Shown here: positions 1 through 32,000 of the stretch, one piece after another | Numbering within the stretch: the stretch's first letter is position 1 | How the letters are laid out: each line of letters starts with the position of its first letter | NCBI GenBank assembly: GCA_002952755.1 | Contig: CP025011.1 | Span: 1,080,001 to 1,112,000 of the forward strand | Reading direction: 5' to 3' | Length of the DNA stretch: 32,000 bases | DNA from: Candidatus Saccharimonadota bacterium | GTDB lineage: Bacteria; Patescibacteriota; Saccharimonadia; Saccharimonadales; UBA4665 | Notes under the pieces: model-generated | The model's input: the letters and a program-made list of their open reading frames with translations, nothing else | What the model was told of the DNA's origin: nothing | Databases searched by the model: none | Translations under genes and position numbers: made by a program

Positions 1-1
1 A

Positions 2-523
2 CAAGGCCTACTGGCTTCCTGCGATTCGAATGAGTTAAGCAATTTCTTCCCGCAAATCGCCGGCAAAAAAGGGGAAACACCTCCATTCAAGCCTTATCAA
101 GATCAATACTATACACCGATTGTAACCTTCCGGAGCGCAAGCAGCGATACGATTACTGTGGATAATGGAAGCTACAAAAATGTAAACTTGCCTGTTGACC
201 AAGACGCTGCTTTTTATAGTCAGGGAAAGCAAGTGCAGCTCAGAGATCTGCGTCCGGGGGACACAATCGACTTAGTCGTCCATACCACTGCGCTTGCCCA
301 GGCTTATAGCACCGAGACTATTCCTCCGGACCAGCTTGCCAGCATGAGTAAAGACGGCTTCCCAATCGGGGCTACTGTGCAGGGCGGCGTAAGGTATACC
401 GCCGACCATTGGCAGATCATAGATACCATCATGCAAAAACAAGGGACAGACTGGACTACGCTTAAGCAAGATGCTTCTGCGCCAGACGGCTGGAGCCAGG
501 TAACGCCTCTAGCCAATAATTAG
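2..523 (+). CDS. Hypothetical protein, C-terminal fragment (5' end lies outside the window)
   Basis: The frame is open from the window edge to TAG at 521-523. The track start at 158 is a GTG inside this longer ORF. No motif recognised. Confidence 0.45.
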   Translation, partial: QGLLASCDSNELSNFFPQIAGKKGETPPFKPYQDQYYTPIVTFRSASSDTITVDNGSYKNVNLPVDQDAAFYSQGKQVQLRDLRPGDTIDLVVHTTALAQAYSTETIPPDQLASMSKDGFPIGATVQGGVRYTADHWQIIDTIMQKQGTDWTTLKQDASAPDGWSQVTPLANN

Positions 524-543
524 CTGTGCGCACAATCTAGTAC

Positions 544-589
544 AGAGAGATACCCCTAGACAACCACCTGAGCTAGGGGCCTTCTCTCT
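544..589 (+). terminator. Candidate two-part stem-loop after the first CDS
   Basis: AGAGAG (544-549) pairs with CTCTCT (584-589), and CCCCTAG (553-559) pairs with CTAGGGG (573-579). It lies 20 nt after the stop codon. The tail is pyrimidine-rich with no clean U-tract. Confidence 0.3.
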
Positions 590-609
590 ACATTGCTATA
601 CTTTGTGGT

Positions 610-972
610 ATGAATTTAGATGCCGGGTGTCCATTTTGTCTTGAGAATCATCTGCTAGTATGCGAAGTCCTGTATGAGGATGAGCTATGGTATTTTGCTT
701 CGGCGGAACCCGGAAGCATCAATAATGCCGGCATGGCTATTACAAAACGGCACGTTGCGACGCCGTTCGAGATCAACCAGGAAGAATGGATGCAACTCCA
801 TGCGCTATTACCAACGTTTAAAGCACTCTTGGATACTGACAATCCACAAGGCTACAACCTGGGCTGGAACGTCCATACAAAGGTGAGACAAACCGGAGAC
901 CGCATCAGAGGAAGTGGCAACATGACGAGCGCCAATAAAACAAAACGCCGACCACAGCGTAGAGCGCACTAA
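610..972 (+). CDS. HIT-family-like protein lacking the histidine triad (degenerate enzyme or pseudogene)
   Basis: The N-terminus has CPFC, and the ITKRHVATPFEINQEEW and GYNLGWNV segments resemble HIT/Hint proteins. Where HxHxHxx is expected the sequence reads TKVRQTGDRIRGSG and ends in a basic tail. No other frame restores the triad. A TATACT -10-like box (597-602) lies 7 nt before the ATG. Confidence 0.5.
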   Translation: MNLDAGCPFCLENHLLVCEVLYEDELWYFASAEPGSINNAGMAITKRHVATPFEINQEEWMQLHALLPTFKALLDTDNPQGYNLGWNVHTKVRQTGDRIRGSGNMTSANKTKRRPQRRAH

Positions 973-1125
973 ACCCGCTTGCAGCCCCCCCTGGCGGGCC
1001 ATTGGCGTACTCAGTATACTTGCGCCTTAGTATCTTTGCTGCGAGCTTTACTTCTATGGCTGATTTAAGGCGACTTTCAAAGTAAGCCTATCGCATCCAC
1101 AACCAGACATGGCTACATCATGCCA

Positions 1126-1154
1126 TTGACATGTGATGAACCATATGTTATTAT
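1126..1154 (+). promoter_or_regulatory. Sigma-70-type promoter (TTGACA-17 nt-TATTAT)
   Basis: TTGACA at 1126-1131, a 17-nt spacer, then TATTAT at 1149-1154. It lies inside the 5' part of track ORF 1120-2463, which argues for the downstream ATG at 1165. Confidence 0.55.
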
Positions 1155-1164
1155 CATACATATT

Positions 1165-2463
1165 ATGACTGCTGGTTGGGAAGCAAATGGTCAGTATGAA
1201 ACGGCGGCTGCAACTCTGGCGGCCCTAGACGCCGTCAGGGAAGCAGGCGGCCTTATCCACGATCTTCCTGGCTACGCTACCCATTTCTTGGCAACCGAAT
1301 ACAATACCCACACCACAGAGATGCCCGAATATCCGGGAACGTATAGAGAATACTCAAAAGCACAAAGAATACATAGTGCATTGGGTCAGCAAGCCTTGAA
1401 TGGAGAATTGGCCCTCACCAATGTGCCCGGTTACAAAGACGCAAATAGAGAAGGAGAGGAAGGAGTGGCCTACAGGGCTGCAAGTGCACTCCTGCGTATT
1501 TCTACAGTTGAAGGTCACGACGTGAGGGTAGATTCAAGTGAAGCCAGTGGCGATAAAGTAGTTATCGGACGAACAATCTTTACCGTCGCCACAGAAAAAG
1601 ATGCCAAACTTATTAATGGGCTGTTTCAAAGCTGGTCGCGCCCCGAAGATGGTTTTAAGGGTGTGCATACCGTATTCACGGACAAAAAAGAGGACGAATC
1701 ATACACGGTAATCGTCTATGACCTCAATGAATACACTATTCGTAACATGGGAAGCGCGTTAGATCAAATGGTTGCCGAGCGCGACTATGCTGAGTTTGGC
1801 GTTGCCTTACCAGATAATAAGCGCACACTTAAAACCTGGGAACAAGAGGGTCACACCTTCCCACCAGAATATCGTAAACGACTAGAAGAACGGAATCTCG
1901 CTTATCAGCTCCTTAAAGTTAAAGTAGATGGGACCTACGTCGGCGAGCCCAATATGCAACCAGACAAACGAGACGACCTACTTGGCACTGACGCAGCTCC
2001 CGTATTCCAGGCCATGCGCGATATTGTCAGGCCAATGATCGAAAAGATACGTAGCGGCACACATCTTAACGAGGAGCAGGATCCTGACAAAAGCGCACGA
2101 ACCCTGATCGAAAGAGGTATAGACAAACGGCGTGACCCAGGAGAACCTAATGCAGTAAAACAGGGACCGCTCAGCCCTCGTGTCCCACACCTGAAGGAAA
2201 GGATTATTGAGACACAAACGGCCGTTACCGCTCACGCCAAAAAGCATCCCGTACGCACTACAATCAAGTTGGCAACAAAAGCTGTCTGGGCCGGTGTGGA
2301 CCTACTAGCTGATGGGCTCGTAGAAATCGCACCCCTTGCCGGACGGGCAGGAAAAGCATGGCGTGACCGCCGTCGGGAATGGCGATTCCAGAAAGAGCTT
2401 GCCGTCGAGGCAGGTAATCATCTAGATCGAATCAGAGCAGATATACGCTCGAAAGTAGCTTAG
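1165..2463 (+). CDS. Hypothetical protein (432 aa, charged, no recognisable domain)
   Basis: Long ORF. I chose the start at ATG 1165 (MTAGWEANG...) because the consensus promoter at 1126-1154 overlaps the track start at 1120. The leader is very short or absent. Confidence 0.55.
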   Translation: MTAGWEANGQYETAAATLAALDAVREAGGLIHDLPGYATHFLATEYNTHTTEMPEYPGTYREYSKAQRIHSALGQQALNGELALTNVPGYKDANREGEEGVAYRAASALLRISTVEGHDVRVDSSEASGDKVVIGRTIFTVATEKDAKLINGLFQSWSRPEDGFKGVHTVFTDKKEDESYTVIVYDLNEYTIRNMGSALDQMVAERDYAEFGVALPDNKRTLKTWEQEGHTFPPEYRKRLEERNLAYQLLKVKVDGTYVGEPNMQPDKRDDLLGTDAAPVFQAMRDIVRPMIEKIRSGTHLNEEQDPDKSARTLIERGIDKRRDPGEPNAVKQGPLSPRVPHLKERIIETQTAVTAHAKKHPVRTTIKLATKAVWAGVDLLADGLVEIAPLAGRAGKAWRDRRREWRFQKELAVEAGNHLDRIRADIRSKVA

Positions 2464-2502
2464 TGTTTCTTCATCTGTAGGCGTAAAGTCTATACGACCG
2501 CT

Positions 2503-2913
2503 CTAGCAATCAAGCACGCTAACTGCAAGAGCCGCACCTATAAGTCCAATGTCGCGAAAGGTTATTAATAGCGCGCCCAAATTGGATAGAGTTATTCCAC
2601 CCAACAATACTACCGCCAATAAGCCAGCATACCGGGAAAACCTACCCCAGAGCAACCAAGCGGCAAGTATAAACTGTGCTGCCGATATACTATCGAGCAT
2701 AACCTTGGCGTCAACAATATTACTTATGGAGTGCGGGATATAGCCGATCCAAGCCTCAGGGTGGAGCAGGGCCTCAGTGGCTGCATATAAAAACACGAAG
2801 GCAAGACCGACCCGGAGTGCAAGCGACGCGAGACGAATCTTCTGTTCCGGCCGCAAGTAATTCTTTTCTGGTCTGGCATCCTGTCCTCTATTCCTATGCT
2901 TACTAGAACTCAT
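2503..2913 (-). CDS. Small 4-TM membrane protein, DoxX-like
   Basis: 136 aa with a basic N-terminus followed by four hydrophobic helices. The family call rests on general resemblance only. The start codon (2911-2913) lies inside the 2903-3070 palindrome. Confidence 0.5.
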   Translation of the reverse strand: MSSSKHRNRGQDARPEKNYLRPEQKIRLASLALRVGLAFVFLYAATEALLHPEAWIGYIPHSISNIVDAKVMLDSISAAQFILAAWLLWGRFSRYAGLLAVVLLGGITLSNLGALLITFRDIGLIGAALAVSVLDC

Positions 2914-3070
2914 CTCAAAACCTGCTTTCGAGCTAAAAAGTGCAGATTGTGGGCTGGGAAAGTTGTAGCGGGAGGAGGCGTAACCATAGTTACGGTGACG
3001 AGTGGTACGACTTTCCCAGCCTGCAAGGCTGCGGTTTTTAGCCGGAATGAGGTTTTGAGATGAGTTCTAG
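2903..3070. repeat. 168-nt nested quasi-palindrome (21-bp perfect outer inverted repeat, 12-bp inner inverted repeat, apical hairpin)
   Basis: 2903-2923 CTAGAACTCATCTCAAAACCT is the exact reverse complement of 3050-3070. 2952-2963 GGCTGGGAAAGT pairs with 3010-3021. The apical hairpin is 2979-2984/2989-2994 (CGTAAC/GTTACG) with loop CATA. The arms in between are partly complementary, for example AAAAA 2935-2939 with TTTTT 3035-3039. Confidence 0.85.
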
Positions 3071-3194
3071 CCATATTCACATTGTAACGTGGTACGCGAT
3101 CGAATAAAAACAACCCAGCTGAACGCTTACCTTGCGAAGGTAGGGCCGCACATATTACTATAGGGATATACTGTTTTAGAAGGTGGGCCTCCCG

Positions 3195-4016
3195 ATGTTG
3201 GACCAACAAAGTACCGGAACTTCACACAGGCCTGTGCCTAAAAAAGCGCATACACGTTATGCGAGCAGTTTGCTTGCAGCCATAGGTTTTTTAGCCAATG
3301 TAACCGCCATTGCCGGTCTAGTAACCAGTCATGCCAACACCATCATTATTACTGCTGCCGTCCTGGGGGTGCTATGTGGTCTCTATCTACTCTTAAAGCG
3401 CTGGGGCAAACCGGTGGGCTGGTACACCATGATGGCCACGGCAATAATTGTGGCTGGTAGCGTTATGCTATCGCTCGCCCTCAAAGACAGGCACGACGGG
3501 GCAGAAGACTCTACTGGGAATAACAGCGTTATAAGTACCAACGGGAGCAACTCCAGCACAAATACTCCTTCGAGCGGGAAACCCGTAAGCAAGACGTCGA
3601 ATCATACCCCGGTCTTCGAAAAAAGCTTCAAACTCACCTCACAGGAAGGCCTGGAACTAGATGACGAAAAGGGAACCATTCGCATGCAGCAAAGCGCCGC
3701 CAAAGCCCCAATCGATATCTATCTGAGCAATTACCCGATGCTGTATGTGAGTATTAAGCACTTTTACACTTACCAGGCACCAGAGAATCCCACAGGCAAC
3801 ACCGACAAAGACCAATACACTAGCTGCCTCAACCTCATTAATACAAGTCAACTAGGCAACAGTTATATTAGTGCATCCAGCGTCGTGCCTGGCCAGCAGT
3901 ACTGCCTTATTACGACCGGGGGACGAGTGGCGCTCATTACCATGCAGGAGATAATCGACGACGGTTATGATTCACCTAACAATAACGCCAGCTTTACAGT
4001 CAAACTCTGGAATTAA
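3195..4016 (+). CDS. Membrane-anchored protein with S/T/N-rich linker and C-terminal extracytoplasmic domain, unknown function
   Basis: ATG 3195 is preceded by GAAGGTGG 8 nt upstream; the track start 3183 is a GTG inside that RBS. There are three N-terminal hydrophobic helices, then a low-complexity NSSTNTPSSG linker. Confidence 0.6.
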   Translation: MLDQQSTGTSHRPVPKKAHTRYASSLLAAIGFLANVTAIAGLVTSHANTIIITAAVLGVLCGLYLLLKRWGKPVGWYTMMATAIIVAGSVMLSLALKDRHDGAEDSTGNNSVISTNGSNSSTNTPSSGKPVSKTSNHTPVFEKSFKLTSQEGLELDDEKGTIRMQQSAAKAPIDIYLSNYPMLYVSIKHFYTYQAPENPTGNTDKDQYTSCLNLINTSQLGNSYISASSVVPGQQYCLITTGGRVALITMQEIIDDGYDSPNNNASFTVKLWN

Positions 4017-4028
4017 TAACGACGCCGG

Positions 4029-4134
4029 AGCGACCCCCAGCATGCTCTTGGGTAGAGCGTTACACGCAGGCCGACCTCAGGTCGGTCTGGTTGCACTACG
4101 CTTGACTCTACCCAAGAGCATGCTGGGGGTCGCT
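4029..4134 (+). ncRNA. Candidate structured RNA, copy 1: 29-bp perfect stem around a conserved 60-nt core
   Basis: 4029-4057 pairs perfectly with 4106-4134. The core 4052-4111 matches 25073-25131 except in the apical loop. G:U-compatible pairs favour the + strand. Function and transcription are unverified. Confidence 0.45.
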
Positions 4135-4179
4135 TGACCAGGTTGCGCAAGATGATAGGTGTGATACCGTATAAATGCT

Positions 4180-4584
4180 ATGTTTAGCCTGATCAAAAAA
4201 TTTGAGAATAACCGCGTATTCAGCGAAGGCGAAGCGTGGACATTGTTCCGGCTCGCTGCTATTGGGGAAGGCTGTGGCTGGACGCTGCTCATTTCCGGTA
4301 TTCTAAGCACGCGCTTTCTTGTGCACGGCAATAATATCCCCGTACTGCTGGCCGGACAACTACACGGTATGCTCTTTTTTCTCTATGCTCTCGCAGCACT
4401 TGGACTCTATCCCAGCCTGCACTGGTCGCGTAAAAGGGCACTTGTTGCTCTCATCGCCAGCGTGCCACCGTTCGGCTCGCTCTTGTTTGAACAATGGGCC
4501 CGCTATAGAGCCGAAAGGGAACAGCTGACCACATATAGATACTGCCTAGTACTCGTGGCTCTAGCAAGTGAAGGACGGTCATAA
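4180..4584 (+). CDS. DUF3817-like integral membrane protein
   Basis: FRLAAIGEGCGWTLLISG ... AGQLHGMLFFLYALAA fits the remembered DUF3817 pattern (f..vA..EG ... G..HG.lF..Y). It has four hydrophobic segments. Confidence 0.6.
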   Translation: MFSLIKKFENNRVFSEGEAWTLFRLAAIGEGCGWTLLISGILSTRFLVHGNNIPVLLAGQLHGMLFFLYALAALGLYPSLHWSRKRALVALIASVPPFGSLLFEQWARYRAEREQLTTYRYCLVLVALASEGRS

Positions 4585-4636
4585 GCACAAGTAATCGAAC
4601 AAAAGCCAAGCAAAGAGTCACAAGTTATACAACTTT

Positions 4637-4645
4637 TGGTATAAT
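4637..4645 (+). promoter_or_regulatory. Extended -10 element (TGgTATAAT) for a leaderless transcript
   Basis: TG at 4637-4638 and TATAAT at 4640-4645. ATG 4652 follows 6 nt later with no Shine-Dalgarno sequence. Confidence 0.5.
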
Positions 4646-4651
4646 AAAGGT

Positions 4652-5068
4652 ATGTCTTACTGGTACAAAATTGGTTTATTAGTGCTTAGCGAAGATAATA
4701 CGACATTTTTAGTTTGCGAAAAAGATCCTCGCGACATAACCAGCGACTATATCATGCCTGGCGGCCAGATGACTCAAGAAACAGTCGAGGAATGTCTAAA
4801 AGACAAAATTAAGGGTGAGCTAGACTGCGAAGTCGATTTCAAAACCTTAGTATACGTAGGCGAATATGCCGACGTCGCTGCCGGAGATACTGATCACGAA
4901 GTGTCAATCGAGCTGTACCGGGCAAAAATAATCGGAGAACCCAAACCCTCATCCGAGATCAAGGCCTTGCATTGGATCGGCAAGGACGACGCCAACAATC
5001 CTCGCGTTTCGGTAATCATCCGCAATAAAATTATTCCTGATCTCGTACGTCGCAGCATATTGAAATAA
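4652..5068 (+). CDS. Nudix-fold-like protein with degenerate Nudix box
   Basis: GGQMTQETVEECLKDKIKGELD aligns to GX5EX7REUXEEXGU. However, RE is replaced by DK and only one of the EE pair is kept. Size (138 aa) and the beta-rich flanks fit a Nudix fold. Confidence 0.5.
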   Translation: MSYWYKIGLLVLSEDNTTFLVCEKDPRDITSDYIMPGGQMTQETVEECLKDKIKGELDCEVDFKTLVYVGEYADVAAGDTDHEVSIELYRAKIIGEPKPSSEIKALHWIGKDDANNPRVSVIIRNKIIPDLVRRSILK

Positions 5069-5078
5069 AGGAGCCCTT

Positions 5079-5753
5079 ATGGAGCTTAACTCCCAATACC
5101 CACAACAATATCCTCATCTGCCAAGCAATCCGAATCCACCCCAAAATCCGTGGCAACCTGAAGCAACAGGGCCGCAGCCAACGCCAATAACCGCCCAAGC
5201 GCACTTTCAGCAACCAGTACAAACCACGCCGGCACCACCTCAACCTCAATGGCAGGAGCCAGCGGTGCAATCTCCGCTACCCGAGCAGCCCGGGCTACGC
5301 CCCACACCCGTCGTCAAAGTACTCAGCCCACTCGGGGTCGAATATATTTTCCTCACTATTACGTTACTCACGGGCGCCACTTCCCTCATCACGGCGCTTC
5401 TGTTGCTTATAAACGGTGGCGCACATTTCTCGGCACTCGCTTTTCCTACGGCTGCACTCACCGTAACGGTGCCTGTCTTTGCGCTTATCTTCCTGGATCT
5501 CAAGAAACAGGAAATGCGGCGGCCAGAGCTCAAGCTAGATCCCTCCAAGCGCCGTTCCACGCAGTTTACCCAAATTGTCGCTTTTCTAGTGAGTCTCATG
5601 GCCATCATTGGGTTCGTATTCTCTATTTTTGGCAAAATGAGCGGCGACAATGTTTCGATTTGGAAGGCATTCCTCGACACTATTTTTGTATTGGCAGTAG
5701 CTGGCGGTATATTAGCCTACTACTGGAATGACGAGCACAAAACGAGCCGGTAG
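5079..5753 (+). CDS. Membrane protein with Pro/Gln-rich N-terminal region and 4 TM helices
   Basis: AAGGAG RBS lies 6 nt upstream. About 80 aa of P/Q-rich low complexity are followed by four hydrophobic helices. The overlapping alternative-frame ORFs are by-products of the GC-rich repeat. Confidence 0.6.
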   Translation: MELNSQYPQQYPHLPSNPNPPQNPWQPEATGPQPTPITAQAHFQQPVQTTPAPPQPQWQEPAVQSPLPEQPGLRPTPVVKVLSPLGVEYIFLTITLLTGATSLITALLLLINGGAHFSALAFPTAALTVTVPVFALIFLDLKKQEMRRPELKLDPSKRRSTQFTQIVAFLVSLMAIIGFVFSIFGKMSGDNVSIWKAFLDTIFVLAVAGGILAYYWNDEHKTSR

Positions 5754-5763
5754 GAAATGTAGC

Positions 5764-6249
5764 ATGCGACCACAGCTCTTCAAATATCAGGCAGGTCTGG
5801 CTGTCATTGGTGCATTTACACTTTTTCTGTGTATCTTCGTACTGTTTCAGGCTGGTGATGTGAAGCAGGATAACGCCACCTTAAAAACCGCTAGCGATAT
5901 TGCACAAAAACTTAATGACTATACCTCGAATCAACAATCAATACCTGACTCGCTCAGCGCAGTTGGCGCCCGTGATATACCTGCAGCCATCAGTTACCAC
6001 CGTCTGTCCGATACAAGCTATCAATTTTGCGTCACCTTCAAGGCAGCCGCTGGCGATACTAACGCACTCCGGCTCCTGGAAGATGCAGCCAGTCGCTCTA
6101 CAAACAGTGAGGCTACATATGATAGTGGCAATTCATCACTTTATATTTCGAGCGTTCACAAAAAGGGGGAGAATTGCCAGACTGTCACGCCCTATGTCTA
6201 CAACTACTCCGGCGCTTCCAACCAAACTGATACCTTCAACCTAAACTAA
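5764..6249 (+). CDS. Signal-anchored secreted protein, unknown function
   Basis: ATG 5764 (MRPQLFKYQAGLAVIGAFTLFLCIFVLF...) is preceded by AGGAA. The track start 5728 overlaps the upstream gene and lacks an RBS. Confidence 0.55.
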   Translation: MRPQLFKYQAGLAVIGAFTLFLCIFVLFQAGDVKQDNATLKTASDIAQKLNDYTSNQQSIPDSLSAVGARDIPAAISYHRLSDTSYQFCVTFKAAAGDTNALRLLEDAASRSTNSEATYDSGNSSLYISSVHKKGENCQTVTPYVYNYSGASNQTDTFNLN

Positions 6250-6278
6250 ATCAGCCCCATAGGCACTTTGCATAAAAA

Positions 6279-7034
6279 CTAAGAAACGGCCAGGATAGCT
6301 TCGATTGCCAGTGCTGTATCTTCCCACTTATGCACTTGCAGCGAGTCAATTCCCAGGGCTTTCACCGGATAATCATTACCCCCTTCTTCTAGACAATCGC
6401 CGACAAAGAAGATGTCTTCTTTGGTAATATGCAAGGTTTCTATCAATTTTTTCATGCCGTACGCCTTATCCATGCCCATGTGCGTTACATCTACTGATGT
6501 CGTACCGCCTACGCGAACCTCAAGGTCCGGTAACCGCTCAGCGACATAGTCGCGCAGGGCATGCTTCTTCACACCATCCGGGTCCCACTTATATTTCTCG
6601 TCCGGCGGCGCAGCTTGCCCCAGTGCCGAAAAGGTAATCTGACTACCGCGGTCTTCGATAATCTCACCATATGGCTTTTCTTCCCAATAGCCCAAATGCT
6701 TTGCGCCTTCGGCGAGCGTTTCTACGATCAGTTTCTTTTGTGCCGCAGATAAATCCTCGGCATATACTTTTGTCCACTCATGTATGACGTCGTCATAACG
6801 AAAGTAGCGAGTGCCACATGTAGGCATAATATGTAGCTTATGAAGTAGTGGGCCCTCAACGCTCAGCCGCCCAATGACCTGTTTTTGGAACTGCTCAAAC
6901 TTACCGCCAGAGATGACGCATACTTCGTATCTTTCAAGTAGTAGGCCCAATAACTCGGCGATGCGATCAGTTATAGGAGACTTAGCAACAGCCAATGTGT
7001 CGTCTAAGTCGAAAGCGATAACGGTGCGTTTCAT
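6279..7034 (-). CDS. HAD-IIB family hydrolase / phosphomannomutase-like
   Basis: MKRTVIAFDLDDTLAVAKSPIT...VCVISGGKFEQFQKQ resembles the PMM/Cof-type HAD motif I (DxDxT) and cap. A late GDCLEEGGNDYP matches motif IV. The start at M30 of the track ORF is preceded by GAAGGAG. Confidence 0.65.
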   Translation of the reverse strand: MKRTVIAFDLDDTLAVAKSPITDRIAELLGLLLERYEVCVISGGKFEQFQKQVIGRLSVEGPLLHKLHIMPTCGTRYFRYDDVIHEWTKVYAEDLSAAQKKLIVETLAEGAKHLGYWEEKPYGEIIEDRGSQITFSALGQAAPPDEKYKWDPDGVKKHALRDYVAERLPDLEVRVGGTTSVDVTHMGMDKAYGMKKLIETLHITKEDIFFVGDCLEEGGNDYPVKALGIDSLQVHKWEDTALAIEAILAVS

Positions 7035-7155
7035 AGTTGCTCCTTCTTCGTTACTCATATCGATTATCAAACCCGCATAGGCAATAACCCTCTGCCGTAA
7101 AGTATCCTTATTGTACCCCACTAACCAGGGTGTCTGGCATTTCCCGACAAAACGC

Positions 7156-7184
7156 TTGCAATATTAGACCACACGGTCTAATAT
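7156..7184 (+). promoter_or_regulatory. Promoter of the TetR gene (TTGCAA-17 nt-TAATAT), apparently leaderless
   Basis: TTGCAA at 7156-7161, a 17-nt spacer, then TAATAT at 7179-7184. ATG 7191 follows 6 nt later with no SD. Confidence 0.5.
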
Positions 7185-7185
7185 T
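7160..7185. promoter_or_regulatory. Perfect palindromic operator (AATATTAGACC-ACAC-GGTCTAATATT)
   Basis: Two perfect 11-bp inverted half-sites are separated by 4 bp. The site covers the spacer and -10 of the adjacent TetR promoter and lies in the divergent intergenic region shared with the HAD gene. Confidence 0.7.
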
Positions 7186-7190
7186 GGTCT

Positions 7191-7811
7191 ATGCAGTCAG
7201 GAGACACATCTCTCACCCGCACCCAGCTTGCCCGTCGCCAGGATATTCTCTCGGCAACCGTCAGAGTCATTAACCGTGACGGCTACCATGCGGCATCGGT
7301 TGAAAGAATCGCGAAAGACGCACACACCACAAAGAGCACGGTGTTGTACCACTTTAAATCCAAAGACGCTATCTATGCGGCGCTCGTGGGAACAATATTT
7401 GAGGATGGCGCCAAGTATATGGCACCCCAGATTCTGGCAGCCGGAAATTTTCGCGACAAATTGCGGGCATATATTGCCTCTAATCTGCAATATATCGCCG
7501 AACACGCTGATCGTATCGCCGCATTACATCAAATCGAAAAAAATAGTACCCGCGCCGCTTTCGAAGCCGGCTCAAATCGTATGCAAAACGACGCCCCGGT
7601 TCAGTGGCTCCAGCAGATGCTATGCGAAGGCCAGCAAGCAGGTGAGTTTGACACATTCGACCCCCTCACGCTTGCACTCGTTATTCGTTCCACAATCGAT
7701 AGCGCCTCATCTTACTTCGTTACCCATCCATCGTTCGACATTCCCACGCATATCCAGCAAGTTGTCGCCCTGTTCGACAAAATAGTAGCGCCTGTAGGGG
7801 GGAACCCATGA
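7191..7811 (+). CDS. TetR/AcrR family transcriptional regulator
   Basis: The N-terminal HTH ARRQDILSATVRVINRDGYHAASVERIAKDAHTTKSTVLYHFKSKDAIY is typical of the TetR_N domain. Length is about 200 aa. Confidence 0.85.
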   Translation: MQSGDTSLTRTQLARRQDILSATVRVINRDGYHAASVERIAKDAHTTKSTVLYHFKSKDAIYAALVGTIFEDGAKYMAPQILAAGNFRDKLRAYIASNLQYIAEHADRIAALHQIEKNSTRAAFEAGSNRMQNDAPVQWLQQMLCEGQQAGEFDTFDPLTLALVIRSTIDSASSYFVTHPSFDIPTHIQQVVALFDKIVAPVGGNP

Positions 7812-7867
7812 ACCGATAATGCTACTATTTATTCGACAACAATATAAACCCACAAGGAGGACCTAGC

Positions 7868-8290
7868 ATGACTAACACGACGAATGAAGCTCTACAAAAC
7901 CCGCATATCACTCAAGCATTCCGAACCCCAAAATTGCTTGTAAGCGGATATGTGGCTATCAGCTGGGGGGCAATTGTCGCACTTTTTCTGATGCGTAACC
8001 ATCACAACCTAGCTACGCAGGAAGCATGGGTCCATGGCTTCATCATCAGTGGCACAGCCTTACTGATGGCCTCATTTATGTGGCGGGCCGCCCGCGGCGA
8101 CCAAAATTCATTTTTGCGACTTCGCATCACGACGGCAATCTTGCTAGCCGCTATAATTGTTACCTCGGCGATTCCCGGCGACTTTCCGATGTGGATGAAG
8201 TTGGAACAGGGCGTCTGCGCAATCTTACTACTAGGAGTAGTCGTGCTTATCAACGGCAAACAGTTGCGATCCGTATTCGCATCTAAATAA
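7868..8290 (+). CDS. 4-TM membrane protein, unknown function
   Basis: AAGGAGG RBS lies 7 nt upstream. It has four hydrophobic helices and sits directly downstream of the TetR gene. Confidence 0.6.
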   Translation: MTNTTNEALQNPHITQAFRTPKLLVSGYVAISWGAIVALFLMRNHHNLATQEAWVHGFIISGTALLMASFMWRAARGDQNSFLRLRITTAILLAAIIVTSAIPGDFPMWMKLEQGVCAILLLGVVVLINGKQLRSVFASK

Positions 8291-8308
8291 AATAAACGGG
8301 AGACTTTT

Positions 8309-8764
8309 ATGGCTAAGCCATCACTACCCTTGGAGGCGTATTTTGACAAACTCATCAGGCATGATTTTCCAGCCCAATTACCGGCATGGTTCAGCAAGAT
8401 CATCGCCCGGTGGTCGTGGCTGATCATCGGGTTTGTGATTATTGTGCAGCCCTGGGTTGGCTGGGGATATTGGGATGAGGTGCATACGGCCATCGTCGAC
8501 CCTAATTTCTTCTTTTATCTGGCGTTCACCGTCTCCGGTTTCGAAGTATTTTTACAGCTTCTGGCGTTGTCCGATCTTGCACGTTTGAAGCGCCGGGGTT
8601 GGGAGTTGCTCTATTGCAGCGCTTTTCTCAATATCCTGTATGGAGTCGTGCGGATCTTCTCAAGCGAGGGTAGCATTGGGCCGCTCTTCGGCATGATCGT
8701 CTTATCAGCGATATTTTTCTATGTACTATTCCAAATTCGTCCGGAATTTACGCACCAAAAATAA
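8309..8764 (+). CDS. Membrane protein, unknown function
   Basis: GGGAG RBS upstream, 151 aa, four hydrophobic segments. Confidence 0.6.
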   Translation: MAKPSLPLEAYFDKLIRHDFPAQLPAWFSKIIARWSWLIIGFVIIVQPWVGWGYWDEVHTAIVDPNFFFYLAFTVSGFEVFLQLLALSDLARLKRRGWELLYCSAFLNILYGVVRIFSSEGSIGPLFGMIVLSAIFFYVLFQIRPEFTHQK

Positions 8765-8780
8765 CTAGGCAGGACTGTTC

Positions 8781-8822
8781 GAGCGGCCACAGGCTGTCTG
8801 GGGCCACTCGATTCCTGTTTTG
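8781..8822 (+). terminator. Candidate intrinsic terminator
   Basis: GAGCGGCC (8781-8788) pairs with GGCCACTC (8802-8809) with one mismatch. A T-rich tract (CTGTTTTGATTCAATTTT) follows. Confidence 0.45.
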
Positions 8823-8830
8823 ATTCAATT

Positions 8831-8860
8831 TTCGCATACTTTATAGCTATTACTTATAAT
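8831..8860 (+). promoter_or_regulatory. Promoter of the HIT gene (TTCGCA-18 nt-TATAAT), apparently leaderless
   Basis: TATAAT at 8855-8860 lies 7 nt before ATG 8868, with no SD. The -35 match is weak. Confidence 0.4.
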
Positions 8861-8867
8861 AATTACT

Positions 8868-9302
8868 ATGAACAGTAGTACAAGTCCGTGCGTCTTTTGC
8901 TCTATAGCTACACTCGAAGATCGAATTGTATATAGTGACGCTCTTCTATATGTACTCGTTCCTTCACACCCGGTCACGAGCGGGCATTTACTCGTTATCC
9001 CCGTTGCCCATCGATACACTTTCATTGATATCAATTTGGACGAACTCCGCCAGATGCAAACCATAATTGCTCATGTACTAGCTAGGAGTAAGAATCAAGG
9101 AGTAATCGGTTATAATTTACTATCTAATAATGGTGGTGCACTGGTTGACCAACATGTCGCCCATTTCCATCAGCATTGTTTTTTGAGGGACAGAAATGAG
9201 GGCAGCCCCTTTGAAAAATTACAAAATGGTCACAATATCACATCATCTTCATCGTTCAATATGACCGAGCACTGTCAAACCCTAAAAAGAAGATTTAATT
9301 AA
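8868..9302 (+). CDS. HIT (histidine triad) family nucleotide hydrolase/transferase, intact triad
   Basis: CVFC near the N-terminus, SGHLLVIPVAH, and the triad HVAHFHQHCF (HxHxHxx). 144 aa. Confidence 0.8.
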   Translation: MNSSTSPCVFCSIATLEDRIVYSDALLYVLVPSHPVTSGHLLVIPVAHRYTFIDINLDELRQMQTIIAHVLARSKNQGVIGYNLLSNNGGALVDQHVAHFHQHCFLRDRNEGSPFEKLQNGHNITSSSSFNMTEHCQTLKRRFN

Positions 9303-9317
9303 AATTGTAACTTGCGG

Positions 9318-10175
9318 CTATGCCGATTCTTGATCAATCATGCGACGTATTGCCTTTAACACTTCTCGCGTAATCGGTCCGCAACCATCAGATATAGTAA
9401 TATCATCTATTCGCGTGACAGGGTATGCAAGCAAGCTTGAGTTCGTTGCGAAACATTCGTCCATATCCTTAATATCAGATAGATGAATGAAGGTCTCGTT
9501 TACTGGAATATGCATGGCTTGTAGAGCCAATATCGCTTTTTGACGCATGATACCGCCGAGAACGTTATCAGTAGGCGCCGTCATTACAACACCAGATTTG
9601 ATGAAGAAGACATTATTAACGGCCGCCTCATAGACTGTGGGATCCTTTTCGGTGCCTATGAGCAATACGTCCATAATTCCCGTGTGCTTCAGTTTATTCC
9701 GCGCATAAAGGGAAGTTGTGTAATTAGTTGATTTTATCCTGGGCAATTGTCGTGGTGCTGAGAATGTCGCAAAAGCAACTCCTCGATCATATATGTCGGA
9801 GTCAATAGGTTTACAATAATTAATAATCAATATTAGTGAATTATCACGACCCGGAGATAAAGTATCTTCGCTAATACCCCCCGTAAGCAATACACGTACA
9901 TATATGTCCTGATCTGGATTCTTTTTGAGGGCATCTTCGAAAATATCCTCTAATTCTTTACGGGAGCACGGCATGGGAAGCTGAAATGCCTTTGCCGATT
10001 CAAAAAAACGATCCAAATGATCCTTGAGCCAAACAAAATTACGATTATGGCTGCGAACAAAATCAAAAACACCATAGCCTCTTAAAATGGTAAGATCAAA
10101 GACCGATAACGTTAGATCCTCGGCCTGAACCCAAGTCCCATTTATATAGTGGATATTTTCGTTATGTATTACCAT
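9318..10175 (-). CDS. PLP fold-type IV aminotransferase (branched-chain / D-amino-acid aminotransferase or ADC-lyase family)
   Basis: DLTILRGYGVFDF, YVRVLLTGG, a candidate catalytic Lys in PRIKSTNYTTSL, and EAAVNNVFFIKSG all match class IV aminotransferase landmarks. 285 aa. Confidence 0.75.
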   Translation of the reverse strand: MVIHNENIHYINGTWVQAEDLTLSVFDLTILRGYGVFDFVRSHNRNFVWLKDHLDRFFESAKAFQLPMPCSRKELEDIFEDALKKNPDQDIYVRVLLTGGISEDTLSPGRDNSLILIINYCKPIDSDIYDRGVAFATFSAPRQLPRIKSTNYTTSLYARNKLKHTGIMDVLLIGTEKDPTVYEAAVNNVFFIKSGVVMTAPTDNVLGGIMRQKAILALQAMHIPVNETFIHLSDIKDMDECFATNSSLLAYPVTRIDDITISDGCGPITREVLKAIRRMIDQESA

Positions 10176-10184
10176 ACGGATTAT

Positions 10185-10949
10185 TTAGATTTGCCGAGGG
10201 ACCTCTGTAAATATTGGTATGCTTGCCATAGGACGCCCACTATCATTCCATTGGCCTTGCAATCTTAGAACTTCTTCGTCACCCGTAACTATTGGTGTTT
10301 TTGGTGTAAAGTTGCCGTTTAAGTCATGGATTTGCATTCCAGGTATCCATAATTCAGGTGCGTTCCAGCCGATACGCCTAGTGAGATCTGGATTATGCGC
10401 GAGTAATGCCAGCAATTCAACACCAGGTGCCGTCGCACGATCTCGCACTAAAAAGGGTGCAGAGCCGTCGCCGACATAAGCATCAATATCTATTCTACTT
10501 GAGGTTATCTCCCCGGCTGGACGTGACAAAATCCTTTGCCCTTCATACAGATGACGCTCACTGTTCGCATGGAACGGAGTCCCTTTTGGAAGATTTTCAT
10601 CGATAGCCAGTAGCATCTTTCTAGAATCGCCATCTGGTACAAACGATGATTCTTGGTCGACCGTACCTTCGAAATTCCTCGCTACGATACTCCATAAGGC
10701 TTGCGCTGTCTTAGCGGTCGACGAGAGGTGGGGTGTAATTACTGTTACTGGCGTTTGACCCACCTCTTGATGATGCCTCTCCTCTAGAGCACGAATGGTG
10801 TCCGCATCAACATGTGTAGCCCTCTCTAAAAGACCCATGGGGACTAAACCGTCAGTAGCCCAAGCTCTAATATTCTCAAGTTGCTGGTCGACACTAATCG
10901 GCTCCCAATCATGAAGATCAGAAAAAGTTGCGTATTCCTCTATAGCCAT
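10185..10949 (-). CDS. Hypothetical protein (255 aa), possible N-terminal HTH
   Basis: The start at M47 of the track ORF (ATG 10947-10949) follows a TTGACT-17-GATAGT promoter by 7 nt. The longer start would overlap the divergent gene. LVPMGLLERATHVDADTIRALEER loosely resembles an XRE-type HTH. It contains no Cys and I recognise no enzyme motif. Confidence 0.5.
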   Translation of the reverse strand: MAIEEYATFSDLHDWEPISVDQQLENIRAWATDGLVPMGLLERATHVDADTIRALEERHHQEVGQTPVTVITPHLSSTAKTAQALWSIVARNFEGTVDQESSFVPDGDSRKMLLAIDENLPKGTPFHANSERHLYEGQRILSRPAGEITSSRIDIDAYVGDGSAPFLVRDRATAPGVELLALLAHNPDLTRRIGWNAPELWIPGMQIHDLNGNFTPKTPIVTGDEEVLRLQGQWNDSGRPMASIPIFTEVPRQI

Positions 10950-10956
10950 GCAGGCT

Positions 10957-10985
10957 ACTATCGCAAAGCGCTTTAGCTTAGTCAA
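10957..10985 (-). promoter_or_regulatory. Promoter of the minus-strand operon (TTGACT-17 nt-GATAGT)
   Basis: On the - strand, TTGACT is at 10985-10980, followed by a 17-nt spacer and GATAGT at 10962-10957. The ATG is 7 nt downstream, so the transcript looks leaderless. Confidence 0.5.
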
Positions 10986-11136
10986 GCAGTTACTTGTGGA
11001 TAAAGTGCCGGAAAGAGATGTAGTTGGACTGGCTTGTGCCGGGGTTGAAAGGTGTAATGTTTCTGTTCCGATTCGGCGTAGGAACATCCTTCATTTTGGA
11101 GTAGTATTGTCTTTAGCAAAAATTGAAGGCAGTAAT

Positions 11137-13383
11137 ATGACTGAATCTTTTCGCGATCAAATGCTTTCCGGGCAATCCGAAGTGTATGCGGATTTGCAAT
11201 CTATTTGGAATCAGAAACGAGGTCGGCCACCGATTGACACAGAACCCCAATTCTCTTTAGCGGTATGTTTGGCAAGTCCACAATTTGCCGTTGATGACTT
11301 TGCAGATAATATGGTTTCCCATCTAGCCAATACAGATCCAGAGACTATGTATCGTTGGTCTAAGGAATGGGGCCAAGCACGCATTGCACTCGCGCCCGGT
11401 CAAGATCGCTTTGTGATGGTGGATACTCAAGGAGAGGATTCAAAGAGGTATTCGCCCATCTTCACGCGGGCGAAATGTCGTCCCTCTGAAATGATGGCCG
11501 CTAAAAGGGAGTTGGTAGAAAATGCGATTACTATAGTTATCAACGATGACGAGCCGGTCAGTATGGAAGGGGCAGTTTTACAAGTTGAACGTATGGTCGA
11601 TGAAGCTGTATGGACAATATGCAATGGCATACAAGAAACAGAACAGGTACCTGGAGCGGCTGCATATAGTCGAGCGGTAGAATACGTGCAAAAAAGAGGT
11701 CTAAACATTGCATATGCAACAGCCAATACTATTCTAGATTTAAAATCGAGCCTCCCTGATGCCCCAGTTCGTCTCTACGGAGACATTCATAAGCAAAGCA
11801 CAGTGCCTCCCATTATTGGGATTATTCTATACGGTGGTTTGCCTGTTGGTGCGGAGATCAAGTACCCTAAAGCTCAATCAGATAAAGAGGCCATTCAATC
11901 AGACTGCCTAGAAAATCATTCTATTATCGAGCTCGCCGATTCAGAGGATATTGTCGCTAACCTATCGATTACTTTAGGTAAGCGATTACATGCAGGCCAC
12001 CTGTTTATGTTTGTAAAAGCATGGTCGGCATTGAGAGGCAGCGATCGTGCAAGCATGTGTGTTGAGTTTAATGATACCGGGCCGCAGATAGATGCCATGC
12101 TCGAAGTAGCAGCAAGCGAGACAGGAAAAAGTGTCGAGTTTGTAGCTGCCGCCATATCGGCAGGCTACTATGCATTAAAAGAGGTAGAAAGCTGGTATGG
12201 ACGGCGCAATAAAGATCCCGTTGGCATGTATTATGTTCCGCGCGCAGAACCACTACTGTCCATGAGCACTCAAGCCGAAGAAATGCACCGACTACTGCAA
12301 TCTACATTCCCTAATATACCTATGCGCACCTACACAAGTAGCACTACCGATTATTCGCACGTATTATCTCATTCTGATTATAGTTGGCGATCTACAGGGT
12401 TCGAAGTTATGGATGGCCACGTTCTAGCTAAGAGGGGAGGGACTACGGCTCTACTCGCTAGGATGGGTTTTCTTGACAGGGTAGCGAGGGAGAATCCCGA
12501 ATCAAAACTAGTATATATAGACTCTTCGCCAACTATTGCTACGGCTACGCGATTGTCTGAACGTATCATCGGGTATAAGCCAGAGATAGTAAAAGGGGCT
12601 GCACTGGGGTTTGATTTTGATATTCATTCTGGATCATCGCCACGGGACGATATTACCATTGCTCAATTTCTGGATTGGTATCATCAAGAGGTAAACGACG
12701 ATGAGGAGCAGCTCGCACTTGATCTAGAGTATATGATGACCTTTATGCCATTGGCATGTCCGAAGGATGATCCGGAAGCATTCTATAACTTTGCCAATCT
12801 TGAGGGTTTGAGGCGAGCAATTGCAGTCAGTCATAGCGAAAGACTAGGTTTTCTAAAAGATATTGCAACATGTGCTTTTCCAGTTCTCCCAAATGATGAA
12901 GGAATAGCCTTTCGGGAAGGAGCGCCAAAAGCTGAACGAGTGGCGATAAAGAAGATTCTGCGTTCGGCACTTGGACAGTTAAAAAACCAACATCCCCATG
13001 TTTATAAAGCAAGAGACCTTGATTTTGCATTCATCCCTCCGGGGTATCTTCATGAAGAGCTCACTTATTTAGCTAGTGGAAATCTTTTGGCTGGTGAATC
13101 AATAAGTATAGATGCCCCTACTGGTGTTGCCATTGACCCGACCTTGATTAAATTGTTACAAGCACAAGGCTACACATCCATAGATAAATTACAGCATGCC
13201 GCTCACTTGATGCTAGCCAGAGACATCTCCTTTCAGTTCCAGCTGACACCTTACCAACTACTGTTCAAAAATCTAGTTAGCATCGTGACACACGTATCGG
13301 CCTTAGGTACCGCATACCAACGGGCATACGAATTCTTGAAAAGGTCCAGGTTATGGGAGGTACCTAATCATCATGAAGTATAG
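11137..13383 (+). CDS. Atypical arginyl-tRNA synthetase-like class I aaRS homologue with about 270-aa unknown N-terminal region
   Basis: LGKRLHAGHLF aligns to the ArgRS HIGH region (AKEMHVGHLR in E. coli, from memory). VEFNDTGPQIDAML aligns to NHVGDWGTQFGML. LVYIDSSPTIATATRLSERIIGY aligns to the YVVDxxQxxHF...ARKAGY block. The start at ATG 11137 is preceded by GAAGG. Confidence 0.5.
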   Translation: MTESFRDQMLSGQSEVYADLQSIWNQKRGRPPIDTEPQFSLAVCLASPQFAVDDFADNMVSHLANTDPETMYRWSKEWGQARIALAPGQDRFVMVDTQGEDSKRYSPIFTRAKCRPSEMMAAKRELVENAITIVINDDEPVSMEGAVLQVERMVDEAVWTICNGIQETEQVPGAAAYSRAVEYVQKRGLNIAYATANTILDLKSSLPDAPVRLYGDIHKQSTVPPIIGIILYGGLPVGAEIKYPKAQSDKEAIQSDCLENHSIIELADSEDIVANLSITLGKRLHAGHLFMFVKAWSALRGSDRASMCVEFNDTGPQIDAMLEVAASETGKSVEFVAAAISAGYYALKEVESWYGRRNKDPVGMYYVPRAEPLLSMSTQAEEMHRLLQSTFPNIPMRTYTSSTTDYSHVLSHSDYSWRSTGFEVMDGHVLAKRGGTTALLARMGFLDRVARENPESKLVYIDSSPTIATATRLSERIIGYKPEIVKGAALGFDFDIHSGSSPRDDITIAQFLDWYHQEVNDDEEQLALDLEYMMTFMPLACPKDDPEAFYNFANLEGLRRAIAVSHSERLGFLKDIATCAFPVLPNDEGIAFREGAPKAERVAIKKILRSALGQLKNQHPHVYKARDLDFAFIPPGYLHEELTYLASGNLLAGESISIDAPTGVAIDPTLIKLLQAQGYTSIDKLQHAAHLMLARDISFQFQLTPYQLLFKNLVSIVTHVSALGTAYQRAYEFLKRSRLWEVPNHHEV

Positions 13384-14773
13384 AAATATTGTGCTCGTTG
13401 GCGGTTCGGGCTTCTGGAGTGACCAGAATCATATAATGAGCATTCTTGAAGTTGGCCCACGCAATAGGGCGCGAATTGGTGCGATTATAGACCCTGTTAA
13501 TCCGGCAATCGTAACCAAGCATATAAATTTGCAGCAATTGCTCAATAGGGACCATCCCCAGTGGTTAGATCCTCGTAGGTATACAAATATGAAGGAGCTC
13601 TTTGGACACCTAGAGCAAACGCCCGACCTGGTTATAGTAGCTTGCAACCCGGAGGCCCATTTGGAATATGCCAGCTTCTGCATTTCACAGGGTATAAACG
13701 TTTTGATAGATAAGCCGATCAACGTAGTTGCAAATGCGTCGAGCGACCTGCTTAGCGCTCGACAGATATACAAAGATTTCTCCAAACTCCTGGCATTGCA
13801 GCAGCGAGTTCAAGAACCACACCTTGCGGTAACACTCCTTCGCAGAAGAACACTGAAGCCTTTCCGACATATCATTAGGGAAGTTGCAGACTGCTACCAA
13901 CGAACAAGGCAGGGCATCACTCAAATTAACATTATCGTCAATGGTGGCATTCATAAATTTCCATCCGAATTCTTTTCTACACCTGGTGCCCACGGCTATC
14001 TTATGGGCGTTGGCTCCTTATCCCATTCGGCCTATCATTATATTGATGTTGTCACATGGCTACTCCAAAGCGCGCCCGGGGATGTCCGCTATTTACGCGT
14101 AAGTCTTGCCTGCGTCAAAAGGATTGCCGACTACATTAAGACCGGTGGATATAGTGCGCTACAGCAGCTTTTAGATCTGCCGGATACTCTTATTCAATCA
14201 CCCGAACCAATACCGCAAACTATTTTAGATGCTGAGCTAGATTCGAGTTTTACAATTGAAATGTTAGATAGTAACCAAGCAGTTATTGGACATATCAATT
14301 TTGTTTTTTGTCATACTACCTTTACTTCTAGAACAAGGACTATCGAAGTGGGAGACGATCATGCAAATTACCCAAACGGTGGCCGTATGTCACACATATA
14401 TCTCGATGTCCAGCAAGGATCTTTACAAAGTTGGCAGTTAGAAAAAAACGACATTGTTTTTCAGGGTAATACTATCAGGTTAAGTGGCAGGGTTCACCCC
14501 TACTACGGTCGTCCGCAAATATATTCTAAAGTATATGAGGCCGCCTATGAAAATACCGAAAGGCCCTTGAGCATACTCCTTGAAGATGTTTTATCAATGA
14601 CAGATAACACCCACCCAACAGTCAATTCAAATCAATACATTAAAGATATAAAATCAGAAACACTGAATATGCGACTCTTCAGCACATTTTATGAGCTACT
14701 AGCCATGAATAAGGTGGCCGGGCTCCAGAAAACAATCAGTCTCGATGTAGGTTCTTTATTGACAGAACACTAA
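13373..14773 (+). CDS. Gfo/Idh/MocA-like NAD(P)-dependent oxidoreductase (long form, 466 aa)
   Basis: N-terminal Rossmann segment NIVLVGGSGFWSDQNH, then PDLVIVACNPEAHLEYASFCISQGINVLIDKP (family motif EKP, here DKP), then GVGSLSHSAYHYIDVVTWLL. Its start overlaps the stop of the upstream gene by 11 nt. Confidence 0.6.
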   Translation: MKYRNIVLVGGSGFWSDQNHIMSILEVGPRNRARIGAIIDPVNPAIVTKHINLQQLLNRDHPQWLDPRRYTNMKELFGHLEQTPDLVIVACNPEAHLEYASFCISQGINVLIDKPINVVANASSDLLSARQIYKDFSKLLALQQRVQEPHLAVTLLRRRTLKPFRHIIREVADCYQRTRQGITQINIIVNGGIHKFPSEFFSTPGAHGYLMGVGSLSHSAYHYIDVVTWLLQSAPGDVRYLRVSLACVKRIADYIKTGGYSALQQLLDLPDTLIQSPEPIPQTILDAELDSSFTIEMLDSNQAVIGHINFVFCHTTFTSRTRTIEVGDDHANYPNGGRMSHIYLDVQQGSLQSWQLEKNDIVFQGNTIRLSGRVHPYYGRPQIYSKVYEAAYENTERPLSILLEDVLSMTDNTHPTVNSNQYIKDIKSETLNMRLFSTFYELLAMNKVAGLQKTISLDVGSLLTEH

Positions 14774-14980
14774 GGCAGTGTGCCAATCTTTACGACCGTC
14801 AACGGGCCTTTTGCGGGTTAAGATTGAGGTCGAAGGGCCATACTCAGCCTAACGAGTGATTCTGTAACTCGCTTCATCTTTAGTGTATTAAATATACTTC
14901 GTCCAAACGACGGGACGCATTGTTGACCGCGCAGCGCCCCCTCGATTGTAAGAATGCGTAGCGTCGGTTATGATAATTTT

Positions 14981-15400
14981 ATGTCATCTCACAATAATTC
15001 AGAGCAAGAACCAAATCCCGGAGTTGCTTACGGCAATGTAGTTGTAAGACGCCTACCACGTAGCGGGTTTTATAGAGTGTACGAAGCAGGCGCGCCAAAG
15101 GACGAGGACCCACACGCCCAGGTGTATCTTACTAATTACACTAGGGACAGTGAAGACATGGTGCGATTTAGCGTACCTGCAATAAACCAAATCCGTCCTG
15201 GCGACATTTTAGAAAAGCTTTGTAAAGTTGACGTTACAGTTGACGTAGGAGTACCAGAATCTCACACTCAGGCTACCCTAGAGGAGCTCGCTGCACTAGC
15301 AGGAGCGACTGCGTTTGAGGCCGCGAGGGTGGCTGGCACTTTCCCTCCGAGGCCTTTGGCTTTGGAGTCTAGTCAGATCCTTCTTACGCCACCGGCCTAG
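14981..15400 (+). CDS. Hypothetical protein (139 aa)
   Basis: I chose ATG 14981 because TTGTAA (14946-14951), a 17-nt spacer and TATGAT (14969-14974) precede it by 6 nt. No motif recognised. Confidence 0.45.
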   Translation: MSSHNNSEQEPNPGVAYGNVVVRRLPRSGFYRVYEAGAPKDEDPHAQVYLTNYTRDSEDMVRFSVPAINQIRPGDILEKLCKVDVTVDVGVPESHTQATLEELAALAGATAFEAARVAGTFPPRPLALESSQILLTPPA

Positions 15401-15475
15401 CGTTTGAGGCTAAGATACAAGCTAGTATGCGGGGTACGTACGCTTTAAGTGCACTGCGGTTAGTACACAAAGTAC

Positions 15476-15504
15476 TTGACAAGCATATGCTTATTTGTTA
15501 TTAT
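15476..15504 (+). promoter_or_regulatory. Sigma-70-type promoter (TTGACA-17 nt-TATTAT) upstream of RNase J
   Basis: TTGACA at 15476-15481, a 17-nt spacer, then TATTAT at 15499-15504. This implies a leader of about 145 nt before ATG 15655. Confidence 0.6.
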
Positions 15505-15654
15505 GATAGTTACTATAAGATTTCTCTTTTAGCAATTTAGTCGGTTTCCCTCTGGAAATAATACTCATGGCGACGAACACTTCTTTGCCATCAGTTCCTC
15601 TTTTTAGGATAGACGGCCGACACCTTACTTTCATAAAACAATATAAGGAAACAT

Positions 15655-17598
15655 ATGAAACCACACACTATAAATCGTAGTGCGGCACTGCGCGCGCAGC
15701 GGCGCAATAAAGAAGATGCCGAACGCATTGTCAGCCACTATACCAGCACCAAAGCACGGCCGCAGGCCACTAACGTGCCCTATTCGCATGACCTACTAAA
15801 GCTTACTTTCTTAGGTGGCCTGGACGGGGTCGGCGAAAAGAATATGGCTATCTTGGAATGGCAAAACGACGCTCTCGTGCTCGATTGCGGCAACAATCTA
15901 GGCGTTGATCTGCCAGGCGTTAACTACGAAATATGCGATCCCAGTTATCTGCAAAGCATCCGACATAAAGTTCGTGCGTATGTTATATCGCACGGCCATC
16001 TCGACCATATGGGAGGCTTACGACATATCGTGCCGCAAGTGCCTGCACCGATATACGGCTCGCCATTCACGCTTGGTGTAGTAGCGAAATCTTTTGCCGA
16101 CGCTGCATCGGAAACCGGGCAGGACTTTGCACCCAAACTCATACCAATGCAGATCGACAATCATGAACGGCTCAAAATAGGCAGTTTTTTCGTAGAGCTT
16201 ATTCGCGTCACCCATTCAATTCCCGAGCCAACTGCTGTTTGTATCGACACGCCCGTCGGCCGAGTAATTGCCACCGGCGACTTTCGGCTCGACCCAGAAC
16301 CACTCGACAACCTACCAACTGATACAAACCGCCTGGCTGAACTGGGAAGTCAAGGGGTGTTGCTTCTGCTCAGCGAAAGCAGCTACGCGAACAGTGAAGG
16401 ACGCACTCCACCCGAGCATACTCTGCAGCAAAGCTTCTACGATGTCATAGAGCAAAGCCCGGGCCGCATCTTCGTCACCGTCTTTTCCAGTAATATTAAC
16501 CGCATCCAGATGGTTATCAACGCTGCGGTGAGGGCAGGACGCACAGTGGCTCTCGACGGACGGAGCATGCTGGGGTTTAGCGAAATCGCCGTTCGGCAGG
16601 GTATTCTCAAAATTCCCAAAGGCATGGTCCTACCTATGCAGCAGACAGCTTCGGTTGCCGATGATAAACTGCTTATCATGTCGACTGGCGGACAAGGGGA
16701 GCCAGGCGCAGCCTTGCAACGTATGAGCGAGGGCGAGCACAAATACATCAAACTAAAGAGCGGTGACACGGTGGTCATTAGCTCTACACCGATTCCAGGC
16801 AACGAAATACGCTATGATCAACTGAGCAATAACCTGGCCAGGAAGGGTGTGCACCTATTCCGTCATCCGACGCATGAGCTGGATGGCTGTGGGCCGCTGC
16901 ACGTCTCCGGACATGCTAGGCGCGAAGAAATGCGCGAGATGTTGCAACTCACCAAGCCACGATTCTTTATACCGGTCCACGCTGGCGCACTTAGGCGTCG
17001 TTACCATGCCGACATCGCCCTACAGGAAGGCTGGTCACGTTCCAGCATACTTCTTCCCAATAATGGTGAGAGCGTCCTACTGAGTGCCGATACTATGAAG
17101 ATAGGCCCCACAGTGTCGTATGGTAGCTTATTGGTTGACTCCAACGGCAACCTGGTGAGCAATGTCGTCGTCAAAGATCGACTACTATTAGCGAACGAGG
17201 GCATTATAGCCGTCGTACTCACCGTCGACAAAGCGACAGGCCGTCTGCTGACCAGTCCCGATATCATCAGCCGCGGATTCATTAATATGCGCGACAACGA
17301 AGCGCTTATGAATGACTTCCGATCGGAACTGCGCCGGGCAACCGAACAGCGCTTCAAGCGTATCGACCTCGATCGCTTTAAAGCCGAACTTCGTGATCAT
17401 ATGACTCAGTTCTTGTTTGACAGCACAGGGCGTAGCCCTCTAGTTATTCCAGTGGTCAATCTTGTCGGCAGCACCAAATCTGTCAAAACTTCAGGTAAAA
17501 GCAAAGCAGCAGGCGTAACCGAACAGCTGGCCGAAAAAGAGCACGCACGCTTCCAGCAGATGCGTGCCCGTTTACTTGGTCAGGACCAGATAAACTAG
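15655..17598 (+). CDS. rnj: Ribonuclease J (metallo-beta-lactamase / beta-CASP family)
   Basis: LTFLGGLDGVGEKNM...LDCG, the HxHxDH motif in ISHGHLDHMGG, beta-CASP region landmarks, and HVSGHA near the C-terminal part. AAGGAA RBS. There are N- and C-terminal extensions. Confidence 0.85.
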   Translation: MKPHTINRSAALRAQRRNKEDAERIVSHYTSTKARPQATNVPYSHDLLKLTFLGGLDGVGEKNMAILEWQNDALVLDCGNNLGVDLPGVNYEICDPSYLQSIRHKVRAYVISHGHLDHMGGLRHIVPQVPAPIYGSPFTLGVVAKSFADAASETGQDFAPKLIPMQIDNHERLKIGSFFVELIRVTHSIPEPTAVCIDTPVGRVIATGDFRLDPEPLDNLPTDTNRLAELGSQGVLLLLSESSYANSEGRTPPEHTLQQSFYDVIEQSPGRIFVTVFSSNINRIQMVINAAVRAGRTVALDGRSMLGFSEIAVRQGILKIPKGMVLPMQQTASVADDKLLIMSTGGQGEPGAALQRMSEGEHKYIKLKSGDTVVISSTPIPGNEIRYDQLSNNLARKGVHLFRHPTHELDGCGPLHVSGHARREEMREMLQLTKPRFFIPVHAGALRRRYHADIALQEGWSRSSILLPNNGESVLLSADTMKIGPTVSYGSLLVDSNGNLVSNVVVKDRLLLANEGIIAVVLTVDKATGRLLTSPDIISRGFINMRDNEALMNDFRSELRRATEQRFKRIDLDRFKAELRDHMTQFLFDSTGRSPLVIPVVNLVGSTKSVKTSGKSKAAGVTEQLAEKEHARFQQMRARLLGQDQIN

Positions 17599-17621
17599 GT
17601 ACTAACTGCTATACTTCACAC

Positions 17622-18266
17622 ATGAAATTATCGCCGCCACTCCTCAAATACGCTGGCAGCTTTCAAACAATCCCGGCCGCTCAGCTACAAAGCGACATTA
17701 CACTGGAGCAAGTGAGGCTTACCGATTTCGAGGCCACCAGCTTGATAGCCCGCAGCCTCGCTTTTGATGAAGCTATCTTTGAAAAAGTTACGCTCACCCA
17801 AGCCAAACTCGAGAAACTGAGTATAGGCGATGCCGAACTCACTACCTGCAACCTCTCGGCGGTGGATTGTAATAACGCCTCATGTATCCGCGTTTGTTTT
17901 AAAGACTGCCGCTTAACAGGCATAGACTTCAGCCGGAGCACGCTCAAAGACGTATTGTTTGATACTTGCAAACTCGACATGGCCAACTTCCGCTTTAGCA
18001 AGCTCAACCGGGTTACTTTTCGTAATTGCGTACTGGACGAAGCCGACTTCCAGGAGGCTGAGCTACATGAAGTAAGCTTTGCATTGTCTCATCTAAGTCG
18101 AGTCGAGCTCACTCATGCCAAGCTTACAAAAGTTGATGCCCGCAGCGCCACTTTACATGACCTGCGCGGATGGAGTTACCTCCACGGCCTCATTATTGAT
18201 GGGACTCAGCTGATCGCTATTGCCCCAGAACTAGCCGCCGAGCTTGGCATACATATCGAACCGTGA
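17622..18266 (+). CDS. Pentapeptide-repeat protein
   Basis: Tandem A(D/N)LxX-type repeats are visible (LTQAKLEKLSIGDAELTTCNLSAVDCNNASCIRVCFKDCRLTGIDFSRSTLKDVLFDTCKLDMANFRFSKLNRVTFRNCVLDEADFQEAEL). TATACT lies 6 nt before the ATG. Confidence 0.8.
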   Translation: MKLSPPLLKYAGSFQTIPAAQLQSDITLEQVRLTDFEATSLIARSLAFDEAIFEKVTLTQAKLEKLSIGDAELTTCNLSAVDCNNASCIRVCFKDCRLTGIDFSRSTLKDVLFDTCKLDMANFRFSKLNRVTFRNCVLDEADFQEAELHEVSFALSHLSRVELTHAKLTKVDARSATLHDLRGWSYLHGLIIDGTQLIAIAPELAAELGIHIEP

Positions 18267-18270
18267 GAAT

Positions 18271-19905
18271 CTATAGATTTGTTCTGAGCAAATAAGTAGT
18301 CACCGGGCCACTATCGGTTATACGCTCATCAACTTGTGTGTAGTAGGTATCGACAAATTTTTGCAAATCGGTATTGCTGTCGCGGGTATGAAAATCTATG
18401 TAATAGATAACTCCCATGCGCTTAAGTGTCTCATAATAGGGATGATCATCGACCACGGGAGGATCAAGGATGCTGTAACAGTTGAGATGGATGTGCCAAC
18501 AAGCAAAAAATGAGTCGCTAAAATCGTCCGATATTACTTTCGAGCCAGCGGGAATAACGCTCTCTAGGGCAAGCGAAGTAGTGTAATGATACTTGTCCAG
18601 GTACTGATATCGCACAATATTTTGTATGGCGGCGGTCATCGTAATAGCGACGGCGATTGCTCCGCATACAAAAATTTGCCACGTGCCAAGCAGTTTGCGT
18701 TGCTGCAACCTCGACAGCCACAAGGCGCCGCCCGCGACTGTCAGGAACAGACCACCCCATAGATATCGCCCTTCAAGCAGCACTAATGAGTAACCCGCAA
18801 TCATAATGCCGAGTAGATACGCAAATAACACATACTCCTGTTTACGCTCTTTCTTTTGCTCCAGCGCGCCACACAACAGGCCAAATAGACCAAGTAGCCC
18901 CACTGGCCCAAACGCCATCCATGAACTACTTGCCTCGGCTAGATTATGGCCAATGACGCGCTGCCAGAAAAACGTAAAGTCCTTCCCCGAATCCAAAGGC
19001 GACCACCTAGGGAAAAGACGTGTCAGTTGGGTAGGGTCTTCCCAAATGCTCATGGCCGAACTATTCGGCGGAGCGAGCGGCCCCATATGCGTCATTGCAC
19101 CGAGGCCTAAACCGGCGGGACCGTAGGTGACGTGATCGTAAGCGCCAGCGTTATTAATCGTTGGCGTGTGGTATTTGCAGGAAATAGCAATGATAAACGG
19201 CGCTACCAGCAGGGTAAACATTGCGAGCATGGGCAAATACCTCTTGAGCGTTATCTTCCATTTTCGCTCGTCCTTATACCACCACTGCCACAGGCCAATC
19301 GACCCGATAACGCCTATAAATAAGAAAAAGCCAAACCCTTTCGCAAAGAACATACAGGCGCCGAGTGCGCCCACTATCAGACCCATCTTAAGCGTTGGGC
19401 GAGACAAAAAAGTATTCAATGTGAGGCCAAAAAGAAGCGTAGCAAGCGCTATGAGGACATCAGGAGTAACCGGGCCAACCGTAGACCATTGCAGTAGCAT
19501 ACTCCCCAGCGCGAGCGATATAAGAAGCAGGATAAACCGGCTCACATTGCGTATAGACAAATAGGCATACAATGTCACTAATATTCCCAAGCTTCCTAGT
19601 ACTGCAATAATTTTGGCAGCCGAAATCATGTTGGCATGCAGCCACACAGCGGGCACGAGCAGCCACGATAATAATGGACCCCAGTAGCCATTGAGCGCGT
19701 GGCTAACGTCCCCATGAGCGTATTTGTAAGCGATAGTGAAATAAGAGGCCGCATCCGGGTTGAGTTGATACTGATACCAACTGAGTGACAGCATGATACC
19801 TACGGTAAGAAACACCAGACAAAGCAGTATAAATAATGCGTGTCGCCTAATGACTTCTACCATTTGACGTATCCAGTTTGTTGCAAACCACATATGTGTT
19901 TTCAT
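18271..19905 (-). CDS. GT-C fold glycosyltransferase (family 39/83, ArnT/PMT-like)
   Basis: 544 aa with at least 10 hydrophobic helices. The first loop carries NPDAASYFTIAYKY, resembling the acidic D-x-x-x-Y loop of polyprenyl-phosphate-sugar dependent GT-C enzymes. The soluble C-terminal domain is about 90 aa. Confidence 0.6.
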   Translation of the reverse strand: MKTHMWFATNWIRQMVEVIRRHALFILLCLVFLTVGIMLSLSWYQYQLNPDAASYFTIAYKYAHGDVSHALNGYWGPLLSWLLVPAVWLHANMISAAKIIAVLGSLGILVTLYAYLSIRNVSRFILLLISLALGSMLLQWSTVGPVTPDVLIALATLLFGLTLNTFLSRPTLKMGLIVGALGACMFFAKGFGFFLFIGVIGSIGLWQWWYKDERKWKITLKRYLPMLAMFTLLVAPFIIAISCKYHTPTINNAGAYDHVTYGPAGLGLGAMTHMGPLAPPNSSAMSIWEDPTQLTRLFPRWSPLDSGKDFTFFWQRVIGHNLAEASSSWMAFGPVGLLGLFGLLCGALEQKKERKQEYVLFAYLLGIMIAGYSLVLLEGRYLWGGLFLTVAGGALWLSRLQQRKLLGTWQIFVCGAIAVAITMTAAIQNIVRYQYLDKYHYTTSLALESVIPAGSKVISDDFSDSFFACWHIHLNCYSILDPPVVDDHPYYETLKRMGVIYYIDFHTRDSNTDLQKFVDTYYTQVDERITDSGPVTTYLLRTNL

Positions 19906-20003
19906 TGCTAGCCTCAGGATAGCATACCAAGAAACGGTCAGATCAACTATCGCCAGGCTGCTAAAAATCCTGCTATAATAATGATCAATATAGAGGGGAA
20001 GTC

Positions 20004-20402
20004 ATGAAAGTAGGGGACCGCTTAGCGTTGGAGGCGTCTGTATTTGGACGCTATATTGTCGGCGAAGTACCCTCGGCTACGGCAACCGAGCTCTACGTTC
20101 GCGTTGTGCGCGGCCACGAAGAGACACTGGCAGCCAACGATAGACGCCTGCTATCGCTTATCCTCAGACACCCATGGACGGTTAGCTGGATTGATGCAGG
20201 GCTAGCTATAGTCAATCCGCATAGCAAGGTCCGCCACCGCCTCCATACTATGTTTGCCATTTTGGAATCAATGCCCGAATATGCAGATTATTTTTTGCCC
20301 CGGCAGCGATCGCCGTTCTATATCGTGATCATCGCATTTGCCACCATAAGAGGTGGTTTTAAGGCTGTGTTGGGCGGCTTGTTTGTAAAGATCCTATCAT
20401 GA
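20004..20402 (+). CDS. Hypothetical small protein with C-terminal hydrophobic segment, translationally coupled to the GMC oxidoreductase
   Basis: GAGGGGAAG RBS. Its stop overlaps the next start (ATGA at 20399-20402). No motif recognised. Confidence 0.55.
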   Translation: MKVGDRLALEASVFGRYIVGEVPSATATELYVRVVRGHEETLAANDRRLLSLILRHPWTVSWIDAGLAIVNPHSKVRHRLHTMFAILESMPEYADYFLPRQRSPFYIVIIAFATIRGGFKAVLGGLFVKILS

Positions 20403-22012
20403 AGGTATTCGACTACCTGATTGTGGGCTCTGGATGCTCAGGAGCGATGGCCGCCCAAACGCTGGTAGACGCCGGCAGAGAAGTGGCCATGCTGGACGCC
20501 GGCAACGAAAACACGCTCATGTCCCCTGTACCTCAGGGAGATTTTCTGACATTGCGCAAAACCGATCCAGAACAATATCGCTATTTTTTAGGAGAAGATG
20601 CCGAAGGTGTGACGCAGGGCGACATTGGCAAAGGAGCCCAGATAACTCCTGTGCGTAAGCATATGACTACGTATGTCGACACACACTTGTCCGTACAATC
20701 GGACACTTTCTCGCCAGTGGAAAGCCTCGGCTACGGCGGCCTCGGGATAGGCTGGGGACTACAGTGCTGGGAGTACTCAATACCTGAAATGCGTGCCGCA
20801 GGCTTAGAACCACAGCGGATGAAACAAGCCTACGAAACGATCAGCACACGCATAGGCATCAGTGGCACCAAAGATAGTGCGGCCAAATATACGCTTGGGA
20901 GTCTCAAAACATATCAACCATCGCCTACCATGGATCGTAATCATCAGGCAATTTATCAAAAATATGCAGCCCGTAAACACTCCTTTGATAGCAAGGGTCT
21001 TTTTCTGGGTCGCACACCTCTGGCCCTTATCACCAAAGATACCGATGGCCGAAAGGGCTACGCTTACCGCGATATGGACTTTTATACCGATAACGATCAG
21101 AGCGCCTGGCGGCCATGGATGACCATTAATGCACTAAAGCCGCGGTCCAATTTTACCTATATCGGTGGCTACCTGGTGATTCGCTTCATCGAAAAAAAAC
21201 AGCATGTCGAGGTGATCTGCTTACAAATCGGCACGAATAAAACGGCTAGCTTTCGCTGCAAGACACTGATACTCGCAACAGGCACGCTTGGTAGCGCCCG
21301 CATTGCACTGCGCTCGTTAGAGCAGGCCGGCAAACAACTGCCTCTGCTATGCAACCCTTACACGTACGTCCCATGTCTCCAGCCAACGATGGTCGGTAAA
21401 GCAGCCGAGCCAAACAAGCTTGGTTTTGCGCAGTTAAGCCTATTTCTAGATGAGCAGCGTAACAACTTTGATGTCTCAGTCTCCTCGCTCTACACTTATC
21501 AGTCACTGATGCTTTTTAGGATCATCAAACAAGCACCATTCAATCTACGTGATGCCCGGCTTTTATTACAATATGTTTTGTCTGGTATCGTCATAATGGG
21601 CGTGCACCATCCCGACGAGAGAAGCGATCAGAAATATATTTCCCTGGTCGATGATTTGTCATCGCCGACTCAGGACGCACTTAAAATCCATTATGTATTA
21701 GAAGATGATAAAAAACGCGAATTCGCCCGCCGTGAAAAAAAGATTATTGCCGGGGTGCGTAAAACCGGCCTCTATGCGATAAAACGCATTAACCCTGGCT
21801 ATGGATCAAGCATCCATTACGCCGGTACGCTGCCCTTTAGCAAAAAAGACGAGGCTTTTACCCTCCGTAATGACGGGAAACTCCACGGCACGCAGCATGT
21901 ATATGTTGCCGACAGCTCTGGTTTTACCTACTTACCAGCACGTGGCCTCACTTTTTCGCTTTTAGCTAATGCACACACTGTTGCGGAGGGAATACTCCAT
22001 AATGCCTTCTAA
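20399..22012 (+). CDS. GMC-family FAD-dependent oxidoreductase
   Basis: N-terminal FAD fold DYLIVGSGCSGAMAAQTLVDAGREVAMLDAG. The C-terminal segment VYVADSSGFTYLPARGLTFSLLANAHTVAE resembles the GMC C-terminal signature. Confidence 0.7.
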   Translation: MKVFDYLIVGSGCSGAMAAQTLVDAGREVAMLDAGNENTLMSPVPQGDFLTLRKTDPEQYRYFLGEDAEGVTQGDIGKGAQITPVRKHMTTYVDTHLSVQSDTFSPVESLGYGGLGIGWGLQCWEYSIPEMRAAGLEPQRMKQAYETISTRIGISGTKDSAAKYTLGSLKTYQPSPTMDRNHQAIYQKYAARKHSFDSKGLFLGRTPLALITKDTDGRKGYAYRDMDFYTDNDQSAWRPWMTINALKPRSNFTYIGGYLVIRFIEKKQHVEVICLQIGTNKTASFRCKTLILATGTLGSARIALRSLEQAGKQLPLLCNPYTYVPCLQPTMVGKAAEPNKLGFAQLSLFLDEQRNNFDVSVSSLYTYQSLMLFRIIKQAPFNLRDARLLLQYVLSGIVIMGVHHPDERSDQKYISLVDDLSSPTQDALKIHYVLEDDKKREFARREKKIIAGVRKTGLYAIKRINPGYGSSIHYAGTLPFSKKDEAFTLRNDGKLHGTQHVYVADSSGFTYLPARGLTFSLLANAHTVAEGILHNAF

Positions 22013-22907
22013 ACCCGCCCATTCTACCGTTGCAATAACCGGTGCCAATGGTTTTGTCGGCCAGGCTCTCACTGACCATTTTGTCCGTAAGGGCTGGCGA
22101 GTTATTGCTCTGGTACGTCATCCTAAAACACAGCCAAAAAAACAGCATGTACTTTACGTAGCCTATGACCTCACCCAACCAGTAAAGCCGGACATGCTAC
22201 AAGGGGTGGATTTTCTAATCCATACCGCGTATACCCCTTACGACCGTAACCATCCTGACGCGCTAGCCATTAACCTGGCAGGGGCCGAGCGCCTGTTGCA
22301 CGCTGCACGGGCTGCTCGTGTCTCCCACACTGTTTTCTTCTCGACCATGTCAGCACATGATGATGCCGTGTCTATCTACGGAAAGCAGAAATTAGCTATC
22401 GAAAAACTCTTTAACACAAAGAGTGATACCGTGCTCCGCTGCGGGCTCATCATGGGGGACGGTGGTATTGTCAAGAAAATGATCGGCTTTATGAAGAGCA
22501 AACACGTGGTCCCCCTCATAGATGGCGGGCAGCAACCCTTACAAGTGATCAGCATCTTCGATCTTGCCGAGGTTGTCGAGTGCGTAATCGTCAAAAAACT
22601 ATCTGGCGTATTTACGGTTGCGTGCCCAGAAGTGTACAGCTATCGGACCCTATATCAAACGATCGCCAGACGGCTGCATATCAAGATTGTATTCATACCG
22701 GTGCCCTTTACGGTGTTGCTTGCAGGCATGCGTATCATTAGCGCGCTCCATCTGCCGCTTAGCGTCAACGAAGACAATTTATGGGGTCTCAAGAAGCTGC
22801 GCGCCGTAAACAATCGTAGGGACATGCAACGCATCGGCGTCTCTCCAGCCTCGCTCACAGCTATCCTCGATACACCCGGTATTATTCGAGACGATAGGAT
22901 GGTATGA
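22002..22907 (+). CDS. NAD(P)-dependent extended SDR (epimerase/dehydratase/reductase family)
   Basis: VAITGANGFVGQAL (GxxGxxG) and YGKQK (YxxxK). The start at ATG 22002 overlaps the GMC stop by 11 nt. 301 aa. Confidence 0.7.
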   Translation: MPSKPAHSTVAITGANGFVGQALTDHFVRKGWRVIALVRHPKTQPKKQHVLYVAYDLTQPVKPDMLQGVDFLIHTAYTPYDRNHPDALAINLAGAERLLHAARAARVSHTVFFSTMSAHDDAVSIYGKQKLAIEKLFNTKSDTVLRCGLIMGDGGIVKKMIGFMKSKHVVPLIDGGQQPLQVISIFDLAEVVECVIVKKLSGVFTVACPEVYSYRTLYQTIARRLHIKIVFIPVPFTVLLAGMRIISALHLPLSVNEDNLWGLKKLRAVNNRRDMQRIGVSPASLTAILDTPGIIRDDRMV

Positions 22908-22933
22908 TCGAATGAGTAATCAAAAGATGGGCT

Positions 22934-23689
22934 ATGTATAAAGACAAACGAGTCACTGTCTGCTTGCCATGTCGGAACGAATCTGGGCATCTTAAAGACG
23001 TTATCGACAAAATTCCTACATTTGTGGACGAGGTTATCGTAATCAGCAATAAATCCACTGATAATACCGTTGAAGTGGCACGTGCGTTAGGAGTGAAAGC
23101 TGTTGAAGATAATCGGACTATTGGTAACATCGGCTATGGCTTCGCCCATATGACCGGCATTCGCGAGGCAACTGGCGATATCATCGTTGGCGCCGATGGC
23201 GACGCTACCTATCCTATCGAAGACTTAGACCAAGTTATCGACTATCTGCTAGAACATCAGCTCAATTTTATTTCCTGCAACCGATATCCTTTACAAAAGG
23301 GTACAAAGATACCATTCAAGCTGCGATTGGGTGTATGGATGCTTAATACTGAGGTGCGTGTGCTGCATAGAGTCAAAATTCAGGATATTCTTTCAGGCAT
23401 GTGGGTGTTCGAAAGCAGCGTTAAAGACCAATTACAGCTGACCATGGGCGACTGGAACCTCAGCCCACAGATTAAAATTAACGCCAGTACTAACCCGGCT
23501 ATTCGTTTTAGCGAGTACAGCATTGCACAGCATCAACGCCTTGGAGAGTCGCATCAGAATTACTTCAAGACTGGCTTATCTCACGCTACCTGGATATGCA
23601 AAGACCGGATAGAGCACAGTTTCATCGGACGCCTTTTTAGATATACTCCGTCATCTGAATCAAGTGCTAATAATGACCTCGGATTATAA
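22934..23689 (+). CDS. Family 2 glycosyltransferase, polyprenyl-phosphate sugar synthase-like (DPM1/GtrB/ArnC type)
   Basis: VTVCLPCRNESGHLKDVI, VIVISNKSTDNT, and the DxD motif in GADGDATYP. Confidence 0.75.
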   Translation: MYKDKRVTVCLPCRNESGHLKDVIDKIPTFVDEVIVISNKSTDNTVEVARALGVKAVEDNRTIGNIGYGFAHMTGIREATGDIIVGADGDATYPIEDLDQVIDYLLEHQLNFISCNRYPLQKGTKIPFKLRLGVWMLNTEVRVLHRVKIQDILSGMWVFESSVKDQLQLTMGDWNLSPQIKINASTNPAIRFSEYSIAQHQRLGESHQNYFKTGLSHATWICKDRIEHSFIGRLFRYTPSSESSANNDLGL

Positions 23690-23697
23690 ACACCGTA

Positions 23698-24213
23698 ATG
23701 AGGCTGCCCAAAGGTAACGCTATCAGTAAACAGTCGTTGCAAAAGCTGCTCAGAGAGCCTACCGACAATGCCCGTATCCAACTGCTTCGCTATGGCGGTG
23801 TATCGATTGTCGCCTTTGTCTTCGATTTCGGCCTATTATTCATTTTTACCTCCGGACTGCATATTTTTTATCTGCTGTCTACAACCCTGGCGTTCTTTCT
23901 ATCTATCATCGTCAATTACGTCCTTACTACCCGGTGGGTGTTTCAGAAACGCGTTGGTCGTCAAAAACGTGTTGAAGTGGCGCTCTTCGTTGCCATTTGC
24001 ACGGTCGCCTTGCTTTTGAACGACTTGTTTATGTGGATCTTCGTATCCGGGATCCATATCCAGTATTTATTAGCCAAACTCCTTACCGTGGCCATTGTCT
24101 TCTTTTGGAGTTTCGGCGCGCGCCGGGTAATATTCAGTGCCAGTGTACTGGATAGTGCTTTCGTGCAAAGGGTACTACGCATCAGACCATCTAACACGAT
24201 CGAAGACGAGTAA
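23698..24213 (+). CDS. GtrA-family membrane protein (putative lipid-linked sugar translocase)
   Basis: LLRYGGVSIVAFVFDFGLLFIF...LSIIVNYVLTTRWVF is the typical GtrA pattern with four TM helices. Confidence 0.75.
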   Translation: MRLPKGNAISKQSLQKLLREPTDNARIQLLRYGGVSIVAFVFDFGLLFIFTSGLHIFYLLSTTLAFFLSIIVNYVLTTRWVFQKRVGRQKRVEVALFVAICTVALLLNDLFMWIFVSGIHIQYLLAKLLTVAIVFFWSFGARRVIFSASVLDSAFVQRVLRIRPSNTIEDE

Positions 24214-24391
24214 CTACGCGCTTACGCATAGCCGGACAGAAGAGATCTTAATCGAGTTATCATTAACCAAACTTTAGCGGTGGATTCTAAAGTCCGTGCG
24301 CAGGATAGTGCACCATCGTCAATACTACCCGGCTAACGTTTCGTGGTCATAATCTTATGAGACTCCACGCGCCTATATGGAGTATTTTCGT

Positions 24392-24421
24392 ACAAAAATC
24401 CCCCAGCTATGGCACTGGGGG
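24392..24421 (-). terminator. Intrinsic terminator of the 24447-24707 gene
   Basis: CCCCCAG (24400-24406) pairs with CTGGGGG (24415-24421). On the - strand the stem is followed by ATTTTTGT. Confidence 0.65.
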
Positions 24422-24446
24422 ATAGTAGAGTTCGGCTCCGTGCGGG

Positions 24447-24707
24447 CTACAGCGTCATGTCTACGAGTGTCCAGGAGCGTTCGCTGTTATTAAACTGCAG
24501 ACGGTAGTCGCGACTGCCATCGGTCATATCAAAGACCTGGATGAGCTGCTGGCCCTTGCGAACTAAGTAGCGCAAACCGTCCATGAAGGTGTATTCGCGG
24601 CCTTCGTATTCCATACGGCGAGGGTAGCTCTTTATGTTTGGGCCATCATTGGTAAAGTACAATTCGGGGATAAAAACTTCTTTGCTTACAGTGATACGCT
24701 GATCCAT
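24447..24707 (-). CDS. Small hypothetical protein (86 aa)
   Basis: GGAG lies 9 nt upstream of the ATG on the - strand and a terminator lies just downstream. No motif recognised. Confidence 0.55.
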   Translation of the reverse strand: MDQRITVSKEVFIPELYFTNDGPNIKSYPRRMEYEGREYTFMDGLRYLVRKGQQLIQVFDMTDGSRDYRLQFNNSERSWTLVDMTL

Positions 24708-25049
24708 AGGTCAAGCTCCTATTCTTTGATTTAGAGTTATTTTAAGAGGTCTGTTCGTGAGGACACGCCAGTGAACGGATTTAAAAGAGTGCTTTTAGCG
24801 GCAGGTACGACACCGTTCGTCTCGTTTGCTTCTAGCTAAAACACTTGCTTGATTCTTAGGGATTAACAGTGACGCTTAAGCATAAGACTCAGTGTGTATG
24901 TGTTCCCAAACTCTCGTATGTAAGCCTGTGAGTAAGAAGGCCCCAGGGGCCAGCACACACATTGCTACTGCTTAGTATAAACCTGCCGGAAAATCGGATG
25001 CAATAGTTTGTCCGTAGTTTCTTATACACCGTTTTTCCTGCGGTTTCAC

Positions 25050-25152
25050 GGCAACTACCCCACCCCCTCCAAGTAGAGCGTTACACGCAGGCCGACTAAA
25101 GTCGGTCTGGTTGCACTACGCTTGACTCTACTTGGGGGGTGGGGTAGTTGCC
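25050..25152 (+). ncRNA. Candidate structured RNA, copy 2: 27-bp stem (one 2-nt bulge) around the same conserved core
   Basis: 25050-25078 pairs with 25126-25152. The core 25073-25131 is identical to 4052-4111 apart from the apical loop (TAAA versus CTCAG). The outer arms are unrelated to those of copy 1. Confidence 0.45.
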
Positions 25153-25209
25153 CAGCTCCCAGCTAAACGTGGGAAGCTGATTATACCGCAGTAATCAAAA
25201 AGGTGATAA

Positions 25210-25240
25210 TTGACCATTTCTTCAGCAAAAACCGTATAAT
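25210..25240 (+). promoter_or_regulatory. Promoter of the LCP gene (TTGACC-19 nt-TATAAT)
   Basis: TTGACC at 25210-25215 and TATAAT at 25235-25240. ATG 25249 follows 8 nt later with no SD. The spacer is slightly long. Confidence 0.45.
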
Positions 25241-25248
25241 GGACCAGT

Positions 25249-26475
25249 ATGATGCACCGTAAAAAGGCGAAGTCTGTGACGCGCAACGAACGACCGGCAA
25301 ATCTGTTGGACCTCAATCGTTCGTTACCCAACTACACCTACCATCCCGGCGCTAGTCCAGCCATGAAGCGTGTGGCCGAACCGCCGAAACGTCGTTTTTC
25401 GTGGAAGAAATTCGCCAAATGGTCGGGTGTTTCTATCGGCATAGGCGTATTGCTTGTTGGCGGCTGGGTTGGCTGGAAACTGCTCCATAACGAACTGAAG
25501 ATTTTTGGCTGGAAGGGCATAATTAGCATCGTCAAGCCGGTCAAACTGAAAGGGGAAGATACCGGACATGTGACAATTCTGCTGGCTGGCAACTCGGCAG
25601 ACGATCCGGGCCATAACGGCGCTGATCTCACTGACTCGATTATGCTCATCAGCCTAAATACTACTACCAAAACCGGTTTTATGCTGAGCGTCCCACGCGA
25701 CTTATACGTTACAATACCAAACCTTGGATCAGGGAAGATAAATGAAGTATACGAAGACGGCGAACGGACCAAGTTTAGCCAGCCTGGCTATGCCGCCGAT
25801 GGCATGGGACTCCTCGAAGAAGTTGTCTCTCAGAACTTTAGCATTCCCATTAACTACTATGGGTTAGTCGACTATAGTGCCGTACGTCAAGCTGTTGACG
25901 CCTTGGGCGGCGTACAGATCAACGTTCAAAGCACCGATCCACGCGGCGTATACGACCCCAGCCCCGACCTCAGCAATAACTACCAACCACTCGTCAAGCT
26001 CACCAATGGCGTCCACACCTTAAACGGCACGCAGGCGCTCGGCCTGGCCCGGGCCCGCGGTGACGCGTACGGCGCATATGGATACGCCCAAAGCGACTTT
26101 ACGCGCACCCAATACCAACGCCAGGTGTTGCTGGCTATTAAAGACAAGGTGTTCTCATTGGGAACTCTGTCCAACCCCGTTAAGCTCGGTAATCTTTTTG
26201 ATTCGTTCGGCAGTAATGTCAAAACCGACATGACCTTGGCTGAAGTGAATCGCTTCTACTCGCTTACCAAAGATATCCCCAACGCGAAGATTGCTTCTGC
26301 CGGCCTCAATAATGCCAACGGCAAAAACCTGCTCGCAGGTTACACGACCGGCTCAGGCCAAAGTGCACTCGTCCCCCAGCTCGGTGCCGACAACTATAGC
26401 GACATCCAAGCATTCGTAAATCAATTGTCTAATCCGCCTGCAACCACTCAAAGTACACCCACGACAAAGAGGTAA
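25249..26475 (+). CDS. LytR-CpsA-Psr (LCP) family cell-envelope polymer ligase
   Basis: An N-terminal TM anchor, then VTILLAGNSADD...DLTDSIMLISLN...FMLSVPRDLYVTIP...GKINEVYEDG, which matches the LCP core motifs. Confidence 0.85.
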   Translation: MMHRKKAKSVTRNERPANLLDLNRSLPNYTYHPGASPAMKRVAEPPKRRFSWKKFAKWSGVSIGIGVLLVGGWVGWKLLHNELKIFGWKGIISIVKPVKLKGEDTGHVTILLAGNSADDPGHNGADLTDSIMLISLNTTTKTGFMLSVPRDLYVTIPNLGSGKINEVYEDGERTKFSQPGYAADGMGLLEEVVSQNFSIPINYYGLVDYSAVRQAVDALGGVQINVQSTDPRGVYDPSPDLSNNYQPLVKLTNGVHTLNGTQALGLARARGDAYGAYGYAQSDFTRTQYQRQVLLAIKDKVFSLGTLSNPVKLGNLFDSFGSNVKTDMTLAEVNRFYSLTKDIPNAKIASAGLNNANGKNLLAGYTTGSGQSALVPQLGADNYSDIQAFVNQLSNPPATTQSTPTTKR

Positions 26476-26522
26476 TAATTGTTACGCGGGCAACTGCAGG
26501 AACACAGTATAGTATCACTTAT

Positions 26523-27191
26523 ATGGACATGCATTATTCTGCCCCAACTCCTGATTGGGAAGACATACAACCACAGGGACGTAACAATTGGCAACGACTA
26601 GCCGCCAAAACCAACGGCAGCCTCACTCCCGGCAATATCATAAGCGTTGTCGGTCTGGCGCTGGTGTGCCTTGGCGCCGCCGATATGTCGCTCAGGCATC
26701 TGTGGCGAGGAATAAGCATTGTCGTCGTCGGACGGCTCGCCGATATAGCAGATGGCCTGGTTGCTAATCGCACTGGCACCAAAAGCACCCTTGGCGAAGC
26801 GGTTGATGCCACCTGCGACAAAATCGGTGCCTTTACCGTATTGGTTGTATTCGCCGTAAAAGGGTTTGCCTGGTGGCCAGCCCCGTTGGCTATTGGGGTA
26901 TATAACGTCATCAATAGCAGTATTGGGCTTCTGGCCAAACGTCGGCGTATTGCCATACACCCCAGACGGTCAGGCAAGCTGTCTGCAGCAGGTCAGTGGC
27001 TTGCCTTATTCGGTTTGGCCGCTTCCACGGCATTACATCAATCGCACTGGAGCGGACTATCGATTGCTTCTCTGGCCGTACTCGTTATTGCGCTTGGACT
27101 AGGGTGCTATGCAACGGCCCTCTACATCAAAACCTATTTTAGGTGGGACGCTTCTCCGGATACGCCGATAAAAACAAACAGCCGATTATGA
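26523..27191 (+). CDS. CDP-alcohol phosphatidyltransferase family protein
   Basis: DIADGLVANRTGTKSTLGEAVDATCDK fits DGx2ARx8Gx3Dx3D, with N-R in place of A-R. It is a multi-TM protein. Confidence 0.7.
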   Translation: MDMHYSAPTPDWEDIQPQGRNNWQRLAAKTNGSLTPGNIISVVGLALVCLGAADMSLRHLWRGISIVVVGRLADIADGLVANRTGTKSTLGEAVDATCDKIGAFTVLVVFAVKGFAWWPAPLAIGVYNVINSSIGLLAKRRRIAIHPRRSGKLSAAGQWLALFGLAASTALHQSHWSGLSIASLAVLVIALGLGCYATALYIKTYFRWDASPDTPIKTNSRL

Positions 27192-27200
27192 CATGCCTAC

Positions 27201-28031
27201 TTATGCAGCGCCTTTGTGGGTAAACAACACGCGCAGTATACCGCCCATCACTAGTACACAGCCGGTTAGCAGAACAGGCACAAAACCAGTGCGCGTTCGA
27301 TCATCTAAAAAGAGCAAACCTAAAATCGTAGGTACAAGCGTCTGAGCTGCGACCATCGCTGCGTTAATGATCGTGGCCGAACCTCGTTGCAAGGCCATCG
27401 TAAAAAGCAGGATGCCGATCAGCGCATACACCGCCAGAGCGACAGCAGTTGGAGTGTATACTACATGCCAATAGGGGCGGGGGATACTAAGTACCCGGCC
27501 ACAAATCGACGTGCCGCCGAACCCTAAGCCACTGAGCAAAGCCAGCCCAATCGTAGCTTTGCTGCTCCGTATGCGCACTAGAAAGAGCGCGGCAAGCGCT
27601 AAGACGATTGGGCCGCCTACGACCACCCAAGTCATGACGACCGTCAGACTTGGACCCGGCGAAGGCTGCGCAGCTGCTCCCAAGAGTGTTAGGCCAGTGA
27701 GCACCAAGCCCACCGCCCAGTAGGTTTGACTACGCATACGATGTTTAAGCACAAACCGGTCAATGAGCGCCGTCGCCACCACACTCGACGCGATTACGGA
27801 TTGCGCCAGAAAAAGTGGCAACGTTCGCACGGCGAATAACTCGCTGGCGCCACCGATGAGATCCAACACAATACTAAAAAAATAGAGCTCATTTTGTATC
27901 AAGCGCACTAATAACCCGAGACTAAGTGAGGGGGCCTGTTTTTCACGGCTGGCGGTCATTTTCTGCAAAATCGTTGCCACACTGTTGCACAGCGCGCAAA
28001 GAAAAGCTGCGGCTAAAGCAGGATAAAACAT
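27201..28031 (-). CDS. DMT-superfamily (EamA/NIPA-like) membrane transporter
   Basis: About nine or ten hydrophobic helices. I chose the start at M13 of the track ORF (MFYPALAAAF...); the first 12 codons look non-native. The family call is by topology and general resemblance. Confidence 0.5.
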   Translation of the reverse strand: MFYPALAAAFLCALCNSVATILQKMTASREKQAPSLSLGLLVRLIQNELYFFSIVLDLIGGASELFAVRTLPLFLAQSVIASSVVATALIDRFVLKHRMRSQTYWAVGLVLTGLTLLGAAAQPSPGPSLTVVMTWVVVGGPIVLALAALFLVRIRSSKATIGLALLSGLGFGGTSICGRVLSIPRPYWHVVYTPTAVALAVYALIGILLFTMALQRGSATIINAAMVAAQTLVPTILGLLFLDDRTRTGFVPVLLTGCVLVMGGILRVLFTHKGAA

Positions 28032-28111
28032 CTCTTTGTAGTGTAACAGAGAAGCACAAGCGCACATGCTTCAAAAAGCACCCAAAGGATCCCGCATGCT
28101 ACACTAAGCAC

Positions 28112-29143
28112 ATGCTTCGCACGCTTACTGCCGCCTTTCTTTTAGCTGTGATGCCCAGCAGCAGTAACTATGTATTACATTCCTATGATTTCGGCAACGG
28201 GTCTGGGACAGCAAGTGGTACAACCTACAAAATGAACGGCACGGTTGGACGACCGTCCGGTGCGCTCAGTAGCGCGACATATATGCTGCCGGCTGGCATT
28301 AAGGCGTCCACCTCTGTATCAGCACCGGCCGCGCCGACATTCATAAACGCGAGCAACAACTACGACCGTTTACACCTTACACTCGCCACTAGCTCACTCC
28401 CCAGTGATACGAAATATTTGATAGCCATTAGTAGCGATGGCTTTGCCACAGCTAAGTACGTACAAACGGACAACACTATTGGCAGCGTAGTCAATATCAA
28501 CAATTACCAAGTGTATGCGGCGTGGGGCGGTGCAAGTGGTTTTTCTATACTCGGCTTAGCCAGCAACACTACCTATAGCGTCAAAGTTGCCGCGCTACAG
28601 GGAAGTAACACCGGCAGTGGCTTTGGACCAATTGCCAGCGCCGCCACCGTGTCGCCAACCGTCACGTTGGCGCTTTCCACCTCGCTCACTAGTACACCAC
28701 CATTCACCACTACTTTTAGCAGCTTGGCCCCAGGCACGCCAATAAACGGGAATGCCACACTTATTGCTGCCATCACCACGAACGCTATAAATGGAGGAGC
28801 GTTGGCGATATATGATCAATTTGGCGGACTCAAGAGTACGGCCGCCAATTACACATTGGCCTCGGCCAGCGCCAACTTATCTGTGGCGCAAAATGGTTAC
28901 GGGGCGCAAGTGACCACGGCTACGCAAACCAGTGGTGGGCCAATAGTTTCGGCAAGCCCCTATAATGGCTCAGGCAATACTGTTGGTGCGCTCACCACCA
29001 GTCAACAAACGCTCGCATCATTTAGTAATCCTATTACCAATGGAAATATTACGACGGCATTAATTGCTAAAACAGATAGTTCCGTGCCATCAGCGGGCGA
29101 TTATGCCGACACCGTAACGCTCTCTCTGTCGCCCCTCTTTTAG
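28112..29143 (+). CDS. Secreted surface protein: signal peptide, FN3-like module, C-terminal beta-rich domain (paralogue of 29229-30287)
   Basis: The start at M63 of the track ORF (MLRTLTAAFLLAVMP...) lies 6 nt after TACACT. LGLASNTTYSVKVAAL looks like the end of an FN3 module. TTNAINGG...GLKSTAANYTLAS and the terminal GDYADTVTLSLSPLF are shared with the next protein. Confidence 0.55.
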   Translation: MLRTLTAAFLLAVMPSSSNYVLHSYDFGNGSGTASGTTYKMNGTVGRPSGALSSATYMLPAGIKASTSVSAPAAPTFINASNNYDRLHLTLATSSLPSDTKYLIAISSDGFATAKYVQTDNTIGSVVNINNYQVYAAWGGASGFSILGLASNTTYSVKVAALQGSNTGSGFGPIASAATVSPTVTLALSTSLTSTPPFTTTFSSLAPGTPINGNATLIAAITTNAINGGALAIYDQFGGLKSTAANYTLASASANLSVAQNGYGAQVTTATQTSGGPIVSASPYNGSGNTVGALTTSQQTLASFSNPITNGNITTALIAKTDSSVPSAGDYADTVTLSLSPLF

Positions 29144-29228
29144 TTCAGTTTTATTTAATATGGCACTTGCTTTTGTTCGTAAAAGCCTCCATACTACGCG
29201 CATACATAAGCAACATCAGGGGGATTAG

Positions 29229-30287
29229 ATGTTACGCACAATTAGACAACAAAATACGATAAAAAAGGTGAGCTTTTACTCCCTTTCTGCACTGCTTGCC
29301 TTCTCGGCTGTTGCTTTGGTGATTCAGCCTGAAGCGGCACATGCGGTAACGCTGAATAAAGTGCTCGTCCGTTTCGACCGCTTGCAGATTTCGCAAGGCA
29401 CCACTGGCACTGTTTGTGCGCAGCCTACCTCAACTGCAACCGAAGCAAGTGTGCAAGTTGTCTTCCCAACAGGTTACACGCTCGGGGCAGCTGGCACATT
29501 CACAGTAAACACAACCAACTTGAACTGGCCAACGGGCGGGACAGCCTGGACAGGAATCGGCACCGCGAATAACGTCACTTCGCAAACTGTTACATTCCCC
29601 AGCGGCGATCTTGCCAGCACGAGCACGCTTTACTGTTTTAACTGGACAAACACGGCTGCAGTAACCGTTAAGTCGAGCGCTACCAGCAGTAATGCCGGTA
29701 CGGTTACAACCCAAACCAGCGTACCAGCGCCCATAGATACTGGCTCCTATAGCACCGTGAGCTTGGCCAGCGACCAGATTGGCGTCTCGGCTTCTGTACC
29801 CCAGGCATTCACTTTTGCCCTTAGCAGTACAACCGACACGCTTGGTGCACTTTCAACGTCGAGCGTCGTCAGCAGCAGCTCTGCACCGACTATAACGGTT
29901 AATACCAACGCCAAGAATGGCTGGACGGCTTGGGGGCAGGATGCCAACACTGGCTTAAAATCGGTAAGCGCTGGCAACTACACCATCGCCTCAAAAACCC
30001 CAGGCACTAATAGCACGCTCGTTGCAGGGACCGAATTCGCTAACCTTGGTGTAACCACTTCACAAACCGGCGGCACCGGCACGCTGGCTGCCGACGCTGC
30101 ATTCCTTGGCGGCGGCACCGGCAAAGGTGGCGGCCTTGACACGACACTCCGCACCATCGCCAGCTCAAACGGCACTGCCAATAACGCTGTTTTGACGCTT
30201 ACCAATAACGCTGTCGTCAGCGCCACCACTCCCGCAGCCACCGATTATAGTGATACCATCACCATGGTCGGCGCGGCATTGTTTTAG
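29229..30287 (+). CDS. Secreted surface protein, paralogous C-terminal domain (WxL-like?)
   Basis: GGGGGA RBS. The signal peptide ends AAHA/V. NTNAKNGWTAW...GLKSVSAGNYTIAS and the terminal TDYSDTITMVGAALF parallel the previous protein. Confidence 0.55.
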   Translation: MLRTIRQQNTIKKVSFYSLSALLAFSAVALVIQPEAAHAVTLNKVLVRFDRLQISQGTTGTVCAQPTSTATEASVQVVFPTGYTLGAAGTFTVNTTNLNWPTGGTAWTGIGTANNVTSQTVTFPSGDLASTSTLYCFNWTNTAAVTVKSSATSSNAGTVTTQTSVPAPIDTGSYSTVSLASDQIGVSASVPQAFTFALSSTTDTLGALSTSSVVSSSSAPTITVNTNAKNGWTAWGQDANTGLKSVSAGNYTIASKTPGTNSTLVAGTEFANLGVTTSQTGGTGTLAADAAFLGGGTGKGGGLDTTLRTIASSNGTANNAVLTLTNNAVVSATTPAATDYSDTITMVGAALF

Positions 30288-30329
30288 GGCGAACCCCTAA
30301 AGTACTTCAAATCATAAGAGAGCAGTGTA

Positions 30330-31382
30330 ATGTCCAACCATGTTTCACAATGGTTGCGTATGGGTGGTGTATGGCTATTAGGAGTTTTAGCCATACTCTA
30401 CTCGTTCTACCCGGCAACGGCTCAAGCAACAGGCAGTGATTTTAATATACAGGTGGCGCCTTCGCCCCTCACAATCACACTCACACCTGGTCAAATGCAG
30501 AGCACCAGCCTGGTAGTGCGTAACTTTTCCAGCCACGACGAAACGCTTCGGCCCAGTCTAAGCGGTTTTCGTATTGATAGTGTTAGCCAGAAGATTACCC
30601 TCTTGAGCGCTCCGCCGGCCAATATGGCTAACTGGGTACACTTTAAACAGTCGGACCTAACGCTGGCACCAGGCACCGGCAAAAACCTAGATATCATTTT
30701 TGACACCCCAAAGGATGTCGGCTTTAGTTACGCAGCCGCCATTACGCTTACTCGCGCCAACACAGTCGCGAGGGCCGATGCAACCAACCTGAGAGGGGCA
30801 GTAGCAGTGTTTTGCCTTGCCAACATTAATCGTCCGGACGCCAAAAGCGCAGTAGCCATCACTAGTCTGAGCTCAGATAAATCATCCTACGAATTCCTAC
30901 CTGCAACATTTCATCTTAGCTTAAAGAATACCGGCAACGTGATTAGCCAACCTACCGGAACTATCTTCATACAGCGCTCATTTTCTGATGCGACGCCAAT
31001 TGCCTCGCTGCCCATTAACAGCACCGGCGGTTACGTTCTACCCGATACAACCCGCAGTTTTTCGTCAAGTTGGCAAAATGGTTTTCCAGCGTATGTTGCC
31101 AACCCGGCGCTTTCGGGCCAATCGGCCACTAATCACTTAAATTGGAACTGGTCTCATCTCAGCCAGCTCCGCTTTGGGCGTTATGTTGCGAAAGCAGTCA
31201 TCATATACAACGATGGGCATAGCGACGTGCCCGTGATTGCCAGCACATCATTTTGGGTGATTCCATGGCGCCTTATAGGGTTCGGGCTGCTGCTGCTCAT
31301 CGTCTTAGGCACCGGCCTTTACGCATGGGGTCGTTTCGCCTTTAAAAGCGTGCAGAAAGTGCAACGTCGTGGGCATAAATAA
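30330..31382 (+). CDS. Cell-surface protein, DUF916/DUF3324-like, with C-terminal TM anchor
   Basis: A signal peptide, then DFNIQVAPSPLTITLTPGQMQSTSLVVRNFS (the pattern of the DUF916 N-terminus), a second Ig-like half, and the C-terminal WRLIGFGLLLLIVLGTGLYAW plus a basic tail. Confidence 0.55.
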   Translation: MSNHVSQWLRMGGVWLLGVLAILYSFYPATAQATGSDFNIQVAPSPLTITLTPGQMQSTSLVVRNFSSHDETLRPSLSGFRIDSVSQKITLLSAPPANMANWVHFKQSDLTLAPGTGKNLDIIFDTPKDVGFSYAAAITLTRANTVARADATNLRGAVAVFCLANINRPDAKSAVAITSLSSDKSSYEFLPATFHLSLKNTGNVISQPTGTIFIQRSFSDATPIASLPINSTGGYVLPDTTRSFSSSWQNGFPAYVANPALSGQSATNHLNWNWSHLSQLRFGRYVAKAVIIYNDGHSDVPVIASTSFWVIPWRLIGFGLLLLIVLGTGLYAWGRFAFKSVQKVQRRGHK

Positions 31383-32000
31383 ACAATCGTTCGTCGGAAT
31401 CGTAGTACTAGTTTCTGTTTTTGGACTCGCATCCAGCCGGCAAGCAGCAGCTGCCACATCACCCGGCATCACAGTTACGCCTGCCACCTTTAGACTTGAG
31501 CTTAAGCACGGCCAGATTCAAAACCAAACAAGTTTTACGTTGACTAATGGCTATACATCCAGCATTGCGCTCCACTTCTCCTTCAAAACTTCGCCGAACA
31601 ACGTATCGTCAGACAGTAATGCTGACCCTGCAGGCCAGCTGTCCATCGCTACTCCTGATATCACCATCCAACCACACGACTCGATCACCCAAACAGTTAC
31701 CCTCAGCGACAGTCGGCTACTTGCTCCAGGGAGTCAACTAGTGGATTTAGTGGTATCTGAAGTATCGCCAGGTACCAGGGCCATCAGTACGGTCCCGAGT
31801 ATCCGCTTGCCGGTCGTTATCATCAAAGATGACGGTGCTTTTACAAGGCTTACCGCCACAACCTTACCAATTGGCGGTATCCGCACAGGCTTACCGCGCG
31901 CCTTAAGCGTTACCATTCGCAATACGGGCAATGTCGTAACTGCCCCGCACGGCGCTGCGATTATTACCGACGGGGCAGGAAACGAGGTGAGCAAAGGAGT
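31369..32000 (+). CDS. Second DUF916-like secreted protein, N-terminal fragment (runs off the window); absent from the ORF track
   Basis: GTG 31369 is the first start after the in-frame stop at 31306-31308. My translation gives VGINKQSFVGIVVLVSVFGLASSRQAAAATSPGITVTPATFRLELKHGQIQNQTSFTLTN..., and the frame stays open to 32000. This is the same N-terminal pattern as the previous gene, and it overlaps that gene by 14 nt. Confidence 0.5.
   Translation, partial: MGINKQSFVGIVVLVSVFGLASSRQAAAATSPGITVTPATFRLELKHGQIQNQTSFTLTNGYTSSIALHFSFKTSPNNVSSDSNADPAGQLSIATPDITIQPHDSITQTVTLSDSRLLAPGSQLVDLVVSEVSPGTRAISTVPSIRLPVVIIKDDGAFTRLTATTLPIGGIRTGLPRALSVTIRNTGNVVTAPHGAAIITDGAGNEVSKG

Follow-up and report, generated by a model that had tools for sequence, protein, structure and literature searches.

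The DNA analysed here, a stretch of 32,000 nucleotides from a Saccharimonadales genome that will be termed 'the window', carries a gene set that includes RNase J, LytR_cpsA_psr, GtrA, DUF3817 and DUF5671 proteins along with many proteins without Pfam domains; no transposase, integrase or recombinase was found in it. The best matches of the window's proteins (at 40-48% identity) come from Saccharimonadales loci that carry the repeat described below. Two copies of that repeat, each a long hairpin, are found in the window (Table 1): copy 1 lies between a gene for a membrane protein with weak Wzy_C similarity and a DUF3817 gene, and copy 2 precedes a LytR_cpsA_psr gene. The distances from copy 1 to its neighbouring genes in a preliminary description of this locus are correct (the upstream stop is at 4016 and the downstream ATG at 4180).

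Table 1. Positions of the two window copies, their parts and their neighbouring genes, and of copies with a second core type in other collected loci (L numbers)
Feature	Position	Strand	Remark or basis
Weak Wzy_C-like membrane protein gene	3195..4016	+	Upstream; stop 12 nt before copy 1
Copy 1, whole hairpin (106 nt)	4029..4134	+	Covariance model R1, 102.3 bits, E 1e-26; inverted repeat I1; fold
Copy 1, left arm (29 nt)	4029..4057	+	100% complementary to 4106-4134
Copy 1, conserved core	4058..4105	+	Same as copy 2 except apical loop; order CG, loop UUACACG, apical stem-loop (4067-4089), loop GUUGCACUA, CG, bulge CTTGA (5 nt, 4101-4105)
Copy 1, right arm (29 nt)	4106..4134	+	Inverted repeat I1
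DUF3817 gene	4180..4584	+	Downstream; 45 nt after copy 1
Copy 2, whole hairpin (103 nt)	25050..25152	+	Covariance model R1, 100.2 bits; inverted repeat I11; fold
Copy 2, left arm	25050..25078	+	Family-typical GGCAACTACCCC type with a 2-nt TC bulge; arm similarity
Copy 2, conserved core	25079..25125	+	Includes bulge CTTGA (25121-25125); sequence comparison
Copy 2, right arm (27 nt)	25126..25152	+	Sequence, inverted repeat
LytR_cpsA_psr gene	25249..26475	+	96 nt after copy 2
Second-core-type copy, L002	6784-6871		
Second-core-type copy, L034	2774-2889		
Second-core-type copy, L085	5741-5831		
Second-core-type copy, L139	3237-3351		

Two further features of the window were noted. A second, unrelated nested imperfect palindrome of ~170 nt (2900-3073; RNA MFE about -110 kcal/mol) sits between the divergent genes 2503-2913 (minus strand) and 3195-4016 (plus strand); a comparison with about 1 Mb of Saccharibacteria loci gave no relatives, and it scores only 13.7 bits with the covariance model of the repeat (R1, described below). 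The ~835 nt upstream of copy 2 (24214-25048) contain no Pfam-supported gene and give no Rfam hit, their only open reading frame encoding 86 amino acids on the minus strand (24447-24707).

The arms of copy 1 are complementary at every position, with 48 nt between them, as the preliminary description had claimed. Its central observation, that most of the core recurs in a second hairpin with a different outer stem, is likewise borne out: positions 4052-4075 equal 25073-25096 (24 nt, 100%) and positions 4081-4111 equal 25101-25131 (31 nt, no mismatches; 0 matches in 100 shuffles), while the apical loops differ (CTCAG in copy 1, TAAA in copy 2) and the left arms, over their outer 23 nt, resemble one another no more than shuffled sequences do (p 0.26). 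The outer 23 nt of copy 1 are unique to it and unlike other arms. Copy 2, however, has an arm with significant similarity to GGCAACTAYCCC arms from other genomes (L013, L017, L052 and L011; p <= 0.0025), and this is therefore a family arm rather than a private one; the outer stem of copy 2 consists of 18 perfect pairs, the 2-nt TC bulge and then 9 more pairs. Relative to shuffled sequences, both copies are predicted to fold with exceptional stability, whether as RNA (-84.1 kcal/mol, z -13.5, for copy 1; -71.1 kcal/mol, z -10.1, for copy 2) or as DNA (-48.9 kcal/mol, z -14.0, and -38.6 kcal/mol, z -8.7, respectively), and their reverse strands fold almost equally well. When model R1 was run over the window with filters off, only these two copies matched; the next best score was 13.7 bits.

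The extent of the family was determined with a search pattern that contains both internal-loop blocks of the core, CGTTACACGC-N(15-35)-GGTTGCACTACG, applied to one genome per GTDB species. This exact-core pattern identified 63 loci in 27 Saccharibacteria/Saccharimonadales MAGs (about one chance match being expected), with nearly all of the matching assemblies labelled Saccharibacteria, Saccharimonadales or Patescibacteria, and with exact copies per MAG ranging from 1 in some genomes to 8 in DATIIT and 11 in DAINPB. The same pattern with a slightly wider gap identified 90 JGI/ENA metagenome contigs, predominantly of soil and rhizosphere origin, and about 135 distinct copies were gathered in total. 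Viral contigs contained no copies of the exact-core pattern, and phage and plasmid collections no similar sequence. The window itself has no Rfam hit at the gathering score, which agrees with the earlier statement that the element is absent from that database; at E <= 10 the window returned only spurious miRNA-precursor hairpins (15-21 bits, versus thresholds of 70-80), and elements in 17 other loci gave no Rfam hit. The literature searched contains no mention of a repeat of this kind in Saccharibacteria or Patescibacteria, and this ~105-base palindromic repeat of many Saccharibacteria genomes is apparently undescribed so far.

Several of the collected loci show individual peculiarities. L058 (DATKRL010000035.1), a contig binned as Candidatus Dormiibacterota that has the same sequence as metagenome contig L086, harbors a typical copy; it was probably assigned to the wrong bin and belongs to Saccharibacteria. 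L034 contains a group I intron (5984-6259; Rfam RF00028, 78.7 bits) near its elements. In L153 (1843-2436) two inverted copies lie within ~400 bp of inverted, 97%-identical flanking sequence, an arrangement that may have arisen by foldback when this metagenome contig was assembled. For the window's own genome, exact-protein look-ups with the genes beside both copies returned only Logan contigs that begin inside the element (L064-L066 and L157-L158), all of them in its core, at a 31-mer common to both window copies, and that reveal neither an empty site nor an orientation; the repeat thus disrupts short-read assemblies of this genome. A search of metagenome contigs for orthologous loci of copy 1, using the protein encoded at 3195-4016, found no relatives, and the DUF3817 and LytR homologues in other loci do not adjoin elements.

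Most elements are 99-133 nt long. In the plus orientation of the window, each begins with an outer arm of about 28-35 nt, followed by the closing pairs G(U/A)G and then CG, an unpaired UUACACG (the 5' internal loop), an apical stem-loop with a stem of 8-15 bp and a conserved, often mismatched T in its 3' strand, an unpaired GUUGCACUA (the 3' internal loop), a second CG with a bulge of 5-6 nt (CUUGA, CUUAUA, CUGGA, CCUGA or CUUUUA), and finally CCC and the 3' side of the outer arm, which is the complement of the 5' arm. The two arms thus form an inverted repeat whose length is about 28-35 bp and in which 92.8% of cells are paired, and the tips of the arms are conserved within subfamilies (GGCAACTAYCCC and CTGACCCACGCTCAC). 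The copies share no conserved open reading frame: the reading frames of the two window copies differ, and a candidate small frame across the core, open in copy 1, has an early stop in copy 2.

Pairing of these helices is supported by extensive covariation. Covariance model R1 was built from 29 copies, and among 102 copies aligned to it, a procedure that in itself favours structure, 94.8% of pair cells are standard as compared to 57.6% in column shuffles (0 of 500 shuffles reach the observed value); the pairing can nevertheless be seen clearly in the raw sequences. Covariation reaches a score of 0.84, versus 0.16 when columns are shuffled and about 0.11 when partners are slid, and double changes are found at 33 of the 40 pairs, including all 26 outer and all 5 apical pairs.

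Conservation along the element peaks at the centre and reaches its minimum at the ends. Core conservation is roughly 90-100%, an apparent invariance that is inflated, and partly built in, by a retrieval that demanded 22 exact bases; arms show about 50% similarity between separate copies of one genome, and apical stems are near-uniform inside a genome and differ between genomes. Seven bystander copies, recovered with the model or a loose pattern only, carry between 1 and 5 changes in the 22 pattern positions. Four of the seven have a second core type, CGTT(T/A)CGCGC...GGCTGCAC (Table 1), which coexists with the main type in the same genomes and in which an A-to-G and a U-to-C change always appear together. 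As read from these sequences, the two changes are compatible with conversion of an A-U pair to G-C beside the apical stem, and may represent a single ancestral event. The conserved blocks of the core read as near-direct repeats, GTTACAC and GTTGCAC, flanking a short palindrome. Comparison of the core with motifs known from other systems (the parS half-site GTTTCAC, an IHF site, dif/Xer arms, the IS608 TTAC and the -35 box TTGAC) yielded partial matches that are not conserved across subfamilies, and these candidates were set aside.

Conserved unpaired nucleotides flanked by covarying helices, combined with a position that is A-U in one core type and G-C in the other, are what might be expected of a structured RNA motif, cis-regulatory or acting as a small RNA, whose helices would be under RNA-level selection and which a protein or another RNA would recognise through its internal loops and bulge. 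Many copies lie 0-30 nt past a stop codon, and so are probably transcribed. Such a motif was the preference of the preliminary description, and that part of its proposal which posits a structured family with an invariant asymmetric core, covarying helices and no Rfam match still stands. The preference for RNA, however, does not withstand several observations. G-U pairs are nearly absent (about 62 of 3949 cells, or 1.6%), and the mismatches in the arms comprise 58 of G:T type versus 99 of A:C type; on the mRNA-sense strand of the gene that ends beside the element the corresponding counts are 21 and 25, a distribution without preference for wobble pairs. The orientation of copies with respect to neighbouring genes is unbiased (69/57 for those facing 5' ends and 62/57 for those facing 3' ends), about 30% of the copies lie between divergent genes, where co-transcription is unlikely, and the element is found inverted at orthologous loci (described below), which would convert each loop to its complement. 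The flanks of copies are unrelated to one another, so that there is no conserved promoter or terminator, and some copies are bordered by target-site duplications. Taken together these results point to an element that acts at the level of DNA rather than to an RNA gene, and an RNA motif is in our judgement highly unlikely. As for replication, an initial GC-skew count (66 versus 38) that implied a strand bias came from non-independent loci; after removal of duplicates, GC3 skew divides the copies almost equally (38 positive, 37 negative).

The distribution of copies among intergenic spaces is far from random (36 tandem, 31 convergent and 30 divergent, versus a background of 450, 111 and 124; chi-square 29.9, p 3e-7): co-directional spaces are depleted, and convergent spaces (32% versus 16%) and divergent ones enriched. 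Copies lie a median of 11 nt from an adjacent stop codon and about 71 nt from a start codon. Generic roles for gene-end hairpins have been described for REP, ERIC and Correia elements, and the proximity to stop codons, the enrichment in convergent spaces and the great stability of the stems in both strands (so that function would be independent of orientation) could be taken to mean that this repeat too is a terminator without a U-tract, a block to 3' exonucleases or an RNase III site. An ordinary terminator had already been discounted in the preliminary description, and correctly, since there is no T-run after the stem (the sequence that follows is TGACCAGG in copy 1 and CAGCTCCC in copy 2); a terminator scan of the window also found no plus-strand terminator at the element. 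Moreover, divergent spaces, in which there is nothing to terminate, are enriched to an equal degree, the conserved asymmetric core of about 45 nt is left unexplained, and depletion within operons is accounted for equally well by a harmful polar effect. We consider that there is only a very slim chance that a generic hairpin function explains the repeat.

Direct evidence for mobility comes from the borders of the element. Direct repeats of at least 6 bp flank the hairpin exactly at its edges in 14 of 127 copies, versus about 1 expected on the basis of mismatched flanks, and four copies show perfect duplications of 8-9 bp: ATTCGTTA in L013, TAAGAAAA in L023, TCAGCGCC in L033 and AAACACTGC in L049. 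Copies that bear duplications have canonical tips, GGC(A/G)ACTAYCCC or CTGACCCAC; in the window, the former tip is present in copy 2 and not in copy 1, and no direct repeat is recognisable at either copy. Identical hairpins of 103 nt occupy two loci of one genome (L013 and L031), which indicates that the whole hairpin, arms included, is the moving unit. In L034 (2724-2930) the apical region of one copy contains another, which is of the second core type and lies in the opposite orientation; the apical stem of the outer copy doubles as the arms of the inner one. One-armed or truncated copies also exist (L043, L081 and L144), and an orthologous gene pair in L061 does not have the element that L013 carries. 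Finally, among near-identical strains, L075 (610-727) and L082 (2332-2449), as compared to L123 (286-403), have flanks that are 97-100% identical and the same core, with wholly different arms; the differing tract extends about 8-10 nt past the hairpin on both sides, and reflects either replacement of the element or independent insertion at one site.

Armed with these observations, the repeat can be recognised as small, non-coding and dispersed, with terminal inverted repeats, target-site duplications and presence/absence differences. The preliminary description had stated that it does not fit a conventional MITE, and had named many further copies with conserved terminal repeats and target-site duplications as evidence that would refute its proposal; the many copies, the terminal inverted repeats conserved within subfamilies and the duplications of 8-9 bp now largely supply that evidence. 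The element is even so no conventional MITE, because the centre rather than the termini is conserved. Against a mobile repeat are the absence of a recognisable duplication at most copies (about 90%), and the failure of a search among the collected loci to recover empty sites for six duplication-bearing copies. In addition, no autonomous partner or transposase was found beside copies or in about 1 Mb of collected loci, and the search for a parent IS with the same termini uncovered only a solo arm remnant in L033. The 140 neighbouring proteins fall into 182 housekeeping Pfam families, a diversity which implies that no gene is linked to the element in cis, and pairs of copies flank ordinary genes.

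Correia elements use TA as their target duplication, and thereby differ from the present repeat. Among the closest parallels are nevertheless the Correia/NEMIS elements of Neisseria and the ERIC elements of enterobacteria, MITEs that, like the element described here, are about 100-130 bp long, non-coding and devoid of a gene of their own, are found in intergenic DNA, often just after genes and in both orientations, form long hairpins, generate target-site duplications and reach tens of copies per genome (PMC10969869). The Saccharibacteria repeat differs from them in that its centre is conserved and its terminal repeats are most variable, with the arms kept complementary through compensated changes; its duplication is 8-9 bp long, its hosts belong to a CPR lineage with ~1 Mb genomes, and no parent IS is known.

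Transposition of the RAYT/IS200 type (HUH) leaves no target-site duplication. A second parallel is offered by REPINs and their RAYT, REPINs being hairpin-forming, non-autonomous, intergenic elements that persist for long periods by vertical inheritance with compensatory changes in their hairpins (PMC3116915; bioRxiv 10.1101/2021.07.10.451892), and that depend, in a further likeness, on a trans-acting enzyme unlinked to most copies. A REPIN, however, combines two REPs in inverted arrangement, conserved at the ends and variable in the spacer (PMC3116915), the reverse of the pattern found here, where the centre is conserved and the ends vary. No RAYT was found near copies (this Y1 HUH transposase is not among the 25 commonest Pfam families of the 140 neighbouring proteins), and the duplications of 8-9 bp differ from the REPIN/RAYT mode of insertion. 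The REP/BIME sequences of enterobacteria are likewise imperfect extragenic palindromes found at gene ends in random orientation, but REPs are about 35 nt long with a conserved GTAG/CTAC, whereas the element is about 105 nt long with an asymmetric core of 45 nt, and GTAG is not conserved across the family. Integron attC and other folded single-strand sites resemble it in being imperfect palindromes with unpaired bases, located right after a gene. In attC, however, the outer R boxes are conserved and the centre varies, and the sites lie in cassette arrays beside intI, with a fixed orientation; the element shows none of these features, its ends being variable, its copies in the window lying 21 kb apart among housekeeping genes and the window containing no integrase. 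The earlier conclusion that it is not an att site therefore holds.

Once inserted, the element appears to be long-lived. A comparison of flanks yielded eight clusters of orthologous loci, with non-identical flanks of 73-98% identity, in which the element is present throughout and has the same core (a sameness inflated by exact-core retrieval). The arms of orthologues differ at about 37% of positions, with 161 compensated double changes versus 54 uncompensated ones; judged by these alignments, the arms diverge at about the rate of neutral flanks yet stay Watson-Crick complementary. In four of the eight clusters the whole element is inverted with respect to the same flanking genes, and asymmetries of the inner arms are inverted with it. 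At one such locus, upstream of a gene that we take, from its N-terminal sequence alone, to be tyrS, the element has one orientation in L050, L091, L099, L131 and L134 and the other in L084 and L126; L146 (7265-7538) has a head-to-head pair of copies, separated by about 110 nt, at the putative tyrS locus, where related genomes hold one copy in either orientation.

The presence of both orientations at a single orthologous locus, combined with inverted repeats that flank an asymmetric segment, recalls an 'inverton', in which a recombinase would act on the arms and flip the core to alter expression of a neighbouring gene. This explanation is extremely unlikely, as the inversions are seen in comparisons between species rather than within one population, the segment to be flipped measures only about 48 bp and lacks a convincing promoter, the arm sequences differ in every copy and so cannot be a recombinase site, no recombinase gene is located nearby and many copies follow stop codons. 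A further parallel is the concerted evolution of palindromes, in which correction between arms is accompanied by flip-flop of the spacer, as in quasipalindrome template switching in bacteria and in the palindromes of the Y chromosome. There, as here, arms remain identical while lineages diverge and the spacer is found in both orientations; the arms of the element are only about 30 bp long, and the process would in this case be deduced from the comparisons described above. Complementarity of the arms may thus be maintained at the level of DNA, by templated correction or recombination from arm to arm, perhaps through template switching in a hairpin or cruciform. Such a mechanism is suggested by the restriction to Watson-Crick pairs and by the inversions, the expected product of crossover, and would explain both the inversions in place and the scarcity of G-U pairs.

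The behaviour of the core is a separate matter. It is nearly unchanged in resident copies at loci where flanks are only 73-93% identical, and it is kept in genomes with one exact copy on a ~0.8 Mb contig. This constancy, which is not predicted by the simple decay of a selfish MITE, suggests that resident copies are under purifying selection, and thus have a host-level or self-maintenance role. It has been considered whether the repeat is at root a DNA element that serves its host, in which the centre (as a cruciform, hairpin or duplex) is a putative binding site for a conserved Saccharibacteria protein such as a nucleoid-associated protein, a gyrase-like enzyme or a recombinase, with host selection keeping the repeats and transposition only spreading them. 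Both aspects of core constancy described above favour such a role, as do the indifference to orientation and the near-direct repeats GTTACAC and GTTGCAC, which are typical of protein sites. However, genomes differ in their number of exact copies (1 to at least 11), truncation or loss of copies has no obvious consequence (and the L061 counterpart of the gene pair in L013 has no copy at all), and covarying helices would be needless for a duplex binding site. We know of no protein that binds the core, and regard a primarily host-serving element as possible but rather unlikely.

The hairpin is probably a copy of a non-autonomous, foldback mobile DNA repeat, MITE- or REPIN-like, that is specific to Saccharibacteria (Patescibacteria). 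The results show that the whole hairpin moves as a unit and inserts into intergenic DNA with a target-site duplication of 8-9 bp, avoiding the spaces inside operons and showing no preferred orientation, that it can then persist at one locus across species, and that it is sometimes inverted in place. The enzyme responsible for insertion would act in trans, from a gene elsewhere in the genome, and would make staggered cuts. Its putative recognition module, or that of another conserved host protein, is the asymmetric centre, which would consist of the GTTACAC/GTTGCAC near-direct repeats around a short palindrome, together with the CTTGA bulge. A centre that is read by a protein would stay near constant while the arms change freely, and we infer that the core is read by a trans-acting protein that serves either mobilisation or a host function. 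Three points are at odds with an ordinary repeat of this kind: no autonomous partner or transposase was found beside the copies or in the window; the termini, which are normally read by the transposase, are the least conserved part; and the core is near unchanged in resident copies.

Two features, then, are not ordinary for a mobile repeat: the constant centre with free termini, and the maintenance over long divergence of both the core and near-perfect pairing of the arms. As a tentative extension, to which we attach a low probability, the centre would be a predicted site, presented by the hairpin or cruciform, for a conserved Saccharibacteria protein, in a partnership like that of REPIN and RAYT with a different class of enzyme, or for a host function such as the structuring of the chromosome. 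Insertion may in that case proceed by staggered cuts with recognition of the centre rather than the termini, or the host function may keep resident copies under purifying selection throughout an order-level clade of these CPR bacteria.

Saccharibacteria have genomes of ~1 Mb with little spare DNA, yet these contain up to a dozen or more palindromes of 105 nt with a centre whose conservation approaches that of structural RNAs. If a dedicated protein reads that centre, the repeat would be a second example of a long-lived within-genome replicator after REPIN/RAYT, in a phylum with few mobile elements and few genetic tools. The repeat also marks the lineage of environmental Saccharimonadales, and its copies offer natural data on the co-evolution of palindrome arms.

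Follow-up and report, generated by a model that had tools for sequence, protein, structure and literature searches.

The AT-rich island of five genes in this Candidatus Saccharimonadota genome can be read, at a probability of about 0.5, as one form, acquired by horizontal transfer, of an accessory cassette not described before, in which a HIT protein is paired with an enzyme of the arginyl-tRNA synthetase (ArgRS) fold and which would perform small-molecule ligation chemistry. The large protein encoded at its centre belongs to a previously undescribed enzyme family with the ArgRS fold. The earlier note on this DNA knew of no described system with this gene set, and none has it. The term window refers here to the whole stretch analysed, 32 000 nucleotides in length.

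Organization and composition of the island

The G+C content of the island is 0.440 compared with 0.501 elsewhere in the window, with sharp boundaries, and the stretch of 5943 bp with the lowest G+C content in the 32 kb begins at 8801. GC3 ranges from 0.37 to 0.42 in the five island genes compared with 0.43-0.60 in the other 25 genes of the window (Mann-Whitney p = 1.4e-5), and each of these 25 exceeds all five; GC1 and GC2 show no significant difference between the two sets. Both measures confirm the AT-richer five-gene island that had been proposed from hand counts. We counted the GC3 anomaly, which is limited to the five genes, in favor of horizontal acquisition. No mobility genes (integrase), attachment-site repeats or tRNA gene marking the island were found.

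Table 1. Positions in the window of the island genes, protein domains and flanking features
Feature	Position	Strand	Remarks
Hairpin with U-rich tail	8767-8820	+	RNA fold, sequence; left island edge
Sigma-70-like promoter match	8831-8860	+	TTCGCA-18-TATAAT, 10/12, consensus scan; just 5' of HIT gene
HIT gene	8868-9302	+	Layout as first described
Class IV aminotransferase gene	9318-10175	-	Layout as first described
Gene for 255-aa protein	10185-10952	-	Heads minus-strand arm
Divergent intergenic control region between arms	10953-11136		184 nt, from sequence
Large ArgRS-fold protein gene	11137-13383	+	748 aa
N-terminal domain, residues 1-235	11137-11841	+	Family alignment; model
ArgRS-type class I Rossmann catalytic core, residues 271-540	11947-12756	+	Foldseek, hhalign, motifs
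C-terminal mostly helical region, residues 541-748	12757-13383	+	Secondary structure of model
Gfo/Idh/MocA-like gene	13373-14773	+	466 aa
148-aa ORF	14954-15400	+	No family assigned; immediately right of island

The terminator-like hairpin suspected on the left is borne out by a fold (dG -27.5 kcal/mol, z = -3.2) that was equalled by none of 200 shuffles, and it probably acts as an intrinsic terminator for the membrane-protein gene that precedes it (8309-8764). The promoter match that follows it is weak evidence, the number of sigma-70-like sites in the region not being above shuffled expectation. On the right, the 148-aa ORF has a GC3 of 0.43, the lowest among the non-island genes, no family matches in Pfam, NCBIfam or PADLOC, and no homologues in the other loci of the family; its membership of the island is uncertain. 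The arrangement in two divergent operons around a control region stood as described, but this region measures 184 nt and not 187 bp. The 15-nt convergent gap between the HIT and aminotransferase genes, the 9-nt gap in the minus-strand arm and the 11-nt overlap in the plus-strand arm proved exact. All five ORFs are intact and keep their catalytic motifs.

An enzyme family with the ArgRS fold

In the structural model, the large protein adopts a class I catalytic fold of the ArgRS type. The AlphaFold model, for which a 60-sequence family alignment served as input, has a pLDDT of 86.4 and a pTM of 0.87. Foldseek placed ArgRS at the top in two independent libraries: the first 13 PDB matches are all ArgRS (E=3e-8 to 1e-5), and viral ArgRS leads the BFVD matches. 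The alignments are 505-608 columns long against ArgRS chains of approximately 450-660 residues, and their TM-scores are low (0.26-0.38). The profile of the family core also aligned with residues 122-397 of Escherichia coli ArgRS through four collinear motifs, with an E of 4e-5 and a probability of just 54-70%. Thus, the ArgRS-like label given previously is borne out by structure, though it is invisible to sequence HMMs. The 748-aa protein had no matches in Pfam, NCBIfam, PDB sequence models or PADLOC, and the tRNA-synt_1d, Add1 and DALR models matched neither it nor any of the 60 family members; the same kind of HMM search readily found the canonical ArgRS of a member of the candidate phyla radiation (CPR) in locus L023. 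Gene callers differ on the start, giving 748, 795 or 811 aa, and the family alignment backs the first of these.

The catalytic core carries K282-R-L-H285-A-G-H288 (nt 11980-12000), N312-D-T-G-P-Q, Y460-I-D462-S and an S498-G499 loop. ArgRS (class Ia aaRS; PF03485 + PF00750 + PF05746) has in common with it, in the same order, K-x-x-H-x-G-H (ArgRS 'AKxxHxGH'), N..D.G.(Q/R) and (Y)-x-D-S, and in both a Gly/Ser loop replaces KMSKS. K282, H285, G287, H288, D462 and S498 are each kept in 57-60 of the 60 members; K282 and H288, in the ATP signature, are invariant (60/60), and D462 is found in 59/60. In contrast, the residues that bind arginine in ArgRS (D118, N123 and Q341) are replaced. Since the ATP signature is kept and the arginine-recognition residues are lost, the enzyme would most likely use ATP to convert a carboxylate substrate other than arginine to an acyl-adenylate.

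The best-conserved part of the family is the N-terminal domain, in which W74, W78, W159, R212, Y214, G215, P224 and G228 are invariant and which is modeled with a pLDDT >90 across most of its length. This domain of about 235 aa occupies the place of Add1 in ArgRS, to which it is unrelated; it has no sequence similarity to the PDB, ArgRS or the Add1 domain, and elsewhere it exists as a protein in its own right, about 210-240 aa long. The C-terminal region has a mean identity of 15% compared with 22-25% in the other domains, conserved G678-Y679 being the exception, and with neither an hhalign match to ArgRS nor a PF05746 match it is not recognizable as DALR. Unlike ArgRS, the family is rare and accessory, with about 113 clusters in a set of 1.84 billion representatives. 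Its hosts are mostly CPR bacteria, and it is absent from the viral contigs, phage and plasmid collections searched. Judged from its sequence, the large protein would not be the translational ArgRS of the cell.

It is also highly improbable that it is a second, antibiotic-resistant or alternative ArgRS giving self-resistance against an ArgRS inhibitor made by neighboring genes. Genes for aaRS in biosynthetic clusters often give immunity, the fold here is that of ArgRS, and BGC-encoded ArgRS variants protect against tiarin trifolitoxin (10.64898/2025.12.02.691738). However, known immunity copies are near-canonical, whereas the present protein has 10-15% identity to ArgRS, no ArgRS HMM match, no equivalents of D118, N123 and Q341, no Add1, and an additional conserved domain that can also be a separate protein. 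Both an arginine-specific enzyme and the self-resistance copy suggested in the earlier note were rejected on the identity and the unconserved arginine pocket.

Amino-acid activation by ArgRS strictly depends on tRNA, and a tRNA-dependent function of the large protein is therefore possible. Under this alternative, which we regard as unlikely, the protein would act on tRNA or another RNA, in non-canonical aminoacylation or in tRNA modification, with RNA ends or adenylated intermediates as the substrates of its kinase and HIT partners. The length of the Foldseek alignments fits such a role, and the helical C-terminal domain may be retained; aprataxin/DcpS-type HITs have adenylated or capped nucleic acids as substrates, and the HIT protein here has a weak DcpS_C match; and in locus L022 the cassette lies among the translation/RNA genes nusA, infB and truB. 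Against this, conservation is lowest in the C-terminal region, which has no DALR similarity, Add1 is missing, and the partners (dehydrogenase, aminotransferase, APH kinase, phosphatase and radical SAM) resemble those of small-molecule metabolism. No evidence for a tRNA target was found in this analysis. The model for such a role would be GluQRS (YadB), a shortened GluRS paralogue that adds glutamate to the queuosine of tRNA-Asp. GluQRS is likewise a class I aaRS paralogue with the HIGH site kept and a non-translational role, but it is recognizably GluRS, lacks an anticodon-binding domain and acts on tRNA.

Partner genes and their linkage across loci

The HIT assignment was confirmed by PF01230 (E=3.4e-11) and by a complete H-x-H-x-H triad (HFHQH) in the 144-aa product, which also has an N-terminal CxxC and a C-terminal subfamily motif, R-x(3-5)-(S/N)-P-(F/Y/L). 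It falls under every equivalog cut-off (HinT in NCBIfam, 36 bits vs 130). In all 10 informative loci a HIT gene lies <=3 kb from the large-protein gene, which supports the linkage proposed earlier, and the two proteins co-vary (Mantel r=0.75, p=2e-4). Thus, the HIT protein is a dedicated, co-evolving partner of the ArgRS-fold enzyme.

The 466-aa protein has a Gfo/Idh/MocA-type NAD(P)-binding N-terminus (GGSGFW, DKP; PF01408 E=1.4e-7), where the earlier oxidoreductase assignment stands, but the C-terminal 300 or so residues have no known relative and similarity to the PDB is limited to residues ~56-150. Its gene, translationally coupled to the large-protein gene through the overlap, lies 3' of it in four loci (the window, L008, L015 and L021). 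The overlap in L015 is again 11 nt, and there the Gfo-like gene is split. The family comprises at least 90 clusters, mostly from Patescibacteria, and is also found in unrelated neighborhoods that lack the large protein. In the 255-aa protein, HNP, WxPGxQxHD and WNDSG motifs are conserved, and Pfam, NCBIfam, PADLOC and PDB gave no matches. It accompanies the large protein in two loci, the window and L015, where a homologue is encoded beside it in the same divergent arrangement (phmmer E=2e-34, 42% identity across the alignment).

The 285-aa aminotransferase was correctly called as class IV (fold-type IV PLP; PF01063 E=5e-47; catalytic-Lys motif 'RIKSTNY' kept), and it is under all equivalog cut-offs for IlvE, D-amino-acid aminotransferase and PabC (best NCBIfam 168 bits vs 363). 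No homologue was found in the 11 other family loci. The closest one, truncated and 51% identical, is located directly 3' of a HIT gene (L018/L019). Because of its absence from the other loci, a role for the aminotransferase is argued from shared composition, tight spacing and this one outside adjacency; the proposed pairing of dehydrogenase and aminotransferase is present in the window, and its basis is that single locus plus the same adjacency.

The five-gene set is thus not the conserved unit: the HIT, Gfo-like and 255-aa genes recur with the large protein, but the aminotransferase does not (0/11 loci). What is conserved is the pair of HIT and ArgRS-fold genes, in most cases joined by an APH-type kinase, as in L022, where the large protein, APH and HIT genes form a tight operon. 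This kinase is present in most other loci and absent from the window, with no remnant anywhere in the 32 kb, and the form in the window may therefore lack a component or have been rewired. In L005 and L022, too, the large-protein gene has a higher A+T content than the DNA around it, which likewise counts toward acquisition.

That the five genes arrived together without working together, or that the island is a decaying remnant of a kinase-containing cassette, is improbable. The missing kinase and the aminotransferase unique to this locus are consistent with it, as are deviations of the window protein at two near-invariant positions (R317 to Q; G502 to P with a one-residue insertion) and decay elsewhere (the split Gfo-like gene of L015 and the truncated aminotransferase of L018). 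However, the ORFs are intact with catalytic motifs, the spacing is operon-like, and four of the five genes, all except the aminotransferase, are found together in other genomes.

The neighborhoods also bear on another reading, which appears quite unlikely: a conflict or anti-phage system for the synthesis or breakdown of a modified nucleotide. A nucleotide analogue assembled by radical SAM proteins, kinases and a phosphatase would be aminoacylated or adenylated by the ArgRS-fold enzyme, and the HIT protein would confer immunity, as MccH does with microcin C. The HIT protein has a match to ThsC2 in PADLOC (E=1e-10 to 1e-12), radical SAM neighbors in other loci have a weak likeness to viperin (pVip E=4e-10; NF038283 36 bits), L006, L016 and L025 lie among helicase, methyltransferase, terminase, KAP NTPase or restriction genes, and the cassette has a patchy distribution, is mobile and has a foreign composition. 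However, the large, 255-aa and Gfo-like proteins have no PADLOC matches and the remaining matches are to generic domains, far under family cut-offs; the family is absent from the viral, phage and plasmid sets mentioned above, L022 lies amid housekeeping genes, and the window variant has neither a radical SAM nor a kinase gene.

Known systems and a proposed pathway

The favored functional analogy for the large protein is with small-molecule ligases derived from aaRS paralogues, such as MshC. MshC, the mycothiol cysteine ligase, is a class I CysRS paralogue whose aminoacyl-adenylate product is passed on to the amine of a sugar-like acceptor, not to tRNA. It differs in being clearly CysRS-like in sequence, without a HIT partner or an N-terminal extra domain, and mycothiol genes are absent here.

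Among HIT enzymes, Hint hydrolyses lysyl-AMP, and MccH confers immunity to processed microcin C. The intact triad and the linkage to a gene for a putative adenylate-forming enzyme suggest, by analogy with Hint/Fhit-type proteins, that the present HIT protein may hydrolyse an acyl-AMP or a phosphoramidate, although it has its own subfamily C-terminal motif, scores under the equivalog cut-offs, and, in contrast to the MccH system, occurs in a window without MccB-like, peptide-precursor or transporter genes.

Sets of enzymes that tailor aminocyclitols and amino sugars, such as those of streptidine biosynthesis and WbpB/WbpE, combine a Gfo/Idh/MocA dehydrogenase and an aminotransferase with an APH-type kinase and a phosphatase. 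Gfo-like, APH and His_Phos_1 proteins recur around the core across loci, and an aminotransferase is present in the window alone. However, that aminotransferase is of fold-type IV and not of the DegT/StsC type, the Gfo-like protein has just the NAD-binding segment in common with known members, and no cyclitol synthase or glycosyltransferase is linked.

In the small-molecule pathway that we propose, the invariant core would consist of the approximately 750-aa ArgRS-fold enzyme with its novel N-terminal domain and the dedicated HIT nucleotide hydrolase or transferase. After adenylation of its substrate, the ArgRS-fold enzyme would join the activated acyl group to an acceptor in an MshC-like reaction, presumably independent of tRNA. 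The Gfo/Idh/MocA-like dehydrogenase and class IV aminotransferase encoded in the window would produce or modify an amine or keto partner, with the 255-aa protein as an additional component, and the HIT enzyme would hydrolyse or transfer an AMP-linked intermediate or by-product, for proofreading, turnover or self-protection. Thus, the cassette would most likely serve its hosts as an accessory small-molecule pathway and not in translation.

Layout and composition of the island

The arrangement of five genes that the earlier note had read from the sequence was recovered in all its coordinates and spacings, including the 15-nt gap between the two convergent genes, the 9-nt gap within the minus-strand arm and the 11-nt overlap within the plus-strand arm (table). 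A control region shared by the two divergent arms is also present, but it measures 184 nt and not the 187 nt given before. Gene callers differ over where the two divergent genes begin (10948-13383 on the plus strand and 10185-11087 on the minus strand), with called lengths of 748, 795 or 811 amino acids for the large protein and 254 or 300 amino acids for the protein opposite, and the longer calls run into one another. The 748-aa start at 11137 has the backing of the family alignment.

Genes of the AT-rich island, with strand and basis of the assignment
Feature	Coordinates	Strand	Basis
HIT gene	8868-9302	+	gene layout
Class IV aminotransferase gene	9318-10175	-	gene layout
255-aa unknown protein	10185-10952	-	gene layout
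Large (ArgRS-fold) protein, 748 aa	11137-13383	+	start backed by family alignment
Gfo/Idh/MocA-like gene	13373-14773	+	gene layout

The AT-richness of the island stands out more sharply than in the hand counts made earlier, with a G+C content of 0.440 as against 0.501 elsewhere in the window, and in a sliding-window calculation the lowest-GC 5.9-kb stretch within the 32 kb begins at 8801. The difference lies at third codon positions. GC3 is 0.39 in the island and 0.53 in the flanks, and each of the five island genes (0.37-0.42) has a lower value than any of the 25 others (0.43-0.60; Mann-Whitney p = 1.4e-5), whereas GC1 and GC2 are nearly equal between the island genes and the remaining genes of the window. 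The five genes have one common foreign composition. The hairpin described at the left boundary is likewise real: 8767-8820 has a folding energy of -27.5 kcal/mol (z = -3.2), is followed by a U-rich tail, and is plausibly the terminator of the upstream gene. The window contains no tRNA genes in a tRNA scan and no match in an Rfam scan, a repeat search found no repeats bounding the island, and no integrase, transposase or other mobility gene is present among the annotated ORFs of the window. Promoter and terminator scanning gave site counts not above those of shuffled sequence.

Three other stretches of the window deserve mention. To the right of the island, a 148-aa ORF at 14954-15400 has a GC3 of 0.43, lower than in any other gene outside the island, and lacks homologues in related loci; it is possibly where the acquired DNA truly ends on this side. 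Directly to the left, 7191-8764 contains the gene of a TetR-family regulator (7191-7811) and a pair of small hydrophobic ORFs, of 140 and 151 aa, that gave no family matches, and all three genes have ordinary host composition. At 27926-31382, three successive ORFs (405, 352 and 350 aa) lack a Pfam match and have a GC2 (0.48-0.59) that equals or exceeds GC1, the reverse of the normal ranking, which suggests proteins of low complexity or of unusual composition, or else mis-called frames.

An ArgRS fold with a remodelled substrate pocket

The large protein has no match in Pfam, NCBIfam, PADLOC or a phmmer search of the PDB, where the top E-value is 1, to an unrelated protein. Neither it nor any of the 60 members of its family alignment matches PF00750 (tRNA-synt_1d) or the NCBIfam argS models at E<=0.01, a Pfam scan of the 60 members gave no meaningful match in any, and the top PDB profile match to an ArgRS reaches only E = 0.1. 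Among 5.8 billion clusters, a word-indexed search turned up one distant homologue with 31% identity. Exhaustive HMMER profile searching of 1.84 billion representatives recovered 113 proteins at E<1e-3, 48 of them at E<1e-30, mostly 700-800 aa long. The family is therefore rare (about 113 clusters). Named organisms with a member are Ca. Komeilibacteria (locus L006) and Ca. Shapirobacteria (locus L008, via P0170).

The fold was recovered from structure. An AlphaFold model built from the 60-sequence alignment (pLDDT 86.4, pTM 0.87) was compared with the PDB by Foldseek, and the top 13 matches are all ArgRSs, of bacterial, archaeal, yeast and human origin (E = 2.8e-8 to 1.1e-5, probability 1.0); MetRS, GluRS, CysRS and TyrRS come next. 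The alignments to ArgRS chains cover 505-608 columns, with TM-scores of only 0.26-0.38. In a separate search of BFVD, the ArgRSs of giant viruses and phages rank first. Moreover, hhalign aligns the family profile with residues 122-397 of E. coli ArgRS (E = 4e-5, probability 54-70%), and four elements are collinear between the two, namely K-x-x-H-x-G-H, N-D-x-G, Y-I-D-S and a Gly/Ser loop that replaces KMSKS. Thus, the label 'ArgRS-like' that had been given to this protein by eye is correct for fold and catalytic signature, and such calls from a HIGH-type motif can hold where HMMs fail.

The HIGH-type signature of the window protein includes the upstream lysine typical of ArgRS: K282-R-L-H285-A-G-H288 aligns to K126...H129-V-G-H132 of E. 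coli. The ATP site is conserved throughout the family, with K282 and H288 in 60/60 members, H285, G287 and D462 in 59/60, N312 in 58/60 and S498 in 57/60. The arginine-recognition residues of E. coli ArgRS, which we take to be D118, N123, Y313, D317 and Q341 (positions confirmed on the E. coli sequence), are not kept in this way. According to the hhalign mapping, D118 is replaced by a hydrophobic residue (V, I, A or L) and N123 by Thr in 50 of the 60 members; in the same profile-based mapping, the Q341 position is variable and the D317 region has Ala or Arg depending on the register.

The alignment to ArgRS is confined to the core of the large protein. Conservation within the family is highest over the first ~235 residues, where W74, W78, W159, R212, Y214, G215, P224 and G228 are invariant. 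This part has no Pfam match to Add1 (PF03485), an hhalign probability of <=0.2% against E. coli ArgRS and no relatives in a profile search of the PDB. It also occurs as stand-alone proteins of ~210-240 aa, and core-only proteins of ~470 aa exist too. The C-terminal part is helical, poorly conserved and without sequence similarity to DALR (PF05746). The family thus shares with ArgRS the class I Rossmann fold and K-x-x-H-x-G-H, but not Add1, the arginine-recognition residues or an HMM match.

At two sites the window protein departs from its own family. At residue 317 (nt 12085-12087) it has the sole Q among 60 members, R317 being otherwise near-invariant, and at residues 502-503 (nt 12640-12645) it has a rare P plus a one-residue insertion where 51 of the 60 members have Gly. 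These changes could reflect altered function or relaxed constraint.

Two conventional identities are disfavoured, and one of them, a self-resistance ArgRS, was rejected. A canonical ArgRS from the candidate phyla radiation (CPR), in L023, is easily found by Pfam, and the rarity and divergence of the present family therefore argue against both a housekeeping argS and an immunity ArgRS. The loss of the arginine-binding residues further argues against a self-resistance enzyme, in contrast to the immunity ArgRSs of tiarin clusters, which are near-canonical and still recognisable (10.64898/2025.12.02.691738).

The HIT gene and other partners across loci

Family members were found in 13 loci besides the window, in part through a related-locus search with a 14-sequence alignment; 12 of these loci are distinct because L010 and L011 have identical sequence. 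In every locus with enough flank (10/10: the window, L005, L006, L008, L009, L010/11, L012, L014, L015 and L022; three others end at a contig edge), a HIT gene lies <=3 kb from the large-protein gene. In L022 three genes, for the large protein, an APH-type kinase and HIT, overlap in a tight operon that lies among housekeeping genes. Pairwise similarities of the HIT and large proteins are correlated (Mantel r = 0.75, p = 2e-4), the full HIT triad is present in nine of the ten partner HITs (in L014 the first His is Gln), and all ten have the C-terminal motif R-x(3-5)-(S/N)-P-(F/Y/L). The window HIT has the triad HFHQHCF and scores 44.1 bits to PF01230 (cut-off 21.5), but it falls under the Hint (HinT) equivalog cut-offs (NF045834, 36 vs 130 bits; PRK10687, 18.6 vs 206). 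The partner at L010 6172-6981 (= L011 12569-13378) has 269 aa, comprising the HIT domain and a C-terminal extension of ~150 aa.

The conserved unit is the HIT and ArgRS-fold pair, usually with a kinase. A homologous APH-like kinase subfamily accompanies the pair in L006, L008, L010, L012, L014, L015, L021 and L022, and the more distant CPR loci also have a small NrdG/viperin-like radical SAM enzyme, a His_Phos_1 phosphatase and a 6PF2K-like P-loop protein. The window has no remnants of APH kinase, radical SAM, His-phosphatase or Ldh_2 genes, and is a variant without the kinase and with a class IV aminotransferase. This enzyme matches PF01063 (161 bits vs a cut-off of 28.5) and has the catalytic-Lys motif RIKSTNY, but it falls under all 18 equivalog cut-offs for branched-chain, D-amino-acid and PabC enzymes (best 168 vs 363 bits), and it has no homologue in any other large-protein locus examined. 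Its closest relative (51% identity, 171 aa, truncated) directly follows a HIT gene in L018/L019 (7489-8516), where no ArgRS-fold gene is present, so that a related cassette may have decayed there. The 255-aa protein has a homologue in L015 that is encoded in the corresponding divergent location (phmmer E = 2e-34, with 42% identity across the aligned region) and no relatives in a profile search of the PDB.

The 466-aa Gfo/Idh/MocA-like protein (GFO-like) matches PF01408 (32.7 bits vs a cut-off of 24) and has the GGSGFW and DKP motifs of an NAD(P)-binding Rossmann domain. It has no Pfam C-terminal substrate-binding domain, and the similarity of its family profile to PDB members is confined to residues ~56-150. 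Its gene follows the large-protein gene in the window, L008, L015 and L021, and the 11-nt overlap recurs in L015, where the gene is split into two ORFs (10204-11646; matching the window protein at E = 8e-54 and 4e-39) by a frameshift, pseudogenization or assembly error. The GFO-like family comprises at least 90 clusters, mainly from Patescibacteria, in modular contexts. In L025/26 it accompanies Ldh_2, His_Phos_1, APH and a CYTH-like gene (L025 5004-10596, a CPR-type contig), and in L020 (8843-13098) it lies in an NRPS (C-PCP), B12-radical-SAM and NovG cluster of Micromonospora peucetia. The combination of GFO-like, Ldh_2 and His_Phos_1, found also in an NRPS cluster, suggests a conserved building-block sub-module. 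A second conserved context, in L017 (3584-9494) and L023 (4112-10672), brings together SHMT, a NUDIX hydrolase, and a TPP-dependent enzyme with a partner of ~222 aa. The canonical ArgRS of L023 lies 7 kb away.

The large-protein gene is AT-richer than its surroundings in L005 (GC 0.40 vs 0.49) and L022 (0.39 vs 0.44), consistent with spread from low-GC donors. In L006 (Komeilibacteria) the cassette lies in a prophage- or defence-island-like region, because terminase-like, ParB-like/methyltransferase, UvrD-like helicase and Abi-like genes precede it (2671-8927).

Possible chemistry and significance

The few aaRS paralogues recruited for other chemistry, such as MshC, GluQRS, the cyclodipeptide synthases and the amino-acid:carrier-protein ligases, have each been informative. 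To our knowledge, no paralogue family derived from ArgRS has been described, and the literature search yielded neither such a family nor a system of HIT, aaRS-like and kinase proteins. A retained ATP signature in combination with a remodelled pocket points to adenylate-forming ligase chemistry on a substrate other than arginine, and MshC would then be the best functional analogue of the large protein. The HIT enzyme would act on AMP-linked species, and tailoring of the acceptor would fall to the other partners (dehydrogenase, aminotransferase, kinase and phosphatase). One live alternative to such a ligase is an enzyme that acts on tRNA or RNA, as GluQRS does. Another is a nucleotide-based conflict system; against the latter, PADLOC gave only generic domain matches (HIT to ThsC2, and none for the large, 255-aa, GFO-like and aminotransferase proteins), and the family is missing from viral, phage and plasmid collections, with no member in a viral contig scan or in tblastn searches of plasmids and phages.

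A more far-reaching reading, at a probability of about 0.4, is a new class of aaRS-derived system formed by HIT, the ArgRS-fold core and the novel N-terminal domain, often with the APH kinase. This system would produce a small molecule or nucleotide that is aminoacylated or AMP-linked (for example an antimetabolite, a signalling compound or a molecule resembling a cofactor), and it would have spread horizontally among ultrasmall CPR bacteria and occasionally beyond. The large protein is best placed among the aaRS-derived accessory enzymes, with a substantial chance that it belongs to a distinct new system. If so, it would be the first descendant of ArgRS with a role outside translation, and one that has diverged beyond the reach of sequence models. 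The family escapes Pfam and NCBIfam, and combines an intact ATP site and a remodelled substrate pocket with a new domain that also occurs as a protein of its own; together with its obligatory partner HIT it makes a clean, testable two-protein system. The gene content of CPR bacteria is largely uncharacterised, and this pair may reveal further kinds of adenylate chemistry, an additional physiological role for HIT enzymes and an accessory metabolism of these bacteria.

What the first reader, a model, noticed from the sequence alone, without database searches (positions are those of the whole stretch)
11137..13383. Arginyl-tRNA-synthetase-like protein with altered signature residues and a 270-aa unknown N-terminal region
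Three blocks align by eye to ArgRS landmarks, with E. coli ArgRS quoted from memory. GKRLHAGHLF matches AKEMHVGHLR. FNDTGPQIDAML matches VGDWGTQFGML. LVYIDSSPTIATATRLSERIIGY matches the YVVDxRQxxHF...ARKAGY block. A later ITIAQFLDW resembles VKLADLLDE. The conserved Arg after HxGH is Phe here. The GD that follows is absent. The Q..H of the second block is replaced by P..A. The HIGH motif sits about 330 residues into the protein rather than about 120, behind an N-terminal region I cannot assign; it does not resemble the usual ArgRS N-terminal tRNA-binding domain. The gene is translationally coupled to an oxidoreductase, which is unusual for a housekeeping aaRS. It may be a neofunctionalised paralogue (an amino-acid ligase, a tRNA-dependent transferase or a resistance copy) or simply an extremely divergent argS.
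Basis: partly seen in the sequence, partly recalled or inferred. Interest (0 to 1): 0.65.

Follow-up and report, generated by a model that had tools for sequence, protein, structure and literature searches.

The report
ArgRS-derived ligase paired with HIT enzyme
This gene is not the cell's arginine-charging enzyme but a rare, unannotated offshoot of it, found so far in tiny-genome (CPR/Patescibacteria) bacteria. It keeps the ATP-binding core, has lost the arginine-binding residues, carries a new front domain and sits next to a HIT nucleotide-cleaving enzyme in every locus with enough flanking DNA, which suggests a non-translational ligase whose product is unknown.

Summary
No aaRS model detects the protein in Pfam or NCBIfam, and PDB sequence search finds nothing significant. 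An exhaustive HMMER search found about 110 clusters of relatives. A 92-sequence family profile aligns colinearly with the E. coli ArgRS catalytic core (278-515 vs 122-397, E 7.5e-6). An AlphaFold model (pLDDT 86.6) hits ArgRS first in both PDB and BFVD.

It is not a canonical argS:
- The arginine-recognition residues that could be aligned (N123, Y313, D317, Q341) are replaced.
- No Add1 or DALR domain is detectable.
- The family is very rare.
- Every source that gives a member a name calls it a hypothetical protein.

K-x-x-H-x-G-H is essentially invariant, so ATP chemistry is probably kept. A dedicated HIT-family gene lies within 2.5 kb in all 13 loci with enough flank. An APH-like kinase is present in 8 loci and a GFO/IDH/MocA oxidoreductase in 3.

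Best reading: an ArgRS-derived, adenylate-forming, non-translational ligase working with a HIT nucleotide hydrolase or transferase in a variable small-molecule pathway. Substrate and product are unknown. It is a new variant of a known kind (aaRS paralogues such as MshC and GluQRS).

The parts
11137..13383 (+). ArgRS-like ligase gene (748 aa plus stop). A longer frame is open from 10948, and the database gene call starts at 10996 (GTG, 795 aa).
   Evidence: ORF, homologue alignment from Met1, GAAGG at 11125-11129. Family of 113 clusters. AF2 model pLDDT 86.6. ArgRS is the top Foldseek hit.
11137..11931 (+). Family-specific N-terminal alpha/beta domain (residues 1-265), fold unassigned. In one clade it is encoded as a separate gene.
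   Evidence: Confidently modelled. No Pfam hit in 58 members. No PDB profile hit. Stand-alone N-domain genes lie directly upstream of core-only genes in L010 and L024.
11932..12681 (+). ArgRS-type class I catalytic (Rossmann/HUP) core, residues 266-515.
   Evidence: hhalign 278-515 vs E. coli ArgRS 122-397: probability 84%, E 7.5e-6, with shuffle controls and comparison with other class I aaRS.
11980..12000 (+). K282-R-L-H285-A-G287-H288: the HIGH ATP-binding signature with the ArgRS-type upstream lysine.
   Evidence: K282 and H288 are present in 92/92 family members; H285 and G287 in 91/92. They align with K126 and H129-G131-H132 of E. coli ArgRS.
12070..12087 (+). N312-D-T-G315-P-Q317 block (family consensus NDTGPR), equivalent to ArgRS GDWGTQ.
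   Evidence: N in 90/92, G in 87/92, R in 90/92. The window copy is the only member with Q at 317, which matches ArgRS Q165.
12514..12525 (+). Y460-I-D462-S block, equivalent to ArgRS Y336-I-D338-S.
   Evidence: D462 is present in 88/92 and aligns with D338.
12622..12642 (+). I496-H-S498-G499-S-S-P502 loop (family consensus I-A-S-G-T-x-G) at the position of the KMSKS / ArgRS 'FKTRAG' loop. It has no Lys or Arg.
   Evidence: S498 in 85/92, G499 in 84/92, G502 in 82/92. The window has P502 plus a one-residue insertion.
12682..13380 (+). Mostly helical C-terminal region (residues 516-748) with a window-specific disordered insert at about 619-660. Its relation to the DALR anticodon-binding domain is unresolved.
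   Evidence: Secondary structure and pLDDT. No sequence similarity to ArgRS 398-577. It is the least conserved part of the family, apart from the G678-Y679 motif.
13373..14773 (+). GFO/IDH/MocA-family NAD(P) oxidoreductase (466 aa). Its start overlaps the ligase stop by 11 nt.
   Evidence: Pfam PF01408, E 1.4e-7. Overlap and GGGAGG. Homologues lie next to the ligase in L007 and L011.
8868..9302 (+). HIT-family nucleotide hydrolase/transferase (144 aa) of the partner subfamily. This is the conserved companion of the ligase family.
   Evidence: Pfam HIT, E 3.4e-11. H-F-H-Q-H motif and subfamily motifs GYNLxxNNG and SPF. A homologue lies within 2.5 kb of the ligase in 13 loci.
10185..10949 (-). 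Unknown 254-aa protein (ORF open to 11087), transcribed divergently from the ligase. Possibly part of the unit.
   Evidence: No Pfam or NCBIfam hit. A homologue sits in the same divergent position in L007 (273 aa).
9318..10175 (-). Class IV (BCAT/DAAT-type) aminotransferase, 10 nt downstream of the unknown 254-aa gene. Its membership of the unit is uncertain.
   Evidence: Pfam Aminotran_4, E 5e-47. Best PDB matches are branched-chain aminotransferases. Not found next to any other family member.

Best explanation
The gene encodes a member of a rare, previously unannotated protein family found so far in Patescibacteria/CPR-type genomes. Named examples are a Saccharibacteria-like window organism and a Komeilibacteria MAG.

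What the protein is (shown):
- The central roughly 250 residues descend from the ArgRS catalytic domain.
- They keep the ATP-binding signature: the invariant upstream Lys plus HxGH, the arrangement described for ArgRSs that lack KMSKS.
- The arginine pocket is remodelled.
- The tRNA D-loop-binding Add1 domain is replaced by a new 265-aa domain that can also exist as a separate subunit.
- No detectable anticodon-binding (DALR) signature remains.

How it most likely works (inferred):
- The enzyme uses ATP to activate a carboxylate substrate, probably an amino acid other than arginine, as an acyl-AMP.
- It then transfers the acyl group to a non-tRNA acceptor.
- The tightly linked, dedicated HIT enzyme acts on an AMP-linked species. 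This could be the adenylate itself, an AMP-conjugated product, or a by-product. The HIT enzyme would serve as a processing, proofreading or self-protection step.
- The variable neighbours tailor the acceptor or product. In the window these are the overlapping GFO/IDH/MocA dehydrogenase and possibly an aminotransferase. Elsewhere they are APH-like kinases, nucleotide-type radical SAM enzymes, histidine phosphatase, NUDIX and ABC exporters.
- This mix points to a sugar, cyclitol or nucleoside-type small molecule.

The ArgRS ancestry, the loss of ArgRS-defining features and the HIT linkage are shown. The chemistry and the nature of the acceptor are inferred.
For: - The family is real. There are 113 representative clusters, 96 of them at E<=1e-10. 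HxGH is present in essentially all members.
- ArgRS ancestry from sequence: hhalign of the family profile against E. coli ArgRS gives 84% probability, E 7.5e-6 and 227 colinear columns. Controls reach at most score 23. CysRS, MetRS and GluRS align only around the HIGH motif.
- ArgRS ancestry from structure: AF2 pLDDT 86.6, pTM 0.87. Foldseek PDB top hits are ArgRS 1f7u, 1bs2, 5yym, 4q2t, 6ao8, 4r3z, 4oby and 2zue (4.8e-7 to 3.7e-5), followed by CysRS, GluRS, MetRS, TyrRS and MshC. BFVD top hits are giant-virus ArgRS at 1.8e-7.
- Not a canonical ArgRS: no Pfam or NCBIfam aaRS hit for the window protein, and none in 58 members even at E<=1.
- The ArgRS arginine contacts (roles from PMC3956977) map as N123 to T279, Y313 to A438, D317 to R442 and Q341 to P465, and the family consensus at these columns is not ArgRS-like. 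D118 lies outside the hhalign alignment; by ungapped extension it falls on A274 (family V/I/A).
- Rarity: every cluster looked up has one or two members, named 'hypothetical protein' or not named.
- HIT linkage: 13 loci have a partner-type HIT within 2.5 kb, several overlapping the ligase stop by 4-10 nt. The partner HITs share their own motifs and differ from an ordinary HinT in the same locus.
- Other neighbours: APH-like kinase in 8 loci. GFO/IDH/MocA, His_Phos_1, radical SAM (NrdG2/viperin/MoaA-like), NUDIX, SDRs, a methyltransferase and ABC exporters occur variably.
- No consistent tRNA gene linkage, and no T-box or riboswitch upstream.
- Precedents: class I aaRS paralogues act as small-molecule ligases (PMC2922099). 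A HIT enzyme, MccH, cleaves aminoacyl-adenylate analogues, and an aaRS-like AgnA occurs in agrocin 84 synthesis (PMC8323819).
Against: - No biochemical data exist for any family member.
- The KMSKS-equivalent loop has no Lys or Arg. Adenylation efficiency therefore rests on K282 and the conserved R317/R357, which is an inference.
- The window copy deviates from its own family at near-invariant positions (R317 to Q, G502 to P plus an insertion). It may have altered or weaker activity.
- The C-terminal region is largely helical and Foldseek alignments with ArgRS run over 500 columns. A degenerate tRNA-binding module is therefore not excluded.
- ArgRS needs tRNA to activate arginine (PMC3956977), so an RNA requirement could have been inherited.
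- The accessory genes differ between loci, so no single pathway can be reconstructed.
- The aminotransferase may simply be a housekeeping IlvE-type gene.
Confidence: 0.6

Rival explanations
1. It is a tRNA-directed enzyme. It could be a non-canonical synthetase that loads a tRNA with a non-standard amino acid, for cell-wall or lipid aminoacylation or a tRNA-dependent peptide pathway. Alternatively it could be a GluQRS-like enzyme that aminoacylates a modified nucleoside within a tRNA.
For: - ArgRS ancestry is shown.
- ArgRS-type enzymes bind the tRNA acceptor end in the active site and need tRNA for activation (PMC3956977).
- The C-terminal region is mostly helical, and Foldseek alignments to ArgRS-tRNA complexes exceed 500 columns.
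- GluQRS is a precedent for an aaRS paralogue that acts on tRNA (PMC3542578 abstract, seen).
Against: - The Add1 D-loop-binding domain is absent and no DALR signature is detectable.
- The C-terminal region is the least conserved part of the family (most relatives align only to about position 600).
- tRNA genes are not consistently linked.
- The conserved partners are a HIT enzyme and small-molecule-type kinases, not tRNA-dependent transferases.
Confidence: 0.18
2. It is a nucleotide-signal or conflict module. The aaRS-like enzyme would make a dinucleoside polyphosphate or another AMP-conjugate, as canonical aaRSs make Ap4A from the aminoacyl-adenylate. The HIT partner would degrade it, acting as a signal eraser or immunity enzyme.
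For: - HIT linkage occurs in all 13 loci with enough flanking DNA.
- The partner HITs end their motif in HxHxHxx(P/V)R, which from my own knowledge resembles Fhit-type ApnA hydrolases.
- A NUDIX gene lies directly after the HIT in L009.
- The kinases give weak TCAD9 hits.
- The radical SAM neighbours resemble viperin and NrdG.
- The LysRS-Ap4A-HINT1 signalling precedent exists (PMC6789022, PMC10148737).
Against: - PADLOC finds nothing for the ligase, and only a generic HIT model matches the partner.
- No relatives occur in phages, plasmids or viral contigs.
- No obvious effector or toxin gene is conserved.
- The dehydrogenase, SDR, methyltransferase and aminotransferase neighbours look metabolic rather than defensive.
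Confidence: 0.14
3. It is simply the organism's extremely divergent housekeeping arginyl-tRNA synthetase.
For: The best structural and profile matches are ArgRS. CPR proteins are often very divergent. A second argS could not be searched for.
Against: - It fails every ArgRS model.
- Arginine side-chain and main-chain contacts are replaced.
- There is no Add1 or DALR domain.
- The family has only 113 clusters in 1.84 billion representatives, whereas ArgRS is universal.
- In one clade it is split into two genes.
- It is always linked to HIT rather than to translation genes.
Confidence: 0.03
4. It is a catalytically dead scaffold or pseudoenzyme derived from ArgRS, at least in the window copy.
For: The window copy has lost family-conserved R317 and G502 and carries an insertion in the KMSKS-equivalent loop. 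The family lacks Lys or Arg in that loop.
Against: - K282, H285, G287, H288, Y354, R357 and D462 are invariant or nearly so across about 90 very divergent sequences (15-30% identity). This indicates a maintained active site.
- The window copy retains all of these.
- Q317 matches the residue ArgRS itself has at that position.
Confidence: 0.05

Closest known systems
Arginyl-tRNA synthetase (class Ia aaRS; Pfam tRNA-synt_1d + Arg_tRNA_synt_N + DALR_1)
   Same: - Rossmann-fold catalytic core with colinear blocks over about 230 columns.
- An invariant Lys three residues upstream of HxGH, aligning with K126 and H129-H132.
- No canonical KMSKS, as in many ArgRSs (PMC3956977).
- ArgRS is the top structural hit in two libraries.
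   Different: - About 20% identity, and it fails all ArgRS HMMs.
- The arginine contacts N123, Y313, D317 and Q341 are replaced.
- R134 after HIGH is replaced by Phe or Leu.
- The Add1 domain is replaced by an unrelated 265-aa domain.
- No DALR domain is detectable.
- The family is rare and patchy, is linked to HIT, and is sometimes split into two genes.
MshC (cysteine:GlcN-Ins ligase, a CysRS paralogue in mycothiol synthesis)
   Same: A class I aaRS catalytic core reused as an ATP-dependent amino-acid ligase for a small-molecule acceptor, which is the functional model proposed here. MshC appears among the Foldseek hits (8hfn, E 3.6e-3). The concept is reviewed in PMC2922099.
   Different: MshC derives from CysRS, not ArgRS. 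It is readily recognised by CysRS models, and it has no extra N-domain and no HIT partner.
GluQRS/YadB (GluRS paralogue lacking the anticodon-binding domain)
   Same: An aaRS paralogue that has lost canonical tRNA anticodon recognition and aminoacylates a non-standard acceptor.
   Different: GluQRS is a truncation still detected by GluRS models and still acts on a tRNA (queuosine of tRNA-Asp). The present family is longer than ArgRS and has novel domains.
Aminoacyl-nucleotide antibiotic systems with HIT immunity (microcin C-like clusters with MccH; agrocin 84 with aaRS-like AgnA)
   Same: They combine an adenylating or aaRS-like enzyme with a HIT hydrolase that cleaves an aminoacyl-AMP analogue. 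Exporters and tailoring enzymes lie nearby (PMC8323819). ABC exporters lie next to the pair in L004, L009 and L015.
   Different: MccB is an E1/ThiF-type enzyme acting on a ribosomal peptide, and no precursor peptide gene is evident here. AgnA is not ArgRS-like. No sequence relation of the partner HIT to MccH was tested.
Puromycin/A201A-type aminonucleoside pathways (Pur10 dehydrogenase, Pur4 aminotransferase, Pur7 NUDIX, Pur3 phosphatase, Pur6 ligase)
   Same: The enzyme logic is similar: an NAD-dependent dehydrogenase, an aminotransferase, a nucleotide hydrolase or phosphatase, and an amino-acid-attaching enzyme (PMC11641026). The window has GFO/IDH/MocA, an aminotransferase, HIT and the ligase. 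Other loci add NUDIX, a phosphatase and kinases.
   Different: No homology to Pur proteins was tested or shown. Pur6 is not aaRS-like. The dehydrogenase and aminotransferase are not conserved across the family.

Membership tests
Arginyl-tRNA synthetase (argS) | Scores above the curated cut-off on ArgRS catalytic-core models (Pfam tRNA-synt_1d, NCBIfam argS). | tested here: not met
   No aaRS family was reported for the window protein at E<=1 in Pfam or NCBIfam. None was reported in any of 58 family members.
Arginyl-tRNA synthetase (argS) | HIGH signature with the ArgRS-type upstream lysine (K-x-x-H-x-G-H). | tested here: met
   K282-R-L-H285-A-G287-H288 aligns with K126 and H129-H132. These residues are invariant or nearly so in the family.
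Arginyl-tRNA synthetase (argS) | Arginine-recognition residues (E. coli D118, Y313, D317 for the side chain; A121, N123, H132, Q341 for the main chain; PMC3956977). | tested here: not met
   hhalign mapping gives N123 to T279, Y313 to A438, D317 to R442 and Q341 to P465. D118 falls on A274 by ungapped extension only. Only H132 (part of HIGH) is kept. The family consensus at these columns is T, A, R/L and P/S. The alignment is remote, so individual assignments carry some uncertainty.
Arginyl-tRNA synthetase (argS) | N-terminal Add1 domain (Arg_tRNA_synt_N) that recognises the tRNA D-loop. | tested here: not met
   No Pfam hit. The N-domain profile finds nothing in the PDB. hhalign gives no alignment to ArgRS residues 1-121.
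Arginyl-tRNA synthetase (argS) | C-terminal DALR anticodon-binding domain. | tested here: inconclusive
   No sequence similarity. However, the region is mostly helical and Foldseek alignments to ArgRS span more than 500 columns. No domain-level superposition was available.
Arginyl-tRNA synthetase (argS) | Universal, single-copy housekeeping distribution; the sole argS of the genome. | tested here: inconclusive
   The family has only 113 clusters in 1.84 billion representatives, which is incompatible with a universal enzyme. The window's own genome could not be scanned for a second argS.
Arginyl-tRNA synthetase (argS) | Arg-tRNA-Arg formation. | not testable with these tools
   Requires an aminoacylation assay.
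Class I aaRS / HUP nucleotidyltransferase superfamily | Rossmann-like fold with the HIGH motif at the end of strand 1. | tested here: met
   The AF2 model has strand 271-279 followed by helix 286-298 carrying HAGH. All significant Foldseek hits are class I aaRS or MshC.
Class I aaRS / HUP nucleotidyltransferase superfamily | KMSKS loop with a catalytic lysine. | tested here: not met
   The equivalent loop is I-A-S-G-T-x-G in the family and I-H-S-G-S-S-P in the window. It has no Lys or Arg. Many ArgRSs also lack KMSK (PMC3956977).
HIT superfamily (neighbour 8868-9302) | HIT domain with the H-x-H-x-H-x-x nucleotide-binding and catalytic motif. | tested here: met
   Pfam HIT E 3.4e-11, above the cut-off. 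The H-F-H-Q-H-C-F motif is conserved in the partner HITs of 13 loci. PDB HIT proteins match down to E 4.7e-11.
Known anti-phage defence systems (PADLOC) | Match of the ligase or the gene set to a defence-system model. | tested here: not met
   No PADLOC hit for the ligase, the GFO gene, the kinase or the unknown genes. Only a generic HIT model (ThsC) matches the HIT.

The most novel reading that the evidence does not exclude
The ArgRS-derived enzyme has redirected its ancestral chemistry, which is esterifying the ribose of a terminal adenosine. It would now act on a free nucleoside or nucleotide whose sugar has been tailored by the coupled dehydrogenase, aminotransferase, radical SAM enzyme or kinases. 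The product would be an aminoacyl-nucleoside or aminoacyl-adenylate mimic, that is, a puromycin-like or aaRS-inhibitor-like compound. The dedicated HIT enzyme, and the kinase or exporter where present, would provide self-protection. This would be a natural-product or warfare pathway in ultra-small episymbiotic CPR bacteria, built on a new enzyme class.
Probability: 0.12. Interest if true: 0.85.

Novelty: new variant of a known kind. Interest (0 to 1): 0.62.

Why it matters
aaRS paralogues recruited for non-translational chemistry are a small, well-studied set: MshC, GluQRS, cyclodipeptide synthases, PoxA and HisZ. Each has revealed new biochemistry. To my knowledge no ArgRS-derived paralogue family has been described, and the literature searches run here found none.

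This family is invisible to Pfam and NCBIfam and is named 'hypothetical protein' or left unnamed. It has an invariant ATP-binding signature, a new domain that can act as a separate subunit, and a HIT partner in every locus with enough flanking DNA. That gives a concrete two-protein system to express and assay.

It occurs in CPR/Patescibacteria, organisms with minimal metabolism and mostly unknown accessory functions. A dedicated ligase/HIT pathway there could bear on how these episymbionts interact with hosts or competitors. It also extends the known evolutionary plasticity of ArgRS, one of the few synthetases that needs tRNA for amino-acid activation.

Tried and rejected
- Direct sequence methods failed. 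Pfam and NCBIfam hmmscan found no aaRS hit. phmmer against the PDB gave only noise. BLASTP against E. coli ArgRS gave nothing significant.
- A 2-sequence profile against ArgRS gave only 1.6% probability.
- AlphaFold with the 2-sequence alignment was useless, pLDDT 33. It needed the 92-sequence alignment.
- HMMER profile against the PDB ranked T. thermophilus ArgRS at only E 0.074, behind designed helical repeats.
- The weak Prim-Pol Pfam hit in the N-domain (E 0.0063, below the cut-off) was rejected. It occurs in 1 of 58 members only.
- The N-domain profile against the PDB found nothing.
- Net-charge analysis of the domains as a proxy for RNA binding was uninformative, since E. coli ArgRS is itself acidic.
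- Looked for a T-box or riboswitch upstream and for linked tRNA genes. None was found.
- Looked for phage, plasmid or viral copies and for a PADLOC defence assignment. None was found.
- The search for related loci with the full 92-sequence alignment failed because no stretch was conserved enough. It was rerun with 14 closer sequences.
- I could not retrieve the 1.45-Mb contig that carries the window, so the test for a second argS was not possible.
- Literature searches for an ArgRS paralogue with a HIT partner found nothing relevant.


Full report
**1. The observation**

The region contains one long ORF.

The 11137 start is the best supported:
- The nearest homologue P0002 aligns from its own first residues.
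- GAAGG lies 7 nt upstream, at 11125-11129.
- Longer starts would overlap the divergently transcribed upstream gene.

I fetched the real E. coli K-12 argS.

The downstream gene starts at 13373 and overlaps the stop (13381-13383) by 11 nt, with GGGAGG upstream. It matches Pfam GFO_IDH_MocA.

That figure fits the 795-aa database gene call.

**2. Is the ArgRS resemblance real?**

Simple methods see nothing:
- There is no aaRS model in Pfam or NCBIfam even at E<=1.
- There is nothing in PDB sequences.
- BLASTP against E. coli ArgRS finds nothing.
- The word-indexed search of 5.8 billion proteins found only the protein itself and one relative at 31% identity.

An exhaustive HMMER search with that pair found 113 representative clusters, 96 of them at E<=1e-10. 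Most members are 670-810 aa.

In a 92-sequence alignment, members are only 15-33% identical to the window protein. Even so, K282, H288 and Y354 are invariant. H285, G287, N312, G315, R317, R357, G421, G434, D462, G487, S498 and G499 are nearly so.

The profile of this alignment was compared with the single E. coli ArgRS sequence:
- It gives hhalign probability 84%, E 7.5e-6 and 227 colinear columns (query 278-515, ArgRS 122-397).
- Twenty-five reversed or shuffled ArgRS sequences scored at most 23.2, against 50.8 for the real one.
- E. coli CysRS, MetRS and GluRS aligned only around the HIGH motif, over 63, 59 and 31 columns.

With the deep alignment AlphaFold gave a confident model, pLDDT 86.6 and pTM 0.87:
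- Foldseek against the PDB returned eight ArgRS structures among the top eleven (4.8e-7 to 3.7e-5), then CysRS, GluRS, MetRS, TyrRS and MshC.
- Foldseek against BFVD returned giant-virus ArgRSs first, at 1.8e-7.
- TM-scores are low (0.26-0.36) because the protein has extra domains and a different overall arrangement.

The conclusion is that the core is a true, very remote homologue of the ArgRS catalytic domain.

**3. Why it is not an ordinary argS**

The E. coli ArgRS structure paper (PMC3956977) gives the arginine contacts. D118, Y313 and D317 contact the side chain. A121, N123, H132 and Q341 contact the main chain.

In the hhalign mapping:

| E. coli ArgRS residue | Window residue |
|---|---|
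| N123 | T279 |
| Y313 | A438 |
| D317 | R442 |
| Q341 | P465 |
| R134 | F290 |

- D118 lies just outside the hhalign alignment. By ungapped extension it falls on A274, a column that is V, I or A in the family.
- The family consensus at the mapped positions is likewise non-ArgRS.
- No member shows an Add1 or DALR domain.
- The N-terminal 265 residues form a confidently modelled alpha/beta domain. It has no Pfam or PDB sequence relative.
- The family is extremely sparse, and every cluster looked up has one or two members.
- NCBI calls the two named examples 'hypothetical protein'.
- In one clade the N-domain (about 240 aa) and the core plus C-terminal part (about 475 aa) are separate adjacent genes with their own start codons. 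This is seen in two independent loci. It is consistent with roughly nine clusters each of N-only and core-only proteins.

What is retained is the ATP-binding signature:
- HxGH is kept together with an invariant Lys three residues upstream.
- From my own knowledge, this Lys is the arrangement proposed to substitute for the missing KMSK lysine in ArgRSs that lack that motif.
- PMC3956977 confirms that many ArgRSs lack KMSK.
- The KMSKS-equivalent loop is I-A-S-G-T-x-G in the family.

**4. Genomic context**

I collected 17 independent loci and clustered their ORFs.

A HIT-family gene lies within 2.5 kb of the ligase in 13 loci:
- In several it overlaps the ligase stop by 4-10 nt (L009, L010, L020).
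- In others it sits 33-42 bp away on the opposite strand (L004, L006).
- The four loci without a visible HIT are all contigs that end at or next to the gene (L008, L016, L022, L024).
- In the window the HIT gene is at 8868-9302.

The partner HITs keep the HxHxH motif and share subfamily motifs (GYNLxxNNG...GQ, and a C-terminal SPF). These motifs are absent from an ordinary HinT-like gene in the same locus L009.

Other neighbours recur less often:

| Neighbour | Where found |
|---|---|
| APH-like kinase | 8 loci |
| GFO/IDH/MocA dehydrogenase | 3 loci (window, L007, L011) |
| His_Phos_1 phosphatase | 4 loci |
| Radical SAM enzyme (closest to NrdG2, viperin, MoaA models) | 3 loci |
| 6PF2K-like P-loop kinase | 3 loci |
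| ABC exporter | 3 loci |
| NUDIX | single case (L009) |
| Two SDRs and a methyltransferase | single case (L021) |
| M20 deacylase | single case (L020) |

- The unknown 254-aa protein encoded divergently in the window has a counterpart in the same position in L007.
- The class IV aminotransferase is unique to the window. It may be a housekeeping BCAT.
- There is no consistent tRNA gene and no Rfam element near the window gene.
- No PADLOC system matches.
- There are no copies in phages, plasmids or viral contigs.

The window organism is Saccharibacteria-like. Its RNase J is 63-70% identical to Saccharibacteria and Saccharimonadales proteins. L005 comes from a Komeilibacteria MAG.

**5. Most likely mechanism**

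Shown:
- An ArgRS-derived Rossmann core with a maintained ATP site.
- A remodelled amino-acid pocket.
- Loss of the recognisable tRNA-recognition domains.
- A dedicated HIT partner.

Inferred:
- The enzyme adenylates a carboxylate, probably an amino acid other than arginine, and passes the acyl group to a non-tRNA acceptor, as MshC does. PMC2922099 reviews such recruitments.
- The HIT enzyme acts on an AMP-linked intermediate, product or by-product. HIT enzymes cleave aminoacyl-adenylate analogues, for example MccH (PMC8323819).
- The variable kinases, dehydrogenases, phosphatases and nucleotide-type radical SAM enzymes suggest a sugar, cyclitol or nucleoside scaffold.

I put about 0.6 on this general reading. 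The ancestry and non-canonical status alone are above 0.9.

The rivals, with confidences:
- A tRNA-directed activity, 0.18. The helical C-terminal region and the tRNA dependence of ArgRS keep this alive.
- An ApnA or AMP-conjugate signalling or conflict pair, 0.14.
- A dead scaffold, 0.05.
- A true but divergent argS, 0.03.

**6. A caveat on the window copy**

The window copy differs from its own family at otherwise near-invariant positions:
- R317 is Q; R is present in 90 of 92 members. Q is what ArgRS itself has at this position.
- G502 is P, with a one-residue insertion that 89 of 92 members lack.
- A497 is H.
- G440 is L.

The identical protein is assembled independently in two other read sets, so this is not a sequencing error. 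It may mean altered specificity or activity in this lineage.

**7. Novelty and verdict**

aaRS paralogues used as non-translational ligases are a known kind. This one derives from ArgRS, has a new separable N-domain and a HIT partner in every locus with enough flank, and is confined so far to CPR-type genomes. It is not covered by Pfam or NCBIfam, no source names it beyond 'hypothetical protein', and it did not turn up in the literature searches.

I rate it a new variant of a known kind, with interest 0.62. The most novel reading not excluded is an aminoacyl-nucleoside or adenylate-mimic natural product pathway with HIT self-protection, by analogy with the puromycin logic in PMC11641026. That reading has probability about 0.12.

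Noticed in passing
window 12085-12087, 12577-12579 (L440), 12625-12645: The window protein departs from near-invariant residues of its own family: R317 to Q (R in 90/92), G502 to P plus an inserted residue (a gap in 89/92), A497 to H, and G440 to L. The identical sequence occurs in two other assemblies, so this is not an error.
   Followed up: partly
L010 324-1040 / 1042-2469; L024 324-1052 / 1055-1873: In one clade the N-terminal domain and the catalytic core are separate, adjacent genes. The stop and the next ATG are 1-2 nt apart. In L010 they are followed by the HIT gene. The N-domain is therefore an autonomous subunit.
   Followed up: yes
L009 1721-2122 and 10052-10483: This locus has two HIT genes. 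One is an ordinary HinT-like gene beside an ABC transporter. The other is a partner-type gene overlapping the ligase stop and followed by a NUDIX gene.
   Followed up: partly
L005 12064-16732; L014; L015: Komeilibacteria-type loci add an APH-like kinase, a radical SAM enzyme closest to NrdG2, viperin and MoaA models, a His_Phos_1 phosphatase and a 6PF2K-like P-loop kinase. This is a nucleotide-flavoured gene set different from the window's.
   Followed up: partly
window 13373-14773: The GFO/IDH/MocA protein is unusually long (466 aa), and only residues 5-119 match the Pfam NAD-binding domain. In L007 its homologue is two ORFs (10204-10878 and 10960-11646), which could be a split or a frameshift.
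   Followed up: no
window 10185-11087 (minus strand): This is an unknown protein with no family match. The database gene call is 254 aa (10185-10949). Its only homologue sits in the same divergent position next to the ligase in L007 (273 aa).
   Followed up: partly
window 15655-17598: RNase J is 63-70% identical to Saccharibacteria and Saccharimonadales proteins. Its exact sequence is recorded on a 1.45-Mb contig, so the window probably comes from a near-complete, rather large Saccharibacteria-like genome.
   Followed up: partly
window 1120-2463, 18271-19905, 27926-30287: Several long ORFs (447, 544, 405 and 352 aa) have no Pfam match at all. The window also carries cell-envelope genes (a weak Wzy_C hit, LytR_cpsA_psr, an epimerase and a glycosyltransferase, the last two from the gene table of the identical contig L001) and a GMC-oxidoreductase-like gene at 20399-22012.
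   Followed up: no
L005 4518-8927: Directly upstream of the Komeilibacteria ligase locus lie three large ORFs of 444, 694 and 277 aa. By eye their sequences suggest a ParB/methyltransferase-like protein, a UvrD-type helicase-like protein and an unknown protein. This may be a mobile or defence-type neighbourhood; it was not analysed.
   Followed up: no

Follow-up and report, generated by a model that had tools for sequence, protein, structure and literature searches.

A hairpin repeat with a conserved asymmetric core and a sequence-free stem in a Saccharimonadales genome and a distant relative

A hairpin repeat of ~105 bases is present in at least three copies in a genome of the Saccharimonadales (TM7) and in one copy in a distant relative. 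Three modules are conserved in the four members: a clamp of 6 bp at the end of the stem, another of 6 bp at its inner side, and an asymmetric core (about 48 nt). A fourth module, the 17-bp stem interior, is free and keeps only its length and Watson-Crick pairing. We tentatively regard the element as a small dispersed hairpin repeat, REPIN/MITE-like with an inverted layout and probably acting in transcripts as a 3' hairpin, a reading to which we give somewhat less than an even chance. It is placed with the REP, REPIN and MITE kind because it has multiple copies with near-identical cores, a patchy distribution at non-orthologous sites, empty sites in relatives, a location in short spacers and no coding capacity. 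The layout itself is the opposite of that of REPINs and MITEs: what is conserved is the asymmetric centre and the 6-bp clamps at the ends, set around a stem of fixed length and free sequence. The genomes of Saccharibacteria and other CPR bacteria are very small and contain few repeats, and our literature searches found no description of dispersed hairpin elements in Saccharibacteria or the CPR and nothing relevant on hairpin repeats or MITEs in Saccharibacteria or Patescibacteria.

An earlier note on the window (the whole 32-kb stretch of DNA analysed) had described a hairpin at 25050-25152 as the second copy of an element; its 27-bp stem with a 2-nt bulge was confirmed, as was a core in common with copy 1 (Table 1). 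Positions 25050-25067 pair with 25135-25152 (18 bp, 100%) and positions 25070-25078 with 25126-25134 (9 bp) around a 47-nt interior, leaving T25068 and C25069 as the bulge. Three of the G:T pairs that the note had named (G25091:T25106, G4070:T4086 and G4028:T4135) are present, while the fourth, T25068:G25136, simply draws the bulge in another way. Except around the apical loop (CTAAAG versus CCTCAGG), the 59-nt core at 25073-25131 equals 4052-4111, and one 19-mer from it has two occurrences in the window where chance would give 0.02. As RNA, copy 2 folds with -72.9 kcal/mol on the + strand (z = -7.7) and -72.6 kcal/mol on the - strand (z = -7.9), and copy 1 with -88.7 and -86.5 kcal/mol, respectively (z about -10, down to -10.7). 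For both copies, ssDNA folds of the two strands differ by <1 kcal/mol; across RNA and ssDNA runs the z-scores ranged from -7.7 to -14. Both halves of these hairpins are reproduced by independent short-read assemblies of 4-5 samples, and the hairpins are therefore not assembly artefacts.

Table 1. Positions of the hairpin copies, their modules, neighbouring promoter-like sites and other long hairpins (window coordinates unless a related locus is named).
Feature	Position	Strand	Basis
Copy 2 of the hairpin element, 103 nt	25050..25152	+	stem pairing and covariance model R1
Copy 2, 5' outer clamp GGCAAC	25050..25055	+	alignments A1 and A3
Copy 2, 5' variable stem interior, 17 nt, TACCCCACCCCCTCCAA, holding the bulge T25068 C25069	25056..25072	+	
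Copy 2, inner clamp GTAGAG, partner 25126-25131	25073..25078	+	
Copy 2, asymmetric core: CGTTAC, apical helix 25088-25096/25101-25109 with G25091:T25106, then TGCACTACGCTTGA	25079..25125	+	
Copy 2, inner clamp CTCTAC	25126..25131	+	
Copy 2, 3' variable stem interior, 15 nt, complementing 25056-25072 except the bulge	25132..25146	+	
Copy 2, 3' outer clamp GTTGCC	25147..25152	+	
Copy 1 of the hairpin element, 106 nt, 29-bp stem, 100% complementary	4029..4134	+	
Copy 1, outer clamp AGCGAC/GTCGCT	4029-4034/4129-4134	+	
Copy 1, variable interior	4035-4051/4112-4128	+	
Copy 1, inner clamp	4052-4057/4106-4111	+	
Copy 1, core	4058-4105	+	
-10-like element CCGTATAAA before the DUF3817 gene (context, not part of the hairpin)	4168..4176	+	read directly
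-10-like element CCGTATAAT of the LCP gene (context, not part of the hairpin)	25234..25242	+	conserved in L016 and L038 without the hairpin
Putative promoter-like site TTATCA, 18-nt spacer, TATAAT, pointing into copy 2	25180..25209	-	consensus scan only
Long hairpin, 168 nt, -110.5 kcal/mol	2903-3070		
Long hairpin, 106 nt	L021 11171-11276		
Long hairpin, 107 nt	L030 9068-9174		
Long hairpin, about 105 nt	L022		
Long hairpin, 134 nt, arms only 81% complementary	L038 9658-9791		

Copy 3 lies ~2.6 kb past the end of the window and was rebuilt from the ends of the Logan contigs L032 and L036, its other half being recovered via the neighbouring beta-lactamase-like gene. Its arms are perfect over 23 bp, or 24 bp with one extra G:C pair, and two differences set its core apart from that of copy 1, a compensatory replacement of G:C by A:T within the inner clamp and a single T to C substitution. 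At each of the three copies, the Logan short-read contigs of this organism end precisely within the core (3041-4082, 4082-25097 and 25108 to about 34650 in window coordinates); of practical relevance, the hairpins thus break short-read assemblies of these organisms at predictable places. Neighbouring copies are 21 and 9.5 kb apart, so that the three lie within about 31 kb, and both strands of the intervening DNA carry many genes. Upstream of the window, a contig of 136 kb is unbroken and holds zero copies.

A hairpin scan of 25 related loci returned one homologue, at L010 7733-7848, in another Saccharimonadales genus whose LCP is 64% identical to that of the window. It has 23-nt arms, lies 3' of the LCP gene and is inverted relative to both flanking genes. 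Relative to the copies of the window's genome, its inner clamp is altered by two compensatory pairs and its apical helix is replaced, with the internal-loop sequences kept. Like copy 2 it starts with TCACGGCAAC, the two sharing 10/10 nt in register (TCAC followed by the outer clamp GGCAAC; chance about 1e-6), of which 4 nt fall outside the stem, on one side only. No second copy was found within the 29.6-kb L010 contig. We built a covariance model, R1, from copies 1, 3 and L010; together with a fuzzy motif search of about 660 kb of Saccharimonadia loci, it yielded nothing beyond the four members. Searches with exact core patterns gave 0 matches in genome contigs and, in metagenome contigs, one chance match in a high-GC coding region and none that was genuine; a looser two-motif pattern gave 0 matches in viral contigs, and blastn of the core against plasmids and phages gave no match. 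Rfam scans of several kinds (at gathering thresholds, at E-value thresholds and with the element alone) returned nothing above threshold, the sub-threshold matches being to generic miRNA-precursor hairpin models only.

All four members follow one layout, an outer clamp of 6 bp, an interior of 17 bp, an inner clamp of 6 bp and the asymmetric core, with an arm length of 23 nt in each. The outer clamps read AGCGAC, GGCAAC, AACGAC and GGCAAC in copies 1, 2, 3 and L010, each with its complement (consensus RRCRAC/GTYGYY), and the inner clamps read GTAGAG in copies 1 and 2, ATAGAG in copy 3 and GGAGAC in L010. The 17-bp interiors are unrelated between copies (2-3/17 positions identical) and Watson-Crick complementary within each; by sequence comparison, that of copy 2 is related to neither of the other two in this genome nor to that of L010. 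Copies 1, 3 and L010 have arms with Watson-Crick pairs throughout, copy 2 having one 2-nt indel. While the arm interiors are unrelated, the cores are near-identical copies (93-100% identity). Each core, about 48 nt long with conserved unpaired CGTTAC and TGCACTACGCTT, contains a CGT:ACG pairing, an unpaired TAC facing TGCACT, an apical helix and a 3' bulge of CTTGA or CTTTTA. The apical helix varies in sequence and length among the four members; its 10 bp are unchanged among the three copies of the window's genome. Outside the stems, the 5' flanks are not uniform (TCAC, TCAC, ATAC(G) and GCCGG), the flanks of the four members hold no direct repeat or target-site duplication, and a conserved long terminal repeat is missing, RRCRAC/GTYGYY being all that the ends have in common.

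Pair counts were taken on an alignment of copies 1, 3 and L010. Standard pairs fill 132/132 cells, and 28/44 pairs have changed on both sides, a count reached by 0/500 shuffles; with the partners slid by one column, pairing falls to 42-45%. For the outer helix, the changes are two-sided in 22/29 pairs and one-sided in none, with no G:U intermediates, and over all four members (about 85 bp) the outer stem has zero G:U pairs and zero mismatches. In the apical helix, one G:U pair (columns 42:67, A4) is kept in both the window and L010, and two more pairs have changed on one side only, to G:U or U:G. This helix thus behaves unlike the outer one.

These patterns bear on the main rival explanation, a dedicated structured RNA, either a ~105-nt + strand small RNA or a cis-acting element in envelope-gene transcripts, which we consider unlikely but deserving of real weight. 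A protein or a partner RNA would be the ligand of its conserved internal loops, with the long stem having no role other than to form a helix. Indeed, unpaired nucleotides are kept while the helices covary, one G:U pair is conserved between genera with two others arising by one-sided change, and the core folded alone as RNA is more stable on the + strand by 1.5-4.5 kcal/mol in all four members. The proposal that G:U pairs favour a + strand RNA thus holds, modestly, for the core; it does not extend to the whole hairpin, the two strands of which have equal energies. Moreover, R1 scores 95-120 bits on the top strand against 39-61 on the bottom (95.2 against 39.1 bits for copy 2; 119.9 bits for copy 1), a bias that is partly circular, the model having been built from top-strand sequences. 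The C-rich 5' arm and G-rich 3' arm, also offered as strand evidence, carry no strand information because the 5' arm of a perfect inverted repeat is the same whichever strand is read. Further points in favour of a structured RNA are a -10-like TAGTATAAA on the + strand at 24973-24981, ~70 nt upstream of copy 2 and conserved in the related loci L016 and L038, the co-orientation of copies 1-3 with the gene or promoter upstream of each, and the retention of an unrelated hairpin at an orthologous locus in L022 and L018. Against it, RNA-level selection alone would leave some G:U pairs or mismatches in the outer stem, the positions are non-orthologous between genomes and relatives exist that have no element, there is neither an Rfam family nor a U-tract terminator, and the L010 copy is antisense to both flanking genes. 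The proposed placement upstream of envelope genes was not borne out, copy 3 being flanked by a pair of convergent genes (its distance to their stop codons is 11 nt on one side and 43 nt on the other) and the L010 copy lying downstream of LCP; orientation relative to neighbouring genes is not fixed. Were the element a host RNA, it would represent a new RNA family adjoining cell-envelope genes.

Orthologous sites in relatives bear on what was inserted. The spacer between LCP and the next gene measures 20-30 nt in L008 and L014 versus 191 nt in L010, and the spacer between the convergent genes for a 749-aa protein and the beta-lactamase-like protein measures 25 nt in L042 and 38 nt in L010 versus about 160 nt in the window's genome. 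None of the orthologous spacers in these distant relatives (20-38 nt in L008, L014, L010 and L042) holds a hairpin. At the level of sequence comparison, the unit that appears at a locus is thereby shown to be the whole hairpin, arms included, because the relatives have only these short, hairpin-free spacers at the same sites. The element is patchily distributed, at non-orthologous sites and in two distant genera.

The same comparison speaks to an alternative raised in the earlier note, in which a 59-nt mobile core with GTAGAG/CTCTAC ends had inserted into the loops of older long hairpins, for example terminators, and which we now find hard to credit. The core boundary is indeed a 6-bp inverted repeat, and related genomes do contain long, perfect hairpins whose 15-20 bp stems enclose short loops of 0-21 nt. 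The arms, however, have a fixed length of 23 nt and related 6-bp clamps in all four members, with the ten-base match of copy 2 and L010 hardly expected by chance, and they have none of the A/T tracts that mark canonical terminators in these genomes. The orthologous spacers hold no hairpin of any kind, and about 660 kb of sequence yielded none that bears these clamps around an absent core.

Near-identical cores combined with unrelated interiors, three of four members having arms as perfect as if freshly copied, could also mean that the stem interior is written anew in each copy, an explanation we regard as improbable. The interior would then be a 17-23 nt inverted target duplication (by fold-back or template switching primed at the core hairpin), or more broadly a set length of local or foreign DNA copied in inverted form, or else a programmable double-stranded guide segment, and the element a new mobile or guide-bearing hairpin of CPR bacteria whose ruler-type enzyme would read the core and act 23 bp away. 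The fixed 23-nt arms of all four members are in line with this, and the TCACGGCAAC shared by copy 2 and L010, 4 nt of which fall outside the stem, may represent a motif of the target site. However, the arms show no similarity to their own flanks, and BLAST of the arms against all sequences in the analysis gave only a 13-nt match in the RNase J gene (E = 0.08, about chance). There is no empty-site allele in any sample, copy 1 being present in every one, and the arms are identical across 4-5 metagenome samples, so that diversification is not ongoing. We know of no mechanism that gives a fixed-length inverted target duplication, and the arm divergence of the L022/L018 hairpin is compatible with neutral saturation.

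Among known systems, REPINs and their RAYT transposases (PMC3116915, PMC3337134) offer several likenesses: a short, multi-copy, extragenic hairpin of about 100 nt that is thought to act as a folded single-stranded nucleic acid and leaves no target-site duplication. Length and pairing are all that is constrained in one part of the REPIN hairpin, where compensatory changes occur often (PMC3116915), as in our element, where 22/29 outer-stem pairs have changed on both sides with 100% pairing. The GTAG motif also opens the inner clamp of copies 1 and 2; unlike in REPINs it is not conserved here, reading ATAG in copy 3 and GGAG in L010. In REPINs, two REPs (~20-25 nt) in inverted orientation are the conserved parts and flank a free centre; our element keeps its centre and two clamps of 6 bp, and its free part is the mid-stem (17 unrelated bp). 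In addition, no RAYT gene, which in REPIN systems is a cognate single-copy Y1 transposase gene, is seen in the 32-kb window or roughly 25 kb of flanks, and the copy number appears low. Correia elements (CREE) and other bacterial MITEs (PMC2649163, PMC2229807, PMC10969869) resemble the element in their length of 100-150 nt, their intergenic position next to genes, their design as an inverted repeat with a conserved core and the long hairpin they form in transcripts, by which mRNAs can be cut by RNase III or can be stabilised or terminated; at Correia elements, RNase III cuts or protects (PMC2649163). Presence and absence relative to related genomes is likewise a MITE-like trait, the empty 20-38 nt spacers here being those of distant relatives. 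Correia terminal repeats, however, are 26 bp long and the same in all copies, with flanking TA duplications, whereas in our element 6 bp per end are conserved, the remaining 17 bp differ and no duplication is present.

The element also recalls integron attC sites, which are folded, strand-specific hairpins of conserved structure and variable sequence directly 3' of ORFs. We consider it very improbable that the element is such a DNA recombination site, either attC-like at the 3' end of a cassette or an inverton with the arms as inverted repeats. In copy 2 and L010, the terminal AAC/GTT resembles the R''/R' boxes of attC, copies 1, 3 and L010 are 11-16 nt from stop codons, copies 1 and 2 lie at gene-order breaks relative to other genomes, and the element adjoins surface-polysaccharide genes, where invertons are common. 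Contrary to this, the window contains no integrase (IntI), attI site, cassette array or invertase, and the copies are 21 and 9.5 kb apart. The RYYYAAC...GTTRRRY signature is not matched either: CGGCAAC...GTTGCC of copy 2 and L010 agrees only in CAAC/GTTG, and copies 1 and 3 have GAC/GTC. Whereas attC stems are imperfect, the 29-bp stems of copies 1, 3 and L010 are perfect and have no extrahelical bases, and conservation of the centre with variation of the stem is the opposite of attC. With regard to an inverton, the core has a single orientation in all contigs from 4-5 samples (assembled contigs rather than reads), and a segment of 48-60 bp is too short for recombinase-mediated inversion, given the DNA looping that this takes. 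Across the larger ORFs of the window, Pfam and NCBIfam revealed no transposase, RAYT, integrase, invertase or recombinase. IS200/IS605-derived PATEs share with the element the lack of terminal inverted repeats common to all copies and of target duplications, an asymmetric hairpin readable by a strand-specific ssDNA enzyme and, in the form of TTAC 5' of the apical hairpin, a tetranucleotide. Unlike our element, with its single apical hairpin inside one stem, PATEs have distinct subterminal hairpins at their left and right ends, with no long stem around them; moreover, the 5' flanks here are not a fixed tetranucleotide, and no TnpA is seen.

Finally, REP-type 3' stabilisers and U-tract-less ('I-shaped') terminators compare with the element as very stable hairpins 11-16 nt past stop codons with no U-tract, in one case between convergent genes. 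They differ from it in being simple stems with small loops that do not form a family with a conserved 48-nt asymmetric core. An intrinsic terminator was rejected as an explanation: canonical examples have a GC-rich stem, a short loop and a U-tract, whereas all copies lack a T-run after the stem on the + and the - strand alike, and the terminator scan did not call the element. Canonical U-tract terminators are present in the same genome, as at 24398-24423, where one serves the small - strand ORF 24447-24707. Copy 2 lies between this ORF and the LCP gene, and the earlier note was right that it is not the terminator of a called + strand CDS, the nearest one upstream ending at 24213 with the - strand ORF intervening.

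The LCP protein encoded downstream of copy 2 has relatives (47-72% identity) in Candidatus Saccharimonadales MAGs (TM7, CPR lineage) and is itself encoded on a contig of 1.45 Mb. Copy 1 begins 12 nt past the stop codon of a Wzy_C-like gene, upstream of the DUF3817 gene. The -10-like elements reported downstream of both copies, CCGTATAAA and CCGTATAAT, exist, although the latter is not part of the element, being kept where the hairpin is missing. Because CCGTATAA upstream of LCP is conserved in the hairpin-less L016 and L038, it is, on this comparative evidence, the promoter of the gene itself and outside the repeat; by analogy, CCGTATAAA may be the promoter of the DUF3817 gene. An outward promoter within the core was considered and rejected, TTGACT having no consistent -10 element at 17 nt. 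The consensus scan that gave the - strand site at 25209-25180 found 1 such site versus 1.4 expected in shuffles.

Within our preferred reading of a REPIN/MITE-like repeat, a putative trans-acting protein would read the asymmetric core in a folded single-stranded form, as ssDNA or RNA. The sequence-free 17 bp would serve as a spacer or ruler that holds the terminal clamps, the likely points of cleavage or joining, at a fixed distance from the core, and the copies would have been spread or duplicated by the activity of the same protein. If the element is mobile, this implies an enzyme that reads the folded core and acts at a measured distance. Short spacers near stop codons may hold the element because compact genomes tolerate insertions only there. 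Arm complementarity would be owed not to RNA-level selection but to a DNA-level process, such as hairpin-templated correction or the use of one arm as the template for the other. Any transcript entering from either side would contain a 29-bp hairpin with no U-tract, which, by analogy with the systems above, would most likely block 3' exonucleases, be cut by RNase III or insulate transcription units. This role in transcripts may be a by-product or a secondary use.

Several findings stand against the REPIN/MITE-like reading. Zero copies share arms, though inherited arms would be expected to be shared by some, and the interiors are saturated (2-3/17 identical) versus an apical helix whose 10 bp are unchanged in three copies. 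Inheritance followed by drift fits saturated arms only if the whole core is constrained in sequence or homogenised between copies. This odd pattern has two possible explanations: a constrained or homogenised core with arms perfected by hairpin-templated DNA correction, or arms made anew at each insertion, for which we found no support among the four members. In addition, the window has no transposase, the flanks no target-site duplication and the ends no conserved long terminal repeat, and only four members are known. The different hairpin family kept at an orthologous site in L022 and L018 hints that hairpins of this sort can serve the host.

Saccharimonadia genomes seem to carry long hairpins recurrently: others, with unrelated interiors and perfect outer stems of 19-21 bp, occur in the window and in related genomes, and L038 holds a further one whose arms are imperfect (Table 1). 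The hairpin at the orthologous site in L022 and L018 has core parts conserved above a background of 75-82% identity and arms that have fully diverged and still pair; accelerated evolution of these arms was considered and discarded, the background identity having proved to be only 75-82%. Several of these unrelated hairpins have nearly the same total length as the ~105-nt family.

Other long hairpins occur in related Saccharimonadia, with sequences of their own. Two related MAGs (loci L022 and L018) carry orthologous hairpin elements whose core shows no relation to that of the dispersed ~105-nt family under study. Between the two, the first 28 nt of the core are 89% identical and the last 10 nt 100% identical, against a background of 75–82%, while the arms of ~23 nt are nearly unalignable, each still being paired to its own partner. 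The L018 hairpin pairs imperfectly, and folds more stably on the + strand than on the - strand, by 7.7 kcal/mol. Long hairpins with unrelated interiors were also found in L021, L030 and L038, two of the three adjoining the LCP gene; those in L021 and L030 have almost the same total length as the family (103–108 nt). In L038, the closest relative, the hairpin occupies the spacer upstream of LCP, the same spacer that harbors copy 2 of the family in the window.

Hairpins and -10-like elements in the window and in related loci
Feature	Locus	Position	Length	Remarks
Orthologous hairpin	L022	15246-15350		
Orthologous hairpin	L018	~7143-7250		
Long hairpin	L021	11171-11276	106 nt	outer stem perfect, 19-20 bp
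Long hairpin	L030	9068-9174	107 nt	outer stem perfect, 19-20 bp
Long hairpin	L038	9658-9791	134 nt	arms only 81% complementary
-10-like (C)CGTATAAT	window	25234-25251		LCP
-10-like (C)CGTATAAT	window	4168-4182		DUF3817
-10-like (C)CGTATAAT	L016	9975-10003		
-10-like (C)CGTATAAT	L038	~9970-10003		

Only ~4–10 nt separate the -10-like element (C)CGTATAAT from the ATG that follows it, for LCP as well as for DUF3817; upstream of LCP the element is kept in relatives. This short distance, together with the conservation at LCP, suggests that leaderless or near-leaderless mRNAs are made in these genomes.

Upstream of copy 2, a non-coding block (24708-24980) adjoins a - strand ORF of 86 aa (24447-24707); the DNA sequence of this block is conserved between genera. 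The stretch, ORF included, aligned to L016 and L038 with 74% identity over ~535 nt, and a 59-nt portion (24919-24979) is ~80% identical in L012, L014 and L041 and 74% identical in L009 and L013. Within the block lie a conserved -10-like motif, TAGTATA, and, at 24939-24951, a small hairpin with covariation in its stem from genome to genome; comparison with Rfam gave no match. The block could represent an RNA not yet recognised, or a shared promoter or leader.

A distinct 168-nt hairpin, unrelated in sequence to the family, is located at 2903-3070 between divergent DoxX-like (-) and Wzy_C-like (+) genes. It has a perfect outer stem of 21 bp with inner stems nested within (RNA fold -110.5 kcal/mol, z = -14.4), and short-read contigs from several samples end inside it, at 3041 and 3064. 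BLAST revealed no further copy among loci L001-L035.

Five large ORFs of the window (1120-2463, 18271-19905, 27926-29143, 29229-30287 and 30330-31382) matched no Pfam or NCBIfam family. Another (10948-13383, 811 aa), which overlaps the start of a - strand ORF with no known function (10185-11087, 300 aa), gave only a weak, sub-threshold match to Prim-Pol.

Within the RNase J gene (15655-17598), AGAGCATGCTGGG at 16563-16575 perfectly matches 13 nt of the 3' arm of copy 1; with a BLAST E value of ~0.08 in the sequence set compared, this match probably arose by chance. Outside the window, ~3.9 kb past copy 3, the short-read contig L036 begins (positions 1-30) with TCTACTTGGG, 10 nt that also occur at the junction of core and 3' arm in copy 2. 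The start of this contig could mark where another repeat ends, or belong to a fourth copy of variant form; the 23 nt that follow end without the usual clamp.
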